IMG/VR virus record: IMGVR_UViG_2930438282_000003 | Span: 1-64,000 of that record | Source: a virus | Lineage: Duplodnaviria; Caudoviricetes | Strand: one strand, 5' to 3' | Length of the DNA stretch: 64,000 nt | Part shown: positions 1-64,000 of the stretch, piece by piece | How positions within the stretch are numbered: position 1 is the first letter of the stretch | Layout: each line of letters opens with the position of its first letter | Translations under genes and position numbers: made by a program | Notes under the pieces: generated by a model | Told to the model about the DNA's origin: nothing | The model's database searches: none | What the model saw: only the letters and a program-made list of their open reading frames with translations

Positions 1-537
1 TCACCGGAGCGCGAATGACGCCCGCTGCTGCCACCTTGTTCCATCGTGCACCATCAGATCGACCGACGACACGGGGGCAGTGACGGGAAGCCGGCCGCGA
101 AGGTCGGCCTCGGCCTCCTCCAGCACGGCATCGTCTTGCCCCTGGGCAATGGTCAGATGCGGGACGACCTCGTCGAACTGTCCGCCGAACGGCGGGGTCT
201 CCGGCCACCGGTCCGCGATCGCCTCGGTGAGCCGGCGGAACGGGAGGTCCGGTTCGGGGACGAGATACAAGATCCCCGGGAAACGCCCGCAGCGCTCGAA
301 CCGGGCCTCGAAGGGTCGGTGACGCCCGACCACTTCTGCAATGGCAGCGTAAGCACCGTCGTCGATGCGGCTCTCGTCGAGAAACGGGAAGAGGACGGTG
401 ACATGGGCCGGAACACCCGCACGGGCTGAGGGGTCCAGCCGGTCACGCCACGCTCGAACAGCAGGTTCTGCCTCGGGGACCCTCACGATGAGTCCCGACT
501 GCCCTGCCTGAAACTCACAGGAGTCGTCGCTTGCCAT
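1..537 (-). CDS. 2H phosphoesterase (2'-5' RNA ligase-like family) protein
   Basis: 178 aa with two HxT motifs (AHVTVLFPF and PHLTIA) spaced as in the 2H fold. Confidence 0.85.
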   Translation of the reverse strand: MASDDSCEFQAGQSGLIVRVPEAEPAVRAWRDRLDPSARAGVPAHVTVLFPFLDESRIDDGAYAAIAEVVGRHRPFEARFERCGRFPGILYLVPEPDLPFRRLTEAIADRWPETPPFGGQFDEVVPHLTIAQGQDDAVLEEAEADLRGRLPVTAPVSSVDLMVHDGTRWQQRASFALR

Positions 538-824
538 CGCACATATGTATCAGCGAGCCCAGAACGACAGCGACCCGATAACGATCGAGGACGGTTGAAC
601 CGGCGGTCGACACCCAACGCGATCGTCGCTCAGGTGGGGCCAATCGACTCGTTCACGATGAGCGCCCAAGATCGCTAATTGGGGCCAGTGAACTCGTTCC
701 CCTGGGGCCGATGGACTCGTTCGAAGCCAACCTCGGCAACGCCATGTGGGACATCGTCGCCGTCGAACGCGTCATCCCGGCCGCCTGACCACCCCTCACC
801 GCCCACCCGGAAGACGGAGACAGC

Positions 825-1265
825 ATGCGCACCACCCGCCGAGACATCGCGGCCGACCTCGCCCTGTTCGTCGACGACCTGGAGTTGGAGGAGGAGGGCG
901 GCTGCGGAGCCTGCGGGCTCGAAGCCGAGCAGATGTGCGTGGCATGCGGGCAGTGCAACTGCGACCAGCACGTCGACTGCGCCCGCCCCGCGGCCGACAG
1001 CACGCCGCCCGCCCGCGTGCGGCTCGTCGCCGGCATCACCTGGCACTGCACCCAGCCGGGCCGCAGGTGGCAGACCACCGAGCCCGCCGGGTACGAGCTG
1101 GAGCGCCGCACACGCAGCCGCCACGGGCCGGGAGACACCGGCTGGTACCTGTTCGGCGGCAACGAGGAAGCCGGACAGGTCACGGTGAGCGGAGAGTTCA
1201 TGTCCCGGGCGCTGATCTACGCGATGACGGACACGGCCAGCGTCATCGGCCACAGAGAGGGATAG
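825..1265 (+). CDS. Cys-rich hypothetical protein (putative Zn-binding)
   Basis: GGAGA SD before ATG; CGAC...CVACGQCNC cluster; high GC3 codon usage. Confidence 0.65.
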   Translation: MRTTRRDIAADLALFVDDLELEEEGGCGACGLEAEQMCVACGQCNCDQHVDCARPAADSTPPARVRLVAGITWHCTQPGRRWQTTEPAGYELERRTRSRHGPGDTGWYLFGGNEEAGQVTVSGEFMSRALIYAMTDTASVIGHREG

Positions 1266-1279
1266 CAGCCGCAGGTCGG

Positions 1280-1366
1280 TGACCAGCGGTTTTCTTAGAA
1301 GTTCCTTTGCCTCTTCAGATTGGCCAATTAGATTAGGTCAAGTCGCCAAGGCAAGGAATGAAGTAG
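1280..1366 (+). repeat. Conserved upstream hairpin element, copy A
   Basis: TGACC...TTCTTAGAAGTTCCTTTGCC...TTAGGTCAA...GGCAAGGAATGAAGTAG; matches four other intergenic copies. Confidence 0.85.
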
Positions 1367-1395
1367 CACCACTCGCCACCACCGAGGAGCCCGCC

Positions 1396-1761
1396 ATGCG
1401 CACCACCAAGGCCACCGCCACCGAGCACGCCCGGTGCACCAAGTGCGGTCGGCGGCTGCGCCTCCCCAGCCCGGACGGTTACGGCCCCAAGTGTCGGCAG
1501 AGGATCCGCCGCGCCACCCGCGCCCCCGAGCTTGCCCAGTACAAGCCGCACCTGGTGGAAGCGGCAGTCGAACTCCTCGAGCACGGGGGTCTCGTACCGC
1601 TCCGCAAGAGCAGCAAGAACCTCGTGTTCCTCGCCGTCAGCTCGGACGGTTCAACCGCTTACCGCACCGCCCGGGCCGCCTGCACGTGCCCGGCCGGCCT
1701 GAAAGCCATCCACGTCTGCAAGCACCGAATTGCCGCGCACGCCTGGGCGCTGGCGAGCTGA
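1396..1761 (+). CDS. DUF6011-like Zn-ribbon plus SWIM zinc-finger protein
   Basis: CTKCGRRL...GYGPKC N-terminal motif and CTCPAG...CKH SWIM motif; GAGGAG SD before ATG 1396. Confidence 0.75.
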   Translation: MRTTKATATEHARCTKCGRRLRLPSPDGYGPKCRQRIRRATRAPELAQYKPHLVEAAVELLEHGGLVPLRKSSKNLVFLAVSSDGSTAYRTARAACTCPAGLKAIHVCKHRIAAHAWALAS

Positions 1762-1772
1762 GAGAGGCCCCC

Positions 1773-2234
1773 ATGAACTCGCTCCACAGAATCGCGCCGG
1801 GCTGGCCCGCCCTGCCCGGCCCCGAGACGTTCATCCCCGACGACCGCCAACTGCCGTCCGAGCAGTGGCCGCCGCTCACCCTCACCTGGTGGGACATCCC
1901 CCCGACCGTGCTGGAAGCCGACCGACTCCGAGGCGACATCACTGACAGCCTCCTGCACGCCGAAGGCGCGCCCGCACCCCTGGCGATCGTCAGCCTGTCG
2001 CCCGTGCCCACCGCCCGCTACGGCCGGGGCTGGCTGTGGCGCTGCCAAGTCCACGTGGTGGGTGCCGACTGCGACTCGGCCGCCCAGCTCAACCACGACT
2101 GCACCAGGTTCAGCCGGTCCACCACCCGCGACGGCGCCCGCGACGCCGCACGCGCCCACATCGTCACCGACCACCCCGACGCAGCCGTGCCCTACCTCGG
2201 CCGCCGCCACCACGCCATCCGCACCTGGATCTGA
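1773..2234 (+). CDS. Hypothetical protein (153 aa)
   Basis: GAGAGG SD, ATG 1773, GC3-biased frame, follows previous gene. Confidence 0.65.
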   Translation: MNSLHRIAPGWPALPGPETFIPDDRQLPSEQWPPLTLTWWDIPPTVLEADRLRGDITDSLLHAEGAPAPLAIVSLSPVPTARYGRGWLWRCQVHVVGADCDSAAQLNHDCTRFSRSTTRDGARDAARAHIVTDHPDAAVPYLGRRHHAIRTWI

Positions 2235-2245
2235 GAGGAACCCCG

Positions 2246-3050
2246 ATGACCACTACCGAAACCGTTGCCCGCCGCCTCAGCCTGCTCTCCGACGTCGCCT
2301 CCGGGAGCGCCCGGCACCCGCAGCGTTCGCAGGTCGACCGGCTCAGCGAACTGCTGCTCATGGCGAGCGCCACCGCGACGTCCGCCCCGCTGGAGGACGG
2401 CCGCCGCCTCCCGGCCTTCACGCTCGACGTCCTGCAGGAAGCCCAGGACCTGATGGAGGCCGAGGACTTCGGCATGTCCGCCGCCGTCCTCGACTACGCG
2501 GTGGCGCCGGCCCTGGGCGGGCTGCCGGACATGAAGTCGCTGAACGCGGTCGGCGAGCAGCTCGCCCGCCAGGACTTCGACCTTCAGGCCCGCCGACGGG
2601 CGCTCATCGAGCACGGACACCTGGACGCGGGGAGCGATGCGGTCGTGACCGCTGCGCTCGGCGCGCTGGCTGTGCTGCACTACAAGCACGAGCGCCTGTC
2701 GGCCGTCGTGACCGCAGACAACGCCCGGCCGTCCAACCGCGGCAAGGCCCCGTACCACTCGCCGTCCTCCGGGGCGACGCCGAGAAGGCGGCGTCCTCCG
2801 CAGGGCCGAGGGACGGCGACAAGCTGATCGCGGCCCTTGCGGTCTTCGGCCTGCCGGGCTTCCTCGTGGAGGACAGCGGTATCTCGTACGTCCTCGTCGC
2901 CGTCGACCGCAGCGCCGACGAGGGGCAGGCGTACACCGGGCCCAAGGTCTGCCTGTACTCGGGGGAGAACGCCGACCTGCCCGTCGACGAGCACGAGGAG
3001 CCGTGGACGGCCGCCCTGTACGGCGGCGACAGCGATTACATCAATCAACC
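2246..3050 (+). pseudogene. Frameshifted and 3'-truncated hypothetical gene
   Basis: GC3-biased frame MTTTETVARR... shifts near 2758 (apparent 1-nt loss: YH-LAVLRGDAEK continues in another frame); coding bias is lost after ~3047 where the low-GC island starts. Confidence 0.6.
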
Positions 3051-3289
3051 CGCAGAGTCGGTGCCTGCTCCGTCGTGGTCAGACCCGGGGCGAAGGCCCG
3101 TTTTTCCGACGGCCTAAGGGCTTGCCGAAGAACAACATGCGGGCAGGTATCGCGCTAACCTGGGATGTCAAGTCCCTGAGCCCACAAGTTAATTCTCTGC
3201 GAGCCCTTAGTACTCCAGCCGTAGATCGTGATCTTGCTGGTCGGGGCTGGTGCGGAGATGGCTGCGGCCACCGTTGATCATCGTGAGTT

Positions 3290-4612
3290 GTGTGGACAAA
3301 CGAAGATCAGGCGGTGGCCGCCGGGCACAGCGTAGTGCCTGCCCGGTGGCGGGCGATGTTCGACCAGCTGATGGGCCGCGTGGCGGGCCGGGTCGCTCGG
3401 GTCGAACCCCGACGTCGCGCAACCGCGTTGGTGCTCGGACTACTCTCGGACCTGCCGAGGAAGAACTGCTGGACGCTGGCCGAGCACGCTGGCGATGCGA
3501 CCCCGGACGGCATGCAGCACCTGCTCCACCGCGCCAAATGGGACGCCGACGCAGTCCGTGATGACGTGCGCGCCTACGTCGTCGACCACCTCGCCGACGA
3601 CCAGGCGGTGCTCGTGGTCGACGAGACGGGCGACCTGAAGAAGGGCACGGCGACCGTCGGCGTCCAGCGCCAGTACACCGGCACGGCCGGCCGCATCGAG
3701 AACGCCCAGGTCGCCGTCTATCTCGTTTACTCCGCCACCCAGGGACACGCAGCCATCGACCGAGCCCTGTACGTGCCACGCTCTTGGACCGAGGACCCGG
3801 ACCGCTGCCGGAGCGCGGGCATCCCGGACGATCTGGCCTTCGCCACCAAGCCCCAACTCGCCGTCCGCATGGTCGAGCGGGCGCTCGACGCGGGAACCCC
3901 CGCACGCTGGGTCGCAGGCGACGAGGTCTACGGCGACAACCCGCACCTGCGAACCGCCCTTGAACACCGCCGGACCGGCTACGTCCTGGCCGTCTCCAGC
4001 ACCCACCCGATCATCACGCACGCTGGGAAGTTCCAGGCAAAGACCCTAACCGCGCGAATCCCGAAGCGGGCCTGGCAACGGCTGTCGGCCGGAACGGGCG
4101 CGAAGGGCGAGCGGTACTACGACTGGGCACAGGTCGACATCCACGACCCCGCCGGTCGGCCCGGCAACTGGTGCCTGCTGGTCCGCCGCAACCGCCGCAC
4201 CGGCGAATTCGCCTTCTACCGCTGCTTCTCACCCCGGCCAATGGCACTGTCCGAACTGGTGCGGGCGGCCGGACGGCGCTGGACGATCGAGGAGACATTC
4301 CAGGCTGGCAAGGGCCTGACCGGCCTGGACGAGCACCAGGTCCGCCGCTGGACCTCCTGGCACCGCTGGGTCACGCTCGCAATGCTTGCCCACGCCTTCC
4401 TTGCCGTCACCGCAGCCACCGAACGCCGCGACCGGCCCGCCCTCGACAACCTGATCCCCTTGACCAGCAACGAGATCCAGCACCTGTTCGCAGCCCTGAT
4501 CAGCCCGGTCCACGACCTCGCACACCGCCTGCGCTGGTCACACTGGCGACGCCGACACCAAGCCCGCGCCCGAGCCTGCCACTACCAACGGCAAGCAACC
4601 GTCCAGCCATAG
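3290..4612 (+). CDS. IS701-family DDE transposase
   Basis: RKNCWTLAE, VVDETGDLKKG, GVQRQYTGTAGRIENAQV, GDEVYG, RWTIEETFQAGKG motifs. Confidence 0.95.
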   Translation: MWTNEDQAVAAGHSVVPARWRAMFDQLMGRVAGRVARVEPRRRATALVLGLLSDLPRKNCWTLAEHAGDATPDGMQHLLHRAKWDADAVRDDVRAYVVDHLADDQAVLVVDETGDLKKGTATVGVQRQYTGTAGRIENAQVAVYLVYSATQGHAAIDRALYVPRSWTEDPDRCRSAGIPDDLAFATKPQLAVRMVERALDAGTPARWVAGDEVYGDNPHLRTALEHRRTGYVLAVSSTHPIITHAGKFQAKTLTARIPKRAWQRLSAGTGAKGERYYDWAQVDIHDPAGRPGNWCLLVRRNRRTGEFAFYRCFSPRPMALSELVRAAGRRWTIEETFQAGKGLTGLDEHQVRRWTSWHRWVTLAMLAHAFLAVTAATERRDRPALDNLIPLTSNEIQHLFAALISPVHDLAHRLRWSHWRRRHQARARACHYQRQATVQP

Positions 4613-4632
4613 AGGTTCGTGTCCCCTGACCG

Positions 4633-5226
4633 GTGGCGATATCGAGATGTCGCGAGGTCGGTGCCGGTGCATACTTCCTCACCGTGGAAATCATGACAGG
4701 CGAGCTGCGGCGCCTTCGATCTGGACCGAGCACCGAGGATGACGACGAGCCCCGGCCGTTTCTCGTGCGCCTCAGGTTCACTGCCGAGGACCCGGCCCAG
4801 GTCATCGACAACGCGCGTGCGGTACTGACATGCGTCGTCTCCCAGATGGGTGACTGGCCGACAGATGAGCTTTGGCCGCAACTGTTGCCGACCTGGTTCA
4901 TCCAGCAGTGCGCGCCCGAGACCCCGGAACCGGAGCATGACGAGCCCTTCGACGTCGAGGCGTGGCTGAGTCAATGGCGCGCTATGACGCCAGAGGAGAG
5001 AGCGGCCGCCGACCAGGGGCCGTGGACGCTCTCGGGATGGCTGTACTACTTCGACCCGACCGAGGAAGGAATGGGAGACGATCGCAGCTGGTGGTGGTGG
5101 CACGCAGGAACCGACGAGTCGGGCGGCTGGGTGCAGGTGGCCACCACTGGCTGGCCCTTCGGAAGCGGTTCACTGTCCTGGCTGATTGAGGCCAGTGGGG
5201 GTGCGGATCTCGTCTACGGGCCATAA
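4633..5226 (+). CDS. Trp-rich hypothetical protein (IS passenger); start may be 4684 or 4693
   Basis: Acidic, Trp-rich ORF (WTLSGWLYYF, DRSWWWW, GWPFGSGSL) inside the IS ends. Confidence 0.7.
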   Translation: MAISRCREVGAGAYFLTVEIMTGELRRLRSGPSTEDDDEPRPFLVRLRFTAEDPAQVIDNARAVLTCVVSQMGDWPTDELWPQLLPTWFIQQCAPETPEPEHDEPFDVEAWLSQWRAMTPEERAAADQGPWTLSGWLYYFDPTEEGMGDDRSWWWWHAGTDESGGWVQVATTGWPFGSGSLSWLIEASGGADLVYGP

Positions 5227-5318
5227 GCAGCGACTCGCCATGATCGCGAACTACGGCTGGAGTATTAGACGCGTCCCGAAGCCATCTCTATTCTTAATTC
5301 GAGACCTGACTCCATTTT

Positions 5319-8300
5319 TCAGAGCTTAGGCGGCAGCCATCCTGTTTGCACCAGCTGCCCGCCGCCACGCCTTGTACAGAAGTAGCCGCGACCGCGTGGC
5401 AGCTTCGACGGCTTAACGTTTCCTAGTAAAGCGCCCTCTGTGGGGCTGCCGGAGAGCACAAGACCCTGGACGCCGAGTTCGAACAGTCGCTGCATCACCG
5501 GCTCGTACATCGACCGGCTAGCACCTGCTGAGCTGCGCGCGATGATGATGCGGAGGCCCAGGTCACGGGCGAAAGGGAGATACTCCAAGAGTGGAGTAAG
5601 GGGGTTCGTTCTCGTCGCCACGAGATCGTAGTCGTCGATGATAAGGAACGCGTCCGGGGCGGTATACCAACTACGGTTACGTAGCTGTTCGGCTGTCACG
5701 TCCGGGCCCGGCATTCGGCGGTAAAGTGAATTGGCTAGCTGTGTCAGCGTCTCCGAAAGGGTGGGTGCCGACGTGCAGTAAGTGGACAGGTGCGACTCTG
5801 GCACGCTCCCCAGGTGGCTACGCCGGTAGTCACCCACGACGATCTTTGCTTGTTCCGGGGTGTAACGCTCTGTGATTTGCTTGATAAGCAGCCTCAGCAC
5901 CGCGGATTTTCCGGACTCGCTCTCGCCGAACACGAGGAAGTATGGATCCATTTCGAAGTCGACGAAGACTGGTGCGAGCGCCGATTCGTCGATACCAATA
6001 GCGACGCCTCGCTCCGGGTGCTCGAACCCTCTGGGCAGCTGCTCCGCAGCCAGCACGGTGGGCAGCAGGCGCACCGGCGGCGCGGGGTTGCCCTGCCAAT
6101 TTTCGTTGATGCTCCGAATCAGAGTCCCCGTCGCCTCCGCTAGGTCCTCTGTTTGCGACGAACCGTCGATCCGTGGCAGTGCCGTAATGAAGTGGAACTT
6201 GTCCGAGGTCAGACCGCGACCCGGGACATCGGCAGGAACATTTAGAGCCACCCTGCGGTCGACCTCCGAGTCGACCGGCTCATGGAGCCGCAGCTCGAGT
6301 CGATTTCGTAGGGTTTCCTTGAGGGCGAACGAAACGTCGAAATAGCGGTTGGCGGTTATAACCACGTGCACACCGAAGTGCAGTCCGCGCGTCGCGACCT
6401 CGGTGACCGACGACGTCAGCTCTTCGTAGTCTGTCTTGAAAGTCGCCCAGCCGTCGATAATGAGGAAGACGTCTCCCCAGGGCTGGTCGGGAAAATATCC
6501 CTCGGCCTTCAGGCGTCGGTACGTCTGAATCGAGTCGATATCGTTCGCGCGGAAGAATTCTTCTCGCGCATCCAAGATACCCGCAACCTCGCTGAGCGTT
6601 CGGCGCACCTTCTCTTCCTGAAGTCGACTAGCGACCCCGCCGACGTGCGCCAAGCCCTCCATCTCGATCAGGCTGCCACCACCAAAGTCGAGGCAGTAGA
6701 TTTGCACTTCTGCTGGTGTGTGGCTGAGTGCAAGCGACGAAATGAGTGCACGCAGCAGAGTTGACTTCCCGGACTGCGGAGCGCCGACGATCAAGCTGTG
6801 GCCCGCATGGCCCGAGAAATCCTGGTACAACACATCACGCCTCTGCTCGAATGGCCTGTCCACTAGGCCCAGAGGTACGACAAGCCGGCCGATATGTGGC
6901 GAGCCGGACCATGTCAGGCCACGGCCCTCGACGGCCGTCAGCGGCGGTCCAAATTCATCGAGCGTCGGTGCTTGGTCTAGCGGTGGTAGCCAGATCTGGT
7001 GAGCCCAAGGGCGCTGATTTTGGAGTTTGTTGATGATGACGTCCATGGGTGAGTCCCCGTCAGGGGTACCCTCATCCCTTTCGAGCCAACCGGAAGCATA
7101 AGCTGCTCGGAAGCCGATCATGTGGTCCATATCGAACCTCAAGTAGCCGGAGCCAGGCACTGCGGGCAGGCTGTAGGCGTCCGGCACACCTAGCACTGCT
7201 CGTGACTCCTCAGCTGAGAAGGTGCGCAGACCGATGCGGTACGACAGGTAAGTTTCTAGACCCCGCAGTCGCCCTTCCTCCAGACGCTGGGAGGCCAGTA
7301 GCAGGTGAATCCCTAGCGAGCGGCCGATGCGGCCGATCTGGATAAGCACTTCAATGAAGTCCGGCTTGGCAGTCAGCAGTTCGGCGAACTCGTCGATGAC
7401 CAGGACCAGCGTCGGCATCGGAGCGAGCGCCGCTCCGGCTGAGCGGGCACGCTCATACTCCTGGATGTTGGGGTAGTTGCCGGCGTCGCGTAGCAACTCC
7501 TGCCGCCGGTTGAGTTCGCCGCGGATCGAATCAGCCATGCGGTCGACTAGTGACGACTCGTTGGCAAGATTGGTGATGACCGCTGCCACATGCGGCAGGA
7601 GCGCCATCGCCGTAAAAGTGGCGCCTCCCTTAAAGTCCACGAGGATGAAGTTCAGTATTTCGGGCGAGTGTCTAACAGACAGTCCGAGGACCAAGGTACG
7701 AAGCAGTTCGGACTTGCCAGAGCCGGTGGCGCCGACGCAAAGGCCGTGTGGTCCCCATCCCCCCAGCGAGGCTTCTTTGATGTCCAGCATGACGGGGGCG
7801 CCGTTGGCATCGACACCCACGGGAGTGGTGAGGCTCTGAGCCGACCTGGGACTCCAGGCGGATGCGGGAGCGGTTTCCCATCCTTCGGGAAGTGACAACA
7901 AGTTCAGCAGACCGGGGTTAGATTCGTCGCCGTCTTGGACTGTGCTCAGCGGTTGGGCTCCGTCCCGCTGCCACGCTGCGGCCACTTTGTGCAGGAGTGC
8001 AGTGAGTTCCTCGCCCTCGTCACTGAAATGGGTGCTTAATGCCGATTCCGCTGGGATCCCAACTCGAGCGAGCGCGGGAGCAGCGACCCGCAAGTATCGC
8101 CGTCCCCTTGTCAATCCGAAGCCTGGCTGCCCCGGGGGGATACCGCTGGCCAGATCACGGTCGATTCGTGACTCTCGTGGGTCGGCGAGGGCGAGTTCGA
8201 CCCAGGTTCCGAGGTGCAGGAGGAGGTCCTCGGGCAGGTCCTTCCATCGGTCGGCGGAGACTGCGAGGTGGATGCCGTAGTAGACACCTTTCTGAGCGAC

Positions 8301-9665
8301 GCGGAGCAAGAGGCGGGACTCATCGGGATAGCGTGCTGCGAAGTCCGGCCAGGAGTCTATAAGGAGGAAGACTTCCCCGTTTGACTCTCCTTCCAGCAGT
8401 CCACGTTCGCGCCTCTGGCGAAAGAGTTTGGGAGACCTAATACGCAAGGCATCGCAGAGTCGCTCGCGTCGTTTGAGTGTGGTCATGATGCCGGCGATGA
8501 GCACGCGTACGTCGTCGCCACTGGCGTAGTCAGCCACCGCGCCCACATGCGGCAGGGTATCCAGGCGTTTCATGCCGTCCGGTTCGCCGTGCAGCCCGAA
8601 AATCTGCACTTCGTCCGGAGTATGGGTCAGCGCTAGGGAACAGGCGAGAGTGCACAGGACTGAGGTCTTGCCGCTCCACCGGCTGCCCACCACGCCAATG
8701 TGTGGCGCGCCGCCGGACAGATCGAGAGTTAAAGTCTCCTGTAGACCCTGTGCCGGGTCGTACATCCTCCCCAGGGGAACCGTGAGCTGACCGTTCGGCG
8801 GCCAGTCGGGAGCGCATAGACCCCGTTGGGAACTCGTCGTGAGTGCGGGCAGTAACTCGCCCAGGAGGAGGCTGTCACCGACAAAGGGGTCGGTCCCCGC
8901 GGCACCGCCCTGGTGCCACAACGCGGCCTTAGCTATGGGAATGTTGCCCTGCACACCCGAGCGGAACTCGGTGGGCGTTTGCGGGGCTCCGCTCTCTCGG
9001 ACGTGCCGCTGGATGTGCTCGAAAAGCTCGTGCGCCGTGACCACACCGTCGTTGTCCCCGTCTGCACGCCCCGTGCTCAAGCCATCCATGATTGCTTCGG
9101 TGAACACGGAGTGGAAGACTCCCGAACGGCTCTTCACTGTCTCGCCTTCGAAGGCAAACTCGAGGCGGTCCGAGGCGGTCATGACGTATGTACCCTTGCC
9201 GGCGACCTGGGCCGACAGGTCACCATCGTCCGGTGCGAAGGGTTCCATCCCTTGTACGTACGCCCCGCCGAAGCAGCAGTCGAGTAGAAGCACCTTGCCT
9301 TGGGCGCGGCAGCGGCTCATCTGCTCTTCAATGAATCGCGCGGAGACCGCAGTCGACTCGGGCAGGTCCCGCTTGGTTCGCAGTGTAGTAAAGAAGAGGC
9401 GTCCGTTCCTGTCTTTGATCCCGTGGCAAGACACGTAGATCAGCAGGGTGTCGGTTGACCCGAGACCCCGCAGTACGTGCTCGATGTGTTCCTCGATCTC
9501 CGCTTTCGAGTCATTGACCAGCGGGATGACTACGTCGAAGTAGCCGATCGCCTCGTCTGCTAGTAACGCGGCCAGGCGACGGGCATCGGATGCGGGTGAG
9601 CGCAGGCGACTCAGTCCGGAGTCGATGTAGTCCGTGGTGGCGATGAGCAGGGCAACGCGGCTCAA
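5319..9665 (-). CDS. Caspase-like (peptidase C14, EACC1-associated type) fused to four EccC-like FtsK/SpoIIIE ATPase domains
   Basis: His/Cys dyad YVSCHG and LLDCCFGG; Walker A motifs GSRWSGKT, GATGSGKS, GAPQSGKS, GESESGKS; EccCa-like DFKGGATF and EccCb-like DRPFEQRRD. Confidence 0.88.
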   Translation of the reverse strand: MSRVALLIATTDYIDSGLSRLRSPASDARRLAALLADEAIGYFDVVIPLVNDSKAEIEEHIEHVLRGLGSTDTLLIYVSCHGIKDRNGRLFFTTLRTKRDLPESTAVSARFIEEQMSRCRAQGKVLLLDCCFGGAYVQGMEPFAPDDGDLSAQVAGKGTYVMTASDRLEFAFEGETVKSRSGVFHSVFTEAIMDGLSTGRADGDNDGVVTAHELFEHIQRHVRESGAPQTPTEFRSGVQGNIPIAKAALWHQGGAAGTDPFVGDSLLLGELLPALTTSSQRGLCAPDWPPNGQLTVPLGRMYDPAQGLQETLTLDLSGGAPHIGVVGSRWSGKTSVLCTLACSLALTHTPDEVQIFGLHGEPDGMKRLDTLPHVGAVADYASGDDVRVLIAGIMTTLKRRERLCDALRIRSPKLFRQRRERGLLEGESNGEVFLLIDSWPDFAARYPDESRLLLRVAQKGVYYGIHLAVSADRWKDLPEDLLLHLGTWVELALADPRESRIDRDLASGIPPGQPGFGLTRGRRYLRVAAPALARVGIPAESALSTHFSDEGEELTALLHKVAAAWQRDGAQPLSTVQDGDESNPGLLNLLSLPEGWETAPASAWSPRSAQSLTTPVGVDANGAPVMLDIKEASLGGWGPHGLCVGATGSGKSELLRTLVLGLSVRHSPEILNFILVDFKGGATFTAMALLPHVAAVITNLANESSLVDRMADSIRGELNRRQELLRDAGNYPNIQEYERARSAGAALAPMPTLVLVIDEFAELLTAKPDFIEVLIQIGRIGRSLGIHLLLASQRLEEGRLRGLETYLSYRIGLRTFSAEESRAVLGVPDAYSLPAVPGSGYLRFDMDHMIGFRAAYASGWLERDEGTPDGDSPMDVIINKLQNQRPWAHQIWLPPLDQAPTLDEFGPPLTAVEGRGLTWSGSPHIGRLVVPLGLVDRPFEQRRDVLYQDFSGHAGHSLIVGAPQSGKSTLLRALISSLALSHTPAEVQIYCLDFGGGSLIEMEGLAHVGGVASRLQEEKVRRTLSEVAGILDAREEFFRANDIDSIQTYRRLKAEGYFPDQPWGDVFLIIDGWATFKTDYEELTSSVTEVATRGLHFGVHVVITANRYFDVSFALKETLRNRLELRLHEPVDSEVDRRVALNVPADVPGRGLTSDKFHFITALPRIDGSSQTEDLAEATGTLIRSINENWQGNPAPPVRLLPTVLAAEQLPRGFEHPERGVAIGIDESALAPVFVDFEMDPYFLVFGESESGKSAVLRLLIKQITERYTPEQAKIVVGDYRRSHLGSVPESHLSTYCTSAPTLSETLTQLANSLYRRMPGPDVTAEQLRNRSWYTAPDAFLIIDDYDLVATRTNPLTPLLEYLPFARDLGLRIIIARSSAGASRSMYEPVMQRLFELGVQGLVLSGSPTEGALLGNVKPSKLPRGRGYFCTRRGGGQLVQTGWLPPKL

Positions 9666-9680
9666 GGTCTCTCCTGGCGC

Positions 9681-10073
9681 CTACGACTGCCCGCTGCTGC
9701 CGGACCGCCGCTGAAGCCAGGTCTCGAGCAGAACTCTTTGGTCACGGCTTGAATTTCCCTCGATAACCAGCGAGTCTTCACCGTCGGTAAGTTCAACGCG
9801 TCGAGCTTGCGCCCGCTGCCGCCACTCGCTCACCAGGCTGACCATTGCGCTTAGCGCCGCCCGCGAGAACACCCCGGTGACGAGAAGGGTTCCGAGTGTC
9901 GTAGCCGTGCCGCTCTTGGCGCCTGACGGCGCTGCTTCCCCCTCCGGTCGCGTGACGGACTGCGCGGTGTCGAGCAGGAGCAGTTCTTCCTGTAGCTCCC
10001 GGGTCAGTGTGTCCGTCTCTTCGGCGTCACCGTCCTCCGCCTCGATCGAGACGACGATCTGCATGGGTTGCAT
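9681..10073 (-). CDS. Effector-associated constant component EACC1-like protein
   Basis: 130 aa, LTRELQEELLLLD...APSGAKSG...LGTLLV hydrophobic segment; directly upstream of the caspase gene. Confidence 0.75.
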   Translation of the reverse strand: MQPMQIVVSIEAEDGDAEETDTLTRELQEELLLLDTAQSVTRPEGEAAPSGAKSGTATTLGTLLVTGVFSRAALSAMVSLVSEWRQRAQARRVELTDGEDSLVIEGNSSRDQRVLLETWLQRRSGSSGQS

Positions 10074-10296
10074 TGAGTGATTCCCCCTATCGCTCTCAGG
10101 TTCTGTGGTTACCCAGGGGCCTTGGCCGCAGCCAGGACTCGGCCTTGTGGAGAACAGCAGCCTGGCATAGAACCACCCTTGTCAGCATCCCCGTTGGTCA
10201 CTTCGAGACCCGAGGTTGTGGAAGCCTTGTGGCTTCCCACCGGACCTCCACTGCTGTGCGGCTCGCGTGAAACCTGCTGACCATAACCACTGCTCC

Positions 10297-10384
10297 TGAC
10301 CTGCGGGTTCTTAGAAATTCTTTTGCCAAACGTCATTTGCGCTACAAGGTTAGGGCAACCTGTTCAGGCAAAGAATGGAAGTAG
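10297..10384 (+). repeat. Conserved upstream hairpin element, copy B
   Basis: TGACCTGCGGGTTCTTAGAAATTCTTTTGCC...GGTTAGGGCAA...GGCAAAGAATGGAAGTAG. Confidence 0.85.
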
Positions 10385-10420
10385 TACCACTCACCAACCC
10401 CTACAGAGAAGGACAGCCAC

Positions 10421-11578
10421 ATGACCACCACCGCCACCACCGCCCAGGCCCCCGCGAAGAAGACGACCGTCCTGAAGAAGCCGAAGGACGGCAAGGTGGC
10501 GAAGACCCCCTCCCAGAAGAGCACCCGCAAGGCTGCCGCGGCCCCCGCCAAGCCGAAGGCGCCCATCGGCAGCGAGACGCGGTCCGTGCAGAAGGACATC
10601 CCGATCGACCGCATCGACCGGGACCCCGGCCAGCCCCGCAAGTTCTTCGACGAGGGCCCACTCAAGGAGCTGGCCGCCTCCATGAAGAAGCTCGGCCAAC
10701 TCCAGCCGGTCACCGTCCGGTACGACACGTCGACCAGGCGGTACACCCTCATCATGGGCGAGCGCAGGTGGCGCGCCGCCCAGATGGCCGGACTGACCGA
10801 GCTGAAGGCCGTCGTCCTCCACGGCGTCGGCGAAGGGCGCGAGACCTTCGCCATGGCCGTCGCCGAAAACGTCGGCCGCGCCGACATGACCGCCATCGAA
10901 GAGGCCAACGCCTTCCGCCGGCTCGTCGACAACGAGTACAGCGTCGACGAGGTCGCCGAACTCGTCGGCAAGAGCCCCGCCTACGTCCAGTGGCGCATCG
11001 ACCTCCTCAACCTCTGCCCGGAGGCACAGGAAGCGCTCATCAAGAACCAGCTGCCCGTCGGCCTCGCCTGGTACGTCGGCAAGCTCGCCTGCGACAACCA
11101 GGTGCGGTTCCTCGCCAAATGGGTGCGCGGCGACTTCAAGAGCGCCCGCGACGCCGAGTCATTCGCGCAGGCCCTCCACACCGAGGAGAAGCGGCAGGCC
11201 GAGCAAGGATCGTTCTTCGTCCTGTCCGACGAGGCCGCAGCCGCCCGCAAGGACAACGGCATGGACGCCCTGCCCGGCTCCCTCGACCTCCCCGACGACG
11301 AGCGAGAGCGCATCATCGCCGACCGCACCAAGCTCGTCGGCAAGATCGACAAGCTGGGCGGTGCAGGGGAGATCCTGGCGCTCCTCGCGGCCACCGAGCC
11401 CGAGGAGCTGGCCCTGCTCCTCGCCGGAACGCCGGGCGGCATCGGCGGGCACCGCCTGCGCATCAAGCACCTGCAGGACATCGCGGGCAGGGCCATGGCT
11501 AACCTCCGCAAGGCCGAGATGGTCGCCGAGGTCCGCGCGTCCGGCCTGCAGGTCAACCCCGACGCCGAGACCACCTGA
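10421..11578 (+). CDS. parB: ParB/RepB/Spo0J-family protein
   Basis: QPRKFF, GQLQPVTV, GERRWRAA arginine patch, ENVGRADM, HTH; Lys/Ala-rich N-terminal tail. Confidence 0.9.
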   Translation: MTTTATTAQAPAKKTTVLKKPKDGKVAKTPSQKSTRKAAAAPAKPKAPIGSETRSVQKDIPIDRIDRDPGQPRKFFDEGPLKELAASMKKLGQLQPVTVRYDTSTRRYTLIMGERRWRAAQMAGLTELKAVVLHGVGEGRETFAMAVAENVGRADMTAIEEANAFRRLVDNEYSVDEVAELVGKSPAYVQWRIDLLNLCPEAQEALIKNQLPVGLAWYVGKLACDNQVRFLAKWVRGDFKSARDAESFAQALHTEEKRQAEQGSFFVLSDEAAAARKDNGMDALPGSLDLPDDERERIIADRTKLVGKIDKLGGAGEILALLAATEPEELALLLAGTPGGIGGHRLRIKHLQDIAGRAMANLRKAEMVAEVRASGLQVNPDAETT

Positions 11579-11585
11579 CACGTGC

Positions 11586-11618
11586 GGCGCACCGCCCCTC
11601 GGGGGTGGGCGGTGCGCC
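11586..11618 (+). terminator. GC-rich hairpin after parB
   Basis: GGCGCACCGCCC / GGGCGGTGCGCC inverted repeat. Confidence 0.5.
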
Positions 11619-11677
11619 TATCCCCATCTAAGCCCCGAACCGCAGGCCACACACCTCGAACCACCAGGAGGACCCTC

Positions 11678-12505
11678 ATGGAGATCCCCAGCGGCGTCTA
11701 CGACGTCCTCACCGACAACCGCACGGTCATCGCCGGTGACCGCGTGCAGATCCCGTTCGACCTGGACCGCGCCCTGTACGAGCAGGTGAACAAGGTGCTC
11801 AAGGAGATCGGCGGCCAGTGGGACGGCCGCAAAGCGGTCCGCGCCCACGTCTTCCCGTTCCAGATCGAGGGATTCATGCGGGCCTGCCTCGCCACCCGCG
11901 AGTTCCCCAGCCGGTTCGAGCAGGGCTGGTACCCCACCCCCGAAGGCGTCGTGCACGACATGCTCGAGCACGCCGCGATCCGCGACGGGATGAGCGTCCT
12001 GGAACCCTCAGCCGGCACCGGCTCCATCGCCGGGCCCGCCGCAGGCAGAGGCGCCGTCGTCGACTGCGTGGAGATCGACGCCCGCCGCGCGCACGTCCTG
12101 CGCGAGCAGGGCGCCGCCCGCCGAGTCGTCGAAGCCGACTTCCTGGACCTCGACCCGCTCGACTGCCCCACCGGGTATCGGCGGGTCGTGATGAACCCGC
12201 CGTTCTCGGCGGCCGTCCAGCACGTCAAGCACGCCATGGGGTTCCTCGCCGACGACGGCACCCTGATCGCGGTCATGCCCGAGTCGGTCATGTGGCACAG
12301 CGACCGCGCCACCGTCGAGTTCCGTGAGCTGGTCGCCCTCGCCGAGGGGGAGTTCATCCGGCTGCCCGACGAGTCGTTCGCGGCCTCCGGGACCAGCGTG
12401 CGCACCGTCCTCCTGGTCGTCGACGCCGAATCCGGAGGCCCGCTGCCCACCCACGGGTGGCACCTGAGGCAGCCCCGCCAGCTTGACCTCTTCGCCGCAG
12501 CCTGA
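11678..12505 (+). CDS. SAM-dependent amino-(N6A/N4C) DNA methyltransferase-like protein
   Basis: WYPTP, LEPSAGTG motif I, VMNPPF motif IV; AGGAGG SD before ATG 11678. Confidence 0.85.
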   Translation: MEIPSGVYDVLTDNRTVIAGDRVQIPFDLDRALYEQVNKVLKEIGGQWDGRKAVRAHVFPFQIEGFMRACLATREFPSRFEQGWYPTPEGVVHDMLEHAAIRDGMSVLEPSAGTGSIAGPAAGRGAVVDCVEIDARRAHVLREQGAARRVVEADFLDLDPLDCPTGYRRVVMNPPFSAAVQHVKHAMGFLADDGTLIAVMPESVMWHSDRATVEFRELVALAEGEFIRLPDESFAASGTSVRTVLLVVDAESGGPLPTHGWHLRQPRQLDLFAAA

Positions 12506-12588
12506 CCTCCGCTTCCTTGACGATCTTTTGCCTATCCAGGTTGGCCAATGAGGTTAGCCCAAGGCGTTCAGGTCAAGGATTGAAGTAG
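12503..12588 (+). repeat. Conserved upstream hairpin element, copy C
   Basis: TGACC...ATCTTTTGCCTA...TTGGCCAATGAGGTTAGCCCAA...AAGGATTGAAGTAG; its TGA is the MTase stop codon. Confidence 0.8.
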
Positions 12589-12631
12589 AACCAAACACCC
12601 CAACCGCCCACCCACCCAGGAAAGGGGCCAC

Positions 12632-13042
12632 ATGGACCTCGCCACCTGCACCTACCAGGAGTACACGCCCGGCATGGGCGCAGCCGTCCGCACGACGGCC
12701 GGCCACCCGCGGTTCTTCCGGCAGCCCATCGGCGGGCACGCGAAGCTCATCACGCCGACCCGGCAGCTGCTCGCCGCCAACCTCCCCGCCGACGCCTACG
12801 AGTTCCAGTACCGGCGGATGCTCAACGAGCACGGCATCAAGGCCATCCACACCGAACTCGCCGCCATCTCGGCCGCGAACGGCGGCCAGACGCTCGTCCT
12901 CTGCTGCTTCGACGTCCTCAGCAAGCCCGGCAACTGGTGCCACAGGTCGATGCTGGCCGCCTTCTGGCGGGAGGAAACCGGCGAGGAGATCCCCGAGCTC
13001 GGCGCCACCGGCCCCAAGGCCGAGCCGCCCGCCCTGTTCTGA
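12632..13042 (+). CDS. DUF488-like protein
   Basis: LVLCCFD...WCHRSMLA motif typical of DUF488 relatives. Confidence 0.65.
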   Translation: MDLATCTYQEYTPGMGAAVRTTAGHPRFFRQPIGGHAKLITPTRQLLAANLPADAYEFQYRRMLNEHGIKAIHTELAAISAANGGQTLVLCCFDVLSKPGNWCHRSMLAAFWREETGEEIPELGATGPKAEPPALF

Positions 13043-13063
13043 CGCCTGACCAGCAAGTTCCCA

Positions 13064-13093
13064 CCGGCCGGGACCCCATGGGGTCCCGGCCGG
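13064..13093. repeat. Perfect 30-bp palindrome
   Basis: CCGGCCGGGACCCCATGGGGTCCCGGCCGG equals its own reverse complement. Confidence 0.9.
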
Positions 13094-13126
13094 ACCCATG
13101 CCCGGATGGAGCGAAGGAGCCCCACC

Positions 13127-14071
13127 ATGATCGACAGCCGCGTCTGCATCGACGACATGCTCGGCCCGTTCGACTGCAAGCTCGACCCGCACAACCGGTG
13201 GAACGGCTGGATGAGCCCGTACTTCACCCTGGACGCCGCCCGCGAGCTGTCCGCCCAGACACTCCGCATGGCCGACGAATACGGCTACGACTCCACCGAC
13301 ACGATCCACGTCATTGAGGGCCGCACCGACAGCCGGGACACCGTCCACATCATCGAAAGTGACCTGAAGCGCGTCACGGACGAAGAGGACGAGCACGACG
13401 ACCGCGAACCGCTCGCGATCGCGGTCCGCGTCAACTGGCGGGACCTGGACGAGGGCGCCGGAGAGGCCACCACGCTCGCTGTCGCCACCCCGGCCGCCCG
13501 CAAAGCAGCCCGCCGACGCAAGCCCAACGGCAAGGGCGCGACCCGCACGGTCGTCGTTCACATCCGCTGGCAGTGGGCCGACGAAAGCGACACGGCCGCC
13601 AACGTCATCGAGCCCACCCGTGACGGCCTGTACGGCATCGGCGGATGGGAGTGGACCTGGAGCTGCACAGTCTGGTGGTGCCCCGGCTGCGGCGGCCACG
13701 CGGACTGGCACGACACCGAGTGCTGGTGCGGGCTCACCCGCCCGGAGACCGACCTCGAAGTGGCCGCCTGGACCGCCGGATGCATCCTGCACGACCGCGC
13801 CCCCGAGGCCACGTCGGTCCTGGTCGACCTCAACGCGGCCCGCATCGTCTCGGTGTTCGCCGACGACACCGAGATCGACACGGCCGACGACACCGGCCCC
13901 TTCGACACCGAGACGCTCGGCTCGGCCGACGAGATCCTCCGCAAGGCCCTGGACCGCACCACGCCCGCCGACCGAAGCGCGGCCGGATGGGAACACACCC
14001 CGGATGAGAAGTCCGCGCACGTCTACCGGATCAGCTTCCCGGCCCACCGCCTGGCACCGCCCACCGCCTAG
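13127..14071 (+). CDS. Hypothetical protein with internal Zn-ribbon
   Basis: AAGGAG SD, ATG 13127, CPGCG...CWCG motif, strong GC3 bias. Confidence 0.75.
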   Translation: MIDSRVCIDDMLGPFDCKLDPHNRWNGWMSPYFTLDAARELSAQTLRMADEYGYDSTDTIHVIEGRTDSRDTVHIIESDLKRVTDEEDEHDDREPLAIAVRVNWRDLDEGAGEATTLAVATPAARKAARRRKPNGKGATRTVVVHIRWQWADESDTAANVIEPTRDGLYGIGGWEWTWSCTVWWCPGCGGHADWHDTECWCGLTRPETDLEVAAWTAGCILHDRAPEATSVLVDLNAARIVSVFADDTEIDTADDTGPFDTETLGSADEILRKALDRTTPADRSAAGWEHTPDEKSAHVYRISFPAHRLAPPTA

Positions 14072-14114
14072 CGCCGCCCACCTCCACCACACCCAGCAGA
14101 AACGAGGACGCCAC

Positions 14115-14564
14115 ATGACCGACCAGACCCCCTCACGCCCCGCCTACCAACTCCCCGACAGCGGCGCGCTCGGCGCTGCGGCCCTCGAGTCGCTGAACAC
14201 CGTCGAGAAGGCCAACGACCGGCTCGGCCGCGTCATGGCGGTCGTCACCGCCGCGGCGATGCGCGACATCCTCACCGACTTCGACCACAGCGCCCCGTTC
14301 GACGCGGCGCGCGTGCAGCTCGTCGAAGGAGAGGACGGCTCGCTGTTCCCCACCGGCCGGTACTGGACGGCCGCCGGCGAGGAGCGCATGTTCGCCGACG
14401 CCGACGGCCTGGGCGCCATCCACGACATGAGCGAGTGGACGCGCTACCTGAGCGACGAAAACCGGGACGTGTGGCTCCCGCTGTGCGACGAGCTGCCCGA
14501 CCTGCACCGGCGGCCGACGTACGCCCTCCGTCTCGCCGAGGCAGCAGCCCTCCCCATCGACTGA
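14115..14564 (+). CDS. Hypothetical protein (149 aa)
   Basis: GAGGA SD, ATG 14115 (MTDQTPSRPAY), GC3 bias. Confidence 0.7.
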   Translation: MTDQTPSRPAYQLPDSGALGAAALESLNTVEKANDRLGRVMAVVTAAAMRDILTDFDHSAPFDAARVQLVEGEDGSLFPTGRYWTAAGEERMFADADGLGAIHDMSEWTRYLSDENRDVWLPLCDELPDLHRRPTYALRLAEAAALPID

Positions 14565-14577
14565 CCTGCGCCCCATC

Positions 14578-14664
14578 TGACCTGCGCGTTCTTAGAAGTT
14601 CTTTTGCCTATATCAGTTGCCCTATGAGGTTAGGGCAATTGGTATAGCGGAAGGATCGAAGTAG
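14578..14664 (+). repeat. Conserved upstream hairpin element, copy D
   Basis: TGACCTGCGCGTTCTTAGAAGTTCTTTTGCCTATATCAGTTGCCCTATGAGGTTAGGGCAATTGGTATAG...GAAGTAG. Confidence 0.88.
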
Positions 14665-14702
14665 ATCAACTTCCCACCCCAACAGAAGACGAGGACCAGT
14701 CC

Positions 14703-17700
14703 GTGCCCTACATCAACTCCACCTCCCGCTCCTGGGCGGCAGCATCCGCCGAGGCCAACGCCCCCAAGCGAGTCCGCGCCTACAAGCACGACGGCGGCGA
14801 TCTGTGCGTGTCAGATTGGTTCGCGGGATGCGGAGGCTCCGGACAGGGCGCTGATGCGGTCCCCGGCCTGCGCGTGGCCTTCGCCGCGAACCACTGGCGG
14901 CAGGCCATCAAGAGCCACCAATTCAACTTCCCGGGCGTTGCGCACTACATCGGTGACATCCGCAAGGCCCCTGTCTGGGCCTGGCCGATCACAGACGTCT
15001 TCTGGGCCAGCCCGGAATGCTTCCCGGCCGGAACGCTGATCCTCACCCGACGTGGCCATGTCCCCATCGAGGACGTCCAGGTTGGTGACGAGGTGTTCAC
15101 GCACGAACGCCGGTGGCGGCCGGTCAAGGTCACCATGCGCAAGCTCGCCGAGACCGTGCGCGTGAAGGGCGTCGGATTCGCGGGCGGCATCGAGACCACC
15201 GCAGAGCACCCCTTCTACACCCGCCAGCGAACGAAGGTCTGGCAGGACAAGAGGCATGGCTACCGATGGAGGCTCACCGGTTCACCCGAGTGGACCGAGG
15301 CGAAGAACCTGCAAGGCCGGATGTGGGCAACGCCGATCGACTTCGGTGAGGAGCTACCCGTCCCGCCGGTAGGCGGCCGGGGTGTCGACCAGAACCGCGA
15401 GTTTTGGTGGATGGTCGGCCGCTGGCTCGGCGATGGTTCGCTGCGGCTTAAGCCACGCACCGCGGCCCGCCTGAAGCAGCCGGCCACCCGCCGCGCTCCG
15501 CGCCCAGCCGGCTCCCCGTGCGTCGTCTGTGGGGGTGCGGCCCGTCCCGACGGACGGAGCAACGCGGGCCAGGTGTCGCCCTACTGCTCTACCACCTGCA
15601 AGGCGAAGAACAGCCGGAAGTCCGAGCGCGGCCGGTTCGAGGTGGTCATCTCTTGCGGAAAGCACGAGGTGCAGGAGTTGGGTGCCCGCCTCGCCGAGAC
15701 CACCGGACTCCGCTGGAACCTGCGGGAGATCCGGACGGCCTGCAACTTCACCACGGGGCATTGCGGCCTGACCGAGTGGCTGGTCGAGCACTTCGGTCAG
15801 CACGCGGACGGCAAGGGGCTCCCGGCCTGGGCGCTGACGATGCCCGAGGCTGACCGGCGCGCGTTGCTCCAGGGGTACCTGTCGGCCGACGGCTGTGTGA
15901 GCGCTCCGTACACCTCGATGGCCACGGTCTCCAAGCGCCTCGCGGTCGGTATTCGGCTGCTCGCCAACTCCCTCGGGTACGTCGCGAACATGTCCGGCCC
16001 GCACGTCCGCAAGGGCGTGCGCACCATCGAAGGTCGGGTGGTCAACGAGCGTCCGCAGTGGAAGGTCAACTGGATCACCGATGGCCCGAAGCACGCCTTC
16101 CACGTCGATCAGGACGGGTACCGGTGGGCGCCGGTCAAGTCGGTGGAGCCCACCGGGCGCACGGTTGAGGTCTTCAACCTGAGCGTGGCCGAAGACGAGT
16201 CGTACATGGCCAACGGAATCATGTCGCACAATTGTACGAACTGGTCTATTGCCAAGGGTAAGAAGCGCTCCTTCGCCAAGGCCGTTCAGGGTGACCTGCT
16301 CAGCCTGTATGCGGACATGGAGGAGGAGAAGTTCAAGACGGCCGACCAGGAGGACAACGAGCCGACCGCAGAGGAGGAAGCCAGCCGGGCACTGATGGAA
16401 GAGGTGCCTCTGTACCTGCGCGGGGTGATCGAACGCGGCGGCCTCATCAAGGCCGGTGTGGTCGAGAACGTGGTCGATGTCCGGGCCTGGGCCGAGTGGG
16501 ATGCGTGGCTGGCGGAGTTCCACAAGCTGGGCTACCGGACGCGGGTCATCGCGCTGAACAGCATGCACGCCAACCCGCGCAGAGTGCACCGCGCCCCGCA
16601 GTCCCGCGACCGGCTGTACGTCGGCTACTGGCACAAGAGCCTGGGCCGGACGCCTGACTGGGACAAGTGGCTGCGCCCCAAGGCGTACTGCGCCGGCTGC
16701 GACGAGATGGTTTCCGCCCTGCAGGTCTTCCGCAAGCCCGGCCAGGACATGGGCCGGTACAAGTCGAGCTACGACTACAGGTGCCCGCGCAAGAGCTGCC
16801 GCGCGCTCGTCGACCCGGACGTCCTGCCCGCCGCGGCGGCGATCGACTGGTCCATCAAGGGCACGCCGATCGGCTCCCGCCCGAAGTCGAAGGAGTGCCC
16901 GGAGGGCCTGGCCCCGAACACGATGGCCCGTATCCGGGCCGGGATCGCGAAGTACTGGCCGCAGCCCGGCGAGCAGGTCGGCCAGGAGGCCCTGTTCGAC
17001 GACCAGCCCGCCGGGAAGGTCGCCCCGTTCCTCGTCCCGACCGGCGGCACCTGGCGCAACGGCCCGGCCGGGGTGGACGTCCCGATGTCGACCCGGACGA
17101 CGGTGGAGAGCGACGCCCTGGTCCTCCCGCCCATCCTGATCCCCTGCGAAGGCCGCGAGGGCAAGAAGCCGATGTCCCTTGACGGCCCGCTGCGGACCCA
17201 GACGGCCCGGCTGGAAACGGCGCTCGCCTACGTCCCGTTCGTGGTCCCGATGCGCGGCGGCGGCGACAAGGAGAAAGCGCGGTACGTCAGCCACCCGGTC
17301 CACACGGTCTCGGCCGGCGGCAACCATCACGGCCTGGTCATGGCACCCCGCCCGCTGATCATGCGGAACAACACCCCGAACGGCGATCCCGCCCAGATGG
17401 TCACCGGCGCCGACGAGCCGTTCCGGACCATGACGACCACCGGCCACCAGTCGCTGATCACGCCGGACCCGCTGCTCGTCCCGTACTACGGCAACGGCCA
17501 GGCCCGCCCGACCAGTGAGCCCGTCGGCGCCCTGCCCACCCGTGACCGGTTCGCCCTCCTCGACGCCGACGGCGAGTACGACGTCTCGAAGGTGCTGTTC
17601 CGGATGCTTCAGCCCAAGGAAATCCAGCGGGCGATGGCGTTCGCGGACGACTACAAGATCCTGGGCAGCAAGCGCGACACCGTCCGGCAGCTGGGGAACG

Positions 17701-17816
17701 CGGTTACCCCGAACGCGGCCGAGGTCCTGCTGTGCGCGCTCGTCGAGTGCATCACCGGCGAGGAGATCGACCGCTACGCGCCGCCCGCCGAGCTGGAGTT
17801 CGCCACGACCGCCTGA
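14703..17816 (+). CDS. C5-cytosine DNA methyltransferase precursor containing an intein
   Basis: DWFAGCGG motif I, ANHW, SPE-C-TNWS motif IV (split), VENV motif VI, QSRDR motif VIII, QLGNAV motif X. Confidence 0.93.
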   Translation: MPYINSTSRSWAAASAEANAPKRVRAYKHDGGDLCVSDWFAGCGGSGQGADAVPGLRVAFAANHWRQAIKSHQFNFPGVAHYIGDIRKAPVWAWPITDVFWASPECFPAGTLILTRRGHVPIEDVQVGDEVFTHERRWRPVKVTMRKLAETVRVKGVGFAGGIETTAEHPFYTRQRTKVWQDKRHGYRWRLTGSPEWTEAKNLQGRMWATPIDFGEELPVPPVGGRGVDQNREFWWMVGRWLGDGSLRLKPRTAARLKQPATRRAPRPAGSPCVVCGGAARPDGRSNAGQVSPYCSTTCKAKNSRKSERGRFEVVISCGKHEVQELGARLAETTGLRWNLREIRTACNFTTGHCGLTEWLVEHFGQHADGKGLPAWALTMPEADRRALLQGYLSADGCVSAPYTSMATVSKRLAVGIRLLANSLGYVANMSGPHVRKGVRTIEGRVVNERPQWKVNWITDGPKHAFHVDQDGYRWAPVKSVEPTGRTVEVFNLSVAEDESYMANGIMSHNCTNWSIAKGKKRSFAKAVQGDLLSLYADMEEEKFKTADQEDNEPTAEEEASRALMEEVPLYLRGVIERGGLIKAGVVENVVDVRAWAEWDAWLAEFHKLGYRTRVIALNSMHANPRRVHRAPQSRDRLYVGYWHKSLGRTPDWDKWLRPKAYCAGCDEMVSALQVFRKPGQDMGRYKSSYDYRCPRKSCRALVDPDVLPAAAAIDWSIKGTPIGSRPKSKECPEGLAPNTMARIRAGIAKYWPQPGEQVGQEALFDDQPAGKVAPFLVPTGGTWRNGPAGVDVPMSTRTTVESDALVLPPILIPCEGREGKKPMSLDGPLRTQTARLETALAYVPFVVPMRGGGDKEKARYVSHPVHTVSAGGNHHGLVMAPRPLIMRNNTPNGDPAQMVTGADEPFRTMTTTGHQSLITPDPLLVPYYGNGQARPTSEPVGALPTRDRFALLDADGEYDVSKVLFRMLQPKEIQRAMAFADDYKILGSKRDTVRQLGNAVTPNAAEVLLCALVECITGEEIDRYAPPAELEFATTA
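15018..16232 (+). mobile_element. Intein (405 aa) with LAGLIDADG-type homing endonuclease
   Basis: Starts CFPAGTLILT, block B TAEHPF, LAGLIDADG-like MVGRWLGDG and LLQGYLSADG, ends VFNLSV...MSHN followed by Cys. Confidence 0.92.
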
Positions 17817-17900
17817 CCTGCACGTCCTTAGAAGTCCTTTTGCCTATTCAGATTGGGCTATGCGGTTAGCGCAATCTGAATGGCGTAAAGATGGAAGTAG
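17814..17900 (+). repeat. Conserved upstream hairpin element, copy E
   Basis: TGACCTGCACGTCCTTAGAAGTCCTTTTGCCTATTCAGATTGGGCTATGCGGTTAGCGCAATCTGAAT...GAAGTAG; its TGA is the C5-MTase stop. Confidence 0.88.
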
Positions 17901-17926
17901 ATCAACCCCACACGAATGGAACGCAC

Positions 17927-18829
17927 ATGACCGGCACCCTGCACACCGACCCCACCACGGCCGCCCTGTCCAGGGCCTGCGAGGAAGCCTGGCAGATCGC
18001 ACTCAGCGCCAGAGCCACCTTCCAGCACGGCACCATCGCGTACGTGGCGAGCCTCATCCGTGAGGCCCTGCCCGACGCGGCCGCCATCACCATCGACACC
18101 GACGAAGCCGAGCTGTACGAGATCCGCGACGCGAGTGGCCAGCCGCTGTACCGGGCCCCGTTCACACCCGCCAGCCCCCTCGGCGACAGCGCAGCGGATG
18201 ACATCAACGACCTACTCGCCCAGGTCCTCCCCTTCGGCGGGCTGGAAGACGCCGGATGGGAGACCGCCGCCGAGCGCCTCCCGTACATGACCGTCCGCCT
18301 GCCCGGCGCCCCCGAGGTCGACCGGCGCAAGGCGCACGGCTTCGCCGCCACCCCCTTCCTCATGCTCGACGTCCGCGCCGAGTTCACCGCCGGCAGGCGC
18401 GCGTTCACCGTGGACGGCCCGCACCCGCTACACCAGCGGGAGACCCGTGATCGGATCCGCGCCGCCATGGCCAATGCGGGCTACGACGTCCCCGACGGCG
18501 CCCTCACGGTCACCGCCCACGGCCGCCTCACCCAAGGCGCCACCGCCGCCGACCTCGCGATCGCCGTCACCGCACTCGCCGCCGCCGGGCGCTGCGACCC
18601 GAGCGTCCTGCGCACCGTGGCGTTCATCGGGGAACTCGGCCTCGACGGCCGGGTACTGCCCGTACCCGACGTCAACGGAGCCGTCCGCACCGCATACGCC
18701 AGCGGCTACACCACCGCGGTCGTCGCCGAAGACGACCTCAGCAACGTCGACGTCGCAGGAATCGGGATCCACGGCGTCGACAACCTGCACCTCGCGATGA
18801 CGCTCATGCAGCACTTTGAAGCGAAGTAG
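17927..18829 (+). CDS. Protein with C-terminal ComM/YifB (Mg-chelatase ChlI N-terminal, Lon-like) domain, no ATPase
   Basis: RETRDRIRAAMANAG...ADLAIAV...FIGELGLDGRVLPV matches the ComM N-terminal domain; no Walker A. Confidence 0.78.
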   Translation: MTGTLHTDPTTAALSRACEEAWQIALSARATFQHGTIAYVASLIREALPDAAAITIDTDEAELYEIRDASGQPLYRAPFTPASPLGDSAADDINDLLAQVLPFGGLEDAGWETAAERLPYMTVRLPGAPEVDRRKAHGFAATPFLMLDVRAEFTAGRRAFTVDGPHPLHQRETRDRIRAAMANAGYDVPDGALTVTAHGRLTQGATAADLAIAVTALAAAGRCDPSVLRTVAFIGELGLDGRVLPVPDVNGAVRTAYASGYTTAVVAEDDLSNVDVAGIGIHGVDNLHLAMTLMQHFEAK

Positions 18830-18841
18830 CAGCCACAGCAG

Positions 18842-18878
18842 GTGAGGCCGGGGAACGAGATAGGTTCCCCGGCCTCAC
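18842..18878 (+). terminator. Intrinsic terminator closing the early gene array
   Basis: 15-bp perfect stem GTGAGGCCGGGGAAC / GTTCCCCGGCCTCAC. Confidence 0.75.
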
Positions 18879-19008
18879 GCCTATTTAAGCGCCTCAACAC
18901 CCTGAGCCCTCCACCATCTCAAGGTCGGGCAACGAAGCGGCCACCGGCGAAACTGCGACCCTCCCGGGCCTGGTCTGCGAGGGCTCGTCCGCTGAGCGCT
19001 GAGGTCAA

Positions 19009-19055
19009 CGGACCCTATATCCGGTGGCGTTAAAGCTGCTCGGACCCTATATCCG
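19009..19055 (+). promoter_or_regulatory. Tandem 15-bp putative operator repeats upstream of the PadR gene
   Basis: CGGACCCTATATCCG at 19009 and 19041. Confidence 0.55.
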
Positions 19056-19084
19056 TTGCCAGACAAGGGTGTTACTCTCAAACC

Positions 19085-19423
19085 ATGGACATCAACCTCA
19101 CGCCGAACGTCGTGAAGTTGCTCCGGGCCTTCCTCGAAGATCCGGAGGAGCGCCACTTCGGCACCCAGCTCACGAAGAAGGCCGGGATCTCGCCCGGCTC
19201 CCTGTACCCCGCACTGCGCCGCCTCGAAGGCGCCGGCTTCATCACCGGCGAGGAGGAGCAGATCGACCCCAAGGCCGAAGGCCGCCCTGCCCGCCGCTAC
19301 TACACCCTGACTGGGGAAGGCGCCCAGGAAGCGCACCTGCTCCTCGCAGAGTTCAGTGCCAGCGTCGCCCCGCCCGCCAGGTCCCCAGGTTGGCTGACCA
19401 GTCCAGCACCCAAGGGGGCCTGA
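19085..19423 (+). CDS. PadR-family transcriptional regulator
   Basis: GSLYPALRRLEGAG...GRPARRYYTLTGEG. Confidence 0.9.
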   Translation: MDINLTPNVVKLLRAFLEDPEERHFGTQLTKKAGISPGSLYPALRRLEGAGFITGEEEQIDPKAEGRPARRYYTLTGEGAQEAHLLLAEFSASVAPPARSPGWLTSPAPKGA

Positions 19424-19426
19424 CCC

Positions 19427-20023
19427 ATGGAAACGCTGTCCTTACTGGCGACTGCGACCGCTGAACACGGCAAGACCTTCCTCGGCGAGGACGCCCTCGG
19501 TTGGCGCATCGCGCTCATTGCAGCGCTTGTCGCGGCCGTCGCATACGAGCTGACCATGGCGCTGACGCGCAACATCACCCTGCGAATCCCCTTCCTCGTG
19601 CTGCAGCTCGGCCGGCTCCTCATGGACAAGGAGGCATGGAAGCTCCAATACGCAGAGTGGAAAGCCGAGCTGTGGGTGATCCTCCGAGAGGGGCACAAGC
19701 TCTGGCCCCTCCGGTTCATTCACGGCATGTGGTGGGCTGCCAGTGTTCTCCTCTACGCCCGAAGGGCGGCCAAGGCGGACACGCGCACCATGCAGCCCAG
19801 GCCCGCCCGGGTCAAGGAATCCGGGCGCATCTCGAACGTGATCGCCCTCACCGTGATGATCATCAATTTGGCCGACTCGATCCGGCAAGCGTGCGGAGGT
19901 GCACCCACGGAAGTACCTGAGCCCCTGGCGGCAGTGATGCTGTTCGGATCCCTCGCCCTCGCAGTGGTCGTCTCGGAGTGGCTCATCCGCCGCCGACGTC
20001 AGCGACGCCAGCGACATTCGTGA
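19427..20023 (+). CDS. Membrane protein paired with PadR
   Basis: Several hydrophobic segments; starts 4 nt after the PadR stop. Confidence 0.7.
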   Translation: METLSLLATATAEHGKTFLGEDALGWRIALIAALVAAVAYELTMALTRNITLRIPFLVLQLGRLLMDKEAWKLQYAEWKAELWVILREGHKLWPLRFIHGMWWAASVLLYARRAAKADTRTMQPRPARVKESGRISNVIALTVMIINLADSIRQACGGAPTEVPEPLAAVMLFGSLALAVVVSEWLIRRRRQRRQRHS

Positions 20024-20073
20024 TGTATGGTCCCTAAACGTCCGGTCGTCCTGAGCAGCGGCGCGACCGGCAT

Positions 20074-20148
20074 GCGCCGGAGGTGTAACCGCCGCACGGC
20101 TCCCATTCCAGGGAGCAGGACCACGTTCAAGTCGTGGCCGGCGCTCCA
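20074..20148 (+). tRNA. Non-canonical tRNA-Gly-like gene (75 nt, encoded CCA)
   Basis: Cloverleaf: acceptor GCGCCGG/CCGGCGC, D stem GTGT/GCAC, anticodon stem GCTCC/GGAGC around CATTCCAG, T arm CCACG-TTCAAGT-CGTGG, T73 then CCA. Confidence 0.85.
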
Positions 20149-20153
20149 CGACG

Positions 20154-20180
20154 GGCCCCCGCCATCCCAGGGCGGGGGCC
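20154..20180 (+). terminator. Hairpin downstream of the tRNA-like gene
   Basis: GGCCCCCGCC / GGCGGGGGCC stem followed by TTCGT. Confidence 0.55.
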
Positions 20181-20274
20181 TTCGTCATGCCCCGCAAACC
20201 ACCCTCGGGCCTCGATTGCCCCAGGTCAGCTATCTTTGCCGCCCTTTGTCTCCAGGACCTCGCAGGAGCGGCCC

Positions 20275-21630
20275 ATGTTCCACGGATCGATCCCCGCCCC
20301 CCTCCGCTCGATCATCTACGAGCACGCCGGGACCTGGCCCGGCGAGGACATCTACGTCGGCTGCTCCGGGAACTTCACCATCGAACGGGTGCTGCACGCC
20401 CGGTTCGGCGACACCCGCCGCGTCCACGGCAACGACATCCAGGCCTACAGCTGCGCCCTCGGCTGGTACCTCGCCGGGCAGGACCTCCACTACACCCTGC
20501 GCGACGAGTACGAGGAGCCCCTCGGCTGGCTCCACCCCTACCTGGAGGACCGCACCGATCTTCTCGCCACCCTCATGCTGGGCACCCGGTTCCTGCAGTA
20601 CGTCGGCAAGGACGGCGCCTACTACCGGCGCATGCTGGACGCCACCCGAGAGCAGTGGCCGCGCATGCACGAGAAGACCGCGACGAAACTGCGGAACCTG
20701 GAGACCCGCCTCGGCTCGTTCTTCGCCGGCGACGTCCGCGACTACCTGGACACCGAAGTCCCTGCCGACGCCCCCGTGGTCATGTTCCCGCCGTTCTACG
20801 CGTCGGACTATCAGGCCCAGTTCGCGCCGATCGACGCGGCGTTCGACTGGCCCGAGCCGTCGTTCGACGAGCTGACCGAAGACGGCAAGGAACGCATCAT
20901 CGAACAGGTCCAGGACCGGCCGAACTGGGTCCTCGGCCTGCACATCGAACGCCCCGAACTGCGGGACAAGCTCGCCGGCGTCGTCCAGACCGCGAACCGC
21001 GGCCTCCCCATCTACGTGTACGCGGCGGCCGGGCCGCGCCGTATCGTCCGGCCCCGGCAGCCCATCGAAACGATCCGCATGCCGAAGATCAGCCCCGGTG
21101 AGGACCTCGGCGACCGCATGACGATCCACGTCCTCACCGGCGGCCAGTTCGCCGCGATCCGCTCCCAGTTCATGTCCAAGAGCATCAAGCCCGGCAGCCC
21201 GCTCATCGCGTGCGCGGTCGCCGTCGACGGCAAGGTCATCGGCGCGTTCGCGTACCTGCCGCCGAAGTTCGACCCGAACACCGCCTACCTCATGAGCGAC
21301 TTTCCCGTGTCGTGGACCCGCTATCGGCGTCTCGCGAAGCTGATCGTGATGGCCGCGTCCACGAAAGAGGCGCAGCTCCTCGTCCAACGGTCCCTGTCGA
21401 AGCGGATCGACGCCTGGTCGACGACCGCGTTCACCGACCGCCCCAACAGTGCGAAGTACGGGCGCGGCATCCCCGGCGTGAAGCTGCAGAAACGCACCGA
21501 GGCCAGCCCGAAGGACCCCGGCGACGGCATCCACCGCTACCAGCTCCAGTACGGCGGCCCCCTCGGCACTTACGACCTGAACGAAGCGCTCACCCTGTGG
21601 AAGACCAAGCACGGCAAGGACCTGCGATGA
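20275..21630 (+). CDS. Putative DNA-modification enzyme: degenerate Dam-like MTase domain plus C-terminal GNAT-like domain
   Basis: YVGCSGNFTIE...HGNDI SAM-binding-like region; FPPFY in place of DPPY; C-terminal VAVDGKVIGAFAY / AYLMSDFPV / RYRRLAKLIV / TTAFTD pattern resembling GNAT; AGGAG SD before ATG 20275. Confidence 0.65.
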   Translation: MFHGSIPAPLRSIIYEHAGTWPGEDIYVGCSGNFTIERVLHARFGDTRRVHGNDIQAYSCALGWYLAGQDLHYTLRDEYEEPLGWLHPYLEDRTDLLATLMLGTRFLQYVGKDGAYYRRMLDATREQWPRMHEKTATKLRNLETRLGSFFAGDVRDYLDTEVPADAPVVMFPPFYASDYQAQFAPIDAAFDWPEPSFDELTEDGKERIIEQVQDRPNWVLGLHIERPELRDKLAGVVQTANRGLPIYVYAAAGPRRIVRPRQPIETIRMPKISPGEDLGDRMTIHVLTGGQFAAIRSQFMSKSIKPGSPLIACAVAVDGKVIGAFAYLPPKFDPNTAYLMSDFPVSWTRYRRLAKLIVMAASTKEAQLLVQRSLSKRIDAWSTTAFTDRPNSAKYGRGIPGVKLQKRTEASPKDPGDGIHRYQLQYGGPLGTYDLNEALTLWKTKHGKDLR

Positions 21631-22568
21631 CCGACACCACCACCCCGCTGTTCCGGCCCAAGCTCGTCCGCCGCGACCCCCGCACCCTCACCGGCCTCGA
21701 AGTTAACGCCAGATACATGCGGAAGGAGGAGTACGACCGGCTGGTGGAGAACATCCGCCGCGACGGCTGCCTCACCTCCACCCCCCTCATCTACTCCGGT
21801 GGCGAGTACGCCGAGGGCCGCGAACTCATCCTGTCCGGCAACCACCGCACGATGGCCTCGGTGGAAGCCGGCCTCGAAGAGATCGACTGCATGCTCATCG
21901 AGGAGCAGCTCACCCGCCCCCAGCTCGTCGCGATCCAGCTGTCCCACAACGCCATCAACGGCCAGGACGACCCCGCCACCCTCAAGCAGCTCTACGAAGA
22001 ACTCGACGACGTCGACTGGCGCGCCTACTCCGGCCTCGACGACGAACAGCTCCAGCTCCTCGCCGAAGTCCAGCCCGAGGGCCTGTCGGAGGCGAACCTC
22101 GACTTCGCCACCGTGTCCCTGATCTTCCTTCCGCCCGAGCTCGAAGCCGCCCGCGAAGCCTTCGACCAAGCCCGCCTCGGCCAGAACGAAAGCTGGCTCG
22201 CAGCACGCGCCGACTACCAGCAAACCCTCGACACGCTCGCCTCCACCCACGCCGCTCACAAGGTCGGCAACGTCGCCACCGCCCTCCACGCCATCCTCGC
22301 CATCGTCGAGAACCACCTCGACGAACTCCAGGCCGGCTACACCGCCCCCGACGGCACCCACCTCCACACCGGGCACGTCGGCCTGGAAACCGTCCTCGGC
22401 TCCCGCACCCTCCCAGCACCCGCCGCCGTCACCATCAACAAAGCCATCGGCGCCGCAGAAGGACGGGGGGAGATCGACCAGGGACAGGGCTGGCGCCTAC
22501 TCGAGCGTCTCGCGGGCCAGTACCTGTCCGGCCCGAACCACGAACTCCTCACGGACGGCCCCGAGTGA
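21627..22568 (+). CDS. ParB/Srx N-terminal-domain protein
   Basis: NARYM...LVENIRRDG...ILSGNHR motif; ATGA overlap with the upstream gene. Confidence 0.8.
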   Translation: MTDTTTPLFRPKLVRRDPRTLTGLEVNARYMRKEEYDRLVENIRRDGCLTSTPLIYSGGEYAEGRELILSGNHRTMASVEAGLEEIDCMLIEEQLTRPQLVAIQLSHNAINGQDDPATLKQLYEELDDVDWRAYSGLDDEQLQLLAEVQPEGLSEANLDFATVSLIFLPPELEAAREAFDQARLGQNESWLAARADYQQTLDTLASTHAAHKVGNVATALHAILAIVENHLDELQAGYTAPDGTHLHTGHVGLETVLGSRTLPAPAAVTINKAIGAAEGRGEIDQGQGWRLLERLAGQYLSGPNHELLTDGPE

Positions 22569-23155
22569 GCACCCGCCCACCCATCACCCTCGACCCCCAC
22601 ACCGACCCATGGGAACGACAACCCCACGAGACTCCCAAGAAGCACGGCCAATTCGTCACCTACCGCGACCTCGGACGCACCCGAACCCTTACCGAAGCCG
22701 CTCAGAGGCTGACACTCGCGTACGGGCACGTGAGGAACCTGGCCTCCGAGTACCGGTGGCGGCAGCGCGTCGAGGCGTACGACAGGCACCTGGACGACCA
22801 GTACCAGGCGATGTGGCTGCAGGAGCGGCGGAGGGCCGCCGAGACCGACGCGAAGATCCTCGGGGCGGCGATCGGCAAGCTGGCGCAGCGGCTGACGACG
22901 ATCAACGCGGCCGACATGACCGTGGGCGACTTCATTCGGCTGATGGACGTCGCCATGCGGCACCGGCGGGTCCTGTTCGGTGATCCGACGGAGACGATCG
23001 CGGTCACCGGCGAGGGGGCGAACCCGCTGGCGCAGCAGTTCGCCGAGTTCGCGCAGATGTCCCCGGAGCAGCGTCGCACCAGGCTCGCCGATCTGGCGGA
23101 CTCGGTGAACCAGCGGATCCGCGCGGTCGACGGCAGCGACGACGAGGAGGAGTGA
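22565..23155 (+). CDS. Putative terminase small subunit
   Basis: PWERQPHET...FVTYRDLGRTRTL HTH-like N-terminus; directly before TerL; GTGA overlap. Confidence 0.7.
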   Translation: MSTRPPITLDPHTDPWERQPHETPKKHGQFVTYRDLGRTRTLTEAAQRLTLAYGHVRNLASEYRWRQRVEAYDRHLDDQYQAMWLQERRRAAETDAKILGAAIGKLAQRLTTINAADMTVGDFIRLMDVAMRHRRVLFGDPTETIAVTGEGANPLAQQFAEFAQMSPEQRRTRLADLADSVNQRIRAVDGSDDEEE

Positions 23156-23159
23156 GCCG

Positions 23160-24743
23160 ATGACGGTTGCCGTGAGCGAGCTGGAACACCTGGACGACGC
23201 GGAGGTCTACCGGCAGCTGGAGGCCGCGCGCCGGTCGATGAGCGAGGAGCTGCTGCGGGACCCGGTGACGCTCGCCCGCGGCCTGGACCGCACGTACCGG
23301 ATGCGGCCGCACCTGCGGATCATCGGGGACGCCTTGGCGGAGGTGGGGCGCGGCGAGTACGACCGGCTCCTCATCCTGACCCCGCCGCAGGTCGGGAAGA
23401 GCACGACGGTCGCCGAGTGGTTTCCGTACTGGTGGCTGTGCCTGTATCCCATGGACCGGGTGGCGGTGACGTCGTACGGCGACGACCTGGCGCTGAAGCG
23501 GGGCATGACGATCCGCGGCTACGTCGAGGAGTACGGCCACGAGTACGACCTCGCCCTGCAGTGGGGGTCGTCGGCGAAGCAGGACTGGTCGCTCACCGAG
23601 GGCGGCGGCGTCCGGTCGGTGTCGGTCGGTAAGGGCCTGACCGGGCACCCGGTGAACCTGCTGATCGTGGACGACCCTCACAAGGACCGTGCGGACGCCG
23701 AGTCGGAGGCGTCCCGGCGGGCGCTGCACGACTGGTACTCGTCGACCGCTCTGAAGCGTCTCCAGCCGGACCGGAACGCCGTGGTCGCGATCCAGACCCG
23801 CTGGCATCCGGACGACTTCGCCGGCCGCCGCCTGGAGGAGGAAGGCCGCACCGAGGACGGCGGCCGGTGGAAGGTCATCCACCTGCCTGCGGTCGCCGAC
23901 GCGAAGTTCGGGGCGGACCCGCTCGGCCGGGCCCCGGGGGAGCCGCTGCCTCATCCGAAGATCCCCACCAGGGACAAGAAGGCGCTGCGGGCGTGGTGGG
24001 CGGACATGAAACGCACGTCGATCGTGCGGGACTGGCACGCCCTCGCCCAGGGCGACCCGCAGCCGGCGGAAGGAGCCCTCGTGTCGGACGACCTGCTGCG
24101 GATGCTGCGGGACTCGAGCACCGCGGTGGAGCCGCAGAAGATCGCAGTCGCCATCGACCCCTCGGGTGGCGGACGAGACGTCGCAGGCGTCATCGGCGGG
24201 TTCCTCGGCGACGACGGCCGCGTATGGGTCACCGACGACGTATCGGCGGCCATGTCCTCCGCCGAGTGGTCCACGGTGGCCTGCCTCCTCGCCTATCGCA
24301 CGAACGCGGCGATCATCTACGTCGAGTGGAACTACGGCCGCGACATGTGCGTCCTCGCCATCCAGACGTCGTGGGAGAAGCTCCAGAACGAGGGCGAGAT
24401 CCCCAAGGGCACCCTGATGCCCGCCATCGCTCCGGTCCGCGCCAAGCAGGGCAAGCTGCTGCGGGCGGAGCCGATCGCCCAGCAGATGGTGCAGGACAAG
24501 GTCCGCTTCCGGGGCGTGTTCACCGACATGGAACGCGAGTGGGCCACCTGGCAGCCCACCGACCCCGACTCGCCGGGCCGTATCGACGCCTCCTGCATCC
24601 TCATCTACGGCCTCATCCCGGAAGCGAACCAGGGCGCCATCGCCCACGCCCCGCTCCCGAAAGCCCCACAGGCTAGCCAATTCGGGCGGGGCGGCCCGGC
24701 GGGCGGTGCCGCGGCGGCGTATGGACGGAGGATCGGCAAGTGA
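23160..24743 (+). CDS. terL: Terminase large subunit
   Basis: Walker A PPQVGKST, Walker B LLIVDDP, QTRWH coupling motif, nuclease-domain AIDPS, YVEWNYG, KLLRAEP. Confidence 0.9.
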   Translation: MTVAVSELEHLDDAEVYRQLEAARRSMSEELLRDPVTLARGLDRTYRMRPHLRIIGDALAEVGRGEYDRLLILTPPQVGKSTTVAEWFPYWWLCLYPMDRVAVTSYGDDLALKRGMTIRGYVEEYGHEYDLALQWGSSAKQDWSLTEGGGVRSVSVGKGLTGHPVNLLIVDDPHKDRADAESEASRRALHDWYSSTALKRLQPDRNAVVAIQTRWHPDDFAGRRLEEEGRTEDGGRWKVIHLPAVADAKFGADPLGRAPGEPLPHPKIPTRDKKALRAWWADMKRTSIVRDWHALAQGDPQPAEGALVSDDLLRMLRDSSTAVEPQKIAVAIDPSGGGRDVAGVIGGFLGDDGRVWVTDDVSAAMSSAEWSTVACLLAYRTNAAIIYVEWNYGRDMCVLAIQTSWEKLQNEGEIPKGTLMPAIAPVRAKQGKLLRAEPIAQQMVQDKVRFRGVFTDMEREWATWQPTDPDSPGRIDASCILIYGLIPEANQGAIAHAPLPKAPQASQFGRGGPAGGAAAAYGRRIGK

Positions 24744-24802
24744 GAGTGATGCTCGGAAGGGATAGCTGTGGCAGCCTCTGTGTCAGCCAGGAGGGGGGAC
24801 GA

Positions 24803-25561
24803 GTGGTCAACGAATCGCAACGGACGGTCCGGTTACGGCTGGCACGACGGCGTGCGGCTCCCAACCGTGTGCGGGCGCGGGTCCCTGATGAGCTGCCAGA
24901 GCCTCAGATCGCCTCTGATGAAGAGCCGGAAGCCGATCAGGCTTCCGAGCTGGACCATCCGCCAAAATGGTGGCGTCGAGTCGACTGGGGCAAAGTCGCA
25001 ACGGTAGCTGGCGTCGTTGGAGGTGTTGGCAGCCTGCTATTTTCCGCTGTGGCGACGTACTACGGCGCCAAGGTATCGCAGGACCAGTTGCAACAGTCGA
25101 GAGAAGATAGCGAACGTCAACTTCGGGTCCAGGCATCCGAGGTGACTTACTGGACTGAGTGGCCAAACGGTGTGAGGCTCCACCTCGTGAACCGGTCACC
25201 TGACCCGGTGACTGTGGTGAGACTTGGCTTCACGACCGAGGACTATCACGGTGGTGACTCGTATAGTTGGGTGCTCGACCTTCCCGTTTTGGGGCCATGC
25301 TCCGAACTGATATACGACGAGACAAAGTTCAAGGTGTATTTTCCTCCGGCCTCGAAATCACCCAAGGTCGTCAAGTGGCTCGATGTCGGTGACTCGTTTG
25401 GCGATACCGATATGCGCTTTGCAGACAGCAATGGTCACGTTTGGAAGCGCACGGCAGGCAGCCTGCAACGGACGCCTTCCCTGTATGCTCGTCCGCTGCC
25501 TCACCTTCTTTTGCCCGGCGATCCGGAGGTCAAGCCGGTGCAGCAGTGCGCCGGCGGCTGA
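24803..25561 (+). CDS. Single-pass membrane hypothetical protein (lower GC, moron-like)
   Basis: GGAGG SD before GTG 24803; one TM helix VATVAGVVGGVGSLLFSAVATYY. Confidence 0.65.
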   Translation: MVNESQRTVRLRLARRRAAPNRVRARVPDELPEPQIASDEEPEADQASELDHPPKWWRRVDWGKVATVAGVVGGVGSLLFSAVATYYGAKVSQDQLQQSREDSERQLRVQASEVTYWTEWPNGVRLHLVNRSPDPVTVVRLGFTTEDYHGGDSYSWVLDLPVLGPCSELIYDETKFKVYFPPASKSPKVVKWLDVGDSFGDTDMRFADSNGHVWKRTAGSLQRTPSLYARPLPHLLLPGDPEVKPVQQCAGG

Positions 25562-25904
25562 AGCCCCGAATACGGGGCGACGCAACGGACATCCAATCAG
25601 CGGCTGGTGTCGTACACGGGGTCGCTGGCCATCGTGGACCTGCCGGTCCCCGGCCAGCAGCTGGAACTTGTGGTGGTCGAAAGAGTGGAGGGCCATCGCG
25701 ACGTTGAGGCGATGGCCCTGTTCTGACCCGGCGGCGCGGCCCGGCGTCCAGGGGTCACTTCCCCACGTGGACGTTCTTGACGACGACCTCGTCCCGGAGG
25801 AGCGAGGCGACGTCAGCCTCGCCGTCGCGGAGTAGCTCTTTTGTGCCCGAAGTGCACGGGCGGCCCGGCTGGGAGCACCGCGTGTGCTCCCAGCCGGCGC
25901 CTGA

Positions 25905-26132
25905 TCAGTGGTGCTCGATCCAGTAGACCGCCGCGGCGAACAGGCCGCTCAGGGACACCTTCACGGCCGACCGCACGAGTTCGTCACCCGCGGTCTCAAG
26001 CAGCCGCCGAGCCTGCTCCCGGCCAGGTCGCGGACGACCGCGGCGGGGCTTCTCCCCGAGCGGAGGACCGTCGAGGTGCTGGTCGGAGTTGCTTTGACAG
26101 TGCGAGCCCGTAGGCTCGTTGTCAGTGGGAAT
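25905..26132 (-). CDS. Small protein (75 aa) with probable ATT start
   Basis: GGAGG-N5-ATT; homologous to the ORF at 43640-43917 (GPPLGEKP, QARRLxETAGDEL); terminator hairpin at 25865-25897. Confidence 0.6.
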   Translation of the reverse strand: MPTDNEPTGSHCQSNSDQHLDGPPLGEKPRRGRPRPGREQARRLLETAGDELVRSAVKVSLSGLFAAAVYWIEHH

Positions 26133-26815
26133 CGTGACCTCCTAGGGTTGCAACGGTTCTTGCGCTTCAAGTCGGTGGCCTCCTGTCGCGAGCAGGGGGC
26201 CGCCGCCATGCAGGCGACAGCCCCGAAAGGCCGCCTAGGAACATTCTGACGTGTCGGACCGACACTCGGCGGTCGGTGCTCCCAGGGACCACATCGGCAA
26301 GCGCCCATTGCCGAGGGGGTGTTCACCTCTGTCTGTGCAGCTCAGCACACCCTGAGGGCGAGGCCGATCCTCGTTGAACACGTAGTCCCGGCTTTATTAC
26401 ATCGGCGCGAAGGTGGGGACCCTGTCCCACCCGGTGCCGGGGGTGTCGCCCTCGTGACCGGCGGATTCTCGCTCTGTACGACGTTCGCGGACCGACCAGC
26501 AGGATCCGGACGGGCGTACCGAACTTGATGCCCACGAGGACCATGACCGTCTTGCAGTCGATGAAGCCCCGCGGGGACGCGACATTCGATGAGCGCCGTT
26601 CCTGACCACCACGTCGGCGTCAGGGCGTCCCATGCACAGGACCATGTACATGCGCGTCTGCTTCCGGCGGGTGCCGCAGAGACGCGCGTCTTGATGTGCC
26701 GGATGAAGTCGACGAAACGGAGATGTACTCGTGCCCCTTGGCGAACTGCTTGCCGCTGATGAGCTCGTCGGCGGAGTCTGTGATGAACTCGATCTGCAGC
26801 CGTGTGTGAACGGGC

Positions 26816-27857
26816 GGACGCCAGCGACTGGGATTGCGTGACACCCGCCGTCCGGACGCTGTAACGGCATAGCCGCCGACGTCCCTACCTGCCCCGCTTC
26901 CTGGGCGTGCCCGCCGTGCACAAGGCGAGCGCCGCAGAATGCAGCAGGGTCGGCGCAACGTGACGTATCGGTGGTGACCGGGGTGAAAAGGTTGAAGATC
27001 AATCACTGAGCAGGATTTGCGCAGATCGGCCTATAGTGTGCGGCCGCATCCGCAAGATCGTCTGCAAGGGGCCGGGCATGATCAGCGTTCCGGAGCTTGT
27101 TGTCCTAGCCGCCGCCGGGTATCGCGGCACCCAACTCGCCGTCCATGACACGATCCTGGACCCGGCCCGCAACACGGTCTTCGACTGGCACAGCCGGAAC
27201 CCCGACAGCCGCGCCCGCACCTTCGTCATCACCCTGATCTCCTGTGTGTACTGCACGGGCTGGTGGATCTCCGGTGCGCTCCTCGCGACCTGGCTCCTCG
27301 CAACCGGCCAGTTCGACCAGGCGCCGCTCCTTGTCCACGGCATCGAATGGTTGGCCGTCGCCGGCGCCGCCGTCTTCCTGAACCGCGTCGACGACACCCT
27401 GGGCGAGGTGGTGAACCGGTGACCCGCCGCGAGATCGCCGCCGCGGCCTCCCGCTACATCGACCGCAAGGTCCGCACCAAGGGCACCGTCGACCAGGGCT
27501 GGCAAGGGCGGGCCTGGGAGCTGTACCACCTGATCCCCGAAGTGCGGTTCGCCGCCACCTACGTCGCGAACGCCATGTCCGGCGCCACCCTGTACGCGGG
27601 CCGCCGCGCCGACGACGGCACGATCGAACCCGCCCCCAACGGGCACCGCGCCTCGGAGATCGTGCAGCAGATCGCTGGCGGCCCCGACGGACAGGCCAAG
27701 CTCCTCGGCGCGTTCGGCAAGCACCTCACCGTCCCCGGCGAGGGCTGGATCGTCATCCGCCCCAACTCCGACGTCCTCTCCCCGGACGCTCCCGAAGGCG
27801 GCCACGACTGGCGCGTCCTGTCCACCCGCGAGGTTCGTCAGCAGTCCGGGAAACTCA
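26816..27857 (+). repeat. Copy 1 of ~1-kb diverged direct duplication (leader, DUF1360-like gene, portal 5' end)
   Basis: Near-identical to 44870-45910 with scattered substitutions. Confidence 0.92.
27078..27422 (+). CDS. DUF1360-like membrane protein, copy 1
   Basis: GYRGTQLAVHDTI...LISCVYCTGWW. Confidence 0.8.
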   Translation: MISVPELVVLAAAGYRGTQLAVHDTILDPARNTVFDWHSRNPDSRARTFVITLISCVYCTGWWISGALLATWLLATGQFDQAPLLVHGIEWLAVAGAAVFLNRVDDTLGEVVNR

Positions 27858-27886
27858 AACACATTTCCCGCCACGCCCGTCCTTAG
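27419..27886 (+). pseudogene. Truncated portal protein (N-terminal ~146 codons)
   Basis: Matches the gene at 45472 up to QQSGKL, then unrelated sequence. Confidence 0.88.
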
Positions 27887-27969
27887 GGGTCGGGGGCGAA
27901 CGGCTCTCATGCGTGCCGTTGTTCTGGCCGCGTACGAGTGTGAACTCGTGGCGGTTAGGGACGGGCGTG
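27872..27969. mobile_element. Miniature inverted-repeat element / IS remnant
   Basis: 14-bp inverted repeats CACGCCCGTCCTTA and TAGGGACGGGCGTG (1 mismatch) next to the portal breakpoint. Confidence 0.45.
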
Positions 27970-28089
27970 AGGTGTCTTCAACAGCGAAGACGCTTGAACT
28001 CTCTCGGCTGTTAACGGTTCGTTTCCATTACTGTTCGGCGATCATGAAATCTTCACGCTCTCTATAGCTGAACTGCCGAGGAAGTCAAC

Positions 28090-28377
28090 ATGGCCAAGAT
28101 GCCCGAAGTCCGTCTAGATGTTCGGAAAGATGACTGGTTTACTCAGATTCGTAAGCTTCCTGCCTGGCAGGGCATTCCTGTGGCTCTTCCCTTGTGTCTG
28201 ATCATTGTTGGTGGATTGATTGGTGGTCTGGTTGGCGCGCTCGGTACGGTCATCAACCTCAAGATTGCGCGCCTCGCTTTGTCCCCCGTTTGGAAGGCCC
28301 TCTCCATGGTGGGCGTCATCCTTGGCGCGGTGATCACGTACCTTTTGATCGCTGCTGTGCTGGCGGCGGCGTTCTAA
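28090..28377 (+). CDS. Small low-GC membrane protein
   Basis: GAGGA SD; 95 aa, highly hydrophobic with IVGGLIGGLVGALG. Confidence 0.7.
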   Translation: MAKMPEVRLDVRKDDWFTQIRKLPAWQGIPVALPLCLIIVGGLIGGLVGALGTVINLKIARLALSPVWKALSMVGVILGAVITYLLIAAVLAAAF

Positions 28378-28517
28378 GTGCATCGATTGATGGTCGCGGC
28401 CAACCCACTTCTCCCCGCACTTCCTCCGGCGGGTGCGGCCGAGAAGCTACCGGAGTCCCGGGCGGCGCTGGCTCCGAGGCCAGTTGTGGACATCTCCAAT
28501 CCACTGCTTTACGTCTG

Positions 28518-28560
28518 ACGGCGCGGGCCCCGACGGATTCTCCGTCGGGGCCCGCGCCGT
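28518..28560. terminator. Strong hairpin between convergent genes
   Basis: 20-bp perfect stem with TTC loop. Confidence 0.75.
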
Positions 28561-28575
28561 ACGGCGTGTTTTGTT

Positions 28576-28953
28576 TTAGCCGAGGGTGAGTTTGCCTTCC
28601 CAGCCGTTGCTGACGACGGTGGTGTAGGAGCCGACGGCGGTGGCGCCTCCGGTGTACATCCGTACGGAGCCGTCGTTCATGACGGCCCACATGTCGGGGA
28701 TTCCGTCGTGGTTGGCGTCGAGTGTGCCGAGTAGCAGGCGGACGGTGGTGGGAGTCCAGCCGGAGGCGGCGTAGGTGCCGTCGGTGCCGTTGAGCGAGTT
28801 GCCGGAGTTGGCGATGGACTCGATCACGGTGCCGCCATGGCCGTTGGGTTTGCCGTAGCGGAGGGTCAGCTTGCCGGACGACAGGGTGCGGAAGACGAGG
28901 TAGACAGCGCCGTCGCCGTTGTGGTTACCGACGGAAACGAGGTCGCGGTCTGG
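28576..28953 (-). pseudogene. Orphan C-terminal fragment of an FG-GAP/VCBS-repeat secreted protein
   Basis: VGNHNGDGAVYLVFR and TLDANHDGIPDMWAV repeats; no native start, in-frame TAG upstream. Confidence 0.7.
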
Positions 28954-29189
28954 CTAGACGCTTGCGCGCACCAGACACGTTCTCCGTTGCGGTAACCGGC
29001 CAGTTGCTGCCTGATCTGACGCGACGAACGGGGGCATAGTCCAGCCAATGCAGTTGCTTTAAGCACCTGCCCAGTTCACAGGACTGCTCTGCGCTTCGGC
29101 TTCGCCGCCGCAGGCGCTCGTCGCCATCACCCGCAGCTGCCAGACCCCGGGTACACTTCCCCGCCCCACCCCGACCGGAGGTCATCTCA

Positions 29190-29717
29190 GTGTTACCTGC
29201 ACGGGTATTCGCCGTTGCCCCGCTGGCTCTGGTGATTCTCGCCCTGTCCGGCTGCTCTTCCTGGGTCTGCACCGACACGACGGCGGAGCGCGGCAAGGCT
29301 GGTGTCAGGGTGCAGGTCGTGGACACGGATGGGCAGCCTCTCCGTGTTACCGCCGAGGTCGTTGACTGGCGCCTTGAGCCCCACCCGCAGACGCCCTCCG
29401 AAGGTGACTTGGTCTTCTTCCACTACCGTTTCGACGGCGCCAGCAAGATATCCGGCCCTGCAGTGGATGCCTGCGCGGTCGATAAGGAGCGCGTGGCGTT
29501 GGGGTGTCAGACGGCTTATTCATCCCAGGGGTGGCCCAGGCCGGACGGTGCCATCACAGGCGAAAACTGGTTCGGCGTCAAGGACCCTGAGCAGGTTGCA
29601 GAAGTGCTTTTGATCCCCAATGACCAGTCCTACGACCGGCGCACCTGCGAAACAGACATCAAGGACGGTGGCGGGATACATCCTCCGGAACAACCCAGCA
29701 GGGGGGACCAGCTGTAG
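29190..29717 (+). CDS. Putative lipoprotein (IS passenger)
   Basis: GGAGG SD; signal peptide with lipobox LSGC. Confidence 0.75.
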   Translation: MLPARVFAVAPLALVILALSGCSSWVCTDTTAERGKAGVRVQVVDTDGQPLRVTAEVVDWRLEPHPQTPSEGDLVFFHYRFDGASKISGPAVDACAVDKERVALGCQTAYSSQGWPRPDGAITGENWFGVKDPEQVAEVLLIPNDQSYDRRTCETDIKDGGGIHPPEQPSRGDQL

Positions 29718-29722
29718 GGAGG

Positions 29723-31126
29723 TCAAGTCGGTTGAGCGCAAGGCACGGGCCTGCCGGCGCCCCGGTGTTTGCGCTGTTTGGTGGTCTGGTTATGCGCCCA
29801 TCGCCCCGGTGCGACCTTGCTGCGGCCGCTCCGGGTTCTCAGGATCGGCCACCGCATCGGTTTCTTGATCGCTCGGGGCCAGTCCCGGCCGGACCGGGGC
29901 GGCAGCAGACAGGACCGCGCTTCCTGGATGGCCCCCTTCCAGACGTTGGTCAGCGTGCGCCTGGAGGTGCCGTGCTGGGACGGTACGCTGCGCCGGGCGA
30001 TCCGGACGCAGCGGAGGTAGGAGAGTCGGTCGGCATCCAGGACCGGGCCGTTCGCCGCGGCGTCGTGCGCGAACCGACGGACGGCCTGGTGGACCGCGAG
30101 TACGGCCCACAGCTCCTGCCGCACGGCTTCAGGGGTGCGCGATCGGAGCGGTCCGCCGGGGCCGAGGTGGTTCTTGATCTCGTCGAAGGCCAGCTCGATC
30201 TCCCAGCGCTGCCGGTAGAGGGCGATCAGCTCGTCCGCCGGGTACTGCTCGGTGTCCAGCAGGGACGTGCCCAGGTGCACGGCCTTGTCGTTCTTGGTGA
30301 AGGTGATGACGCGGTAGGTCGTCTCCTGCGGCAGGACCCGGCCTTCGCGGGCTGCCCGGAGGAGGACGTCCTTGCCGGGGCGCATCAGGGACAGCCGGGA
30401 GCCGTCAGGCAACTCCGCCTGAGTGGTACCGAGGTGGTTGGATTGGAGCCTGGCCAGCAGATGGGCGCCGGACGTGGTGAAGGCGTGGCCGAATTCGACC
30501 GACCAGAACCCGCGGTCGGCGATGACGAGATCCCCGGGGCTTGTCGAGCTGGCCAGCGGGTAGGCCAGGCGCCGTTCGCCGTCCCGGTAGCCGCCCAGGC
30601 CGGCGTCGAGGATGGCGTGGGTGCCGATCTCCGCGAGCACGGCAGCTCGCACCTGCGGAAAGCCGAACGGCGTCCCGCCTGTAGAGGGGCCGTCGAAGGT
30701 ATCGCCGTTGCCCACCGAGTCCGGCACGTCGAACTGTGTGCCGTCCAGCGCCAGGAGGCGCAGACCACGCCACCACGCGCCGGGCGTCTCCGGGACCGCC
30801 AGCGGGCCGGCCACTTGCCGGAATACCGTTTCCAGCACCTCTTCACCGAGCCGGACTCGTGCCCGGCACAGCGACGATCGGTTGGCCCGGGACAGGGCCC
30901 GGCTGCCAGGTATGCCGCTGGTCAGCATGCGTATCACCTCCTCGTACGACTCCCGGGCGAACAGGCACAGCCCGAGCACGAAGTACACGACCAGCCGGGC
31001 CGGAAGCAGTCGACGCCGCAGCTCACCCTGCCCGTGCTTGACAACAGCCGCGTCCACGAGCTCCGGCGTGAACACCTTGGTCACGATCCCTATGCGCGAC
31101 CGGCACCCCGGCCCCCACCCCTCCAC
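29723..31126 (-). CDS. IS4-family transposase
   Basis: RRRLLPARLVVYFVL N-terminal domain, ALDGTQFDV, IADRGF, YRQRWEIELAFDEIK. Confidence 0.93.
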   Translation of the reverse strand: MEGWGPGCRSRIGIVTKVFTPELVDAAVVKHGQGELRRRLLPARLVVYFVLGLCLFARESYEEVIRMLTSGIPGSRALSRANRSSLCRARVRLGEEVLETVFRQVAGPLAVPETPGAWWRGLRLLALDGTQFDVPDSVGNGDTFDGPSTGGTPFGFPQVRAAVLAEIGTHAILDAGLGGYRDGERRLAYPLASSTSPGDLVIADRGFWSVEFGHAFTTSGAHLLARLQSNHLGTTQAELPDGSRLSLMRPGKDVLLRAAREGRVLPQETTYRVITFTKNDKAVHLGTSLLDTEQYPADELIALYRQRWEIELAFDEIKNHLGPGGPLRSRTPEAVRQELWAVLAVHQAVRRFAHDAAANGPVLDADRLSYLRCVRIARRSVPSQHGTSRRTLTNVWKGAIQEARSCLLPPRSGRDWPRAIKKPMRWPILRTRSGRSKVAPGRWAHNQTTKQRKHRGAGRPVPCAQPT

Positions 31127-31557
31127 GAGCAGGTCAACGGACCAGCCGACTCGAAAGCACCTGCATTGGCATAGTCCAGCCCCCGCACTCGGGCCGACTC
31201 AGTGTGCGTCCACCTGGTCGACCAGGTGGACGGGGCTCCGATGGCGGCCTCATGGAACCTGCGGACAGGGGGCTGAGGCGCCCGTCCTGGTAGCGCCGAT
31301 CGGCGGCATCCACTACGCAGATCAGCTCCCGTGGCTTGGCGAAGTCGTCGGTGTCGGGGAGGTCGGGCCGCCGTGGGCCCTGCCGATACCAGCTCCCGTG
31401 CCACTCGTGCAGCGACTGGAAGGGGCCCGGGCCTGACCCGGAGCAGCTTGGCGATACGTCCGCTGACCAGTGAGGACTACTGTCGGTAATTTTTGCTGCC
31501 TAGCTTTTCCCCTGGCGTCCAGTGCCAGTCCGCGGATGCTCTGCGACCGCAAGGCCA

Positions 31558-31591
31558 AGCCCCCGCACTGCAGGAGAGCAGTGCGGGGGCT
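31558..31591 (-). terminator. Terminator of the large secreted-protein gene
   Basis: 14-bp stem AGCCCCCGCACTGC / GCAGTGCGGGGGCT. Confidence 0.7.
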
Positions 31592-31628
31592 GTCGCCGGT
31601 CGTGCGGCGTGATGTCGGTCTGTTTTTT

Positions 31629-34600
31629 CTACGCGTCTGGGCCCAGGGAAGCCAGGTCGAAGGCGTTGCTGATGGCGCTGTAGCCGTCGTTGGTGAGGTT
31701 GACGTGGTCGCCTGCGTCGAAGTCGTCAGGCGCCGCGGCGCTGTTGAGCATGAGAGCAGGCGGATCTGTCACGCTCGCTGGGTCCGGGACCGCCACGGTG
31801 GATTCCGTGTCGACATAGCTGACGGTGGGTGTGGTGAAGTCGGTCTGGTCGGTGATCCAGGTATTGATGTCGGTCCGGTTTTGATCTGCCGTGGCTGTGC
31901 AGGCTGCGTAGCCGGAGCATGGAGTGAGAGTGGTGAATATGATCTTGATGCCCCAGCCTCTGAGTTGGGCGCGGAGGGTGTCAAAGGACTCCGACAGGGT
32001 GGTGGCGTCGGTACCAGCGAGAATGTCCTTGAGTCCCTCGTCGATGATGACCGTCTTGATGTTCGGCAGATCGAGGACGTCGCGATCGAGGCGGCCGAGT
32101 AGTGCCGGTCCGCCCCAGGTCTGAGGGGTGGTGAGGCTGTTGTTTTCAATGCCGGAGGCTACGACCCCGTAGTTTGGGACGCCCTGGGTGTTGTTCTGGA
32201 GGGCGTTGGCGAGATTATCGGCGGTCCTTGGAGCAGAGAGGACCTCAGTGTTTCCCGTGGCGTAGGGGTCGATGAGGTTGTCGCCGATGACGGAGACGGT
32301 GGGTTGGTCGTCAGCGGTGACGACGTCGATGTCGCTAAGGACATGGGTGCAGTAGCAGCCGGTGGTAAACGCAGTTGCAGAGGTGTCGGTGGTGTGATCG
32401 CCGGTGTCAGGTGCAGTCCAGTACTCGTGGGAGGCGCTGCTCGAGGAGTGTTCGATCAGGTAGTAATTGTCGTTGACGAGGTGAAGGCTGATCACCACGT
32501 TGTGGCCGGCCGTGGTAGCGAAGTCGATCGGGTCGCTGTAGATCTCGCCGCCGCGCGGGATGGTGATGGTGCTGTTGCCGCTGAAGGTCAGGTTTCGCGG
32601 TGTCGTCGAGGTTGCCGCTCCGCTTGCTTGACCGGCGATCGTGACATGGTCGATGGTCAGAGCGTTCACGCCGAGGGCGTTGGACAGACGGATGCGCGTG
32701 CTCGATCCAGTGACGCTGGTGGTGGCAGCGATCCGGATCGACTGGTTTTTCCAGTCACCCATGGAGGTGTTGTGCACGTCGTCCTCCGGCGGTGAGCTCC
32801 AGGCGCCGGTCCAGGATGCGCCGCCAGGGGCAGTGGTGGTGTTGCGTACGGCCATTCCGAAGATGTGTAGCCCGGGAACATACTGGCGGGCGGTGTCGCT
32901 GAGGTCCGGGAGGGTCACGGAGTTGAGCTGGGCGCCTGGCTTGAGGGGGATAGCGAAGGCGTAGATGTTGTTAGTGAACGTCTCTTGTGTGCCGTTGGTG
33001 TGGTTGCGGTGGGGAAGTGAGACCGTGGCCAGGGGGTTCGAGCCCCGGACCCAGTCCGGGACAGTCAGGTGGTAGGTGCCGGTGCTGCCGTCGGAGTAGG
33101 CGATGGAGCCGTAGGGGCCGCCCGCCCGGCAGTCTTCGTACTGTCCGTTACCGAGGGTGCACTCGGTTCCGCTGACATTGGTGCCGTCAGGGATGACAGG
33201 GCTGGAGTAGTCGTCTTCCGCACGTTGGGAGCTGACGAGTCCGTTGATGGAGAAGCCAAGAAAGACCAGAGCCTGACCGCTGGTGTTGTTCATGTTGATG
33301 GTCTGGTTGGCGGCCATCACGTTGTCGCCGGACGCGGAGGCGAAGTTGGGCAGGGTGAAGGTTGCACCGTCCACGGTGATCTTCCCGCCGGGCTGCCAGC
33401 CGGCGGCTTTGAGGTCCTGCAGGGACATGGTGCCGCCGAATCCGTCCGCGTCGGCGGCCGCTTGGTTGCTGTCGTCGGTGACGGCAGTGCTGTTGAAGGC
33501 ATCCTGGAGGCTGGCGTAGGTGTGGCCCACGTGGCCGAGAGCGGTGAACTGGTATTGCTGCTGGCTGGAGACGTTCCCGGCGGCGTCGACGGCATACACG
33601 TAGAGGGTGTGCGTTCCGGGCGCGGTGGGAGTGAGGGTGACCTGAGCTTTATTGCTGGAAGCGGTAACCGTCTGGGAGCTGGGGGTGTTCGAAGTGGGTG
33701 GCCTGACGTCCAGGTTGTAGAGAAACTTGGTTGCGCTGTCGGTGGTGAAGGTGAAACGACCGCCGGTACCGGCCGCAGTGATGCCTGGGGTGTCCTCGGG
33801 ATAGAGGCCGTCGGCGGTGGTGACGGTCGGTGCGTTCGGAGCAGTGAGGTCTACGGTGAAGTGGCAGGTAGATGAGGCGGGGCTGGTGTCCTTACCGTCG
33901 CTGGAGGTGACGCTCCAGCTGACCACGTCACCGTTCTTCAGCCCGCTCATGAACGTCGAGGACAGGGACTTAGGGGCGTTCTGGCCGCTGGCGACCGTGG
34001 CGCTGGCGGTTGTGGTGGCGGTGCCGCTGTTGACCCAGTACTTGTAGGTCGCCGCCAGGGCGTCCTTGTCGCCGTCGCTGACGGTCGCGTTCAGGGTCGG
34101 TGGCGTGGTGGCCAGGGTCTTGCCGACGACCGACGGCGTCGTGGTGCTGCAGCCGACCGAGTGTGTGCCGAACTTGGTGGCCAGGCTGGTGGGTTTGGTG
34201 GGGATGTGGTTGTACTCGATGGACATCGTCGGGTTGGTGGCGAAGCGTTTGAAGTAGTTGCCGTCGCTGCTGGCCTCTCGGCTGCTGACGAGGGCGAAGG
34301 TCCAGCTGGAGTTCTTCGCAGCGGCCTTGCTGGCGATCGTGGACGTCACCGCGAAACTGCCCGAAGGCTCACTGCTGCAGGCCGGCCCGAAACTCTTGGT
34401 AGCCAGCAGGCTGGACAGAGCGGGCCTGCTGCTCCAGGTGGTGGAGGAGCTGATGGACCCGGAGAGGTAGAGCTTGACGTCGGCGCTGTAGTCGCAACCG
34501 GCCGAGTAGCTCTCCATGGCGTCGACCGTGGCGGAGACGATGTGGGTGCCCCAGACGGCGGAGGGGATGCCGAGTTGGAAGTAGGAGCGCTCGGTGCCGA

Positions 34601-35792
34601 TGCAGCCCGACCAGCTGTTGTAGCCGACGCCGGGGTTGCCGTGCGCAGTCGAGTCGAAGTTCTTTGCCGTCGGGCAACCCTGCTGGGTCTCCACGAAGTG
34701 CTGTCTGCTGCCGCTGGCGTAGTGGGGATTCCACGCGGGGTCGATGTAGACGGGGAAGCGGGTGCTGGAACCGGTGAGCAGCTTTTGATCCGGTGTCAGC
34801 GACAGGGTGGAGCCGCTGACCTCACCGGCGACATGGGCGACCTGCGCACCCACTCCGGGGCCGGGGGCGTCCGGGCTCGCGTCCTGGGCCGTGTCAGCGT
34901 TTGTGGCCGCGGCGGCGCGCTTCTGCGCAGCGGTGCCGGCGGTGGAGGAGTCCCACATCAGCGGCTGGGGCGCGCTGAACATCACCTGGCCCGCGGGTGT
35001 AGCCGCCTGCAGGTTGTCATGTCCGTCGTCCGAGACGGTCAGGCCTGTCGTGTGAGCGGTCAGTTTCACGGTGGTCAACGCGGGATTGGCGGCCGCGGCT
35101 GCGGTCTTGACCACGAAGACTTGCGAGAACCCGCCCAGAGTGTTGGCAGTCAGGCGCAGGTCGACGTCCTTGAGGACGTCGGGGTAGGTGATGGTGGCTC
35201 CTGAGACGGTGGGCTGTGGCAGGTCCATCGGCCAGGAGAAGGACAAGCCGGTCTTACCGCTGGTCATGGATACCAACGGCGTAGTGCCGCCGCCGGAGAA
35301 CGTCACGGGCTCGGACGCAGCCTTGGGGCTGTAGCTGCCGTCGCTGTTCTGCTGAAGGGTGGCGTCGACGCGAACCCAGGCGCCGTCCTGGCGGACACGC
35401 TGGGGGAGCAGGCTGGTGGTCCAGGTGACGGTCCCTGAGGGGTTGGCCTGGACAGTCGCGGTTTCCGTGGTCAGGGCGTCGATCTGGACGGGGCTGCCTG
35501 TCGTGGCCGCCTTGCTTTGAGCCGCGGCCAGGGCTGTCTGCTGGTCCCTGGTCAGTCCTGAGTCGTCTGCGGGTCGGGTTGTGCCCAGAGGACCGTCCGG
35601 GTGGGTCTCGGGCAGGGGTGGCGCGGGTATGGAAACCGGCGACGCACCGCCATTGTCGGCTGCGGCAGGTATGGCGGGCGCCAGCGACACCGTCAGGGCA
35701 CTGACAGCGGCCGTGATCAGTAGTCTGCCAGGAATTCGCGGTTTCTTTTTGAATGGTCTGTTCGCGAGCTGCGGGCGGAATAGGCCGGACAT
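31629..35792 (-). CDS. Large secreted multidomain protein (beta-rich/Ig-like) ending in a catalytically degenerate SGNH domain
   Basis: Signal peptide ending PAAA-D; P.MWDS and FPVYIDP motifs of Streptomyces Rhs-neighbour proteins; RIRLSNALG and LGRLDRDVL SGNH-family motifs. Confidence 0.8.
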   Translation of the reverse strand: MSGLFRPQLANRPFKKKPRIPGRLLITAAVSALTVSLAPAIPAAADNGGASPVSIPAPPLPETHPDGPLGTTRPADDSGLTRDQQTALAAAQSKAATTGSPVQIDALTTETATVQANPSGTVTWTTSLLPQRVRQDGAWVRVDATLQQNSDGSYSPKAASEPVTFSGGGTTPLVSMTSGKTGLSFSWPMDLPQPTVSGATITYPDVLKDVDLRLTANTLGGFSQVFVVKTAAAAANPALTTVKLTAHTTGLTVSDDGHDNLQAATPAGQVMFSAPQPLMWDSSTAGTAAQKRAAAATNADTAQDASPDAPGPGVGAQVAHVAGEVSGSTLSLTPDQKLLTGSSTRFPVYIDPAWNPHYASGSRQHFVETQQGCPTAKNFDSTAHGNPGVGYNSWSGCIGTERSYFQLGIPSAVWGTHIVSATVDAMESYSAGCDYSADVKLYLSGSISSSTTWSSRPALSSLLATKSFGPACSSEPSGSFAVTSTIASKAAAKNSSWTFALVSSREASSDGNYFKRFATNPTMSIEYNHIPTKPTSLATKFGTHSVGCSTTTPSVVGKTLATTPPTLNATVSDGDKDALAATYKYWVNSGTATTTASATVASGQNAPKSLSSTFMSGLKNGDVVSWSVTSSDGKDTSPASSTCHFTVDLTAPNAPTVTTADGLYPEDTPGITAAGTGGRFTFTTDSATKFLYNLDVRPPTSNTPSSQTVTASSNKAQVTLTPTAPGTHTLYVYAVDAAGNVSSQQQYQFTALGHVGHTYASLQDAFNSTAVTDDSNQAAADADGFGGTMSLQDLKAAGWQPGGKITVDGATFTLPNFASASGDNVMAANQTINMNNTSGQALVFLGFSINGLVSSQRAEDDYSSPVIPDGTNVSGTECTLGNGQYEDCRAGGPYGSIAYSDGSTGTYHLTVPDWVRGSNPLATVSLPHRNHTNGTQETFTNNIYAFAIPLKPGAQLNSVTLPDLSDTARQYVPGLHIFGMAVRNTTTAPGGASWTGAWSSPPEDDVHNTSMGDWKNQSIRIAATTSVTGSSTRIRLSNALGVNALTIDHVTIAGQASGAATSTTPRNLTFSGNSTITIPRGGEIYSDPIDFATTAGHNVVISLHLVNDNYYLIEHSSSSASHEYWTAPDTGDHTTDTSATAFTTGCYCTHVLSDIDVVTADDQPTVSVIGDNLIDPYATGNTEVLSAPRTADNLANALQNNTQGVPNYGVVASGIENNSLTTPQTWGGPALLGRLDRDVLDLPNIKTVIIDEGLKDILAGTDATTLSESFDTLRAQLRGWGIKIIFTTLTPCSGYAACTATADQNRTDINTWITDQTDFTTPTVSYVDTESTVAVPDPASVTDPPALMLNSAAAPDDFDAGDHVNLTNDGYSAISNAFDLASLGPDA

Positions 35793-36135
35793 TTGCCCCC
35801 CATGGTGCGTCCGATTAGTCGGAGCCAATAGACAGCGGGGAGGGTACCTGTATTAGGTCAAAGCAACAAGCGATGGCCGAAAATCGCCTGTCGATCACAC
35901 CCGCGGCAAGTGCGTGGCATGTGCACCTTGATATCCGGAGTACGTCGTTGGGTGTCTCTTGGGTGATCGGTCCGTTTTTTCGACTCAACGCATGCCGCAT
36001 ATGCAAATTCTTGACTCGATCAAGCGCATTCATGGCAATCTATTTACCTGATCATTGCCGTGGACGGCCTGCGGAATCTGATCTCGTATTGATTAGATTC
36101 TCCTTCGGTAGTCACGCCGAATTGGGGGGTCTGGG

Positions 36136-39100
36136 GTGGGTCGGAATTCGCTGTGGCGAATTTACAGAAAATCCATGCGTATGCGTAGGGCGCCCGCCCT
36201 GTGGATCGTCGCCGTTACCGCACTGGGCCTGCTGACCGCATTGCTTTCTCCGCAGTCAGCCCTTGCAGACGGGAACCGTCCCGACTACCTCGTCAAGACG
36301 GGCAAGGAACGGTCGGTGCCCGTGTCGGCGGTCAAGGGCAAGACCGCCAAGGTGCCGAAAATGGCACGCTGGAGTACAGGCCAGGCCCGCAAATCGTGGC
36401 CCGCGGCTGCCTCATCCGACGCGGTGGTGCCCGCGCAAGGCGCCGTGGCACAGCGGGCGGGAAAGTTGCCGGTCGCTGTTTCGGCGGCCAAGAAGGGGCA
36501 CCGCATCACTGCCGGCACCAAGGTCCACGTGAGCCTGCCCGGTCAGGCGGCCGCCCAGAAACTGGGCCTGCACGGCGTCGTCTTCACCGTGCGGCCCGAC
36601 CAGGCCACCTCTGGCGGCACCGCCCGAGTGGATCTGGACTACTCGGCTTTCAAGGACGCCTACGGAGGGGACTGGGCAGGCCGACTGCGTTTGGTCAGTC
36701 TGCCGGCCTGTGCGCTGACCACTCCACAGTCCGGCGCCTGCCGCAAGCAAACCCTGCTGACCTCGACCAACGACGCCAAGGCCCAGACTGTCGCGGCCGA
36801 AATCGCTCTGCCCGCTTCCACCACGACGCAGGTGGTGCTGGCGGCGGAGGCGACCGCGTCAGGCGGAGGCGGCAGTTACGCGGCTACCTCCCTTGCCTCG
36901 TCCGGGCAGTGGTCCGCCGGCGGTTCCAGCGGTGCCTTCAGCTATACGTACCCCATCTCGACGCCCGACGTCCCCGGCAGCCTCGTCCCGAGCGTGTCGC
37001 TGAACTACAGCTCGCAGAGTGTGGACGGACGTACGTCCTCGACAAACGCCCAGTCCTCCTGGATCGGTGACGGCTGGGACTACTCGCCCGGTTTCGTCGA
37101 GCGCACCTACGCCTCCTGTTCCGACGACACCGCGAACGGGACGCCGAAGACGTCCGACGAGTGCTGGTCCGACGCCACCGACACGCTGACGCTGTCGCTG
37201 AACGGCTCGTCCAACACCCTCGTCCACGACGACGCCACGAACACCTGGCACCCGCAGGACGACAACGGCGAGAAGATCGAAATCAAGACCAACACGGTCA
37301 ACGGCGACAACGACAACGAGTACTTCATTGTCACAACCGCCGACGGCACGAAGTACTACTTCGGACTGAACCGGCTGCCCGGGTGGGCATCCGGCAACGC
37401 GACTACCAACTCGGTGTTCACCAGCCCCGTGTACGGCAACGACACGGGCGAGCCCTGCCACGCCTCCGCCTTCGCCGACTCCTGGTGCCAGCAGGCATAC
37501 CGGTGGAACCTCGACTACACCGTTGACCCGCACGGCAACGCGATCAGCTACTGGTACACACCCGAAACCGGTTACTACGGCAGGGACAACTCCACCGCTC
37601 CCACCGCATACACCCGCGGCGGCTACCTATCCAAGATCCAATACGGCCAGCTGGCGGACAAGGTCTACGACAGCAGCGCCCCAGCCGCCGCCCAGGTCTT
37701 CTTCGACACTTTCGAGCGCTGCCTGCCCGACTCCGACTTCGACTGCGACACGTCGAAGATGACAACGGCCAACGCCACACACTGGCCCGACGTCCCCGTC
37801 GACCAGACCTGCGCCTCCTCGGGAAGTTGCAGTAACCACGGCCCGGCGTTCTTTACCACCCAGCGTCTGACCGGCATCCGCACCCAGGTCCTGGTCGGCA
37901 CCGGCTACCAGGACGTAGACGCCTGGACTCTCAGCCACACGTTCCCGTCGACTGGTGACACCACCACCCCGTCGCTGTGGCTGAGCCAGATCGTGCACAC
38001 CGGCAAGGACGGGGGCAGCCTGGCCATGCAGCCCGTGAAGTTCGCCGGGCAGGCGCTGGCCAACCGGGTGGACGGTCTGGACGGTTACCAGCCGATCACC
38101 CGCTACCGGATCACCACGGTCACCACCGAATCCGGTGAGGTGGTCACGGTCAACTACAGCAGCCCGGAGTGCCACCGTGCGGGTACCAAGGTGTTGCCGT
38201 CCAGCGAGGACAGCAACACCTACCGTTGCTATCCGCAGTACTGGACCCCGCCGGGACAGACGTCGCCGCAACTGGACTGGTTCAACAAGTTCGTCGTCAA
38301 CTCCGTGACAGCCCAGGACCCCACCGGCAACGGGCCGCCCGTACAGACCTCCTACGAGTATGTCGGCGATCCTGCCTGGCACTTCAACGACGATCCGCTG
38401 ACCCAGGCCAAGTACCGCACGTGGAACCAGTGGCGCGGCTACGGCACGGTCGAGGCCCGCACCGGCACCGACCCGGAGAAGATCACGCTGTCGAGGCAGA
38501 CGTACTTCCGCGGCATGGACGGTGACAAGACCTCCACCGGCACGCGCAGCGTCACGCTCAAAGACAGCGCTGACGACGACTCGCAGAAGGACTCCGACTG
38601 GCTGGCCGGCCAAACCTTCGAAGCCCAGTCCTTCAACGGCGACAACGGCGCACTGCTCTCCGACGGTGTCACCGACCCCTGGACGTCCTCGGCCACAGCC
38701 ACTCAGTCACGCACGAAGTCCGGCCTGGACCCCGTTATCGCCCACCGCATTAACACCAAGCGGGCTCGCACCGTCACCACTAAGGCCAACGGAAACAAGC
38801 AGACCACCGAGATCGACTACACGATCGACGACGCCACCGGTCTGCCCCAGGCCGTCGACGACCAGGGCGACACCTCTACCTCCACCGACGACAAATGCAC
38901 CCGCACCTGGTACGCACAGGACGCCTCCGGCAACCTGCTCCCCATCCCGCGCCGGGTCCAGGAAGTGTCCGTCGCTTGCTCCGTCACTCCGAACCTGAAG
39001 ACCGACCTGCTCAGTGATGATCTGACGTTCTTCGACAACTCCACCGACAACACCGCCACGCCCACCAAGGGCGACGTGACGATGGTGCAGAAGGCCGACT

Positions 39101-42100
39101 CGGTGGCCGACGACGGCACCATCCACCGCATCACGGCGCTGAAGAACACCTACGACTCCTACGGTCGCGAACTCACCGAGACCGATGCCGACGGCCGCAC
39201 CACCACCACGGCCTACACGCCCACCACCGGTGCCGCCCCGACCAGCATCAAGGTCACCCAGCCGAAGGTCACCGGTCAGACGGCTGGTTTCACCACCACT
39301 ACCACCCTCGACCCTGCCCGCAGCCTGGACCTGAAGACCACGGACGCGGCCGGCTATTCCACCAGCAGTACCTACGACGCCCTCGGCCGCCTTACCGCCG
39401 TCTGGAATCCGGGCTTTTCCACCAGCAGCAGCCCCAACACTAAATACACCTACAACCTCCGTCCTGACGTTCCCTCGACGGTCACCACCCAGAGCCTGCT
39501 CGACAACAACACCTACCGCACCTCCATCAGCATCTACGATGCGATGCTGCGTGAGCGGGAGACGCAGACGGCGACTGTGGACGGCGGGCGGGTCATCACC
39601 GACACCGTCTATGACAGCCACGGCTGGGCCGTCTCAAGCTCCGACCCCTACTACAACAGTGGTGCTCCCACGGGCACTCTGGTGGCTGCTCCCGACAACG
39701 AGACCCCGTCCCAGACCGGCACGGTCTACGACGGCGCGGGCCGGGTGACAGATTCCATCGCCTACCGCTTCGCCACGGAGACCTGGCGCACCAAGACGGC
39801 CTACCCAGGCTCGGACCGGGTGGATGTCACACCGCCTGCGGGTGCCACCCCGACGACGACCTATGCCGACGCCCGCGGTCAGATGGTCAAGCTGCTGCGC
39901 TATCACGGCACCGCCCCCTCAGGTGCGGCGGACACGGTCACCTACAGCTACGACTCTGCCGGGCATCAAATCGGCCAGGACGACGGCCAGGGCCACACCT
40001 GGTCCAGTCGCTATGACCTCCTCGGTCGCCGCGTCTGGCAGGGCGACCCGGACACAGGGCAGTCCTCGTCGATGTACGACAATGCCGGCCAGACGCTGTC
40101 TACGACTGACGCGCGCGGTAAGACCATCAGCTACACGTACGACGAGATGGGCCGCAAGACGGCCGAGTACGACACCACAGGAGGCTCCGCCCCTTCGGCG
40201 ACGAACGAGCTCGCCTCTTGGGTATACGACACGCTGAAGAAGGGCGAGCCGACTTCCTCCACTCGCTACGTGGGCGGCACCAGCGGCACCGCCTACACGA
40301 ACAAGGTCCTCGGCTACGACAGCCACGGCTGGACCCAAGCCACCGAACTCGTGGTCCCCGCCTCCGAAGGCGCCCTGGCGGGCAACTACATACACCAGAA
40401 CCACTACAAACTGACCGGCACGCTGGAAAGCTACACCGACCAGGACCCGACAGCCATCACGCTCCCCGGGGAGACGGTCTCCTACACCTACGACGCCTAC
40501 GACCGGCCTGTCGGTGTGGGCGGTGACACCAATGGCTGGGCCTATGTCAGCGGCCTGACCTACACAGAGTTTGACGAACCACACCAGTTCACCTACGGCA
40601 CCTCCGGCAATTTCGCTCAGCAGACGCTGAACTACGACGACCAAACTCACCGGCTGACCGACGACACCACAGTCACCAAGTCCGGGGCCGCGATCGCCGA
40701 CAAGACCACCTACAGCTACCAGCCCTCCGGCAACGTCACAAAGATCGCCGACAAGCTGGAGACCGGCCAGACCGACACCCAGTGCTTCACCTACGACTGG
40801 GCACAGCGCCTCAACGCCGCCTGGACCGCAAGCGACAACTGCGCGGCCACCCCCGCACCCGGCTCCTCCACCACTGTGGGTGGTCCCTCCCCGTACTGGC
40901 AGACCTGGACCTACGACGCCACCGGCGCCCGCAACACCCAGGTTGACCACGACCCCACCGGCAACACCTCCCACGACGCCACCGCCACCTACAAGCCCTT
41001 CACGGCGACCAACAAGGGCCCGGCCCACGCGGTAGCCGAGGTGGACAAGGTCACCCCCGGAGACGCGGCCTCCAACACCACCAACGTCTACACCTACGAC
41101 GACGGCGGCAACGTCCACACCCGCACCACCCGCGCGGGCACCGACACCCTCACCTACAACGACGAGGGCATGCTGTCCGGACTGTCCTCCACAGGCTCCG
41201 CCGGCGATACGACGTATCTCTACGACGCCGACGGCAGCCTCCTGCTGCGGCGCAGCCCCGACGCCACCACCCTCTATACCGGCGACGAGGAGATCACCGC
41301 CAAGAAGGGCGCCACCAGCGCCGACGGCGTGCGCTACATCTCCATCGCCGGCCAGACCGTGGCCACCCATTCCTCCGACGGCCACTTCACTTACCTGATC
41401 CCCGACCGCCAGGGCACCGGCACGCTGCAAATCGACTCCCAGACCCAGCAGGTCACCCGCCGCCAGTACAAGCCCTTCGGCGAGACACGCGACCAGAGCG
41501 GCAACTGGGTAGGCCAACAGGGATACGTCGGCGGCACCCAGGACGACAACACGGGCCTGACCAACCTCGGCGCCCGCGAATACGACCCCACCATCGGCCG
41601 CTTCCTCAGCCCCGATCCCGTACTCAACCCCGGCGATCCACAGTCCTGGAACGCCTACGACTACGCCGACGACACACCCGTCACCACCTCCGACCCCTCC
41701 GGCCTGTGCCCTGCAGACCTGTGCGGCGTCGGCTACCCGATCGGCGGCACTGGCACCAGCAAGAGCAACCCGGTCCGCTACGTCACCACCGGCCCAGTCG
41801 ACCCAGGTGGCCGCAACACCGCCGTCTGCCATCACGGCCGCTGCTCGGACGGCCACACCCTCGGTTCAGGCACAGGCGCGGGCGGTGGCAACATCAGCAG
41901 CGCGACCTACGACCCGCAAGCCGAAGCACAAGCCCTGCAGAGGAGCAAGGCCACCGCCGATGCCGCCGCTGCCGCCGCCAAGAAGCAGGCGTCGGGCCTC
42001 AAGCACCAGCTCCTCAGCCTTGTCGCGGACATCATCGGGCTGACCGACGCCTACAACTGCTTCACCAAGGGCAACGTCATGGGCTGCATCAACACAGCCC

Positions 42101-43086
42101 TCACCTTCGTCCCCTGGGGCAAGGTCTTCAAAGCCATCAAGGTCGGCGTCGAAGCCTTCAAGATCTGGCGAAAACTGGACCGCGCCTACACCGCCGTCAA
42201 GGACGCCGAAGAAGCCTCCAAGCTGGCCGAGGACGCGGTCAAGGCCGAACACGCGTTCGCGGACGCCAGCAAGGCGGAAAGTGCCGGAGCCGAAGAGGCC
42301 GGAGGCTGCCTGAAGCACAGCTTCGTGCCGAGCACCCCGGTACGCATGGCAGACGGATCATCCCAACCGATCAGCAAGGTCAAAGCCGGCGACACCGTCC
42401 TGGCCACTGACCCTCAGACCGGCGTCACCGCCCCTGAACAGGTCCAGAACGTCATCGTCACGCACAACGACAAGGACTTCACCACCCTCACCCTGGACAC
42501 CGCCCCCGTCCGCGGCCCGCCCCACCACCAGGCCAAGGACCACCCCTCGGCCCAGCAGACCCTCACCACCACCTGGCACCACCCCTTCTGGGACGCCACC
42601 CACCAACGCTGGACCGACGCCCACGACCTCACCCCGGGCACCAAGCTGCGCCAGGACGACGGCACAGCCGTCATCGTCCGGGCGGTACACAACTTCCATC
42701 AGCACAACACCACATACGACCTCACCGTTGGCAACCTGCACACGTACTATGTACTCGCTGGCAGCACGGCGGTGCTGGTGCACAATTGCAATGGGCCCGT
42801 TAGCCTCTCGGATGACCAGCTCGACATCCATGTCCTGCCGAGGCACGGCCCTGGCTCGCCGGCATCGGGGAGCAAGTTCCACGAAGACATCGACCCAGAC
42901 GACTACGAAGACATCGCGAATGAGGTAGTGGCGAATGCGCCGATGCCCGTCAAGAGGGATCCGGTGACCGGTAACCATGCCCATGAACACGACCTCGGGC
43001 GGGTAGTCGGTGAGAATGGCGAAACTAAGGTCCGGGTCTGGGTTGATGAAGACCAAAACGTCCAGACGATGCATCCAGTCAAATGA
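36136..43086 (+). CDS. Secreted RHS/YD-repeat polymorphic toxin with pretoxin Hint domain (start could be ATG 36175)
   Basis: Signal peptide, YD repeats, GAREYDPTIGRFLSPDP and PVTTSDPSGL core end, Hint HSF...TWHHPFW...VLVHN, 99-aa C-terminal toxin domain. Confidence 0.93.
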   Translation: MGRNSLWRIYRKSMRMRRAPALWIVAVTALGLLTALLSPQSALADGNRPDYLVKTGKERSVPVSAVKGKTAKVPKMARWSTGQARKSWPAAASSDAVVPAQGAVAQRAGKLPVAVSAAKKGHRITAGTKVHVSLPGQAAAQKLGLHGVVFTVRPDQATSGGTARVDLDYSAFKDAYGGDWAGRLRLVSLPACALTTPQSGACRKQTLLTSTNDAKAQTVAAEIALPASTTTQVVLAAEATASGGGGSYAATSLASSGQWSAGGSSGAFSYTYPISTPDVPGSLVPSVSLNYSSQSVDGRTSSTNAQSSWIGDGWDYSPGFVERTYASCSDDTANGTPKTSDECWSDATDTLTLSLNGSSNTLVHDDATNTWHPQDDNGEKIEIKTNTVNGDNDNEYFIVTTADGTKYYFGLNRLPGWASGNATTNSVFTSPVYGNDTGEPCHASAFADSWCQQAYRWNLDYTVDPHGNAISYWYTPETGYYGRDNSTAPTAYTRGGYLSKIQYGQLADKVYDSSAPAAAQVFFDTFERCLPDSDFDCDTSKMTTANATHWPDVPVDQTCASSGSCSNHGPAFFTTQRLTGIRTQVLVGTGYQDVDAWTLSHTFPSTGDTTTPSLWLSQIVHTGKDGGSLAMQPVKFAGQALANRVDGLDGYQPITRYRITTVTTESGEVVTVNYSSPECHRAGTKVLPSSEDSNTYRCYPQYWTPPGQTSPQLDWFNKFVVNSVTAQDPTGNGPPVQTSYEYVGDPAWHFNDDPLTQAKYRTWNQWRGYGTVEARTGTDPEKITLSRQTYFRGMDGDKTSTGTRSVTLKDSADDDSQKDSDWLAGQTFEAQSFNGDNGALLSDGVTDPWTSSATATQSRTKSGLDPVIAHRINTKRARTVTTKANGNKQTTEIDYTIDDATGLPQAVDDQGDTSTSTDDKCTRTWYAQDASGNLLPIPRRVQEVSVACSVTPNLKTDLLSDDLTFFDNSTDNTATPTKGDVTMVQKADSVADDGTIHRITALKNTYDSYGRELTETDADGRTTTTAYTPTTGAAPTSIKVTQPKVTGQTAGFTTTTTLDPARSLDLKTTDAAGYSTSSTYDALGRLTAVWNPGFSTSSSPNTKYTYNLRPDVPSTVTTQSLLDNNTYRTSISIYDAMLRERETQTATVDGGRVITDTVYDSHGWAVSSSDPYYNSGAPTGTLVAAPDNETPSQTGTVYDGAGRVTDSIAYRFATETWRTKTAYPGSDRVDVTPPAGATPTTTYADARGQMVKLLRYHGTAPSGAADTVTYSYDSAGHQIGQDDGQGHTWSSRYDLLGRRVWQGDPDTGQSSSMYDNAGQTLSTTDARGKTISYTYDEMGRKTAEYDTTGGSAPSATNELASWVYDTLKKGEPTSSTRYVGGTSGTAYTNKVLGYDSHGWTQATELVVPASEGALAGNYIHQNHYKLTGTLESYTDQDPTAITLPGETVSYTYDAYDRPVGVGGDTNGWAYVSGLTYTEFDEPHQFTYGTSGNFAQQTLNYDDQTHRLTDDTTVTKSGAAIADKTTYSYQPSGNVTKIADKLETGQTDTQCFTYDWAQRLNAAWTASDNCAATPAPGSSTTVGGPSPYWQTWTYDATGARNTQVDHDPTGNTSHDATATYKPFTATNKGPAHAVAEVDKVTPGDAASNTTNVYTYDDGGNVHTRTTRAGTDTLTYNDEGMLSGLSSTGSAGDTTYLYDADGSLLLRRSPDATTLYTGDEEITAKKGATSADGVRYISIAGQTVATHSSDGHFTYLIPDRQGTGTLQIDSQTQQVTRRQYKPFGETRDQSGNWVGQQGYVGGTQDDNTGLTNLGAREYDPTIGRFLSPDPVLNPGDPQSWNAYDYADDTPVTTSDPSGLCPADLCGVGYPIGGTGTSKSNPVRYVTTGPVDPGGRNTAVCHHGRCSDGHTLGSGTGAGGGNISSATYDPQAEAQALQRSKATADAAAAAAKKQASGLKHQLLSLVADIIGLTDAYNCFTKGNVMGCINTALTFVPWGKVFKAIKVGVEAFKIWRKLDRAYTAVKDAEEASKLAEDAVKAEHAFADASKAESAGAEEAGGCLKHSFVPSTPVRMADGSSQPISKVKAGDTVLATDPQTGVTAPEQVQNVIVTHNDKDFTTLTLDTAPVRGPPHHQAKDHPSAQQTLTTTWHHPFWDATHQRWTDAHDLTPGTKLRQDDGTAVIVRAVHNFHQHNTTYDLTVGNLHTYYVLAGSTAVLVHNCNGPVSLSDDQLDIHVLPRHGPGSPASGSKFHEDIDPDDYEDIANEVVANAPMPVKRDPVTGNHAHEHDLGRVVGENGETKVRVWVDEDQNVQTMHPVK

Positions 43087-43562
43087 TCGCAATCTCCTAC
43101 ACACTTGGTAGTCAGGAAGACCGTCGCGGATGGGAGACCCGCAGAAACTGCGGGTCCGCCACGCGGGGTCAGCTGCTCTGGTCCTTCTTTCCGGCGAGCA
43201 TCGCCATTCGGACGGATGATGCAGAGTGGCGGTGCGACAACTGCTGGATCCCGCTTCTGCACTTCGCCCTGTCGCTTCTCTATGTATGCGAACGCCTGCG
43301 GGAGGAAGAGGAGGCTCGCTATGACTTCACTGAGGTGGAAGGGGAAATCGAGTTTCGTCGGCGAGGTGAGTGGGTGACCGTCGCGCCATCGGACTCATCC
43401 CCGTCACTTCGGTGTACCTACATTGAGCTGTGTGCGGCCGCCGTGGCGTTCGCGCGTCGAGTGGTATTCGATCTGGCCGAGGACTATCCCGCGCTGCGGG
43501 AGACCGAGGTTGCGGTTGACATGCTGGAGAGGGCGGCCAGGATCAGCCCGTCCGACGGCTGA
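43083..43562 (+). CDS. Putative cognate immunity protein
   Basis: ATGA overlap with the Rhs stop; shares lowered GC with the toxin tip. Confidence 0.75.
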   Translation: MIAISYTLGSQEDRRGWETRRNCGSATRGQLLWSFFPASIAIRTDDAEWRCDNCWIPLLHFALSLLYVCERLREEEEARYDFTEVEGEIEFRRRGEWVTVAPSDSSPSLRCTYIELCAAAVAFARRVVFDLAEDYPALRETEVAVDMLERAARISPSDG

Positions 43563-43639
43563 TTCATGCCGCTCCGCCGCGGTGGCAGGGGGAGGTGTCG
43601 CTGGCTGGGACTCCGAGCGGAGCCCCAGCCAGTTGTGGA

Positions 43640-43917
43640 TCAGTGGAAGCGCTCGATGCAGTAGGCCGCTAGCGCGGGCAGACCGGTCAGGGATGCCCTT
43701 ACCGCGACTCGCAGGAGCTCGTCACCCGCGGTCTCCCACAGCCGACGCGCCTGCCGCCACTCCGGACGGAGCCGCCTGAAGTACTCCCATCGCGGGATCC
43801 TGAGCCAGCCCTGTCGGAGGCCCCTGCACTGCGGCTTCTCCCCGAGGGGAGGGCCAGGAAGATGCACGTCAGGTTGCGGTCAGGATCGGGTCCCGTAGTC
43901 TCGTGGTTGGTAGAAAT
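43640..43917 (-). pseudogene. Frameshifted homolog of the ATT-start small protein
   Basis: AAGGAGG-N5-ATT; 278 nt to the stop (1 nt short of frame); shared motifs with 25905-26132. Confidence 0.55.
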
Positions 43918-44140
43918 CGGATCCTCCTTAGGTCCACGGTTTCTTCTCGCAGTCGGTGGCCTCCTGTTGTGAGCAGGGGGCCACCGCCATATAGCTCGAC
44001 AGTGACCCGAAGGCCGCCGCCAAGTAACTCGGCGGTGACCCCGAAAGGCCGCCGAGGGCAACGGTAAAGGAACTCGGCTGCCCCCTCCGTCGGGAGTGGT
44101 CTCAACGACGTAACGGGACGCGATATTGCGAGGCGGCGTG

Positions 44141-44600
44141 TCACCACGTCGCACCCCGACGCAGGAGTTGAACCGCGAGCAGCTTCCACAGCGGGTCGAA
44201 CCACGACTGCATGCTGCCGACGAACGTCGGACCAGGTGAGCTTGGGTCGCGGTCCCTGATGTGGTGGGCGAGCGTGGCGCCGTTTCCGATCACATCGAGC
44301 GCCTCGATCTCCAGGACTTTTGGCATTCCGGGCGTTCGGGATTTGTCGTTCAACATCTTGAGATGCACGTTGAGCACTGCGAGGTCAGCGTGTAGACGTC
44401 GAGGTCGACCTCCGGCAAATTGAACGCCCGCTTGTTGAACGCCCCACGGTCACAGGGTCGCCCGGTTTCACGCCCCAGGGGGGACTCGATCCAGCCTTCG
44501 CTGGTGACCTCCCTGATCGTCCCCTGCGCGGTGCCGCTGATGGAGCGGTTGATGCGCGCCCCGCACACGGACACGCTGGTGCGGATAGGTCCTTGGGCGC
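44141..44600 (-). pseudogene. Decayed GntR/KorSA-like plasmid repressor
   Basis: Fragments SGTAQGTIREVTSEGWIES (wHTH-like), VDLDVYTLTS and FVGSMQSWFDPLWKLLA in different frames. Confidence 0.55.
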
Positions 44601-44869
44601 CGCCCGGTTTCACTCTCCGCGCACATAGAACATCCGGGCGAGTTCTCGTCGGGGCCTGAACAGGTACATTTTGAACGCCGCCCGGTTTCACTAGCCGGGT
44701 TCTGCACCCATACGCCGACTATTCCTCCATCACCCGATCACCCCTCGCCATCCTGATGTTGGTGGGTGAGGGTGGCGTGCCCGCTCCCGGATGAGAACTC
44801 GGATCAGATGGGTGTGCTTCGACAGCTTGCCATTGAGGCAGAAAATGGACGGGGGGCGCCTTGTGATCG

Positions 44870-45910
44870 GGACGTCGGCGACTGGGATTGCGTGACACCC
44901 GCTGTCCGGCGCTGCACCGGCGTAGCCGCCGGCGTCCCTACCTGCCCCGCTTCCTGGGCGTGCCCGCCGTGCACAAGGCGAGCGCCGCAGAATGTAGCAG
45001 GGTCGGGGCAATGTGACGTATCTGTAGTGACCGGGGTGAAACGGTTGAAGATCAATCACTGAGCAGGATTTGCGCAGATCGGCCTATAGTGTGCGGCCGC
45101 ATCCGCAAGATTGTCTGCAAGGGGCCGGGCATGATCAGCATTCCGGAGCTTGTCGTCCTAGCCGCCGCCGGGTATCGCGGCACCCAACTCGCCGTCCATG
45201 ACACGATCCTGGACCCGGCCCGCAACACGGTCTTCGACTGGCAGAGCCGGAACCCCGACAGCCGCGCCCGCACCTTCGTCATCACCCTGATCTCCTGTGT
45301 GTACTGCACCGGCTGGTGGATCTCCGGTGCGCTCCTCGCAGCGTGGCTCCTCGCATCGGGGCAGATGGACAAGGTGCCGTTCCTCGTCCACGGCATCGAA
45401 TGGTTCGCCGTCGCCGGCGCGGCCGTCTTCCTGAACCGCGTCGACGACACCCTGGGCGAGGTGGTGAACCGGTGACCCGCCGCGAGATCGCCGCCGCGGC
45501 GTCCCGATACATCGACCGCAAGGTCCGCACCAAGGGCACCGTCGACCAGGGCTGGCAGGGCCGGGCCTGGGAGCTGTATCACCTGATCCCCGAAGTGCGG
45601 TTCGCCGCGACCTACGTCGCGAACGCCATGTCCGGCGCCACCCTGTACGCGGGCCGCCGCGCCGACGACGGCACGATCGAACCCGCCCCCAACGGGCACC
45701 GCGCCTCGGAGATCGTGCAGCAGATCGCCGGAGGCCCCGACGGGCAGGCCAAGCTTCTCGGCGCGTTCGGCAAACATCTCACCGTGCCCGGGGAGGGCTG
45801 GATCGTCATCCGCCCCAACTCCGACGTCCTGTCCCCGGATGCCCCCGAAGACGGCCACGACTGGCGCGTCCTGTCCACGCGTGAGGTACGCCAGCAGTCC
45901 GGGAAGCTCA
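44870..45910 (+). repeat. Copy 2 of the ~1-kb direct duplication
   Basis: Near-identical to 26816-27857; continues into an intact portal gene. Confidence 0.92.
45131..45475 (+). CDS. DUF1360-like membrane protein, copy 2
   Basis: Near-identical to 27078-27422. Confidence 0.8.
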   Translation: MISIPELVVLAAAGYRGTQLAVHDTILDPARNTVFDWQSRNPDSRARTFVITLISCVYCTGWWISGALLAAWLLASGQMDKVPFLVHGIEWFAVAGAAVFLNRVDDTLGEVVNR

Positions 45911-47226
45911 CCGCCGAAATCGACGGCGAGGACGTCGAGATCCCCGCCGGCGACGAAGAACGCCTCGACCCTGACGCGCCCGTGGCGCTCCGCGTGTGGG
46001 AGCCCGACCCCGAGCGGGCCATCGAATCCGACAGCCCGGTCCGCTCGAGCATCGACCTGCTGGAGGAACTGCTCCTCCTCAACTCCGCGGTGAAGGCTAT
46101 CGCCCGCTCCCGGCTCACCGGCCGGGGCATCCTCCTCGTCCCCAAGGGCACACGCTTCCCCACCCTGCCCACGCAGGGCGACGCCGAGGACGACCTGATC
46201 GAGATCCTCATGCAGGTCGCGGAGACGGCCATCCGCGAACCCGAGTCGGCCGCCGCGACCGTGCCGATCGTGCTGGAAGTCCCCGCGGACTCCATCTCCG
46301 ACTTCAAGTTGCTCACCTTCGAGTCCAACTTCGACGAGCTGGCGCTGAAGCTCCGCGAGGAAGCTGTGAAACGGTTCGCGACCGGCCTGGAAGTCCCGGC
46401 GGAGATTCTCCTCGGCCTTGGCGACGTCAACCACTGGGGTTTGTGGGGGTTGACGGCCGAAGCGATCCGTATGGGCATCGAGCCCAAGCTGGCCACCGTC
46501 TCGTACGCGCTCACCCAGCAGTGGCTGCGGCCTCTCCTGGAGGCGGAGAACGTCGAGGACTGGCACCGCTGGCTCGTCTGGTACGACACCGCGGCCCTCC
46601 GCGTGCGCACCAACCGTGCCGAGACCGCCCTGCAGGCCTACGACCGGGGTGTCATCGGTGCTGCCGCGCTGCGCCGGGAGACCGGCTTCGAGGAGTCCGA
46701 CGCCCCCAGCGCAGAAGAGGAAGAGGCCCGCAACCAGCAGAACGACACCCGGGACCAGGAGGAGCAGGACGGCCAGGAGCAGGCCCCGGAGAAGCCCACG
46801 CCGGACCTGCCGGTCGACGAGACCACCGACGAACCCGGCACCCTGCCCGCCTCCGCCGGGGCCCGCACCACCCCGGGGCTGATCGCCGCGGCGGACGGCC
46901 TGATCTGGGCCGCCCTCTCCTCGGCCGGCGACAAGCTGCTGCGCACGCCGATCTGCCCGCGCAGCGAACGCGCCCGGGCCCGCGAGATCCAGGCCGCCGC
47001 CCTGCACACCGAGCTGAAGGTCGAGCCCGGCCAGGTCGAGCAGTACCGGCTCCTGGAAGGCGCCTGGACCCGCGTCCCCGAGATCGCGAAACGGTACGGC
47101 CTCGAAGCGTCCTGCCTGACGGCCGCGCTCGACGCGTACGCCCGCGAGTTGATCGCCGCCGGGATCGAGCACTCCTATGAGGTGGTGCCCGCCGTCGTCA
47201 CCTCATGCCTGGGCTTGGCCGCATGA
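45472..47226 (+). CDS. Putative phage portal protein (584 aa)
   Basis: AWELYHLIPEVRFA, LTVPGEGW, DSPVRS, GLEVPAEILLG motifs as in actinophage portals; position before head genes; GTGA overlap. Confidence 0.75.
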   Translation: MTRREIAAAASRYIDRKVRTKGTVDQGWQGRAWELYHLIPEVRFAATYVANAMSGATLYAGRRADDGTIEPAPNGHRASEIVQQIAGGPDGQAKLLGAFGKHLTVPGEGWIVIRPNSDVLSPDAPEDGHDWRVLSTREVRQQSGKLTAEIDGEDVEIPAGDEERLDPDAPVALRVWEPDPERAIESDSPVRSSIDLLEELLLLNSAVKAIARSRLTGRGILLVPKGTRFPTLPTQGDAEDDLIEILMQVAETAIREPESAAATVPIVLEVPADSISDFKLLTFESNFDELALKLREEAVKRFATGLEVPAEILLGLGDVNHWGLWGLTAEAIRMGIEPKLATVSYALTQQWLRPLLEAENVEDWHRWLVWYDTAALRVRTNRAETALQAYDRGVIGAAALRRETGFEESDAPSAEEEEARNQQNDTRDQEEQDGQEQAPEKPTPDLPVDETTDEPGTLPASAGARTTPGLIAAADGLIWAALSSAGDKLLRTPICPRSERARAREIQAAALHTELKVEPGQVEQYRLLEGAWTRVPEIAKRYGLEASCLTAALDAYARELIAAGIEHSYEVVPAVVTSCLGLAA

Positions 47227-47245
47227 GGCCGCAGGGAGAACCGGC

Positions 47246-47440
47246 ATGCAATCGGCCCCACTCCGCGTCACCGTCGCCCCAGCCGACGTACGGGAGGACT
47301 GGTGCACGGTCTGCAAGGCGTACACCCGCCTCGTCGGCAGCCTCGCCCTCCTCACCCCGGCCGGCGTGTCCACCGTCGGCACGTGGGCGTGGTGCGAGAT
47401 CTGCGATGACCCCGGCTACCGGGAGGCGACCCGTGGCTGA
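47246..47440 (+). CDS. Small Zn-ribbon protein
   Basis: CTVC...CEIC; GGGAG SD. Confidence 0.6.
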   Translation: MQSAPLRVTVAPADVREDWCTVCKAYTRLVGSLALLTPAGVSTVGTWAWCEICDDPGYREATRG

Positions 47441-47777
47441 CCCGCTCCTGTACCAAGCACCCCTCGGGCACTCCGTGTCCGCGCACCGCGTGCACGGCTG
47501 GTGCGCCATCGAACGCAGCCTCGACGAGGAACTCATCGCCTGGCGCACCCGCGAACGGTCCCGGTACGAGATCGCGAAGACCGTGTGCGCGGCCAGCCCC
47601 GCCATCGACACCACAGCCGAGTACGAGCGGCCCTGCCCGGCCTGCGGGCGGGAAGCCCTCACCGTCACCAGCGTGCGCGTGCAGCTCGACGACGCCCCCC
47701 GCCTGGCCGGCGGGTGGGCGCTGTGCCTCCACTGCAACGCCACCCCCCACCCCGTCATGGAGGACCCCCGTGGCTGA
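47433..47777 (+). CDS. Small Zn-ribbon protein
   Basis: CPAC...CLHC; GGAGG SD; overlaps both neighbours. Confidence 0.6.
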   Translation: MADPLLYQAPLGHSVSAHRVHGWCAIERSLDEELIAWRTRERSRYEIAKTVCAASPAIDTTAEYERPCPACGREALTVTSVRVQLDDAPRLAGGWALCLHCNATPHPVMEDPRG

Positions 47778-50700
47778 CCCGCACCAGCTGTTGGAGCAGG
47801 CCGAGGAGACCGTCGCCGAAGAGGTCAGCGCCGTCCTGCAGGCGGTCGCCGACGAGTTCGCGGCGGCCCTGGAGAACGCCGACGAGATCGTGGCCGCCAG
47901 GTTCTCCGTCTCGCGGATCGCCCGCATGTTCACGGACCGCATGCCGCGCATCGTGCGCCGCCTCCTCCGCGTCTCCGAGCAGGCCGCCCAGCAGGCCGCC
48001 GACACGACCGAGGGTGAGTTGCCTCCGGAGTGGGAGGACCTGCCCGGCCGGTACGACGACGGCCGCGACCTCCCCCCTGCCATGAGTGACTACGTCGACG
48101 TCACCGAGCACCTGCTGCGCGCCGTCGGCGACCGGCTGGCGGCCGTGGCCCGCGACGAGCTCGCCGCCGGTGTCGACGCAGGGGAGACCATCGAGCAGCT
48201 GAGGGCCCGCCTCCGCGAGGCGTTCGCCCGCGAGGGCGCCCAGCTCGGCGACATGCGTGAAGAGCGCATCGCCCGCACAGAAGCCGGCCGGGCCTGGAAC
48301 ACCGCCACGCTGGGCGCGGCCCGCGACGCCACCGGCACCCTGGCGCCGATCGTGAAGCAGTGGCTGTCCCGCCGCGACGACCGTGTACGCCACGATCATG
48401 CCGGGGCCAACGGGCAGATCCAGCTCCTCGACGACCCGTTCACCGTCGGCGGGATCGAGATGGACGCCCCGCACGACCCGACCGCACCGGCCTCCCAAGT
48501 CGTGAACTGCCGGTGCATCCTGGCCGTACATCCCGAAACCAGCGCATCTGCCTACGAATCGCAAGCGCTAAAGTGCTCTGAAGGCTTCGAATCGCAGGAA
48601 ACCCAGACCGCCGCTGCGGACGATGACCATCTGCAGGGCGCCATGGTCGCCCTCATGCCCAGCACTGAGGACGCCGCCCGCCTGGCCCTCGAAGGCGGCG
48701 AAGCGGCCGAAGAGCTGCACTGCACGATGTTCTTCCTCGGCGACGACGCCTCCCAGTGGAGCACCGGCGAGCGCACCGAGTTCATCCGCGCCCTGGAAGC
48801 GGCCGTCTCCGACCTTGGCGGGCCCGTCCTGGCCAAGGCCACCGGCACCGCCCATTGGAACACCGACAGCGACAAGCCGTCCTGGGTGTGGACTATCAGC
48901 GACCAGGCCGAGGACGGCCCCACCCTCGGCGACGCCCGAGCGGCCGTCACCGTCGCCCTGGAAGACACCCACCACCCCGAGCTGCCCCGCCAGCACTCGC
49001 CCTGGACCGCGCATACCTGCGGGGTCTACACGGCCGAAGCCTGGCCGTACGAGCCCATGACCGAACGCGTCGGCCCGGTCACCTTCGACCGGCTGCGCGT
49101 CGCGTTCGGAGACGAGCACACGGACATCCCCCTCGGCCCCCAGCAGGAGGAAGAAGCCATGCCCGAAGCCGTACAGGCCGCCGCGGCCCTGTCGGTCCGC
49201 ACCTGGTCCACGCCCGACGACACGGCGATCGCCTTCGAAGATCAGCAGACCGGTGACGGCCGGATCTTCAAGTCCGGCGCCCTGAAGTGGGACCGCCGCC
49301 CGATGCCGCTGCAGTACGCCGACGAGATGCTGATGGGCCACGAGGGCGCCGAACTCGCCGGGGCCATCAAGACGGTGAAGCGGGACGGCAACCGCATCAC
49401 CGCCTCCGGGGTGCTGTACGCGACCCGTTCGGCCGGGGCGGACGCCATCCAGCTCCTCGACGAGGACGCGCCCCTCGGCATCAGCGTCGACCTGGACGAC
49501 GTGGACATCGAGTTCGTCGACAACACTCTCAGCCCGGAAGACGCCGACTGGCTGTTCGCGTCGGCCCGGCTCCCGCAGGCGAGCGTGCTGCGCCTCGACG
49601 ACGGCTCCGTCATGCTGTCGGGTACGACCCGCGCCGAATGGACCGCATCCGAGGGGGCGTTCTCCCGGTCCCGCTACGACCTCCAGCTCATCACCGGCCC
49701 GGGCGGCGCCCTCAACGCGTCAGGCATCCAGAACGCGTTCGCCGGTATCGGTGTCCTCGCCGCGGCCGCCGGCGACGCCGACGACCCCGAGCAGGGCCTC
49801 GTCGTCTACTCGCAGAAGTCCGGCGAGTTCGTCATGCGGATCACCCGCGCCCGCCTGCGCGGCGCCACCCTCGTGGCCATGCCCGCCTTCAAGGACGCCC
49901 GGATCGTCCTCGACCCGGCCGAGGAGACCGCCGCGGTGGTGCCGCTCGTCACCGCGACAGGCGACACCCGGGACCGCGTGGTCACCTACGTGTGCACGTC
50001 CCCGGCCGCCGTCGGCGCCCGCGACGTCTCCAAGGCCCTCGGCATGGCCATGAGCACCGCCCGAGGACACCTCAACGCCGCAGCGAAGAGCGGCCGGATC
50101 ATCCGGCTCGTCCCCGGCCTGTTCTGCGGCCCCTCCTCGATGCCCGAAGGTGAAGCCGCGGCGCCTGACGACGACCTGGAGGCCTCCGCGTGGACGGCGA
50201 TGGAGGACGCGCCGCCCATGCCCGCCGCCTGGTTCCAGGAGCCCACCATGGAGGAGCTGCCGCCCGGCTCCGGGGGCGTCCACTACAAGGACGGCCGCGT
50301 ATACGGCTGGGTCGCCCAGGCCGGGGATCCGCACGCCGGGTATCCCGGGAAGAACCTCACGATCGAAAGCCTCGGCGGGATCGACCTCACGCACTTCCTG
50401 CGCGCCCGGTTCCTCCTCGACGACGGCGCCTACGTGAAGGCGGGGGCGATGACGATGAACGTCGGCCACCACCGCGACGGCGCCGAATGCGAGACCGCCA
50501 GCTGCCAGTTCGACGACACCCGCACCGTCGCCGCGATCGTCACCGTCGGCATGAACGAGCGCGGCCTGTGGTTCTCCGGCGCGGCCGGCCCGTGGCTGTC
50601 CGACTGGGACCGCCGAGTGTTCTCCGCCTGCCAGCCCAGCTACCACATGAAGCAGGGCCGTGACGGGTGCTGGCAGCTCCGCGCCGTCCTCTCCGTGCCG

Positions 50701-51060
50701 GTGCCCGGGCACTCGTCGCCGCTCCTCGCCACCGCGGTCGCCGAACGCGCGAACCTCGCCCTGGCCGCGTCCGCAGCGTTCTCGGACACCATCCCCGGAC
50801 AACGCCAGGACACTGCCCCGACGGTCCCCGCGAGCTCCGCCGAGGGCACCCCTGACCTGCCCGGACAGCGCCCGGACAGCGTGTCCGGACAGGTACCGGA
50901 CATCGACGTGGACCGGCTGATCGCCGCCCTGACCGACGGGCCGTTCGTCGACCGGCTCGCCACGGCCATCGAGCGCCGAGAAGCAGAACGCCGCGACGAA
51001 CTCGAAGCCATGGCCGCACTCGTGGCCGCCGACACCACCACGCAGAACGGAGCGAACTGA
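47770..51060 (+). CDS. MuF-like minor head protein fused to 2H-like, prohead-protease-like and wHTH domains
   Basis: KQWLSRRDDRVRHDH...VVNCRC (MuF); LHCT...AHTC; TGDGRIF...GHEGA...GISVDLD...TLVAMPAF (protease-like). Confidence 0.78.
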   Translation: MADPHQLLEQAEETVAEEVSAVLQAVADEFAAALENADEIVAARFSVSRIARMFTDRMPRIVRRLLRVSEQAAQQAADTTEGELPPEWEDLPGRYDDGRDLPPAMSDYVDVTEHLLRAVGDRLAAVARDELAAGVDAGETIEQLRARLREAFAREGAQLGDMREERIARTEAGRAWNTATLGAARDATGTLAPIVKQWLSRRDDRVRHDHAGANGQIQLLDDPFTVGGIEMDAPHDPTAPASQVVNCRCILAVHPETSASAYESQALKCSEGFESQETQTAAADDDHLQGAMVALMPSTEDAARLALEGGEAAEELHCTMFFLGDDASQWSTGERTEFIRALEAAVSDLGGPVLAKATGTAHWNTDSDKPSWVWTISDQAEDGPTLGDARAAVTVALEDTHHPELPRQHSPWTAHTCGVYTAEAWPYEPMTERVGPVTFDRLRVAFGDEHTDIPLGPQQEEEAMPEAVQAAAALSVRTWSTPDDTAIAFEDQQTGDGRIFKSGALKWDRRPMPLQYADEMLMGHEGAELAGAIKTVKRDGNRITASGVLYATRSAGADAIQLLDEDAPLGISVDLDDVDIEFVDNTLSPEDADWLFASARLPQASVLRLDDGSVMLSGTTRAEWTASEGAFSRSRYDLQLITGPGGALNASGIQNAFAGIGVLAAAAGDADDPEQGLVVYSQKSGEFVMRITRARLRGATLVAMPAFKDARIVLDPAEETAAVVPLVTATGDTRDRVVTYVCTSPAAVGARDVSKALGMAMSTARGHLNAAAKSGRIIRLVPGLFCGPSSMPEGEAAAPDDDLEASAWTAMEDAPPMPAAWFQEPTMEELPPGSGGVHYKDGRVYGWVAQAGDPHAGYPGKNLTIESLGGIDLTHFLRARFLLDDGAYVKAGAMTMNVGHHRDGAECETASCQFDDTRTVAAIVTVGMNERGLWFSGAAGPWLSDWDRRVFSACQPSYHMKQGRDGCWQLRAVLSVPVPGHSSPLLATAVAERANLALAASAAFSDTIPGQRQDTAPTVPASSAEGTPDLPGQRPDSVSGQVPDIDVDRLIAALTDGPFVDRLATAIERREAERRDELEAMAALVAADTTTQNGAN

Positions 51061-51061
51061 C

Positions 51062-51277
51062 ATGGGATGCAACTGCGGGAGCAAGAACCGCCAGACGTTC
51101 GAGGTCGTCACCAACGGCGGGAGTGGACGAGTCGTCTTCTCCTCCGCCAGCAAGCCCACCGCCGCCACCGTGTCCGGCCGGTACGCGGGCAGTGTCGTCC
51201 GTGACAAGGAGACCGGCGACATCGTGCACACCAACGGCGACGCGAAGACCGTTCAAGACACTCCAGCCGACGCGTAG
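51062..51277 (+). CDS. Small MGCNCG-type actinophage head-region protein
   Basis: N-terminal MGCNCG; immediately follows the head protein gene. Confidence 0.7.
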   Translation: MGCNCGSKNRQTFEVVTNGGSGRVVFSSASKPTAATVSGRYAGSVVRDKETGDIVHTNGDAKTVQDTPADA

Positions 51278-51343
51278 CGCGCATACGCGAAACGGTGGAC
51301 GCTCACCCCCTGAAGCTGATGTCCTAGCTTCAGGGGGTGAGCG

Positions 51344-51853
51344 ATGTCAGACAGCTCCGAGAGCAGCCGCGATGCGAGGCCGCAGCAGCCCAGTCGCGTG
51401 CCGCGAAGCCGTGACGTGGCACCACGACCCGTGCCAGAGGACTTAAACACCGTCGCAGTGGCGCACCGCATGCCCACGGAAGCCATGCTCGCTGGTGCGC
51501 TCACTGCATACGTCGCAACGCCCCTGCTACAGGCATTCATCTCGCACTTGGGATCGGACTCATACCAGACATTTCGCGGTTGGATGAGTTCCCTTTCGAA
51601 ACGACTACGGCGACAGCCGCGCGAGCTTCAGGGAACTTGGCAGATCACGGTCTTCCTGGCCCGTAATCAGTACCGGGTCGAACTTCCCGGCGACTTGCCA
51701 GAGATCGCACACCAGGGACTGGTACGCGACTTTGAACGACTGATGGCAGAGAGCGACGAGCAGTTCCCGTTGCGCATCGTCTGGAATACGGCCAAGCAGG
51801 AGTGGGTCAAGAAGCCCGAACCAGGTCCTCGACGACGTCCCGCCGGCCAATGA
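51344..51853 (+). CDS. Lower-GC hypothetical protein (moron)
   Basis: 169 aa; flanked by 15-bp direct repeats and preceded by an 18-bp hairpin. Confidence 0.6.
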   Translation: MSDSSESSRDARPQQPSRVPRSRDVAPRPVPEDLNTVAVAHRMPTEAMLAGALTAYVATPLLQAFISHLGSDSYQTFRGWMSSLSKRLRRQPRELQGTWQITVFLARNQYRVELPGDLPEIAHQGLVRDFERLMAESDEQFPLRIVWNTAKQEWVKKPEPGPRRRPAGQ

Positions 51854-51979
51854 AGACACGAAGTACATCAAGGGCCGGCAGCCGACCTGTGGCGCTCATC
51901 CCCCGAAACGGTGGACGCGCAGTAGCGGTGCCGCCCCTGGGACACGATGCTGCATCCCAGAGGCGACTACGCGCTGCCG

Positions 51980-52246
51980 CTACTTGTCGAGCCTGACGGG
52001 ATCCTCCTCGTCCTGGGCCACCGCCGGGGTCCGGCGGAACACAGTGGCGAGGATGCCGATCGCGGCACTGCTCACGGTGGCGACTGCAGTCGCCGCGTCC
52101 GGCGTAACGGCGCCGGTCACGACGCTGACGCCCAGGGTGAGAGCCGCCGCCGCGACGCTCCCGGCGATGAGCCGATTGCGCTTTCGGAGCGTGAGGCTCG
52201 TCTCGTTCGTCTTGCGCTCAGTACGTCCAGCACTACGGTGGTGCAC
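51980..52246 (-). CDS. Small two-TM membrane protein
   Basis: GAAAGG SD; hydrophobic hairpin; preceded by the same leader hairpin as 26171 and 43951. Confidence 0.55.
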   Translation of the reverse strand: MHHRSAGRTERKTNETSLTLRKRNRLIAGSVAAAALTLGVSVVTGAVTPDAATAVATVSSAAIGILATVFRRTPAVAQDEEDPVRLDK

Positions 52247-52756
52247 GGGTAGAGACCTTTCTGGTCCTCACGCATATGCCCGGCGGCCCCCTGTTCCAGC
52301 AGGGGGCCGCAGCCATGCCGGGGCGCGGCTGCGGCCAAAGGCCTGTAGGAGCACCCCTGTTGGGTGCCACGAGAATTGCCTCACCCCGGTGACCGCAAAA
52401 GCAACAAACGTGGCCTCGGTCACAGTTGTTCAATCGACCGCTCCATTACCCGCGTCCGGGGGCTTACCGGCGTACGCTCACGACCTTTTCACGGCCTCCG
52501 ACGTGCAGCGATGCGCGGCGACTTCGCCTACGCCATCACGAGATCGATGGCCAACAAACCTACTTTCGACAGGTGTGCGACTGTGGGCCATGTCACGGCA
52601 TCGGGGCGCGGAATAGCGCCCTCCGCCAACCCTCTTTTCCGCACTCCAACCGAAAGGACGGGGGGACCACAACCGACACGGTGAGGCTAAGATCCTCGCT
52701 AGACGACTGCTGGTTATGGGCCGGGTCTTCCAGATCGATCGCTGGAGAACCTGCCC

Positions 52757-54412
52757 ATGGACGACTTCCAGATTCCCGAGGACATCCGCGCTCTCGACGA
52801 CGCCCAACTCGCTGAGGCGCTCGCCGGCGCCACCCAGGCCTTCCAGGCCCTGTCGTCCCAGACCCGCATCGACGACTCGACGATGGGGCAGCTGCGTGCC
52901 CTGTCGACGTGCGTTCAGGACATCCGGCAGGAGCAGTCCGACCGTATCTCCGCCGCCGAGGCCGCCGCCGACGAGATCGAGCAGCTCGCCGCGCAGGTCC
53001 GTGGAGACGACCCGGCTGCCCACGTCGAGGAGACCCCGGCCGAGCCGACCACCGCCGCAGCCGAACCCGCGGCCGAGCCCGGCCCGGCCGCTTCCGAGCC
53101 GGCCAACGAGCCGCAGGCCACCGCGACCGCCTCCCTTGCCCGCCCCTCCCTCGACCTGTCCCTGGTGAGGCGCCGTCAGACACGCGTCCTCCCGGAGCCG
53201 CCCGCCCCGGGCACCGTCATCACCGCCGCCGTCGACGTCCCCGGCTACACGCCAGGCGCCGAACTCGACTTCAACCAGGTCACCGCGGGCGTCATCTCCC
53301 GCGCGAACGCCCTGAAGACCGCCGGTGGTGGCCTTGGACAGGTCATCAGCTACCACCACCCGTACCCGGAGGAGCTGATCGTCACGGACTCCTCGTCGGC
53401 GCCCGAGGGCACCGAGGTGGCGCTCCGCGCGGCCGACCAGTCTCGCCTCCCCGAGAAGGACCTCGTGGCGTCCGGAGGCTGGTGCGCGCCGTCAGAGACC
53501 GTGTACGAGCTGACGTCGGTCGCCTGTCCCGACATGCTGTGGGACGCGCCGGAAATCCAGCTCGCCCGTGGCGGCCTGCGGTACTACAAGACGCCGTCGC
53601 TGGACGTCGCGGCGATGACGTTCGTGCACACCGAGGCCGACGACATCTCCGGTGCGACGAAGCCGTGCTTCAAGATCCCGTGCCCGGACCCGGTGGAGAT
53701 GCGCTGTGACGCGGTCGGTGTCTGCCTGGAGGCGGGCATCCTGACTCAGCGCCACTTCCCGGAGCTGGTCAACTGGTACCTGCGGAACGCGATGGTGGCG
53801 CACGAGATCCGCCTCCGCTCGGTCCTATTCTCGCAGGCCCTGGCCACCGCCACCCCCGTCACCCTCACGGAGACGTTCGGCGCGATCTCGGCGATCTTCG
53901 CGGCCGTCGCCCTACAGGCCGCCGACATGGTCGAGCGCCACTCGTTCTGTGACTCGATCTCCCTGGAGGTCGTGTTCCCGTGGTGGTCGCGGAACCTGTT
54001 CCTCGCCGACCTGGCGCGCCGTAACGGCGTCAGCATCGACGAGGTCACCACCGCCGACGTGCAGAGCGTATTCCGGCCGCTCGGGGTCCGCATCCAGTGG
54101 GCGCGGAACCTGATCGCCCCGAACGTCACCGGCGCGACGATGGGCCAGACCGCCCCGGCGACGGCCTGGCCTGCCGAGATCAAGTTCCTGATCTACCCGT
54201 CCGGCCAGCTGCAGATCGGCCGTGGCGAAGAGGTCAACCTCGGCGTCATCCACGACTCGACGAAGTTCTCCACCAATGACTACACCGCGCTGTTCTCGGA
54301 GGAGTGTGTCGGTCTCGTGGACCGCTCCGTCGACACCCGCGTCGTCACCGTTCCCGTCTGCCCGTCCGGTGAGACCGGCGCGCAGACCCTGATGGCCTGC
54401 CCCGCAGCCTGA
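52757..54412 (+). CDS. Major capsid protein with N-terminal scaffold-like region
   Basis: Coiled-coil plus Ala/Glu/Pro linker, then ASGGWCAPSETVY and LGVIHDS...NDYTALFSEE motifs of actinophage capsids. Confidence 0.85.
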   Translation: MDDFQIPEDIRALDDAQLAEALAGATQAFQALSSQTRIDDSTMGQLRALSTCVQDIRQEQSDRISAAEAAADEIEQLAAQVRGDDPAAHVEETPAEPTTAAAEPAAEPGPAASEPANEPQATATASLARPSLDLSLVRRRQTRVLPEPPAPGTVITAAVDVPGYTPGAELDFNQVTAGVISRANALKTAGGGLGQVISYHHPYPEELIVTDSSSAPEGTEVALRAADQSRLPEKDLVASGGWCAPSETVYELTSVACPDMLWDAPEIQLARGGLRYYKTPSLDVAAMTFVHTEADDISGATKPCFKIPCPDPVEMRCDAVGVCLEAGILTQRHFPELVNWYLRNAMVAHEIRLRSVLFSQALATATPVTLTETFGAISAIFAAVALQAADMVERHSFCDSISLEVVFPWWSRNLFLADLARRNGVSIDEVTTADVQSVFRPLGVRIQWARNLIAPNVTGATMGQTAPATAWPAEIKFLIYPSGQLQIGRGEEVNLGVIHDSTKFSTNDYTALFSEECVGLVDRSVDTRVVTVPVCPSGETGAQTLMACPAA

Positions 54413-54431
54413 CCCCTCGCCCGCCCCATCA

Positions 54432-54466
54432 CGTGCCGGGCCCGTTCCTGACGCGGGCCCGGCACG
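54432..54466 (+). terminator. Hairpin after the major capsid gene
   Basis: CGTGCCGGGCCCG / CGGGCCCGGCACG. Confidence 0.7.
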
Positions 54467-54494
54467 CCCCGATTTGAAGAGACGGAGGCGCGCA

Positions 54495-55337
54495 ATGGCT
54501 GCCGGCCTGCGGAAGTACGTCGAGGCCATCCCCGGCAGGCCTCTGCCGCACGGGATCCTCCTCAACACCTGTACTGACGTCCGTGACGTCACCGACGAAC
54601 ACGAGCTGCTCGGCATCGAATGGCTCGGCTTGGGCTGCTGCCCGGTCAACGTGTGGCGCGACCCGTGCACCGACGAGTCCCTCGGGGGCGAATCGCCGGG
54701 CCAGCCGCCGCAGAAGGAGTTCTGCAGGCCGACCGCTGAGCACGCCGACCCGATCACGGTGTACGCGGGCGCCGAGTGCTCCACGATGGGCTGGACGTAC
54801 GCGGAGGCCCGCACCCACGCCGAGGCGTCGTTGGAGCTCGGCGAGCAGGAAGCCGTCGAGGCCGGGTTCTGGACGAACACGTTGGCCATGACCGCGCAGG
54901 ACCTCACCCCTGCGGCCGGGCCGGTGAACATCGCCCAGGGCGTGGCCGCGCTGGAGGGCTGCCTGGCCGAGCAGTACGGCGGCGTCGGCACACTCCACGT
55001 CCCGGCCGGCGCTGCCGCGGTGCTGGGCTGCTGCAACCTCGTCCACCGCGACGGGAACGGCTCGTTGAGCACGCTCGCGGGGAACTGCGCGGTGATCGGC
55101 GCCGGATACAGCGCCATGAACACCGGCCCCGGGAACATCCCGGCCGATCCGGGCACGGCGTGGCTGTACATCACCGGGCCGGTCGTCGTGCGGCGCGGTC
55201 CGACCGTGACGATCCCGGACCGGCCGGGAGCGTCGGTGAACATCCGCACGAACGACCTCAGGGTTCTGGTCGAGCGGTCGTACGTCGTGGCCACGACCTG
55301 TGTGGTCTGCGCGATCCAGGTGGTGACTTGTCCATGA
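54495..55337 (+). CDS. Putative second (minor or pentamer-type) capsid protein
   Basis: GGAGG SD; TVYAGAECSTMG, GEQEAVEAGFW, WLYITGPV, VERSYVV; follows the major capsid gene as in some actinophages. Confidence 0.55.
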   Translation: MAAGLRKYVEAIPGRPLPHGILLNTCTDVRDVTDEHELLGIEWLGLGCCPVNVWRDPCTDESLGGESPGQPPQKEFCRPTAEHADPITVYAGAECSTMGWTYAEARTHAEASLELGEQEAVEAGFWTNTLAMTAQDLTPAAGPVNIAQGVAALEGCLAEQYGGVGTLHVPAGAAAVLGCCNLVHRDGNGSLSTLAGNCAVIGAGYSAMNTGPGNIPADPGTAWLYITGPVVVRRGPTVTIPDRPGASVNIRTNDLRVLVERSYVVATTCVVCAIQVVTCP

Positions 55338-55768
55338 CAGATCTGATTCGTGTGCGGCCGATCCGGGCCCGCCTCGTCGACTTCGCCCGCTGGGCCGTCG
55401 CCCAGACCCCCAAGGTGCGCACCGTGTCGACGAACACTTTCGCCGTCCCACTGCACCTGTTCACCCACATGCCCGAGACGCTGCTGATCGACTCCATCGT
55501 CGACGGCCACCGCTACATCAGCCCCGACGAAGACCAGGAGTCCGCCCAGCCGGAACCGGCGACGATCCCCGGCCCGGACTCCACGCCGCTGCCACCGCCG
55601 GACTTCGCGCCCCTCGAGGACGCCCCCACCGACTACGGCGGCAGCGACCCGGACGACGAGCTGGCCGAGGAGTCCGGCGGTCGGTACGCGTGCGGCGACT
55701 GCCCGCGCGACTTCTCCACGAAGCGGGGGCGGGACCTGCACCGCCGCCAGGCACACCGGGAGGATTGA
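55334..55768 (+). CDS. Hypothetical protein with C-terminal C2H2 zinc finger
   Basis: YACGDCPRDFSTKRGRDLHRRQAH; ATGA overlap. Confidence 0.7.
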   Translation: MTDLIRVRPIRARLVDFARWAVAQTPKVRTVSTNTFAVPLHLFTHMPETLLIDSIVDGHRYISPDEDQESAQPEPATIPGPDSTPLPPPDFAPLEDAPTDYGGSDPDDELAEESGGRYACGDCPRDFSTKRGRDLHRRQAHRED

Positions 55769-55772
55769 CGCC

Positions 55773-58700
55773 GTGGCCGTTGAGCCCATTCCGTGCAAGG
55801 ACGGCGGAGGCGGCACGCCCGTCGACGTCACTACCTGCTGTTCTCCGTCGATCGCCTCAGCTCCCCTGTGCCGCGCGGATGGGACGGGCGTGCTCCTCGT
55901 CGTCCGCTCGGGCTGCGTCGAGTGCGGTCAGGCCGCCGAGGACCCGGCGGTCGTCGGCTGGATCGATCCGGCAAGCGGCGCGTTCACCGCAGGCCCGGCC
56001 CCCGCCGATGCCGGCCCGTGCGAGGCCGGATGCGTCGACACCGTCTGCCGCCAACTGTGCGACGACACCGATGGCGACGGCCAGGCCGACGCCACCTACT
56101 CGGAACTGTGGTGCATCCGCGCAGACGGCTCCGCCGAGCTGGTCCTCACCTACCAGGACGACCCGTCCACGCCGTACACGCCCACGGCGCCCGTCGCCTG
56201 CACCTACGGCTGCCCCGAGTCCGAGACGGTGACCCTGTGCGACGCAAACGGCCCGTTCCTGCGCCGGTACAGCTTCCTCAACGGGACCGCCACGTACGAG
56301 GACGTCGCCCTCGACGGACAGACCCCGCACGTCGTCACCGGCACCGTCGGCGTCTGTCCGGCCGCCCCCGAGTGTGAGGCGCAGACGACCCCCGCTGCGA
56401 CGCTCGGCCTGTGCCTCGCCGACGGCACACCCATCGCCGTGGTGGTCACCCGCGACTGCGACGGCGCCACGACCCAGGACGGATGGCTCAACCTCACCAC
56501 CGGCGCCTACTCGGCCGGGGAACCACCGGCCGGAACGATGGCGTGCGGCAATCCGCGCAGCATCAGCACCACGGGCACCTTCTGCGACATCGACCCCAGC
56601 GGCGGGGTCCTCGGCCTGGTGCTGATCGAGTACACCTACGGCGCGGACGGCGCGGTCGCCGCGGTGCGCCTGGTCGACGCGACCACCGGCCAGACGTACA
56701 CCCCGCAAGGCGAAGTGACGACGTGTCCGGCCGACGTCGAGCAACCCGAACGGGACCTCGTCCAGCTCTGCGACACCGCCGCCGACGGCACCGTGACCGC
56801 GTTCGTGCGGGACTACGCCCGCGACGAGAACGGCGCCATCACCGGCCACACGGACTACTTGCTGGACGGCACCGCCTACACGCCGACCGGCTCTGTCGGC
56901 ATCTGCCAGTCGGAGACGTGCGGGGCGTGCGAAACGCTGCTCCTGTGCGACGTCGACGCCGCGTCCCCGTCCACCCTCGCCGGTACGGCCGCGTCCGGGA
57001 CACTGGCCAACGGTGTCACCTGGACGTCCACGGGCCCTTCGGCCTTCCCGCCGGGCACGCAGGGCGACGGCGCCGCCTGGTGGGGCCCGGCCCTCTTCCC
57101 CAACCCGAACGTCCCCCTGACAACGTTCACGTTCGACCAGCCCGTCACGGCCGAGTTCAGCGTCGTGATGGTCTATTCGACCGGCACCGGAGCCGGGGAG
57201 AACACCGTTCAGCTGCCGGCCGGGGCCGTCCCGCTCAGCCTGCCGCCCGGCTACACCTACAACCGGGCCACCGGCATCCTGCGCGCGGACGCCACCCTCA
57301 CCGGCTGCACCACCCTCAACACCCCCACCCGCGCGGCCAGCGCACGTTTCCGCGTCACGGGAGTGTCCTCCTTCGCGCTCAAGTACCTGGGCACAAGGAC
57401 CCTCCTCGTCGACTGCCGGCGGTTCGGCAACTGGGTGTTCGGCGCCGTGGACGTCTCCATCGGCGGGCAGTTCCTGCGCACGGTGTGCCGGGACTGCACC
57501 GGGGCCGTCACCTCGACCACGGACACGCTCCTCGACGCGGCAACGCCGTATGCGCCGGTTGGCACGGTCGGACAGTGCCAGCCGGCACAGGCGTCCGGGG
57601 ACACAGAGGTTGTCCAGCTGTGCGACCTCCAGTACAGCCCGGCCCCGCCGATCCCCACCCCGTCGTCCTCGTTCACGCTCACCGGCTCGGTGCAGCTGCT
57701 CGGCGCGGCGCTGGTCTTCTCCGGCGGGAACCAGGCGGTAACTGGCGTCGCCACCAGGAGCGTCAGCGGCCTGGCGCCGACCGCCAGCTACGACCTGCTC
57801 TTCGACGCCGGGTGGAACGGGGTCGGCGCACCACCCGGAGCCGTGGATGCTATCTACCGCGTGGAGGTCCTGGACGGCACGACCGTCCTGGCCACCCGGG
57901 ACCGTAACCTCACCAACGGCAGCACCTCGGCCGGCCACGAGGGCATGGCCGCCCAGGACCCGCTGTCGTTCGTCGCGCCAGCATCGGGCACGGTCACCGT
58001 GCGGTTCACGGACCTCACCACCGGCGGCGGCATCAACCGCGACCTGTACATCAACACGCACACGGTTCAGACGTCCACACTGCAGCTCACCGCCGTGCCG
58101 TTCCTGCGTCTCCTCACCTTCCCGGCCGATGGCGGCGCCCCTACTGTCACGGACACCGGCCTCGACGGGACCACGCCGTACACCCCGGCCGGGACGGTCG
58201 GCGTGTGCCCGTCACCGGCAGAGGAGTCGCAGGAGCCCGTTCCGTGCCGGGACACCTCCAGCACCCTCCTGCGCGACACCGCCACAACCGACCTGATCAC
58301 CGTCTTCGACCCGGCGAACCGAGCGAGTTCGGATGGGTGGGAGGTCGTCTCGTTTACCGGCGCCAACCCGGGCAGTGGACCGCAGGCGGCAATGCCGTAC
58401 CCGGCCCCGTATGGCACCCCGTTCGGGTATCCGGCGCTCGGCGCCCGCGCCGACCAGTCCGCGGGCACAGGCAGCGGCGGGCCTTGGAGCACCTACGACG
58501 CTGCCCCCGTGCGGTGGGTTCTCCGGAAGACGTTCAACGCCCCGGAGGACGGCGTCGCAGTCGCCCAGAGCGTGGGCTTCCGCGGCGACGGTGGCGCCCG
58601 CGTCCGGATCAACGGCATCGACGCCGGCATGTACGGGCAGTGGAACCAGCCCGCCACCAGTGGTACCGCGCAGATCCCCGTGACGGCAGGACCGAACACG

Positions 58701-61403
58701 GTTGAGATCGAGGTCCGTGACGTCGGCGGGATCAACAACGTCGTAGGCCGCCTCGACATCCTGCTCCCGCACACCACCCAGTTCATGCGCCGGCAGACCG
58801 TGGACTGCGACACCGGCGACGTCATCGCCACGCACGACAGCACCCTCGACGGGCAGCCGTACACGGTCACGGGTGACGTCGGGCAGTGCGAGCCTGTCGC
58901 CGAGTGCTGCGAGCAGCCACCGCCGGAGGCCCGCGTCGATGTCGAGACCGGTCTCCTGTGCCTGGTCGACGACGCCAGCGGTGACGTCCTCGGCCGCGTC
59001 CTGGCCGAGCGGGTCTATGACGACCAGGCAGGCGACCGCATCGAGCAACGGCTTGTCGACCCGGTCACTGGCGATCCGGTCACCGTCCCGGCCGGGGCGA
59101 GCCTCACCGTGTGTCCGGCACCAGAGCACGAGCCGTGTGGGGACACCGAACTCGCCGAGCTGTGCGACCTGACCTACGACCCGCAGGCCCCGATTCCTAC
59201 CCCAGCGGGCGACTTCACCCTGACCGGGAACGTGGTCGCCGCCAATGACGGCACAACCCTGTGGTTCGCGCAGGCCAACCAGGAGGCCAACGGTGTAGCT
59301 GAGCTGACCGTCAGCGGGCTGCTCCCCACCGTCCTATACGAGTTCCGGTTCGCGTCCGCGTGGATCGGTGCAGGAGCGCCCACCCCGGCCACCAACAACG
59401 CCATCTACCTGCTGGAGATCCTCGACGGCACGACGGTGCTCGCCACGAGGACCCGGAACACGTCCAACGGGTCGAGCGTGTTCCCGGGCGGGGTGCTGTC
59501 CGAGGACCTGCCGCCGCTGGCGTTCATCGCCCCTGCCACTGGCGCGGTCACGATCCGGTTCACCGACCAGACGACCGGCGGGCCGATCAACGACCGTGAC
59601 CTGTTCCTGATGCCGTTTGAGGTGCGCACGGCGGTGCTGACCCTCAACAGCACACCGTTCCTGCGGCGCTTCACCTTCGACTGCAACGGCGGCCTCACCT
59701 CGACCCAGGACCTCGCATTGGACGGCACCACGCCGTACGAGGTGCAGGGCGAGGCAGGCACTTGCGCAGGAGACGGCAGCAGCGGCGTGGCTGCGCCCGG
59801 CCCGGACACGGAGGTCGTGCAGCTCTGCGACGTCGCCACGGACGGCACGAGCACCCCGTTCCTTCGGGCCCTCACGTGGCAGCCAGGCGCAGACACCCCG
59901 ACCGTCGCAGACACCGCACTCGACGGCGTCACGGCCTACACGCCGGCCGGGACGGTCGGCCTGTGCCAGGGCGCAGCAGCGGCCGAGGGCCGGGACGTCG
60001 AGATCACGCCCATGTGCGTGATCGACGACAACAGCGGCGGCGTGATCCAACGGATCCTTGCCGAGGTCACCTACGACACCGCCACCGGCGCCCGACTCGG
60101 CGTCAACTACGTGGACCCCACCACCTGGGGGCCGGTCGCGTTGCCCGGCGGCACGCACCTGGACCTGTGCCCCTCGGAGCAGCCGACGCCGGAGCCGTGC
60201 CGCAACTCCAGCACGCTCCTGCTGTGCGACCTGCCCACCGACGGCACCCCAACGGCGACCGTCACGGACACCAGCCCCACGCCCTACTACCCGTACGCCA
60301 CCGGCTCCCCGGTGGCTGGCGCCCAGGCGCTGTGGGACGGCGGCACGCTGGACCTGCCGCCCGGCACCGGTCCGCAGCCGGGCACCACCGGCAGTGTCAA
60401 CAGCCTGGCCGCCACCATCGCGGCGCCGCGCCCGGCCTGTGACACCGGCATCGCCCACGTCACCGTCTCGCTCACGGTGCAGCAGACCGGCCCGGACGAC
60501 GGGTGCGGCCCCACCGGCCATCTGCGCCTGTTCAACGGCACCACACAGGCGGCGCTGACCGTGCTGCCGGCCAACACCCCGAACGGGTACTTCGGCACCC
60601 TCACGGTGGAGGCGGACATCCCGGCCGCCGACCTGGCCGCCGGGAACGTCGCCGTGGCGCTCGCCCTGGATGCCTACGACGACAGCCCGGCATCGTGCAC
60701 GCCGAGCCCCCGTCACACCGGCTGGCAGCTCTCCGCGTTCACCATCACCGCGGCGTACGACCAGGCTGGATGCGCGGCCCAGGTCCTCGCGAACGTGGTC
60801 ACGGACTGCGAGAGCAGACAGGTCGAGTCGGTCACGTACACGACGCTGGACGGGGCGCCCTACACGCCGACCGGCGAGATCGGCCAGTGCCAGAGCGCAG
60901 GCGGCGGCTCATGCTGCCCCGAACAAACCTGCCCGGCACAGAACATCATCGAGACGTGCAGGTGCGACGACACCGACGGCGACGGCATTCCCGACACCGG
61001 GTATGTGGAGCTGCTCGCCGTCGACTGTCAGGGCACGCTCACAAGCCTCGGCACCTACACCGACGGGCTCACCCACCCGTATACGCCCGTCTCGCCAGTC
61101 GCCTGCGATACCGGGGACGAGGGCGCCGACCCGGCCACCGGAGCTCAGGCCCACCGCCTCGAGCTCGCCGCCGGCCAGTCCTGGGACCTGTCCACCTACG
61201 TCCTCGTCCAGTCGGTCACCGCCGTCGCCCACGGAGGCGCGGGAACGGTGTCCACAGCCGACGGACAAAGCACCCTGCACACCAGCGAGGCGGCCACCTG
61301 GAGCCTGGCCCGCGATGTCGACGCCGCCGTGACCGGGCCACTCATCATCACCGCTGACACCGGCACAGTCACGATCACTTGGACCCAAGGAGTCACGCTG
61401 TAA
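55773..61403 (+). CDS. Large Cys/Thr-rich modular repeat protein (putative structural/fibre or surface protein)
   Basis: 1876 aa; recurring LCD...FLR...LDG.PY.P.G.VG.C units; no signal peptide seen. Confidence 0.85.
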   Translation: MAVEPIPCKDGGGGTPVDVTTCCSPSIASAPLCRADGTGVLLVVRSGCVECGQAAEDPAVVGWIDPASGAFTAGPAPADAGPCEAGCVDTVCRQLCDDTDGDGQADATYSELWCIRADGSAELVLTYQDDPSTPYTPTAPVACTYGCPESETVTLCDANGPFLRRYSFLNGTATYEDVALDGQTPHVVTGTVGVCPAAPECEAQTTPAATLGLCLADGTPIAVVVTRDCDGATTQDGWLNLTTGAYSAGEPPAGTMACGNPRSISTTGTFCDIDPSGGVLGLVLIEYTYGADGAVAAVRLVDATTGQTYTPQGEVTTCPADVEQPERDLVQLCDTAADGTVTAFVRDYARDENGAITGHTDYLLDGTAYTPTGSVGICQSETCGACETLLLCDVDAASPSTLAGTAASGTLANGVTWTSTGPSAFPPGTQGDGAAWWGPALFPNPNVPLTTFTFDQPVTAEFSVVMVYSTGTGAGENTVQLPAGAVPLSLPPGYTYNRATGILRADATLTGCTTLNTPTRAASARFRVTGVSSFALKYLGTRTLLVDCRRFGNWVFGAVDVSIGGQFLRTVCRDCTGAVTSTTDTLLDAATPYAPVGTVGQCQPAQASGDTEVVQLCDLQYSPAPPIPTPSSSFTLTGSVQLLGAALVFSGGNQAVTGVATRSVSGLAPTASYDLLFDAGWNGVGAPPGAVDAIYRVEVLDGTTVLATRDRNLTNGSTSAGHEGMAAQDPLSFVAPASGTVTVRFTDLTTGGGINRDLYINTHTVQTSTLQLTAVPFLRLLTFPADGGAPTVTDTGLDGTTPYTPAGTVGVCPSPAEESQEPVPCRDTSSTLLRDTATTDLITVFDPANRASSDGWEVVSFTGANPGSGPQAAMPYPAPYGTPFGYPALGARADQSAGTGSGGPWSTYDAAPVRWVLRKTFNAPEDGVAVAQSVGFRGDGGARVRINGIDAGMYGQWNQPATSGTAQIPVTAGPNTVEIEVRDVGGINNVVGRLDILLPHTTQFMRRQTVDCDTGDVIATHDSTLDGQPYTVTGDVGQCEPVAECCEQPPPEARVDVETGLLCLVDDASGDVLGRVLAERVYDDQAGDRIEQRLVDPVTGDPVTVPAGASLTVCPAPEHEPCGDTELAELCDLTYDPQAPIPTPAGDFTLTGNVVAANDGTTLWFAQANQEANGVAELTVSGLLPTVLYEFRFASAWIGAGAPTPATNNAIYLLEILDGTTVLATRTRNTSNGSSVFPGGVLSEDLPPLAFIAPATGAVTIRFTDQTTGGPINDRDLFLMPFEVRTAVLTLNSTPFLRRFTFDCNGGLTSTQDLALDGTTPYEVQGEAGTCAGDGSSGVAAPGPDTEVVQLCDVATDGTSTPFLRALTWQPGADTPTVADTALDGVTAYTPAGTVGLCQGAAAAEGRDVEITPMCVIDDNSGGVIQRILAEVTYDTATGARLGVNYVDPTTWGPVALPGGTHLDLCPSEQPTPEPCRNSSTLLLCDLPTDGTPTATVTDTSPTPYYPYATGSPVAGAQALWDGGTLDLPPGTGPQPGTTGSVNSLAATIAAPRPACDTGIAHVTVSLTVQQTGPDDGCGPTGHLRLFNGTTQAALTVLPANTPNGYFGTLTVEADIPAADLAAGNVAVALALDAYDDSPASCTPSPRHTGWQLSAFTITAAYDQAGCAAQVLANVVTDCESRQVESVTYTTLDGAPYTPTGEIGQCQSAGGGSCCPEQTCPAQNIIETCRCDDTDGDGIPDTGYVELLAVDCQGTLTSLGTYTDGLTHPYTPVSPVACDTGDEGADPATGAQAHRLELAAGQSWDLSTYVLVQSVTAVAHGGAGTVSTADGQSTLHTSEAATWSLARDVDAAVTGPLIITADTGTVTITWTQGVTL

Positions 61404-64000
61404 TGTCCGGTTGCTGCGGGCAGGGGCCCGTCATCGTTTCCGGGGCTGCCGCCACGCCCCGACTGGATGCAGAGGGCACGCTCCTCTGCGATGTGTTGTC
61501 AGACGGCACGGTGGCCGGGGTCGCGCTGGTTGAGGCCCTGTACGACACGGGGAGCGGCGAGCGTGTCGGCACGCGCACCGTGGATCCGGTCACCGGGGCC
61601 GCGTACACGGCCACGGGCACGTTGCAGCCCTGCTCGACGTCTTCGGACTGCGAGTCCCCGACCACCCCGCTTACCTCGGTCGGGCTGTGCCTGGCCGACG
61701 GCACCCCGATCGCCGTCACGGTCATCCGGGACTGCAGCGGTGCGGTGACGTCCGAGGGCTGGATCAACCTCAGCACCGGGGCATGGTCGACCGGTGCCCC
61801 GCCGGCCGGCACCGTGGGTGCCTGCCAGCCGACGCCCCAGCCGGACCGGGAAGTCGTCTGCTACCGCTCGCCAACGGCGTTCGGCGCGTGCACCAACGTG
61901 CAGATCACCGACCTGCCGCAGCCAAAGTTCGCATCCGCGTCCGTCGTCGCGAACCCGCAGAACTGGCCGGTCAATCAGGCCAACCTCGCCAGCACAATCA
62001 ACGGCAACGTGTCCGGGGCTGGCGGCCCGAACGCGCCCGAGGGGGTGATCAACTGCGACGCTTTCCAAGGGGACACGGGTGTCGTCATTGACTACCTGCT
62101 CGCGGCGCCTCGGGACAACGTCACGGCCGTCCGGTTGTGGAACTGCTTCGGCAGCGTCGTCACCGACAACGACGGCATCGGGTCTGCCACCGTCACCCTG
62201 TACGACGAGGCCGGTGCGGTCCTGTTCACGGGCCCCCTGGTTGCATGCCAGTACGTCACCAGCAGTGCGTACGCCACACCATGCGTCACCCCGGTCGGGA
62301 ACCTCGACGGTGTGGCACGTATGCGGCTGGAGAACCTGGCGAAGTTCCCGCCGTCCGTGGGGACGGTGGCGCCCGATGTCGGCTGGCGTGAGATCGACCT
62401 GTTCTCCACCTACGAGGCGACCCTGACCGTGGACTGCGGCGGCGCCCCAGTGTCCGCACTCGTCGAGGGCAAACAGCCCGGCCTCACGTACGCCGACGGC
62501 AAGCTGACCCAGGTCAACGGGCCGCACACGCTGACGTTCACGGTGCCGGGCGGCGGCACTGGCCGGATCATCACCGACAACCCAGCGGCTTTCTCCGCGC
62601 TCGACTTCGCGGACGGGTCGGTCATCACCGTGACCGGGGACGGCGCGGTCGACTTCGCCACCGAGATCGTCTCGGGCGCGGCGACGAAAAGCGGTTACGT
62701 CACGTGGGACCCGGTTAACGGCGAACCCACAGTGCGTGACGCGAACAGCGGTGAGACCATCGCGGATGCCGAGGTCGTGCCATGCGCATCGACCTGCTGC
62801 ACCGGCAGCAGCCCGGACGGGGTCACACAGCCAGAGCAGGACGTGATCCAGCTCTGCGACACCGCCACAGACGGCACCGTGACCTCCTTCGTACGGGACT
62901 ACGCCCGTGACGAGTCCGGGGCCATCGTCGGTCACAGTGACTACGACCTGGACGGCACGGCCTACACCCCAGCCGGAACCGTCGGCATCTGCGGCGGGGA
63001 CTGCTGCGAGCCCGTCCAAGTCTGCGTCCAGGCCACCGCCACGGAGACGATCGAGTTCATCTCCAACGAGGCGCAGGTCGATGACGACAGCATCGACACG
63101 GTATGGACGTGGACCAACGACGGCGACGCCAGCGGTCCTGCCGCGGCGGCGACCTGGTACCAGATGTACCGGGCCCGCTACGGGTTCAACCCGGCCGCCT
63201 GGTCGGTGGTCGACTCCGCGCCGACCCGTAAGGCCGGCTGGATCTCCCCCCATCCCAACGGCGCCACGACCAGCACCGGAGCACCTGGCGAGGGCCCCAC
63301 GCTGAGCGGCACGCCCGCCAACCCGATGCGCTGGTGGGCGAAGGCGGCGTTCAGCCTGCCCGCCGCGGCAGACCCGGACTCGATCCGCGTACAGATCACC
63401 GTCCTCAACGCCGACCAGATCGCCTCCAGGTTCCGGCTCAACAGCGGCGCGTGGACGGCCCTCCCGGGCTCGGCCACCTACAACGGCACCCCGTACACGT
63501 TCGGTCCGGGCATCGTCGCCGGGGCACAACCGGGAACCAACACCCTGATCTTCGAGGTGCTGGAGACCGTCGACGACAACCCGGGCAACGGTGCCGGGGT
63601 GATGGCGCACTTCATCGTCACTTACGACGTGCCCGGCCTCGGGCAGCGGTCATGGACCCGGATGATGTGCTGTGACGGGTCGATCTACTACATCGACGAG
63701 TTCGGGGAGCGGCGGGACGAACTACCGCTGTCGTCGGCGGTCGTGCCCTGCGGCAGCGCTGCGGAGCCGTTGACGCTGTGCGACGACAATGGCGCCTTCC
63801 TGCGCCACGTGTCCTACGTCGGGGACCAGGTCCTCACCATGGACACCGACCTGAACGGGTCGGCGTACGAGGCGACAGGCCGTGTCGGCAACTGTGCGAC
63901 GGACGGCAGTAGCGCTCGCGGGCCCGTCGACACCGGCATCCGCTCCGTCACCGGCACGACAGTCGAGGACCTCACCGCGGAGTTCCCGGACTTGCAGAGC
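61403..64000 (+). CDS. Second Cys-rich modular repeat protein (partial, runs off the window)
   Basis: TAATG overlap, MSGCCGQGP start, frame appears open to the window end; shares modules with the preceding gene. Confidence 0.85.
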   Translation, partial: MSGCCGQGPVIVSGAAATPRLDAEGTLLCDVLSDGTVAGVALVEALYDTGSGERVGTRTVDPVTGAAYTATGTLQPCSTSSDCESPTTPLTSVGLCLADGTPIAVTVIRDCSGAVTSEGWINLSTGAWSTGAPPAGTVGACQPTPQPDREVVCYRSPTAFGACTNVQITDLPQPKFASASVVANPQNWPVNQANLASTINGNVSGAGGPNAPEGVINCDAFQGDTGVVIDYLLAAPRDNVTAVRLWNCFGSVVTDNDGIGSATVTLYDEAGAVLFTGPLVACQYVTSSAYATPCVTPVGNLDGVARMRLENLAKFPPSVGTVAPDVGWREIDLFSTYEATLTVDCGGAPVSALVEGKQPGLTYADGKLTQVNGPHTLTFTVPGGGTGRIITDNPAAFSALDFADGSVITVTGDGAVDFATEIVSGAATKSGYVTWDPVNGEPTVRDANSGETIADAEVVPCASTCCTGSSPDGVTQPEQDVIQLCDTATDGTVTSFVRDYARDESGAIVGHSDYDLDGTAYTPAGTVGICGGDCCEPVQVCVQATATETIEFISNEAQVDDDSIDTVWTWTNDGDASGPAAAATWYQMYRARYGFNPAAWSVVDSAPTRKAGWISPHPNGATTSTGAPGEGPTLSGTPANPMRWWAKAAFSLPAAADPDSIRVQITVLNADQIASRFRLNSGAWTALPGSATYNGTPYTFGPGIVAGAQPGTNTLIFEVLETVDDNPGNGAGVMAHFIVTYDVPGLGQRSWTRMMCCDGSIYYIDEFGERRDELPLSSAVVPCGSAAEPLTLCDDNGAFLRHVSYVGDQVLTMDTDLNGSAYEATGRVGNCATDGSSARGPVDTGIRSVTGTTVEDLTAEFPDLQS

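What the first reader, a model, noticed from the sequence alone, without database searches (positions are those of the whole stretch)
5319..10073. EACC1 plus caspase fused to a membrane-less, four-domain type VII secretion EccC ATPase
Seen: an intact His-Cys caspase-like domain is followed by an extra EccCb-like domain, the EccCa ATPase domain and a complete EccCb. There are no TM helices and no other T7SS genes in the window. Known: EACC1-caspase pairs are predicted conflict systems in which the caspase carries variable C-terminal domains, and EccC ATPases oligomerise on binding WXG100 substrates. Inference: a captured T7SS ATPase used as sensor or decoy that activates proteolysis (possibly of EACC1) when T7SS substrates or phage inhibitors bind.
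Basis: partly seen in the sequence, partly recalled or inferred. Interest (0 to 1): 0.72.

Follow-up and report, generated by a model that had tools for sequence, protein, structure and literature searches.

The report
EACC1-caspase suicide module with EccC sensor
This is a two-gene bacterial cell-suicide or defence module, of a kind already described, in which a caspase-like protease that probably cuts a small pore-forming partner is fused to a soluble copy of the type VII secretion motor, which most likely acts as its sensor.

Summary
On the minus strand a 130-aa EACC1-like gene (9681-10073) is followed after 15 nt by a 1448-aa ORF (5319-9665). That ORF has an EACC1-type caspase domain (NF047832, 164.9 bits, cut-off 140), an extra D2-like P-loop domain (D0), EccC D1 and a complete EccCb (D2-D3). 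It has no TM or DUF region. No EccB, EccD, EccE, WXG100 or full EccCa was found in the 110-kb record.

It is neither unique nor decaying. 71 of 119 listed relatives carry the same fusion, as do 14 of 401 sampled Streptomyces species, one of them an unpublished genome. The catalytic His/Cys and the Walker motifs are conserved, and dN/dS is 0.13-0.27.

The kind is known. It is System 4 of Kaur et al. 2020, and Evans et al. 2025 (preprint) showed that EACC1 is a caspase-activated pore toxin and mention EccC fusions in one sentence.

What I add is that the protein is a mosaic. Its caspase-D0-D1 part belongs to the fusion lineage. Its D2-D3 part is nearest to canonical EccC (70-74% identity, against at most 62% to any fusion). 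Three D3 positions that line the Esx-tail pocket in T. curvata EccC are identical to those of these canonical EccCs.

The likely mechanism, all inferred, is ligand-driven oligomerisation, then caspase activation, EACC1 cleavage and a membrane pore. The trigger is unknown. Verdict: a new member of a known kind.

The parts
9681..10073 (-). EACC1-like small protein (P0002, 130 aa), the predicted latent pore-forming effector. The AF2 model gives b1 4-11, a1 17-32, b2 37-41, a disordered loop 46-57 (candidate cleavage region), b3 60-67, a2 71-88, b4-b5 92-105 and a3 109-127.
5319..9665 (-). Caspase-EccC fusion gene (P0001, 1448 aa, TTG start preceded by AGGAGA, 15 nt after the EACC1 stop codon)
8916..9665 (-). 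EACC1-associated-type caspase (C14) domain, aa 1-250. His81 is the codon at 9423-9425. Cys130/Cys131 lie in DCCFGG; the Cys131 codon is at 9273-9275.
7980..8880 (-). D0, an extra FtsK-like P-loop domain, aa ~262-562. It is D2-like in sequence: 35% identical to the protein's own D2 and 38-42% to canonical D2, with no match to the DUF region. Walker A is GSRWSGKTS (K333); Walker B Asp is D437.
7047..7979 (-). D1, aa 563-873, matching EccCa model positions 385-671. It is the only domain with a Walker B Asp-Glu (D758-E759). Walker A Lys is K651.
6186..7046 (-). D2, aa 874-1160 (K967, D1071). With D3 it forms the complete EccCb module.
5322..6185 (-). D3, aa 1161-1448 (K1253, D1344). S1294, L1310 and A1339 are homologous to T. 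curvata EccC I1163, I1179 and L1208, which line the Esx-tail pocket.
6876..6968 (-). Approximate recombination breakpoint (aa ~900-930). Upstream of it P0001 is closest to other fusions; downstream it is closest to canonical EccC.
10074..10384 (.). Divergent intergenic region between the module and the phage-like ParB gene. It presumably holds the promoter, but no sigma-70 consensus site was found.

Best explanation
This is a stand-alone two-gene EACC1-caspase cell-death or defence cassette. The small protein is a latent pore-forming toxin held inactive by its N-terminal strands. The large protein is a cytosolic sensor-protease. Its EccC-derived ATPase stack (D0-D1-D2-D3) binds a ligand and, as canonical EccC does on binding an Esx tail at D3, multimerises. 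That brings the N-terminal caspase domains together and activates them. They then cut EACC1 in its disordered loop (about residues 42-57), the C-terminal fragment oligomerises into a membrane pore, and the cell or hyphal compartment dies (abortive infection).

Shown here: the domain make-up, conserved catalytic and nucleotide-binding residues, the operon structure, the invariable pairing with EACC1, recurrence, purifying selection, the mosaic origin of D2-D3, and identity with the nearest canonical EccCs at three D3 positions homologous to Esx-tail pocket residues.

Inferred from published work on relatives: cleavage of EACC1, pore formation, and activation by oligomerisation.

Open: the trigger. 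My best guess (about 0.35) is a protein carrying an Esx/WXG100-type C-terminal tail. It could be an invader's protein, or the cell's own substrates piling up when T7SS is blocked.
For: Family membership:
- The caspase scores above the NF047832 'EACC1-associated type' cut-off.
- The small protein belongs to the EACC1 superfamily through its relatives.
- Its AF2 model (pLDDT 78) has N-terminal strands, a disordered loop at 46-57 and two C-terminal strands. This fits Evans et al.'s description of an autoinhibitory N-terminal fragment, cleavage near residue 49 and a toxic C-terminal fragment.

Operon: ribosome-binding sites precede both starts, and the gap between the genes is 15 nt.

Pairing: an EACC1-like ORF lies directly upstream in 15 of 15 distinct fusion loci. 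One of these, L020, is from the unpublished genome G132.

Conservation in 69 aligned fusions:
- His81 and Cys131 in 69 of 69.
- Walker A Lys in 69 (D0), 66 (D1), 67 (D2) and 68 (D3) of 69.
- D1 Asp-Glu in 59 of 69.

Selection: dN/dS against the S. triticisoli orthologue is 0.13-0.27.

Cassette behaviour: homology to two relatives' loci is confined to 5331-10106. Their flanks are ordinary chromosomal genes, with no T7SS or phage genes.

Canonical EccC coexists with the fusion in S. triticisoli and Spirillospora.

Sensor logic: the third NBD of EccC binds the last seven residues of EsxB, and this drives multimerisation of the soluble part (PMC7384006 passages citing Rosenberg 2015).

D2-D3 of P0001:
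- It is 70-74% identical to canonical 1314-aa EccCs, against at most 62% to any fusion.
- It nests among 37 canonical sequences with support 0.973, while D1 sits in an all-fusion clade of 22.
- The three pocket positions are S/L/A, as in 11 of 11 nearest canonical EccCs.
Against: - No experiment exists on any EccC-type member. In the library searched, the only mention is one sentence in a preprint.
- P0002 itself fails the Pfam and NCBIfam EACC1 models.
- No candidate ligand (WXG100) is encoded in the 110-kb record.
- The host genome beyond the record could not be examined, so I could not check whether it has a T7SS or an EccC like the D2-D3 module.
- In 11 Streptomyces genomes that hold both a fusion and a canonical EccC, the fusion's D2-D3 is not generally closest to the resident EccC. 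The best resident ranks 1, 2, 3, 3, 3, 5, 6, 7, 11, 12 and 14 of 17, at 45-69% identity. Matching to the cell's own T7SS is therefore not a general rule.
- The three pocket positions vary among fusions, so different members may see different ligands.
- Evans et al. report that protease activity was constitutive in vitro for EACC1-KrAvs12, so activation by oligomerisation is not proven even there.
Confidence: 0.7

Rival explanations
1. Guard or decoy version of the same module. The soluble EccC copy mimics the cell's own T7SS motor and is bound by a phage or plasmid protein that normally targets EccC (an inhibitor or hijacker). The module would then report an attack on T7SS rather than bind Esx-type substrates.
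For: D1-D3 are 60-70% identical to canonical Streptomyces EccC. D2-D3 has been replaced by a canonical-type module in P0001 and in P0013 (84-86% identical to canonical P0094/P0096 in D2 and D3 but 68% in D1). T7SS parts can matter to phages: YueB of B. subtilis is cited as a phage receptor (passage in PMC4010439). I also recall that S. scabies ESX machinery mutants were reported to be phage-resistant (Fyans et al. 2013). That paper is not held, so this is recall only.
Against: No phage protein that targets EccC is known to me. Fusion D2-D3 does not track the resident canonical EccC in 11 genomes. The extra D0 domain and the missing TM/DUF region make it an imperfect mimic.
Confidence: 0.15
2. 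Developmental or stress-linked programmed cell death. The module reads the cytosolic level of the cell's own Esx substrates (linked to sporulation in Streptomyces) and kills hyphal compartments. It would not be an anti-phage system.
For: EACC1 systems are strongly enriched in multicellular bacteria (650 of 671 organisms; Kaur et al. 2020, Table 1). The ESX system of S. scabies is cited as modulating sporulation and development (passage in PMC4010439). Evans et al. raise non-defence stress roles for EACC1-DnaK fusions.
Against: The distribution is patchy (14 of 401 species). The cassette sits in unrelated contexts. Here it has atypical GC3 (0.71 against 0.85-0.94 in neighbours) and lies next to a transposase. 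These are marks of a mobile accessory gene, not of a core developmental one.
Confidence: 0.08
3. The original Kaur et al. reading: the C-terminal EccC part is an effector released by caspase autoproteolysis, for instance a soluble ATPase that jams T7SS or traps its substrates, and EACC1 is a membrane sensor.
For: Kaur et al. 2020 proposed that the variable C-terminal domains are effectors and EACC1 a membrane-associated sensor (section 33). They note FtsK ATPase domains among the effector domains of related systems.
Against: Evans et al. showed for EACC1-KrAvs12 that EACC1 is the toxic effector and the C-terminal Avs part the sensor. Kaur et al. predicted the FtsK domains in their systems to be inactive, whereas here the Walker motifs of all four domains are conserved.
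Confidence: 0.05
4. A soluble accessory or regulatory T7SS ATPase with no cell-death role, with the caspase processing T7SS substrates.
For: The EccC-type D1-D3 domains are complete and their motifs conserved.
Against: There are no T7SS genes near it here or in two relatives. It is always paired with EACC1. The caspase belongs to the EACC1-associated subfamily.
Confidence: 0.02

Closest known systems
EACC1-caspase two-gene system ('System 4', Kaur et al. 2020, PMC7159879). Mechanism shown for EACC1-KrAvs12 by Evans et al. 2025 (bioRxiv 10.1101/2025.11.14.688446), who also mention EccC-homologue fusions (Fig. 6A, Suppl. Fig. 12; supplement not seen).
   Same: A small EACC1 gene lies 5' of a gene with an N-terminal EACC1-type caspase and a variable C-terminal part. 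The catalytic His/Cys are intact. The predicted EACC1 fold has a cleavable loop.
   Different: The sensor is a four-P-loop EccC derivative instead of an Avs/STAND NTPase. The EACC1 here is a divergent subfamily that falls below the Pfam threshold. No experiment exists for this subtype.
Canonical T7SSa EccC (closest solved structure: Thermomonospora curvata EccC, PDB 4NH0, 1037 bits)
   Same: D1, D2 and D3 are 60-70% identical to Streptomyces EccC. The Walker pattern is the same (Asp-Glu only in D1). The D3 pocket positions equal those of one canonical clade.
   Different: There are no transmembrane helices and no DUF domain. A D2-like D0 domain and a caspase take their place. The gene is not in an ESX locus and coexists with canonical EccC in relatives.
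FHA-domain proteins with four FtsK-like domains (~1820 aa; P0103, P0105, P0116)
   Same: They are apparently soluble multi-ATPase EccC relatives (42-57% identical in D1-D3) with an extra ATPase domain upstream of D1.
   Different: The N-terminus is FHA rather than caspase. Their extra domain is D1-like, not D2-like. They form a separate clade. Their function is unknown to me.
Bacterial gasdermin-protease systems and other protease-activated pore toxins (Pepco)
   Same: The logic is the same: a sensor-linked protease removes an inhibitory piece from a pore-former.
   Different: The effector folds are unrelated. This comparison is by analogy from Evans et al. and was not tested here.

Membership tests
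EACC1-caspase two-gene system | 5' gene encoding an EACC1 domain (PF19953) | tested here: met
   P0002 itself has no hit. Membership holds through relatives: 11 of 17 close homologues hit PF19953; 40 of 81 scanned sequences (P0002 plus 80 family-profile hits) hit PF19953 and nothing else; 29 of 30 ESM-Atlas hits lie in EACC1 clusters; two upstream ORFs of distant fusions score 22.6 and 21.7 bits over model positions 3-104 of 107, with the cut-off at 23.6. This is membership by transitive homology.
EACC1-caspase two-gene system | 3' gene with an N-terminal caspase of the EACC1-associated type and an intact His/Cys dyad | tested here: met
   NF047832 scores 164.9 bits against a cut-off of 140. 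His81 and Cys131 are invariant in 69 of 69 fusions.
EACC1-caspase two-gene system | Conserved adjacency of the two genes, with a variable C-terminal part on the caspase protein | tested here: met
   An EACC1-like ORF lies directly upstream in 15 of 15 distinct loci (L020 is from the unpublished G132). Other EACC1-type caspases in Streptomyces sit in ORFs of 405-1349 aa without D0.
EACC1-caspase two-gene system | The caspase cleaves EACC1, and the C-terminal fragment forms a membrane pore | not testable with these tools
The only support is an AF2 monomer with a disordered loop at 46-57.
T7SS EccC motor ATPase | N-terminal transmembrane helices and DUF domain (EccCa model positions 1-376) | tested here: not met
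   TIGR03924 is matched only from position 377/385 onward, at 469 bits against a cut-off of 509. The maximum hydropathy is 1.54. D0 has no BLAST match to the DUF region of canonical EccC.
T7SS EccC motor ATPase | Three FtsK-like ATPase domains D1-D3, including a complete EccCb | tested here: met
   TIGR03925 scores 751.8 bits over positions 3-563 of 564. The best PDB match is 4NH0.
T7SS EccC motor ATPase | Encoded in an ESX locus with EccB, EccD, EccE and WXG100 substrates | tested here: not met
   None of these was found in the 110-kb record. None of the 10 flank ORFs scanned, chosen from the 10-kb flanks of two relatives, matched a T7SS family. Mycosin was not searched, and the host genome beyond the record is not available.

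The most novel reading that the evidence does not exclude
The EccC half is a surveillance copy of the type VII secretion motor. Its substrate-reading module (D2-D3) is occasionally replaced by recombination with canonical eccC genes. This would let the suicide module recognise Esx-type secretion signals, or proteins that attack the T7SS motor, brought in by phages or conjugative elements, making it an immune sensor built from a secretion-system ATPase and tuned by module swapping. If so, these fusions would also offer a soluble, genetically readable reporter of how EccC recognises substrates.
Probability: 0.25. Interest if true: 0.75.

Novelty: new member of a known kind. Interest (0 to 1): 0.42.

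Why it matters
The system type (EACC1-caspase) and its killing mechanism are already described, and the EccC fusion has been mentioned in print, so the finding itself is not a discovery. Two things are of use. First, it documents the subtype: a caspase, a D2-like extra domain and D1-D3, with no membrane anchor, a split variant, and presence in about 3% of sampled Streptomyces species. Second, the substrate-recognition half has been exchanged with canonical eccC, and three D3 positions homologous to Esx-tail pocket residues match the nearest canonical EccCs. That gives a concrete, testable guess at the trigger, namely Esx-type C-terminal tails. It also offers a soluble system in which ligand-induced EccC multimerisation has an easy read-out, cell death.

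Tried and rejected
- Within-genome homogenisation with the resident eccC was tested in 13 Streptomyces genomes that carry a fusion. Eleven also have a canonical D2-D3 match at E<=1e-100. It was rejected as a general rule.
- Monophyly of the fusions in a D1-D3 tree was rejected; they interleave with canonical EccC.
- Whether the module is prophage cargo is unresolved. The record is an IMG/VR 'provirus', and phage-like genes start at 10385. The 10 kb to the left have no convincing PHROG hit. The 10 ORFs scanned there gave one marginal match (phrog_25989, unknown function, E 4e-4, to ORF 1279-1761), and there is a DDE_5 transposase. No tRNA, no tyrosine integrase and no att-like repeat longer than 21 nt between the left 10.5 kb and the rest was found. 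A scan of viral contigs with two motifs found no other fusion, only one distant caspase.
- The scan of genome contigs with the single protein gave only 2 loci, so I switched to the genome search.
- Sequencing runs: no RNA holder is listed, and the only full holder may be the source assembly.
- Earlier findings of this scan: none by sequence or for EccC.
- PADLOC gave only generic FtsK/HerA-type and caspase hits (mad8, SspH, HerA, caspase).
- Fyans et al. 2013 could not be read.
- A first mafft run timed out and was repeated with faster settings.
Full report
WHAT IS THERE

The window is high-GC (0.62-0.72). On the minus strand an ORF of 130 aa (9681-10073, P0002) is followed after 15 nt by an ORF of 1448 aa (5319-9665, P0001, TTG start). 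Both starts have ribosome-binding sites: AGGGGGA 8 nt before the ATG at 10073, and AGGAGA 4 nt before the TTG at 9665.

NCBIfam and Pfam searches on the whole protein and on four pieces give this layout:
- aa 4-224: caspase, EACC1-associated type (NF047832, 164.9 bits, cut-off 140; Pfam Peptidase_C14 43.9 bits).
- aa ~268-537: an extra FtsK-like domain whose best match is the first half of EccCb (model positions 31-293, 221 bits). I call it D0.
- aa ~573-858: EccCa model positions 385-671 only (469 bits). This is D1, without the membrane and DUF part of the model.
- aa 882-1449: the whole EccCb model (751.8 bits). This is D2-D3.

No 19-residue window of P0001 exceeds a mean hydropathy of 1.54. 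By BLAST, D0 is 35% identical to the protein's own D2 and 38-42% to the D2 of canonical EccC. It has no match to the DUF region. D1, D2 and D3 are 70, 62 and 60% identical to a canonical Streptomyces EccC.

THE SMALL PROTEIN

P0002 matches no Pfam or NCBIfam model, even at E<=10. It is nevertheless a divergent EACC1:
- 11 of its 17 close homologues (64-80% identical) hit PF19953, best E 7e-5.
- A profile of the family finds 1459 cluster representatives at E<=0.001 and 325 at E<=1e-10, mostly 120-140 aa and aligned end to end.
- I scanned 81 sequences: P0002 plus 80 of the 150 listed hits. Of these, 40 hit PF19953 (best 3.1e-9) and none hit any other family.
- 29 of 30 ESM-Atlas feature neighbours are clusters in which 35-47% of members carry PF19953.

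The AF2 model (pLDDT 78, pTM 0.70) has two N-terminal strands and a helix, a disordered loop at 46-57, then a strand-helix element and two C-terminal strands. Evans et al. describe, for the Ktedonobacter EACC1, an N-terminal fragment that pairs with two C-terminal strands, cleavage at Asp49 and a toxic C-terminal fragment (passages read). The model agrees with that description.

NOT UNIQUE, NOT DECAYING

- Of the 119 relatives listed other than the query's own record, 71 have the caspase N-terminus. 68 are full length (1385-1601 aa), 2 are 857-aa forms from Actinomadura, and 1 is a fragment. They come mostly from Streptomyces, and also from Sphaerisporangium, Saccharopolyspora, Amycolatopsis, Nocardia and Actinocatenispora, by the sources' names.
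- In Spirillospora the gene is split into caspase-D0-D1 and a separate D2-D3 ORF.
- In an even sample of 401 Streptomyces species genomes, 14 have one ORF spanning caspase plus D0. One of the 14, G132, is an unpublished genome; without it the count is 13 of 400.
- An EACC1-like ORF lies directly upstream in 15 of 15 distinct loci (one of them, L020, is from G132).
- In an alignment of 69 fusions, His81 and Cys130/Cys131 are invariant. The Walker A lysines are kept in 69, 66, 67 and 68 of 69 for D0 to D3. The Walker B aspartates are kept in 69, 65, 67 and 69. Only D1 has the Asp-Glu pair (59 of 69).
- Against the S. triticisoli orthologue, dN/dS is 0.13 (caspase), 0.13 (D0), 0.17 (D1), 0.19 (D2) and 0.27 (D3).

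CONTEXT

The window is the first 64 kb of a 110,357-b IMG/VR record classed as a provirus. Phage-like genes begin at 10385 on the plus strand, divergent from the module. They include a ParB-like gene, methyltransferases, a C5 methylase with an intein, a DAM-like/GNAT phage protein, a weak terminase match and a Mu-F-like gene. To the left of the module there is no convincing phage match; the only PHROG hit is one marginal match (phrog_25989, unknown function, E 4e-4, to ORF 1279-1761). There is also a DDE_5 transposase at 3290-4612.

The module's GC3 is 0.71-0.74. Its neighbours have 0.85-0.94, and its orthologues in two other genomes have 0.86 and 0.97.

Homology to those two genomes is confined to 5331-10106. 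Their flanks hold ordinary chromosomal genes: CstA, an FAA hydrolase, an arabinofuranosidase and a GDSL lipase. The pair therefore behaves as a mobile two-gene cassette. Whether it lies inside the prophage here is unresolved: I found no tRNA, no tyrosine integrase and no att-like repeat, and no other viral contig with the fusion.

The record holds no full EccCa, EccB, EccD, EccE or WXG100. Two relatives that carry the fusion also have full-length canonical EccC.

MOSAIC ORIGIN

Several results show that P0001 joins two histories.
- Against its nearest fusion relatives (P0004-P0013), P0001 is 85-88% identical in the caspase, 81-86% in D0 and 69-82% in D1, but only 58-63% in D2 and 54-60% in D3.
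- A search with residues 874-1448 alone gives canonical 1314-aa EccC proteins as best hits (70-74% identity over the full length). The best fusion reaches 62%.
- A sliding window places the switch near residues 900-930.
- In trees of 193 sequences, D1 of P0001 sits in an all-fusion clade of 22 (support 0.73-0.90). Its D2-D3 nests in a clade of 39, of which 37 are canonical (support 0.973).
- dS against the S. triticisoli orthologue jumps from 0.55-0.73 (caspase to D1) to 1.35-1.71 (D2, D3).
- A second case is fusion P0013. Its D2 and D3 are 84-86% identical to canonical P0094/P0096, while its D1 is 68%.
- In the D1-D3 tree of 116 sequences the fusions are not monophyletic.

Against a simple 'tracks the resident motor' idea: in 11 genomes holding both a fusion and a canonical EccC, the best resident canonical ranks 1, 2, 3, 3, 3, 5, 6, 7, 11, 12 and 14 of 17, at 45-69% identity. 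The closest D2-D3 is usually that of another fusion (50-83%). Exchange with canonical eccC is therefore sporadic, not continuous.

THE D3 POCKET

PMC7384006 (abstract and passages read) states that the last seven residues of EsxB bind NBD3 of EccC, that I1163, I1179 and L1208 line this pocket in T. curvata EccC, and that tail binding drives multimerisation of the soluble part while linker 2 keeps NBD1 inhibited.

In the phmmer alignment to PDB 4NH0, an offset of 168 puts I, I and L at exactly those chain positions. This validates the mapping. The homologous residues of P0001 are S1294, L1310 and A1339. All 11 of the nearest canonical EccCs have the same S/L/A, whereas fusions as a group vary at positions 1294 and 1339. 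The ligand site of this protein is thus the same as that of one canonical EccC clade.

MECHANISM

Shown here are the anatomy, the conservation and the evolutionary pattern. Taken from published work on relatives are two points: EACC1 is a pore toxin released by caspase cleavage, with the caspase's C-terminal part as the sensor (Evans et al.); and EccC multimerises on binding an Esx tail.

My inference is that a ligand binding at D3 (perhaps also at linker 2), together with nucleotide, multimerises the D0-D3 stack. That brings the caspase domains together. They cut P0002 in its loop, and the C-terminal fragment forms pores.

The trigger is unknown. An Esx-type tail on an invader's protein, or the cell's own substrates accumulating when T7SS is blocked, is my preferred guess (about 0.35). 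A decoy for proteins that attack EccC is the main alternative.

COMPARISON AND NOVELTY

The pair passes the tests for the EACC1-caspase system. It fails two defining features of a working T7SS EccC, the membrane/DUF part and the ESX locus. It is therefore an EccC-derived domain stack, not an EccC.

Searches of the paper library for EACC1, for caspase/EccC/FtsK/defense and for Streptomyces/T7SS/phage/EccC found only one text linking EccC with EACC1. [quoted passage not shown] Fig. 12; the supplement could not be seen). Kaur et al. 2020 do not name EccC, and mention FtsK only for other systems.

Earlier notes of this scan treat other EACC1-caspase pairs with unusual tails as family members. None has EccC.

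Verdict: a new member of a known kind. The domain layout, the mosaic D2-D3 and the pocket identity are, as far as these searches show, not in print.

Noticed in passing
window 14703-17816 (+): A 1037-aa ORF with a C5 cytosine DNA-methylase C-terminus, interrupted by an intein (Hint_2, LAGLIDADG_3 and Intein_splicing matches).
   Followed up: no
window 31629-35852 (-) and 36112-43086 (+): Two divergent giant ORFs (1407 and 2324 aa) inside the phage-like region. They have no PADLOC hit and only a weak OSK-domain match. The region has lower GC (0.63-0.66) and a sharp GC-skew flip. Their function is unknown.
   Followed up: partly
window 3290-4612 (+) and 29723-31198 (-): Two transposase genes: a DDE_5 family one just left of the module and an IS4 family one inside the phage-like region.
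   Followed up: no
window 5319-10073 compared with its flanks: The module has GC3 of 0.71-0.74. Neighbouring genes have 0.85-0.94, and its orthologues in S. triticisoli and Spirillospora have 0.86 and 0.97. The cause is unexplained; recent import from a lower-GC donor is one possibility.
   Followed up: partly
proteins P0103, P0105, P0116 (other genomes): Proteins of about 1820 aa with an FHA domain followed by four FtsK-like domains related to EccC D1-D3 (42-57% identical). They are a second apparently soluble EccC-like family with an extra, D1-like domain.
   Followed up: partly
L005 9595-14343 (Spirillospora sp.) and P0086/P0087 (Actinomadura): A split form of the system: EACC1, an 857-aa caspase-D0-D1 protein, and a separate D2-D3 ORF. 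This mirrors the EccCa/EccCb split of some ESX systems.
   Followed up: partly
window 20089-21630 (+): A fusion of a phage DAM-like domain with a phage GNAT-like domain (PF22555 at 1e-104, PF22559 at 2e-57).
   Followed up: no

What the first reader, a model, noticed from the sequence alone, without database searches (positions are those of the whole stretch)
20074..24743. Candidate aminoacyl-tRNA-dependent DNA modification system coupled to DNA packaging (tRNA-Gly-like, MTase/GNAT fusion, ParB-like, TerS, TerL)
Seen: a glycine-type tRNA-like gene lies ~125 bp upstream of a four-gene run joined by ATGA/GTGA overlaps or a 4-nt gap. The first protein has a Dam-like N-terminal half whose DPPY motif reads FPPFY, and a C-terminal half with a GNAT-like strand/helix pattern. 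Known: GNAT-fold enzymes such as FemABX use aminoacyl-tRNA donors. Phage Mu Mom is a GNAT-fold enzyme making N6-(1-acetamido)adenine; I recall reports of Gly-tRNA as its donor, which should be verified. ParB-like and modification genes often sit next to terminases. Inference: the element supplies its own non-translating Gly-tRNA as donor to glycylate a DNA base, with the degenerate MTase domain binding or flipping the base, so that packaged DNA resists restriction.
Basis: partly seen in the sequence, partly recalled or inferred. Interest (0 to 1): 0.92.

Follow-up and report, generated by a model that had tools for sequence, protein, structure and literature searches.

The report
Phage DNA-modifying enzyme with private tRNA-Gly
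This Streptomyces-type prophage carries an odd glycine tRNA gene directly ahead of a two-domain enzyme (a Dam-methylase-like fold joined to an acyltransferase fold) and a ParB-like gene; most related phages carry the same trio, which suggests the tRNA hands glycine to phage DNA rather than to ribosomes, though no experiment has tested this.

Summary
Window 20074-20148 is a cloverleaf RNA that ARAGORN and Rfam do not call. A covariance model built only from tRNA-Gly genes next to homologous enzymes in other loci scores it at 72.4 bits. It keeps the bacterial GlyRS identity set (G1-C72, C2-G71, G3-C70, U73, C35, C36, encoded CCA). It has A8, no GG in the D-loop and an 8-nt anticodon loop. The gene 126 nt downstream matches Pfam PF22555 (Dam-like) plus PF22559 (GNAT-like). 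Its model matches E. coli Dam (Z 12.6) and GNATs (Z up to 11.5; Mu Mom Z 10.3). Motif IV is [F/Y/H]PPF in 51 of 51 relatives, never D/N/S. A tRNA-Gly(-like) gene lies in 134 of 162 related loci (38 of 52 clusters at 70% identity). A ParB-like gene follows in 159 of 162. Only 5 non-Gly tRNAs occur anywhere in those loci. Mom of phage Mu is known to use Gly-tRNAGly on adenine in DNA, but this GNAT is not in the Mom family by sequence. My best reading (about 0.58) is Gly-tRNA-dependent DNA base modification with a dedicated, poorly translatable donor tRNA. Chemistry, target base and the ParB role are untested. This scan has found the same system before in at least 10 other genomes. I found no paper describing it.

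The parts
20074..20148 (+). tRNA-Gly-like gene. It has G1-C72, C2-G71, G3-C70, U73 and an encoded CCA, and UCC within an 8-nt anticodon loop (CAUUCCAG). It has A8, a D-loop without GG and a canonical T-loop UUCAAGU.
   Evidence: sequence and fold. (ARAGORN none). (Rfam: no tRNA hit). (independent model R2: 72.4 bits, E 5.8e-15). (feature table).
20149..20185 (+). GC-rich hairpin directly after the CCA end, with no U-run. It is a possible terminator or processing signal between the RNA gene and the enzyme gene.
   Evidence: MFE structure. (not called by the T-run terminator scan). Similar hairpins are seen after the RNA in the Gordonia phages.
20275..21630 (+). 451-aa fusion enzyme: Dam-like domain (20278-21090) plus GNAT-like domain (21112-21615).
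   Evidence: PF22555 E 7e-105, PF22559 E 1.5e-57. (AF2 pLDDT 92, pTM 0.70). (fold matches).
20785..20799 (+). Motif IV of the Dam-like domain reads FPPFY instead of (D/N/S)PP(Y/F/W).
   Evidence: position 171 is F in 34, Y in 16 and H in 1 of 51 sequences. P172, P173 and F174 are invariant; in intein-bearing homologs the intein sits directly after this motif.
21627..22568 (+). ParB-like partner gene. The N-terminal half has the ParB/Srx fold with NAR, SGNHR and QLSHN motifs. The C-terminal half is helical and modelled with low confidence.
   Evidence: phrog_7405, phrog_620. (alignment). (model pLDDT 71; Foldseek prob 1.0 to ParB 7bm8, 7bnr, 6sdk and Noc 7nfu). (homolog directly downstream in 159 of 162 loci).
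22565..23155 (+). Terminase small subunit.
   Evidence: phrog_6299, E 3.7e-24.
23160..24743 (+). Terminase large subunit.
   Evidence: phrog_38, E 1.6e-78. (weak Terminase_6N). (weak termin_lrg_T7).

Best explanation
This is a three-part phage DNA-modification module: a private tRNA-Gly, a Dam-like/GNAT fusion enzyme and a ParB-like partner.

Proposed mechanism, all inferred:
1. The host glycyl-tRNA synthetase charges the RNA, because the RNA keeps the whole glycine identity set.
2. The RNA is a poor substrate for translation. It has an 8-nt anticodon loop, A8, no G18G19 and T-stem pairs unlike the host's. It therefore forms a pool of Gly-tRNA reserved for the enzyme.
3. The Dam-like domain has lost the polar residue of motif IV but kept the PPF pocket. 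It binds DNA and flips out a base, most likely adenine.
4. The GNAT domain transfers the glycyl group from the tRNA 3' end to that base. As with Mom, the product may rearrange to N6-carbamoylmethyl-adenine.
5. The ParB-like protein activates the enzyme or loads it on DNA. Expression with the terminase genes would time modification to late infection and packaging, giving DNA that resists host nucleases.

Shown here: the folds, the motif change, the tRNA identity features, and the three-way gene linkage across distant phages. Inferred: charging, glycyl transfer, the DNA target, the ParB role and the benefit to the phage.
For: Linkage.
- ARAGORN calls a tRNA within 600 nt upstream on the same strand in 114 of 162 related loci. 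Of these, 107 are typed Gly and 7 have odd loops. Only 5 non-Gly tRNAs occur anywhere in the 162 loci, and none is upstream-adjacent.
- Model R1 finds a tRNA-Gly(-like) in 134 of 162 loci: 60 of 82 and 74 of 80.
- By enzyme clusters, 38 of 52 clusters at 70% identity and 22 of 29 at 50% have one.
- Two further viral scans gave only Gly tRNAs or none.
- An annotated tRNA-Gly sits 88 nt before the homolog in Mycobacterium phage Cepens.

Identity kept while translation features decay. In 118 distinct RNAs:
- U73 is present in 118 of 118 and GCG...CGC in 117 of 118.
- C36 is invariant and C35 is at least 90% conserved.
- 18 of 22 helix pairs covary.
- Position 34 is U, C or A, and ARAGORN calls GCC in two loci.
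- A8 occurs in 31. There is no GG in the D-loop in 65. The T-loop is not TTC in 28. C33 occurs in 21 of 100 seven-nt loops.
- Positions 32-38 form C-G in 83 and G-C in 11 of 108.
- The 9 canonical host tRNA-Gly sequences from 3 Streptomyces genomes all have U8, GG, U33, A37, A38 and TTC, with G49-U65.
- The identity set matches the review PMC9976931 (passages read). That review also notes that S. aureus non-proteinogenic tRNA-Gly escape EF-Tu through pairs 49-65 and 51-63.
- The window and L004 share the 8-nt loop but differ by a compensatory change in the anticodon stem.

Enzyme.
- The Dam fold matches E. coli Dam 2g1p at Z 12.6 with 189 residues aligned.
- The GNAT fold matches 1y9k at Z 11.5 and Mom 8bv8 at Z 10.3 with 139 aligned.
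- Motif IV is [FYH]PPF in 51 of 51 sequences.
- The GNAT beta4-alpha3 loop lacks the Q/RxxGxG/A CoA-pyrophosphate motif (read; the motif itself is recalled).

Precedent.
- Mom uses Gly-tRNAGly on dsDNA adenine (PMC13219725).
- ParB-like proteins activate phage T-dioxygenases (PMC13229309, passages read).
- A ParB-like homolog is directly downstream in 159 of 162 loci.

Codon demand. GGA is only 8.4% of Gly codons in six genes of the element, so demand for a UCC decoder is small.
Against: - There is no biochemical, mass-spectrometric or expression evidence for any member.
- 28 of 162 loci have no detectable tRNA-like gene within about 4 kb. These include a close relative (L086, 91% identity) and a whole clade of 13 loci (L034-L048). 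The private RNA is therefore not obligatory.
- Ten distant tRNA-less loci gave 0 Rfam hits at E<=0.1.
- The GNAT domain shows no sequence relation to Mom. hhalign probability is 1% against Mu Mom and 3.8% profile against profile. Mom's structural Z is tied with ordinary acetyl-CoA GNATs. The fold alone therefore does not point to an aminoacyl-tRNA donor.
- Motif I (GCSGN), D54 and D153 of the Dam-like domain are invariant. SAM binding and some methyl transfer are not excluded.
- Many members of the RNA family look like usable tRNAs, since ARAGORN types them as Gly. Some may also serve translation.
- The loci overlap between collections, and related prophages share ancestry. Raw counts therefore overstate independence.
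Confidence: 0.58

Rival explanations
1. The RNA is the enzyme's substrate, decoy or regulator rather than its donor. The GNAT/MTase-like enzyme might modify (Gly-)tRNAGly, as GNAT toxins such as TacT acetylate Gly-tRNAGly. Alternatively, the phage tRNA-Gly might replace or shield host tRNA-Gly attacked by a defence system.
For: - GNAT toxins that acetylate Gly-tRNAGly recognise U73 and G71 (PMC9976931 passage). These are the same invariant positions seen here.
- Host systems that target tRNAGly exist, for example FaRel2 (seen only as a search listing).
- The linkage statistics fit any functional tie between RNA and enzyme.
Against: - A Dam fold with its DNA-recognition part (189-201 residues aligned to Dam and DpnM) argues for DNA as a ligand. 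So does an obligatory ParB-like neighbour (159 of 162).
- Replacement tRNAs should stay good decoders. Many of these have lost U8, G18G19, U33 or the 7-nt loop.
- The module sits with late packaging genes in this element.
Confidence: 0.14
2. The enzyme is a non-canonical SAM-dependent DNA methyltransferase, as its database name 'putative antirestriction adenine methyltransferase' implies. The GNAT domain would be an accessory module, using acetyl-CoA or nothing. The upstream tRNA-Gly would simply supplement translation or be a hitch-hiking gene.
For: - The motif I region GCSGN, D54 and D153 are invariant in 51 of 51 sequences.
- The Dam fold is matched at Z 12.6.
- Sources name the protein a methyltransferase.
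- Many upstream RNAs are typed as ordinary tRNA-Gly by ARAGORN.
Against: - Motif IV never carries D, N or S in 51 of 51 sequences.
- Only glycine tRNAs are linked, with any base at position 34 and frequent loss of universal tRNA features.
- GGA codons are rare in the element.
- The GNAT domain is as conserved as the Dam-like domain, with 17 invariant columns across 39 sequences.
- No paper holds the database name.
Confidence: 0.1
3. Gly-tRNA is the donor but the acceptor is not a DNA base. The acceptor could be a protein (ParB-like, terminase or a capsid protein) or a small molecule. The Dam-like domain would then be a binding scaffold.
For: Most known aminoacyl-tRNA-dependent GNAT-type transferases act on peptides, proteins, lipids or natural products (PMC13219725 section 14). 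The ParB-like protein is always adjacent.
Against: The PPF base pocket and the Dam-type DNA-binding architecture are conserved. The only GNAT known to pair Gly-tRNA with a flipped adenine (Mom) acts on DNA.
Confidence: 0.1

Closest known systems
Mom of bacteriophage Mu (Pfam PF25680; PDB 8bv8; Silva et al., Nat Commun 2026, PMC13219725; preprint 10.1101/2023.03.24.534169)
   Same: - It is a phage GNAT-fold enzyme.
- It has a link to tRNA-Gly. For Mom this is proven: Gly-tRNAGly donates glycine to N6 of adenine in dsDNA, and the product then rearranges to N6-carbamoylmethyl-dA.
- It has a presumed anti-restriction role.
- The structural match of the C-domain to 8bv8_A is Z 10.3, rmsd 3.1, 139 residues aligned.
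   Different: - There is no sequence relation: hhalign 1% and 3.8%, and only 1 of 39 domains touches the Mom HMM, at E 0.049.
- Mom is a stand-alone protein of about 240 aa that uses host tRNAs. Its DNA grip is an HTH-like insert.
- Here the GNAT is fused to a Dam-like domain, has an obligatory ParB-like neighbour and usually its own tRNA gene.
- The paper does not mention Mycobacter*, Dam-like, fusion or ParB. Its supplements could not be seen.
FemXAB peptidyl-transferases with non-proteinogenic tRNA-Gly of Staphylococcus aureus
   Same: Both have dedicated tRNA-Gly isoacceptors that stay chargeable but escape translation, with changes at T-stem pairs 49-65 and 51-63 (PMC9976931). These feed a GNAT-fold aminoacyl-transferase. 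Here 49-65 is C-G or G-C and 51-63 is mostly A-U, against G-U and G-C or C-G in host tRNA-Gly.
   Different: In the Fem system the acceptor is a peptidoglycan precursor and the enzymes are cellular. They have two GNAT domains and no MTase-like domain. No FemX-type chain stood out in the fold lists, but it was not specifically sought.
ParB-dependent phage thymidine dioxygenases (5mYOX; PNAS 2026, PMC13229309)
   Same: A ParB/Srx-fold protein encoded next to a phage DNA-modifying enzyme is needed to activate it (passages read). Here a ParB-like gene follows the enzyme in 159 of 162 loci.
   Different: The enzyme class differs (Fe/2OG dioxygenase acting on T). Whether the ParB-like protein here binds the enzyme, DNA or CTP is untested.
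Dam-family (alpha-class) N6-adenine DNA methyltransferases (E. coli Dam, DpnM)
   Same: The fold and domain order are shared: Z 12.6 to 2g1p and 11.8 to 2dpm over residues 1-254. There is a glycine-rich motif I region, an acidic residue after strand 2 (D54) and a PP-aromatic motif IV.
   Different: The motif IV first residue is F, Y or H in 51 of 51 sequences, not D, N or S. The domain is fused to a GNAT domain. Methyl transfer to N6 by the usual mechanism is unlikely.

Membership tests
Pfam PF22555 (DAM-like-phage1) + PF22559 (GNAT-phage-like) fusion family | Both HMMs matched above their gathering scores in one polypeptide | tested here: met
   350.6 bits and 194.4 bits against cut-offs of 27; the hits listed with both domains carry both.
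Mom family (PF25680) | Sequence membership (HMM or profile match) | tested here: not met
   no Mom hit; hhalign prob 1%; profile against profile prob 3.8%; 1 of 39 domains at E 0.049.
Mom family (PF25680) | GNAT fold | tested here: met
   many GNAT chains at prob 1.0, Z up to 11.5. Mom 8bv8_A Z 10.3.
Mom family (PF25680) | Catalytic residues R111, S124, D149, R151 (from PMC13219725 section 13) | tested here: inconclusive
   No reliable alignment to Mom. The family has its own invariant set: Y338, D342, F343, K355, E365, T383, T384, S392, K394, Y395, R397.
Mom family (PF25680) | Gly-tRNAGly as donor and DNA adenine N6 as acceptor | not testable with these tools
   Only gene linkage to tRNA-Gly is available.
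N6-adenine DNA methyltransferase, Dam type | Dam-like fold with DNA-recognition part | tested here: met
   2g1p_B Z 12.6, rmsd 4.3, 189 aligned. 2dpm Z 11.8, 201 aligned.
N6-adenine DNA methyltransferase, Dam type | Motif IV (D/N/S)PP(Y/F/W) (the motif definition is recalled) | tested here: not met
   F in 34, Y in 16 and H in 1 of 51 at the first position. PPF is invariant.
N6-adenine DNA methyltransferase, Dam type | SAM binding | not testable with these tools
   GCSGN, D54 and D153 are invariant. This is compatible with a nucleotide or SAM pocket but is not proof.
Canonical elongator tRNA-Gly | Cloverleaf with the GlyRS identity set (G1-C72, C2-G71, U73, C35, C36; PMC9976931) | tested here: met
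Canonical elongator tRNA-Gly | Universal translation features: U8, G18G19, 7-nt anticodon loop with U33, and recognition by general tRNA finders | tested here: not met
   The window RNA has A8, no GG and an 8-nt loop. ARAGORN finds none. Rfam gives no tRNA hit at E<=10. The host controls are canonical.
ParB/Srx superfamily (partner gene) | ParB N-terminal nucleotide-binding fold with a GxxR-type motif | tested here: met
   prob 1.0 to ParB, Noc and KorB chains. SGNHR is invariant or nearly so. Pfam found no family at E<=0.01. PHROGs gave ParB-like families.

The most novel reading that the evidence does not exclude
This is a widespread class of phage 'aminoacyl-tRNA:DNA transferases' that is evolutionarily separate from Mom. 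A virus-encoded, translation-incompetent tRNA acts as a dedicated cofactor. The conserved former SAM pocket of the Dam-like domain either holds the glycyl-A76 end next to the flipped adenine or adds a second, SAM-dependent step. The product would then be a DNA base not yet described, distinct from N6-carbamoylmethyl-adenine. A ParB-type nucleotide switch would load the enzyme on DNA in step with packaging.
Probability: 0.25. Interest if true: 0.92.

Novelty: new variant of a known kind. Interest (0 to 1): 0.8.

Why it matters
Only one enzyme, Mom, is known to use a charged tRNA to modify DNA, and it borrows host tRNA. If this reading holds, three things follow.

- It would show a second, unrelated GNAT lineage doing tRNA-dependent DNA chemistry.
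- It would be the first case of a virus encoding a tRNA for a job other than translation. That changes how tRNA genes in phage genomes should be read.
- It would extend the newly found role of ParB-like proteins as activators of DNA-modifying enzymes.

The module occurs in hundreds of phage and prophage contigs. These include cultivable Gordonia and Mycobacterium smegmatis phages, so the idea can be tested at the bench now. A new DNA base or a sequence-directed glycyl-transferase would also be useful as a tool.

Tried and rejected
- **attP remnant.** I considered that the RNA is an integration-site remnant. I rejected this because it is a complete cloverleaf beside late genes, is also present in the Gordonia and Mycobacterium phage records I opened, and is never of another amino-acid type.
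- **Codon supplementation.** I consider this unlikely. GGA is 8.4% of Gly codons in six genes, position 34 varies, and the loops are degenerate.
- **Mom-family membership.** Tested and not met. A protein-atlas feature search of residues 275-451 gave, as its top named cluster, one in which 21% of members carry the Mom family. The score was 0.88, which is a lead only.
- **PDB sequence search.** A search with the family profile gave only spurious kinase matches at E>=0.004.
- **NCBIfam.** No family matched the enzyme, ParB-like protein or TerS.
- **Other amino-acid types.** Earlier scan notes say that other clades carry Lys, Arg or Pro tRNAs. I ran two extra viral scans seeded with distant members, followed by ARAGORN, R1 and Rfam. 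I saw only Gly tRNAs or none, so I could not reproduce that claim with my queries.
- **DUF488.** None is present in this provirus. My guess that the ORF upstream of the tRNA-less clade (L034) is DUF488 got no Pfam hit.
- **Expression.** No RNA holder was listed among 19 runs, and I did not lay reads.
- **Promoter and terminator scan.** No sigma-70-type promoter was found and the hairpin was not called.
- **Literature.** Searches that found no description of this module. The phrase 'antirestriction adenine methyltransferase' is in 0 papers. The paper by Iyer and colleagues (2013) on predicted DNA-modification systems is not held, so I could not check whether it mentions this fusion. A search for 'Mcbe1', the top fold match 7m6b, gave unrelated papers. 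Supplements of PMC13219725 and PMC13229309 were not seen and might list homologs.

Full report
**What is there.** The window is the first 64 kb of a 110-kb, 67% G+C provirus record. The closest relatives of its genes are in Streptomyces. Between a small membrane-protein ORF and the packaging genes lie, on the + strand:
- a 75-nt RNA gene (20074-20148)
- a GC-rich hairpin (about 20149-20185)
- after 126 nt in all, a 451-aa ORF (20275-21630)
- a ParB-like ORF (21627-22568, ATGA overlap)
- TerS (22565-23155, GTGA overlap)
- TerL (23160-24743, 4-nt gap)

These are read. PHROGs and Pfam confirm the three downstream names.

**The RNA.** ARAGORN calls no tRNA in the window. Rfam at E<=10 gives only a 19.8-bit match to the tRNA-like mascRNA. 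The sequence nevertheless folds as a cloverleaf. To avoid circularity I built model R2 from 35 ARAGORN-called tRNA-Gly genes found upstream of homologous enzymes in other loci, leaving the window out. R2 scores the window element at 72.4 bits, E 5.8e-15. It is the only hit in the window at E<=1.

The RNA has G1-C72, C2-G71, G3-C70, U73, an encoded CCA, and UCC followed by A. This is the bacterial glycine identity set as summarised in PMC9976931 (passages read). It also has A8, a D-loop without GG and an 8-nt anticodon loop. A Streptomyces relative (L004/L083) has the same 8-nt loop with a compensatory change in the anticodon stem. Another relative (L085) has a 7-nt loop. The odd loop is therefore maintained and is not decay.

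**The enzyme.** Pfam gives PF22555 DAM-like-phage1 (residues 2-272) and PF22559 GNAT-phage-like (residues 280-447). An AlphaFold2 model from a 51-sequence alignment has pLDDT 92.0 and pTM 0.70.
- Residues 1-254 align to Mcbe1 7m6b (Z 13.0), E. coli Dam (2g1p, Z 12.6, 189 residues, rmsd 4.3), DpnM (Z 11.8) and M.TaqI (Z 10.4).
- Residues 279-432 align to many GNATs (1y9k, Z 11.5). Among them is Mu Mom S124A (8bv8_A, Z 10.3, rmsd 3.1, 139 residues), which does not stand out from ordinary acetyltransferases.
- Across 51 sequences down to 36% identity, motif IV is F (34), Y (16) or H (1) followed by invariant PPF. It is never D, N or S.
- GCSGN, D54 and D153 are invariant.
- The GNAT half has its own invariant set and lacks a glycine-rich beta4-alpha3 loop. 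The CoA-motif definition is recalled.
- In several homologs an intein is inserted directly after FPPFY. Inteins tend to sit in functionally critical motifs (recalled), so this marks the motif as important.

**Relation to Mom.** Silva et al. (Nat Commun 2026, PMC13219725; abstract and sections 13 and 14 read, term search) show that Mom transfers glycine from Gly-tRNAGly to N6 of adenine in dsDNA, and that the glycyl group then rearranges to carbamoylmethyl. For the 2023 preprint I saw only the search listing. By sequence, however, this GNAT domain is not a Mom relative.
- Mu Mom hits PF25680 only.
- hhalign of the family against Mu Mom gives 1%.
- A GNAT-domain profile (39 sequences) against a Mom profile (24 sequences) gives 3.8%.
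- Only 1 of 39 domains touches the Mom HMM, at E 0.049.

**Linkage across relatives.** I collected 162 loci: 3 phage records, 79 viral contigs and 80 genome contigs. The genome contigs come from Streptomyces, Micromonospora, Nonomuraea, Kutzneria, Nocardiopsis and others, and from MAGs labelled Oscillospiraceae, Chloroflexi, Synergistaceae, Selenomonadaceae and Dormiibacterota.
- ARAGORN calls a tRNA within 600 nt upstream on the same strand in 114 of 162 loci. Of these, 107 are Gly (anticodons UCC, CCC, ACC, GCC) and 7 have odd loops. Only 5 non-Gly tRNAs occur anywhere in the loci.
- Model R1 finds a tRNA-Gly(-like) in 134 of 162 loci. This includes the ARAGORN-negative Gordonia phage elements, whose T-loops are no longer canonical.
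- A few copies lie on the other strand, after the ParB-like gene, or 1.6-2.4 kb upstream.
- The collections overlap and prophages are related, so I clustered the enzymes. 38 of 52 clusters at 70% identity and 22 of 29 at 50% contain a locus with the RNA. That count adds loci, scored.
- The 28 negative loci include L086 (91% identical enzyme), where the upstream region is replaced, and a 13-locus clade (L034-L048).
- Ten distant tRNA-less loci gave no Rfam hit at E<=0.1.
- The ParB-like homolog is directly downstream in 159 of 162 loci. The three exceptions are truncated or degraded matches. TerS-like and TerL-like genes follow in 108 and 58 loci by tblastn. In the Gordonia and Mycobacterium phages no terminase is annotated directly after the trio.

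**What kind of tRNA.** In 118 distinct RNAs (137 hits):
- U73 is present in 118 and GCG...CGC in 117.
- C36 is invariant, C35 is at least 90% conserved, and 18 of 22 helix pairs show compensatory change.
- Universal translation features are often lost. A8 occurs in 31. There is no GG in the D-loop in 65. The T-loop is not TTC in 28. C33 occurs in 21 of 100 seven-nt loops, and a pyrimidine at position 37 in 17 of 100.
- Positions 32-38 form C-G (83) or G-C (11) in 108 sequences. This closes the loop to five bases.
- As a control I took three Streptomyces genomes that carry the module. Their 9 canonical tRNA-Gly sequences all have U8, GG, U33, A37, A38, TTC and G49-U65. The module RNAs have C-G or G-C at 49-65 and mostly A-U at 51-63. 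These are the two T-stem pairs through which the S. aureus cell-wall tRNA-Gly escape EF-Tu (PMC9976931). Whether these particular pairs lower EF-Tu affinity is inference.

**Reading.** The simplest account of a chargeable but poorly decodable tRNA-Gly, fixed next to a GNAT fused to a catalytically altered Dam fold and a ParB-like gene, is a Mom-like reaction. Host GlyRS charges the RNA. The Dam-like domain presents a flipped base. The GNAT moves the glycyl group onto it. The ParB-like protein activates or loads the enzyme, as ParB-like proteins do for phage thymidine dioxygenases (PMC13229309, passages read).

The loci without the RNA suggest that host Gly-tRNA can serve. The private RNA may then be an adaptation that spares or bypasses the translation pool. 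I put this at about 0.58. The rivals are:
- the RNA as target, decoy or regulator (0.14)
- a non-canonical methyltransferase with an unrelated tRNA (0.10)
- a non-DNA acceptor (0.10)

Nothing here shows the chemistry, the target base, the sequence specificity or expression.

**Novelty.** Pfam holds both domains without a function, and sources name the protein 'putative antirestriction adenine methyltransferase'. No paper in the library holds that phrase or describes a tRNA-Gly/Dam-like-GNAT/ParB module. The Mom paper does not mention it. The 2013 survey by Iyer and colleagues and all supplements could not be read.

This scan has met the same system before in at least 10 other genomes, with the same reading. 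Two earlier notes report clades with Lys, Arg or Pro tRNAs, which I could not reproduce with my queries. I class the finding as a new variant of a known kind: tRNA-dependent DNA hypermodification with a different GNAT lineage, a fused base-flipping domain, an obligatory ParB-like partner and a dedicated tRNA.

Noticed in passing
Proteins P0014, P0016, P0022, P0027, P0042, P0108, P0119; loci L025, L138, L147: Several homologs of the fusion enzyme are about 680-710 aa because an intein (named 'Hint domain-containing protein' for P0014 and P0022; LAGLIDADG Pfam on P0027) is inserted directly after the FPPFY motif. In P0022 the N-extein ends ...FPPFY, the intein starts with C and ends HN, and the C-extein resumes with S.
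   Followed up: partly
window 14703-17816 (+): A 1037-aa ORF is a C5 cytosine DNA methyltransferase interrupted by an intein with a LAGLIDADG homing-endonuclease part. Pfam gives DNA_methylase, Hint_2, LAGLIDADG_3 and Intein_splicing. The element therefore carries a second DNA-modification gene.
   Followed up: partly
L178 and L186 (genome G002, beside a cluster of tRNA-Gly(GCC) genes): A chromosomal tRNA-Gly(UCC) in a Streptomyces genome has no GG in the D-loop and a TGC T-loop, like many of the phage-type RNAs, but it sits among host tRNA genes. It may be a non-proteinogenic tRNA-Gly, for example for the glycine cross-bridge of the cell wall. This is my guess.
   Followed up: no
L034-L048 (13 viral contigs, about 42% identical enzyme): A whole clade keeps enzyme + ParB-like + TerS but has no tRNA-like gene within 4 kb by ARAGORN or model R1. 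The ORF just upstream gave no Pfam hit.
   Followed up: partly
L055, L162, L201, L207, L074: Some Bacillota-type loci carry two tandem tRNA-Gly genes upstream of the enzyme, with different anticodons in three of them: CCC and ACC in L162 and L201, and in L074 ACC plus a second, ARAGORN-uncalled copy whose loop reads UCC.
   Followed up: no
window 17891-18829 (+) and 19085-19423 (+): Upstream genes include a protein with a ChlI/Lon-C-type domain (PF13541, E 4e-14) and a PadR-family regulator (E 1e-10). PadR-like and membrane-ORF homologs recur upstream in only 8 and 4 of 162 loci, so they are not part of the module.
   Followed up: partly

Follow-up and report, generated by a model that had tools for sequence, protein, structure and literature searches.

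The 64-kb stretch of viral DNA analyzed here (the window) forms part of a 110-kb record and contains a non-canonical glycine tRNA gene, located 126 nt upstream of a gene (20275-21630) whose product joins a Dam-like to a GNAT domain. A ParB-like gene and the genes for both terminase subunits follow (Table 1). This order of enzyme, ParB-like protein, small and large terminase subunit is that of the phage ParB-terminase DNA-modification locus. The phage 'ParB-terminase large subunit locus' is known as a site of DNA-modification genes, as described by Iyer et al. (Bioessays 2015, PMC4738411). The Dam-like/GNAT neighbor had been missing from a preliminary description of the tRNA and is the main point of the present analysis.

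Table 1 Features of the tRNA-Gly locus, with their positions in the window and the basis of each assignment.
Feature	Position	Strand	Basis or remark
-10-like hexamer TATGGT, putative promoter	20026..20031	+	~45 nt upstream of tRNA
Leader hairpin CCGGUCG...CGACCGG, directly 5' of tRNA	20040..20071	+	-17.5 kcal/mol, z -2.31
Non-canonical tRNA-Gly(UCC) gene, encoded CCA	20074..20148	+	Sequence, fold, model R1
Acceptor stem	20074-20080 with 20138-20144	+	Perfect 7 bp
Position 8 (A8)	20081	+	Direct reading
D-loop AACCGCC, without GG	20087-20093	+	Direct reading
Anticodon stem	20099-20103 with 20112-20116	+	Direct reading
8-nt anticodon loop CAUUCCAG	20104..20111	+	Direct reading
Extra A of anticodon loop, between C32 and U33	20105	+	Model-fitted alignment
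Anticodon U34-C35-C36 (UCC)	20107-20109	+	Direct reading, model-fitted alignment
T-arm	20121-20137	+	Direct reading
U73	20145	+	
Encoded CCA	20146-20148	+	
G+C-rich hairpin 3' of tRNA, putatively terminator-like or a processing signal	20150..20186	+	
Dam-like/GNAT fusion gene, 451 aa	20275..21630	+	Pfam PF22555 + PF22559
ParB-like gene, start overlaps stop of enzyme gene	21627..22568	+	Gordonia phage Soos homologue
Terminase small subunit gene	22565-23155	+	PHROG 6299, E 3.7e-24
Terminase large subunit gene	23160-24743	+	Pfam Terminase_6N E 3.7e-4, below cut-off

The tRNA (20074-20148, plus strand) reads GCGCCGG-A-G-GUGU-AACCGCC-GCAC-G-GCUCC-CAUUCCAG-GGAGC-AGGA-CCACG-UUCAAGU-CGUGG-CCGGCGC-U-CCA. 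Direct reading bore out the features previously described for it: the 7-bp acceptor stem with G1-C72, C2-G71 and G3-C70, U73 and CCA, together with A8, the GG-less D-loop AACCGCC, UCC in the anticodon loop and the T-stem pairs C49-G65 and A51-U63. The anticodon arm had been proposed to form either an 8-nt loop or a 6-bp stem with a 6-nt loop, and both forms were recovered, the first by reading and the second in the MFE fold, a cloverleaf of -37.7 kcal/mol. The fold has a z-score of -3.76, and 0 of 200 shuffles were equally good. The bacterial GlyRS identity set (G1-C72, C2-G71, G3-C70, U73, C35, C36) is complete.

General tRNA finders had been expected to score the element poorly, and both programs used here miss it. 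ARAGORN returned 0 tRNAs across the 64-kb window, and Rfam RF00005 gave no match at E<=10 within 19000-21200, where mascRNA was the top match with 19.8 bits, and no match across the whole 110-kb record. We attribute this rejection to the departures from the norm listed above and not to the absence of a gene. A covariance model (model R1), derived from 88 tRNA-Gly genes that adjoin homologues of the neighboring gene, scored the window tRNA at 72.9 bits (E ~4e-14), a value that is partly by construction since the window sequence is among the 88; the close relatives L096, L111, L117 and L163, which lie outside the model, score 79-84 bits. The element is thereby confirmed as a real but odd glycine tRNA gene, far beyond chance.

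Upstream of the tRNA, a TAnnnT-type hexamer recurs at the same distance as in the window in 30 related loci listed (TACGCT, TAAGAT, TACGAT, TATCAT, TAGCAT, TACAGT and others). The leader hairpin occupies the same place, with differing stem sequences, in most Streptomyces-type loci and in the Gordonia phages Soos and Clawz. The hairpin at 20150-20186 reaches -30.1 kcal/mol (z -3.86; 0 of 200 shuffles equally good); it is kept in window-type relatives and missing where the tRNA sits 25-38 nt before the start codon. A scan of 19900-20320 for a consensus sigma-70 promoter and a terminator found nothing, the hairpin having escaped the simple terminator scan because it lacks a T-run. The ParB-like protein is 50% identical (E 2e-94) to an annotated 'ParB-like nuclease domain protein' of Gordonia phage Soos, and its match to Pfam ParB_N is weak (E 0.026, below cut-off).

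The 451-aa protein consists of a Dam-like domain (approximately residues 1-275; PF22555, E 9.5e-105) and a GNAT domain (approximately residues 280-447; PF22559, E 1.9e-57), and as a whole matches PHROG 7858, annotated 'unknown function'. AlphaFold2 modeled it with a pLDDT of 91.5, and of 94.8 for the GNAT domain. In Foldseek searches, EcoDam 2ore and 7m6b match the model of the Dam-like domain. Residue counts were taken over the 135 loci in which a frame of 400-520 aa runs uninterrupted, of which 118 carry a ParB-like homologue directly downstream of the enzyme gene. C30, G32, E37 and D54 are invariant in these homologues and, together with PF22555 and the Foldseek matches, indicate a Rossmann-type fold with nucleotide-binding motifs I and II. 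Motif IV of the window protein is FPPF and departs from the Dam-type (D/N/S)PP(Y/F/W); its first position is F in 112, Y in 21 and H in 2 homologues, never D, N or S. With the nucleotide-binding motifs kept, methyl-transfer chemistry by the Dam-like domain would retain some plausibility.

Structural comparison of the GNAT model by VIA-align placed phage Mu Mom (8bv8_B) third of 48,161 chains (Z 10.7, rmsd 3.3, 143 residues aligned), but ordinary acetyl-CoA acetyltransferases tie with it to within 1 Z unit. The GNAT fold therefore does not point to tRNA use. Foldseek returned only generic acetyltransferases among the matches listed. A sequence search of solved structures with the whole protein and a search of PDB sequences with a GNAT-domain profile both gave noise only.

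The linkage between tRNA and enzyme was followed over 146 distinct loci with an enzyme homologue (33-93% protein identity), in which a tRNA was sought in the fetched flanks; L032, L085, L147 and L155, where the gene start lies off the fetched DNA, were left out. ARAGORN made 101 tRNA calls in 100 of the 146 loci, and all are glycine. Of these, 100 are named Gly, the other being an unnamed call with a 4-base anticodon, 'tcca'; 95 of the 101 lie upstream, on the strand of the enzyme gene. Model R1 added 13 loci missed by ARAGORN, the window included, all with the tRNA upstream on the same strand, so that a tRNA is present within the fetched flanks of 113/146 loci. For 10 of the 33 remaining loci the whole record was searched, which gave two clear finds, in L008 (1.7 kb upstream) and L092 (downstream), an untyped distant 45.9-bit match in the L054 record and three untyped matches of ~40 bits at the edge of the L040 record; the other 23 were searched in their flanks. 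This leaves 31 of 146 loci with no tRNA in the DNA searched, among them a whole clade (L040-L051, L084, L087). A search of these 31 loci for hidden acceptor-type helices (GCG...CGC-U, 7 pairs) gave chance matches in coding sequence only. In such loci the tRNA is therefore dispensable or a host tRNA stands in, and they also fit a looser, accessory link between tRNA and enzyme.

The homologous loci belong to phages of Streptomyces, Micromonospora, Nonomuraea, Mycobacterium and Gordonia, and are also found in Chloroflexi, Firmicutes (Selenomonadaceae, Oscillospiraceae) and Planctomycetota MAGs; those with a tRNA in their flanks come from the Streptomyces, Micromonospora, Mycobacterium and Gordonia phages, from Chloroflexi and from Firmicutes. 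In Mycobacterium phage Argie, an annotated tRNA-Gly is followed by the homologue and then by a ParB-like gene. A distance of 25-38 nt separates the tRNA end from the start codon in many loci, which makes co-expression of tRNA and enzyme likely. A literature search, with subscription journals and supplements outside its range, found no published description of a tRNA gene adjoining a Dam-like/GNAT or Mom-like gene.

To describe selection on the tRNA, counts were made over alignment A5, which holds 100 distinct sequences and not loci; the minus-strand tRNAs of L058, L069 and L161 were left out of alignments A2 and A5. C35, C36 and U73 are each invariant (100 of 100), and GCG/CGC at pairs 1-3 is kept in 99. 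These are determinants of glycylation as given in PMC7826273. Position 34 is U in 66 sequences, C in 20, A in 14 and G in none, position 33 is other than U in 27, and position 8 is A in 29. The D-loop GG is present in 49 and missing in 51, and the T-loop reads GUGC in 19 and GUCC in 4, giving G or C at position 55 in 23 sequences. For host comparison, five distinct tRNA-Gly from two Streptomyces genomes were considered, with U33 in all five and GG in four.

The secondary structure is upheld across the family. In the alignment 97.9% of cells are paired, and 16 of the 21 pairs changed on both sides. Covariation amounts to 372 cells changed on both sides versus 108 in shuffles, and acceptor pairs 4-7 as well as all anticodon-stem pairs covary. 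In shuffled controls, 0 of 500 scored as high. The homologous loci show compensatory stem changes, the outcome that the preliminary description had set against random decay.

The inserted A of the anticodon loop is shared by the window and L002 only (2/100 sequences, model-fitted alignment), and the near-identical tRNA of L096 has a normal 7-nt loop, CUUCCAG. The anticodon stems of the window and L002 tRNAs are set apart by a compensatory double change (U-A versus C-G). As the two share the inserted A and yet differ by this change, the 8-nt loop variant appears to have been maintained. The L002 tRNA also carries a C4-A69 mismatch. The enlarged loop might weaken recognition of C35 and C36 by GlyRS, in which case the window copy could be a recently disabled allele.

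We regard it as fairly probable that this phage-encoded derivative of tRNA-Gly(UCC) is functional, belongs to a conserved module and donates glycine for the modification of phage DNA instead of protein synthesis. The module would consist of its own promoter and leader, the tRNA-Gly, the Dam-like/GNAT enzyme and the ParB-like protein, placed just upstream of the terminase genes. Host GlyRS would charge the tRNA, all known glycine identity elements being kept. The Dam-like domain would then locate the DNA site and flip out an adenine, with an aromatic residue in place of the catalytic D/N of DPPY. The GNAT domain, or both domains jointly, would move the glycyl group from the tRNA 3' end to the base, in analogy to Mu Mom, where N6-glycyl-dA rearranges to N6-carbamoylmethyl-dA. 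From the tRNA-Gly linkage and the Dam-like domain, we infer that the window enzyme would use Gly-tRNAGly on adenine N6 in double-stranded DNA. The ParB-like partner may load or activate the enzyme on double-stranded phage DNA around packaging, and the modified phage DNA would withstand host restriction. More speculatively, the terminal A76-glycine of the tRNA may lodge in what was once the SAM/adenosine pocket of the Dam-like domain.

If the tRNA is needed solely as an aminoacyl carrier, selection would hold only its acceptor end, C35/C36 and the cloverleaf, and this carrier role would leave U33, position 34, the D-loop GG, the T-loop U55 and, in the window, the loop length free to drift. The tRNA had previously been read as chargeable but diverted from the ribosome. 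The comparative data are consistent with that reading, in that the identity set is held, ribosome-facing sites are relaxed and the tRNA lies beside a Dam-like/GNAT gene in 113/146 loci; the parallel then drawn to staphylococcal tRNAs holds as an analogy, not as common descent.

Alternatively, the element could be an ordinary translational phage tRNA-Gly, decoding GGA/GGG or replacing a host tRNA-Gly destroyed by a defence nuclease, with a recently damaged copy in the window and a synteny that is inherited and has no functional meaning. Phage tRNAs are common, and many of the linked copies look fully canonical (e.g., L091 and L057) and could serve translation too. The rejection of the window copy by ARAGORN and Rfam, the 7-nt loop as ancestral state, as L096 shows, and the clade without any tRNA in the searched DNA agree with this explanation, and decoy or replacement roles of phage tRNAs are discussed for actinophages in parts of PMC13313380. 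However, every one of the 101 ARAGORN calls is glycine, in different phyla and at protein identities as low as 33%, and the window tRNA is the sole one found in the 110-kb record (ARAGORN on the 64-kb window; Rfam on the record). A34 and a base other than U at position 33 are unusual for decoding tRNAs and yet occur in 14 and 27 of the 100 sequences. Among the glycine codons of seven window genes, GGA is the rarest (23/260) and GGC the commonest (174/260), but the anticodon GCC is absent from all associated tRNAs; codon supply is thus an unlikely reason for carrying the tRNA. The compensatory stem change between the window and L002 also postdates the loop insertion, which argues against recent damage. 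Overall, we consider a purely translational role unlikely.

It is likewise improbable, in our estimate, that the tRNA is linked to the enzyme without being the glycine donor for DNA. It could be an enzyme substrate, either because the GNAT domain acetylates Gly-tRNAGly like some toxin GNATs or because the Dam-like domain methylates the tRNA, or it could act in cis as an element of the mRNA leader, for instance by marking a site for RNase P processing or by sensing glycine charging. GNATs acting on charged tRNAs exist, according to the Fig. 5 legend of PMC13219725, and the GNAT fold is no closer to Mom than to acetyl-CoA enzymes. The window protein, however, has no [QR]xxGx[GA] acetyl-CoA motif, a loose regular expression of which matches somewhere in 28/135 homologues. 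Placement within the 5' leader, which in many loci puts the tRNA 25-38 nt ahead of the start codon, would suit a cis element, but a pure processing signal has no need of invariant C35, C36 and U73. The Dam-like DNA-enzyme fold, the ParB-like partner and the ParB-terminase position point to a DNA target instead.

Suppression of +1 frameshifts had been put forward as a less likely option, and we still find it very unlikely. Classical frameshift suppressors include glycine tRNAs with an additional base in the loop, and the 8-nt loop might read a four-base codon, e.g., GGAA by UUCC, for a frameshifted phage gene; the 4-base anticodon 'tcca' called by ARAGORN in another lineage (L020/L108) would be in line with this. 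But the insertion is found in 2/100 sequences, with one further lineage carrying a different enlarged loop, the extra A sits 5' of U33 and thus outside the anticodon, the neighboring genes are intact open frames, and the drift within the family (C33, A34, loss of GG) is unlike that of a decoding tRNA. Lastly, an integration-site remnant (attP/attL/attR) in a tRNA-Gly gene, suggested by the classification of the record as a provirus and by actinophage integration into tRNA-Gly genes as reported in parts of PMC13313380, was rejected as extremely improbable, as the tRNA is complete and not a 3' part alone, lies inside the phage beside the terminase genes, and holds the same internal place in lytic-phage records (at 51.8 kb in Argie and at 12.5 kb in Soos).

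Returning to the tRNA as glycine donor for DNA, we see about an even chance that the locus represents a widespread and undescribed phage DNA-hypermodification module with a virus-supplied tRNA-Gly donor, and hence that tRNA-dependent DNA modification was invented a second time, independently of Mom. Here, the tRNA-Gly would evolve away from translation, and the fusion enzyme would aminoacylate adenine sequence-specifically with the aid of the ParB-like helper. So far one enzyme family, Mom, which borrows a host tRNA, has been shown to modify DNA by means of a tRNA, and this only recently. If true, our proposal would add a second, unrelated-looking GNAT family with similar chemistry, fused to a sequence-reading Dam-like domain. 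It would also give phage tRNAs a purpose beyond translation and help to explain some of those phage tRNAs that are rejected by gene finders as 'odd' or 'pseudo'. The members of the family, no longer bound by the ribosome (C33, A34, 8-nt loops, altered T-loops), would then offer a natural series in which synthetase identity can be told apart from the requirements of ribosome and EF-Tu. A sequence-specific enzyme attaching an amino acid to DNA would be of practical interest as well. The module occurs in culturable phages of laboratory strains (hosts Mycobacterium smegmatis mc2155 and Gordonia rubripertincta), among them the Mycobacterium phages Argie, Taptic and Jeon and the Gordonia phages Soos and Clawz, which makes the proposal directly testable.

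Among known systems, sufD-type tRNAs are frameshift-suppressor glycine tRNAs with an enlarged anticodon loop, and the window tRNA, a glycine tRNA with an 8-nt anticodon loop, resembles them. It differs in that the extra base precedes U33 and in its occurrence as a rare allele of a family whose defining trait is linkage to an enzyme gene.

The GUGC T-loop is a feature of staphylococcal non-proteogenic tRNAGly, and part of the phage family is alike in this respect. The loss of the D-loop GG in the phage family also recalls the staphylococcal tRNAs, and D/T-arm departures typical of non-proteogenic tRNA-Gly are present in the window tRNA (AACCGCC D-loop, A8). The Staphylococcus tRNAs, used by FmhB/FemA/FemB, are a lineage confined to staphylococci (Rietmeyer et al., NAR 2020, PMC7826273). 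They are charged normally by GlyRS via G1-C72, C2-G71, U73, C35 and C36, and are diverted to a GNAT-fold transferase, with poor EF-Tu binding and differences in the D- and T-arms (PMC7826273). In contrast, the tRNAs described here are phage-borne, and the acceptor molecule in staphylococci is a peptidoglycan precursor and not DNA.

With respect to the enzyme, the N-terminal domain matches the fold of E. coli Dam (2ore), a member of a family of N6-adenine DNA methyltransferases, and the window family keeps a CSGNF segment resembling motif I, an invariant acidic residue (D54) and, from motif IV, the PP(F). It departs from the Dam family in the replacement of the D/N/S of (D/N/S)PP(Y/F) by F, Y or H in 135/135 homologues and in the fusion to a GNAT domain.

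The arrangement of a modification enzyme, a ParB-like gene and the small and large terminase genes is shared with the ParB-terminase locus, as laid out in parts of PMC4738411. ParB homologues activate phage thymine dioxygenases on dsDNA, and such a homologue can be a required activator there, according to parts of O'Toole et al. (PNAS 2026, PMC13229309). The enzymes of these systems, however, are methyltransferases or Fe/2OG dioxygenases, and the respective parts of PMC4738411 and PMC13229309 describe no tRNA partner.

The closest functional parallel would be phage Mu Mom, a GNAT that transfers glycine from Gly-tRNAGly to adenine N6 in dsDNA, as reported in parts of Silva et al. (Nat Commun 2026, PMC13219725; bioRxiv 10.1101/2023.03.24.534169). 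Since all isoacceptors work, the authors suspect in the same parts of PMC13219725 that only the acceptor end is recognized. The main text of PMC13219725 makes no mention of fusion, methyltransferase, Mycobacteri, Actino or phage-encoded tRNA. The phage origin and GNAT fold are common to both enzymes, and post-replicative modification of adenine in dsDNA with Gly-tRNAGly as donor, taken for Mom from those parts, would be so for the window enzyme as well; 8bv8 ranks within the top three structural matches to the window GNAT domain, tied with generic acetyltransferases. The two differ in sequence, as hhalign of the GNAT profile (A3) against Mu Mom found no similarity (probability 1.2%), and in Pfam family, with Mu Mom assigned to PF25680 (E 2.4e-75) and the window domain to PF22559. 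Moreover, the window enzyme has a Dam-like domain in the same polypeptide and a ParB-like protein as its partner, and whereas Mom uses a host tRNA, the window phage encodes its own tRNA-Gly.

The element, a tRNA-Gly(UCC) gene, reads GCGCCGG-A-G-GUGU-AACCGCC-GCAC-G-GCUCC-CAUUCCAG-GGAGC-AGGA-CCACG-UUCAAGU-CGUGG-CCGGCGC-U-CCA, where the central segment is the anticodon loop. Reading off the sequence bore out the features listed in the preliminary description: an acceptor stem of 7 perfect base pairs, G1-C72, C2-G71 and G3-C70 among them, U73 followed by an encoded CCA, A8, the D-loop AACCGCC lacking GG, an 8-nt anticodon loop including UCC, and the T-stem pairs C49-G65 and A51-U63. Minimum-free-energy folding gives a cloverleaf of -37.7 kcal/mol (z-score against shuffles -3.76; 0/200 shuffles as good). 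In line with the pseudo or low score anticipated with tRNA finders, ARAGORN reports no tRNA in the window. The Rfam tRNA model gave no match at E<=10 in the region of the element, and searching the entire virus record (110 kb, classed as a provirus) likewise gave none.

Homologues of the fusion protein encoded downstream were collected from annotated phage records (15 with a homologue, from Gordonia Clawzvirus and Mycobacterium Northamptonvirus phages), IMG/VR, and GTDB with one genome per species. Removal of duplicates left 146 distinct loci, counted only if the gene start lay on the retrieved DNA, with proteins 33-93% identical to that of the window. ARAGORN called 101 tRNAs in 100 of these loci, all 101 of them glycine. 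Ninety-five are upstream and on the same strand as the gene (60 UCC, 24 CCC, 10 ACC and one unnamed 4-base anticodon, 'tcca'), three upstream on the opposite strand and three ~1 kb behind the gene. A covariance model, R1, built from 88 of the called tRNAs, added 13 copies missed by ARAGORN, all upstream and on the same strand: those of the window (72.9 bits), of loci L002, L096, L111, L117, L132, L133, L163, L157, L172 and L055, and of Gordonia phages Soos and Clawz (47-50 bits). A glycine tRNA is thereby present within the retrieved flanks of 113/146 loci. Mycobacterium phage Argie has the order tRNA-Gly (annotated by the depositors), homologue, ParB-like gene, with 37 nt between the first two by the tblastn-inferred start and 87 nt by the annotated CDS. 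One locus, L056, carries two tandem tRNA-Gly(CCC) genes (982-1052 and 1057-1127) before a single homologue.

Searching the whole records of 10 of the 33 loci without a tRNA yielded two more, 1.7 kb upstream in L008 and downstream in L092. Other DNA separates the displaced tRNA of L008 from the gene, and the tRNA of L097 is absent from the retrieved flank; both loci keep the hairpin before the gene, which suggests insertions at this upstream spot. In a clade made up of a dozen or so proviruses (L040-L051, L084 and L087; ~42% identity), no tRNA was found near the homologue gene, and a direct search for acceptor-like helices gave chance hits only. Four whole records of the clade contained no clear glycine tRNA, that of L040 giving just three untyped ~40-bit hits. 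This clade may represent a state dependent on host tRNA.

Covariation across homologous loci, proposed as a check in the preliminary description, proved strong. In an alignment of the 88 sequences the four helices are paired in 97.9% of cells, and both-side changes occupy 372 cells versus 108 in shuffles, with 0/500 shuffles reaching the observed score; control partners slid by 1-3 columns gave only 37-46% pairing. Acceptor pairs 1-3 are invariant there, and covariation is seen at each of pairs 4-7 and at all pairs of the anticodon stem. Positions were counted in an R1-fitted alignment of 100 distinct sequences. C35, C36 and U73 are each present in 100/100, and GCG/CGC at pairs 1-3 in 99/100, the sole break being A3 opposite C70 (GCA...CGC) in L133 (1131-1202). 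C35, C36, U73 and acceptor pairs 1-3 are the glycylation determinants listed by Rietmeyer et al. (PMC7826273).

Other positions drift. Position 34 is U in 66, C in 20, A in 14 and G in none of the 100 sequences, U33 is missing from 27, A8 occurs in 29, and a D-loop GG is kept in only 49. The T-loop motif GUUC is replaced by GUGC in 19/100 and by GUCC in 4/100, the T-loop of the Gordonia copies has 8 nt and lacks the usual motif, and CCA is encoded in 53/100. The anticodon GCC is found in 0/100. ACC, not known as a normal bacterial glycine anticodon, is carried by 14/100 (L074, L079, L081, L122, L129, L130, L134, L151, L168, L038, L039 and others). Among five distinct chromosomal tRNA-Gly sequences of two Streptomyces genomes, U33 is present in 5/5 and the usual GG in 4/5. 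Judged from sequence, this division into conserved and drifting positions is what would be expected of an RNA that has to fold and be charged with glycine without having to decode. Beside ordinary tRNA-Gly(GCC) genes of the G002 chromosome, locus L182 (G002:C1:3946298-3946369) holds a tRNA-Gly(UCC) with D-loop AGUAGUA, lacking GG, and T-loop GUGCAAU; L177 (G001:C1:3670429-3670500) is a similarly placed R1 match. The L182 copy may be an extra-ribosomal, perhaps cell-wall, glycine tRNA of the host, from which the phage copies could have descended.

The enlarged loop of the window tRNA stems from an extra A between C32 and U33, common to the window and L002 (2/100 sequences only). Because the nearly identical tRNA of L096 has the normal loop CUUCCAG, and two compensating substitutions separate the window (U-A) from L002 (C-G) at one pair of the anticodon stem, the 8-nt loop is a derived state that persisted through further structure-preserving change. 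The window copy is not obviously a dead gene. The L002 tRNA also has a C4-A69 mismatch; L020 and L108 show a separate, different enlargement of the anticodon loop.

Features of the window around the tRNA-Gly gene
Feature	Position	Placement	Evidence or remarks
Open frame, 1037 aa	14703-17816(+)	Few kb upstream of the tRNA/enzyme module	C-5 cytosine DNA methylase (PF00145) together with Hint, LAGLIDADG and intein-splicing domains; resembles a methyltransferase interrupted by an intein
312-aa protein	17891-18829(+)		ChlI (Mg-chelatase subunit) match; weak Lon_C match
Putative TAnnnT-type hexamer, TATGGT	20026-20031	~45 nt before tRNA	Recurs in relatives, sequences differing
Leader hairpin	20040-20071	Directly 5' of tRNA	-17.5 kcal/mol, z -2.31
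tRNA-Gly(UCC)	20074-20148(+)		
Strong G+C-rich hairpin	20150-20186	Directly after tRNA	-30.1 kcal/mol, z -3.86
Fusion-protein gene, 451 codons	20275-21630(+)	126 nt after tRNA	Pfam and PHROGs assignments
ParB-like gene	21627-22568	Next after fusion gene	50% identity to a Gordonia phage Soos protein annotated as having a ParB-like nuclease domain
Terminase small and large subunit genes		After ParB-like gene	

In many loci the start codon of the enzyme follows the end of the tRNA by only 25-38 nt, which implies that the two would lie on one transcript there. The leader hairpin, in the same place in L001-L013, L095-L117 and even the Gordonia phages with changing stem sequences, could be a processing or regulatory element. 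The ParB-like gene directly follows the fusion gene in 118/135 loci and lies slightly further on in 15 of the other 17. As described by Iyer and colleagues (PMC4738411), the 'ParB-terminase large subunit locus' is a home of phage DNA-modification enzymes, and the order of fusion gene, ParB-like gene and terminase in the window corresponds to it.

The fusion protein matches PF22555, 'Phage DNA Adenine Methylase-like domain 1' (E 9.5e-105), and PF22559, 'Phage GNAT-like domain' (E 1.9e-57); its PHROGs family, 7858, is listed with function unknown. AlphaFold2 modelled it with high confidence, at a pLDDT of 91.5 over its full length and 94.8 when the GNAT domain was taken by itself. The N-terminal part structurally matches the Dam-type methyltransferases 7m6b and E. 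coli Dam 2ore, and the C-terminal part has a GNAT fold. Among 135 homologues, C30, G32, E37 and D54 are kept in all, and motif IV begins with F in 112, Y in 21 and H in 2, never with D, N or S. The motif [QR]xxGx[GA] is absent from the window protein; as a loose regular expression it occurs somewhere in 28/135 homologues.

The best reading of the linkage, selective pattern and folds observed here is a three-part DNA-modification module of tRNA-Gly, fusion enzyme and ParB-like gene, for which we infer the charging and transfer steps, the target base and what the ParB-like protein does. Its donor would be the phage-encoded tRNA-Gly, released from translational constraints. ParB homologues were shown to activate phage thymine dioxygenases on dsDNA (O'Toole et al., PMC13229309). 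Instead of a donor, the tRNA could be a substrate or leader element. A translational or decoy tRNA in accidental synteny with the enzyme gene is hard to square with associated tRNAs that are exclusively glycine across phyla, with the frequent A34 and non-U33, with the lack of GCC anticodons although GGC makes up 174/260 glycine codons and GGA only 23/260 in seven window genes, and with this being the sole tRNA found in the record. An attachment-site remnant is unlikely, as is a +1 frameshift suppressor, already the lesser possibility in the preliminary description.

Read in this way, the module would have a counterpart in Mom of phage Mu, a GNAT shown to move glycine from Gly-tRNAGly onto adenine N6 in double-stranded DNA, after which the product rearranges to a carbamoylmethyl form; all glycine isoacceptors work, and the authors suspect recognition of the acceptor end (Silva et al., PMC13219725). 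The Mom crystal structure (8bv8_B) ranked third among 48,161 representative chains for the window GNAT domain (Z 10.7, rmsd 3.3, 143 residues aligned), tied within 1 Z unit with ordinary acetyltransferases. No sequence relation to Mom was detectable. Full-text searches outside supplements and subscription journals turned up no account of a tRNA gene adjoining one of Dam-like/GNAT or Mom-like type, and a term search of the Mom paper returned nothing relevant to such an arrangement. On this reading the element joins two known themes, tRNA-dependent DNA modification and extra-ribosomal glycine tRNAs; new to them would be a different enzyme architecture and a donor encoded by the virus.
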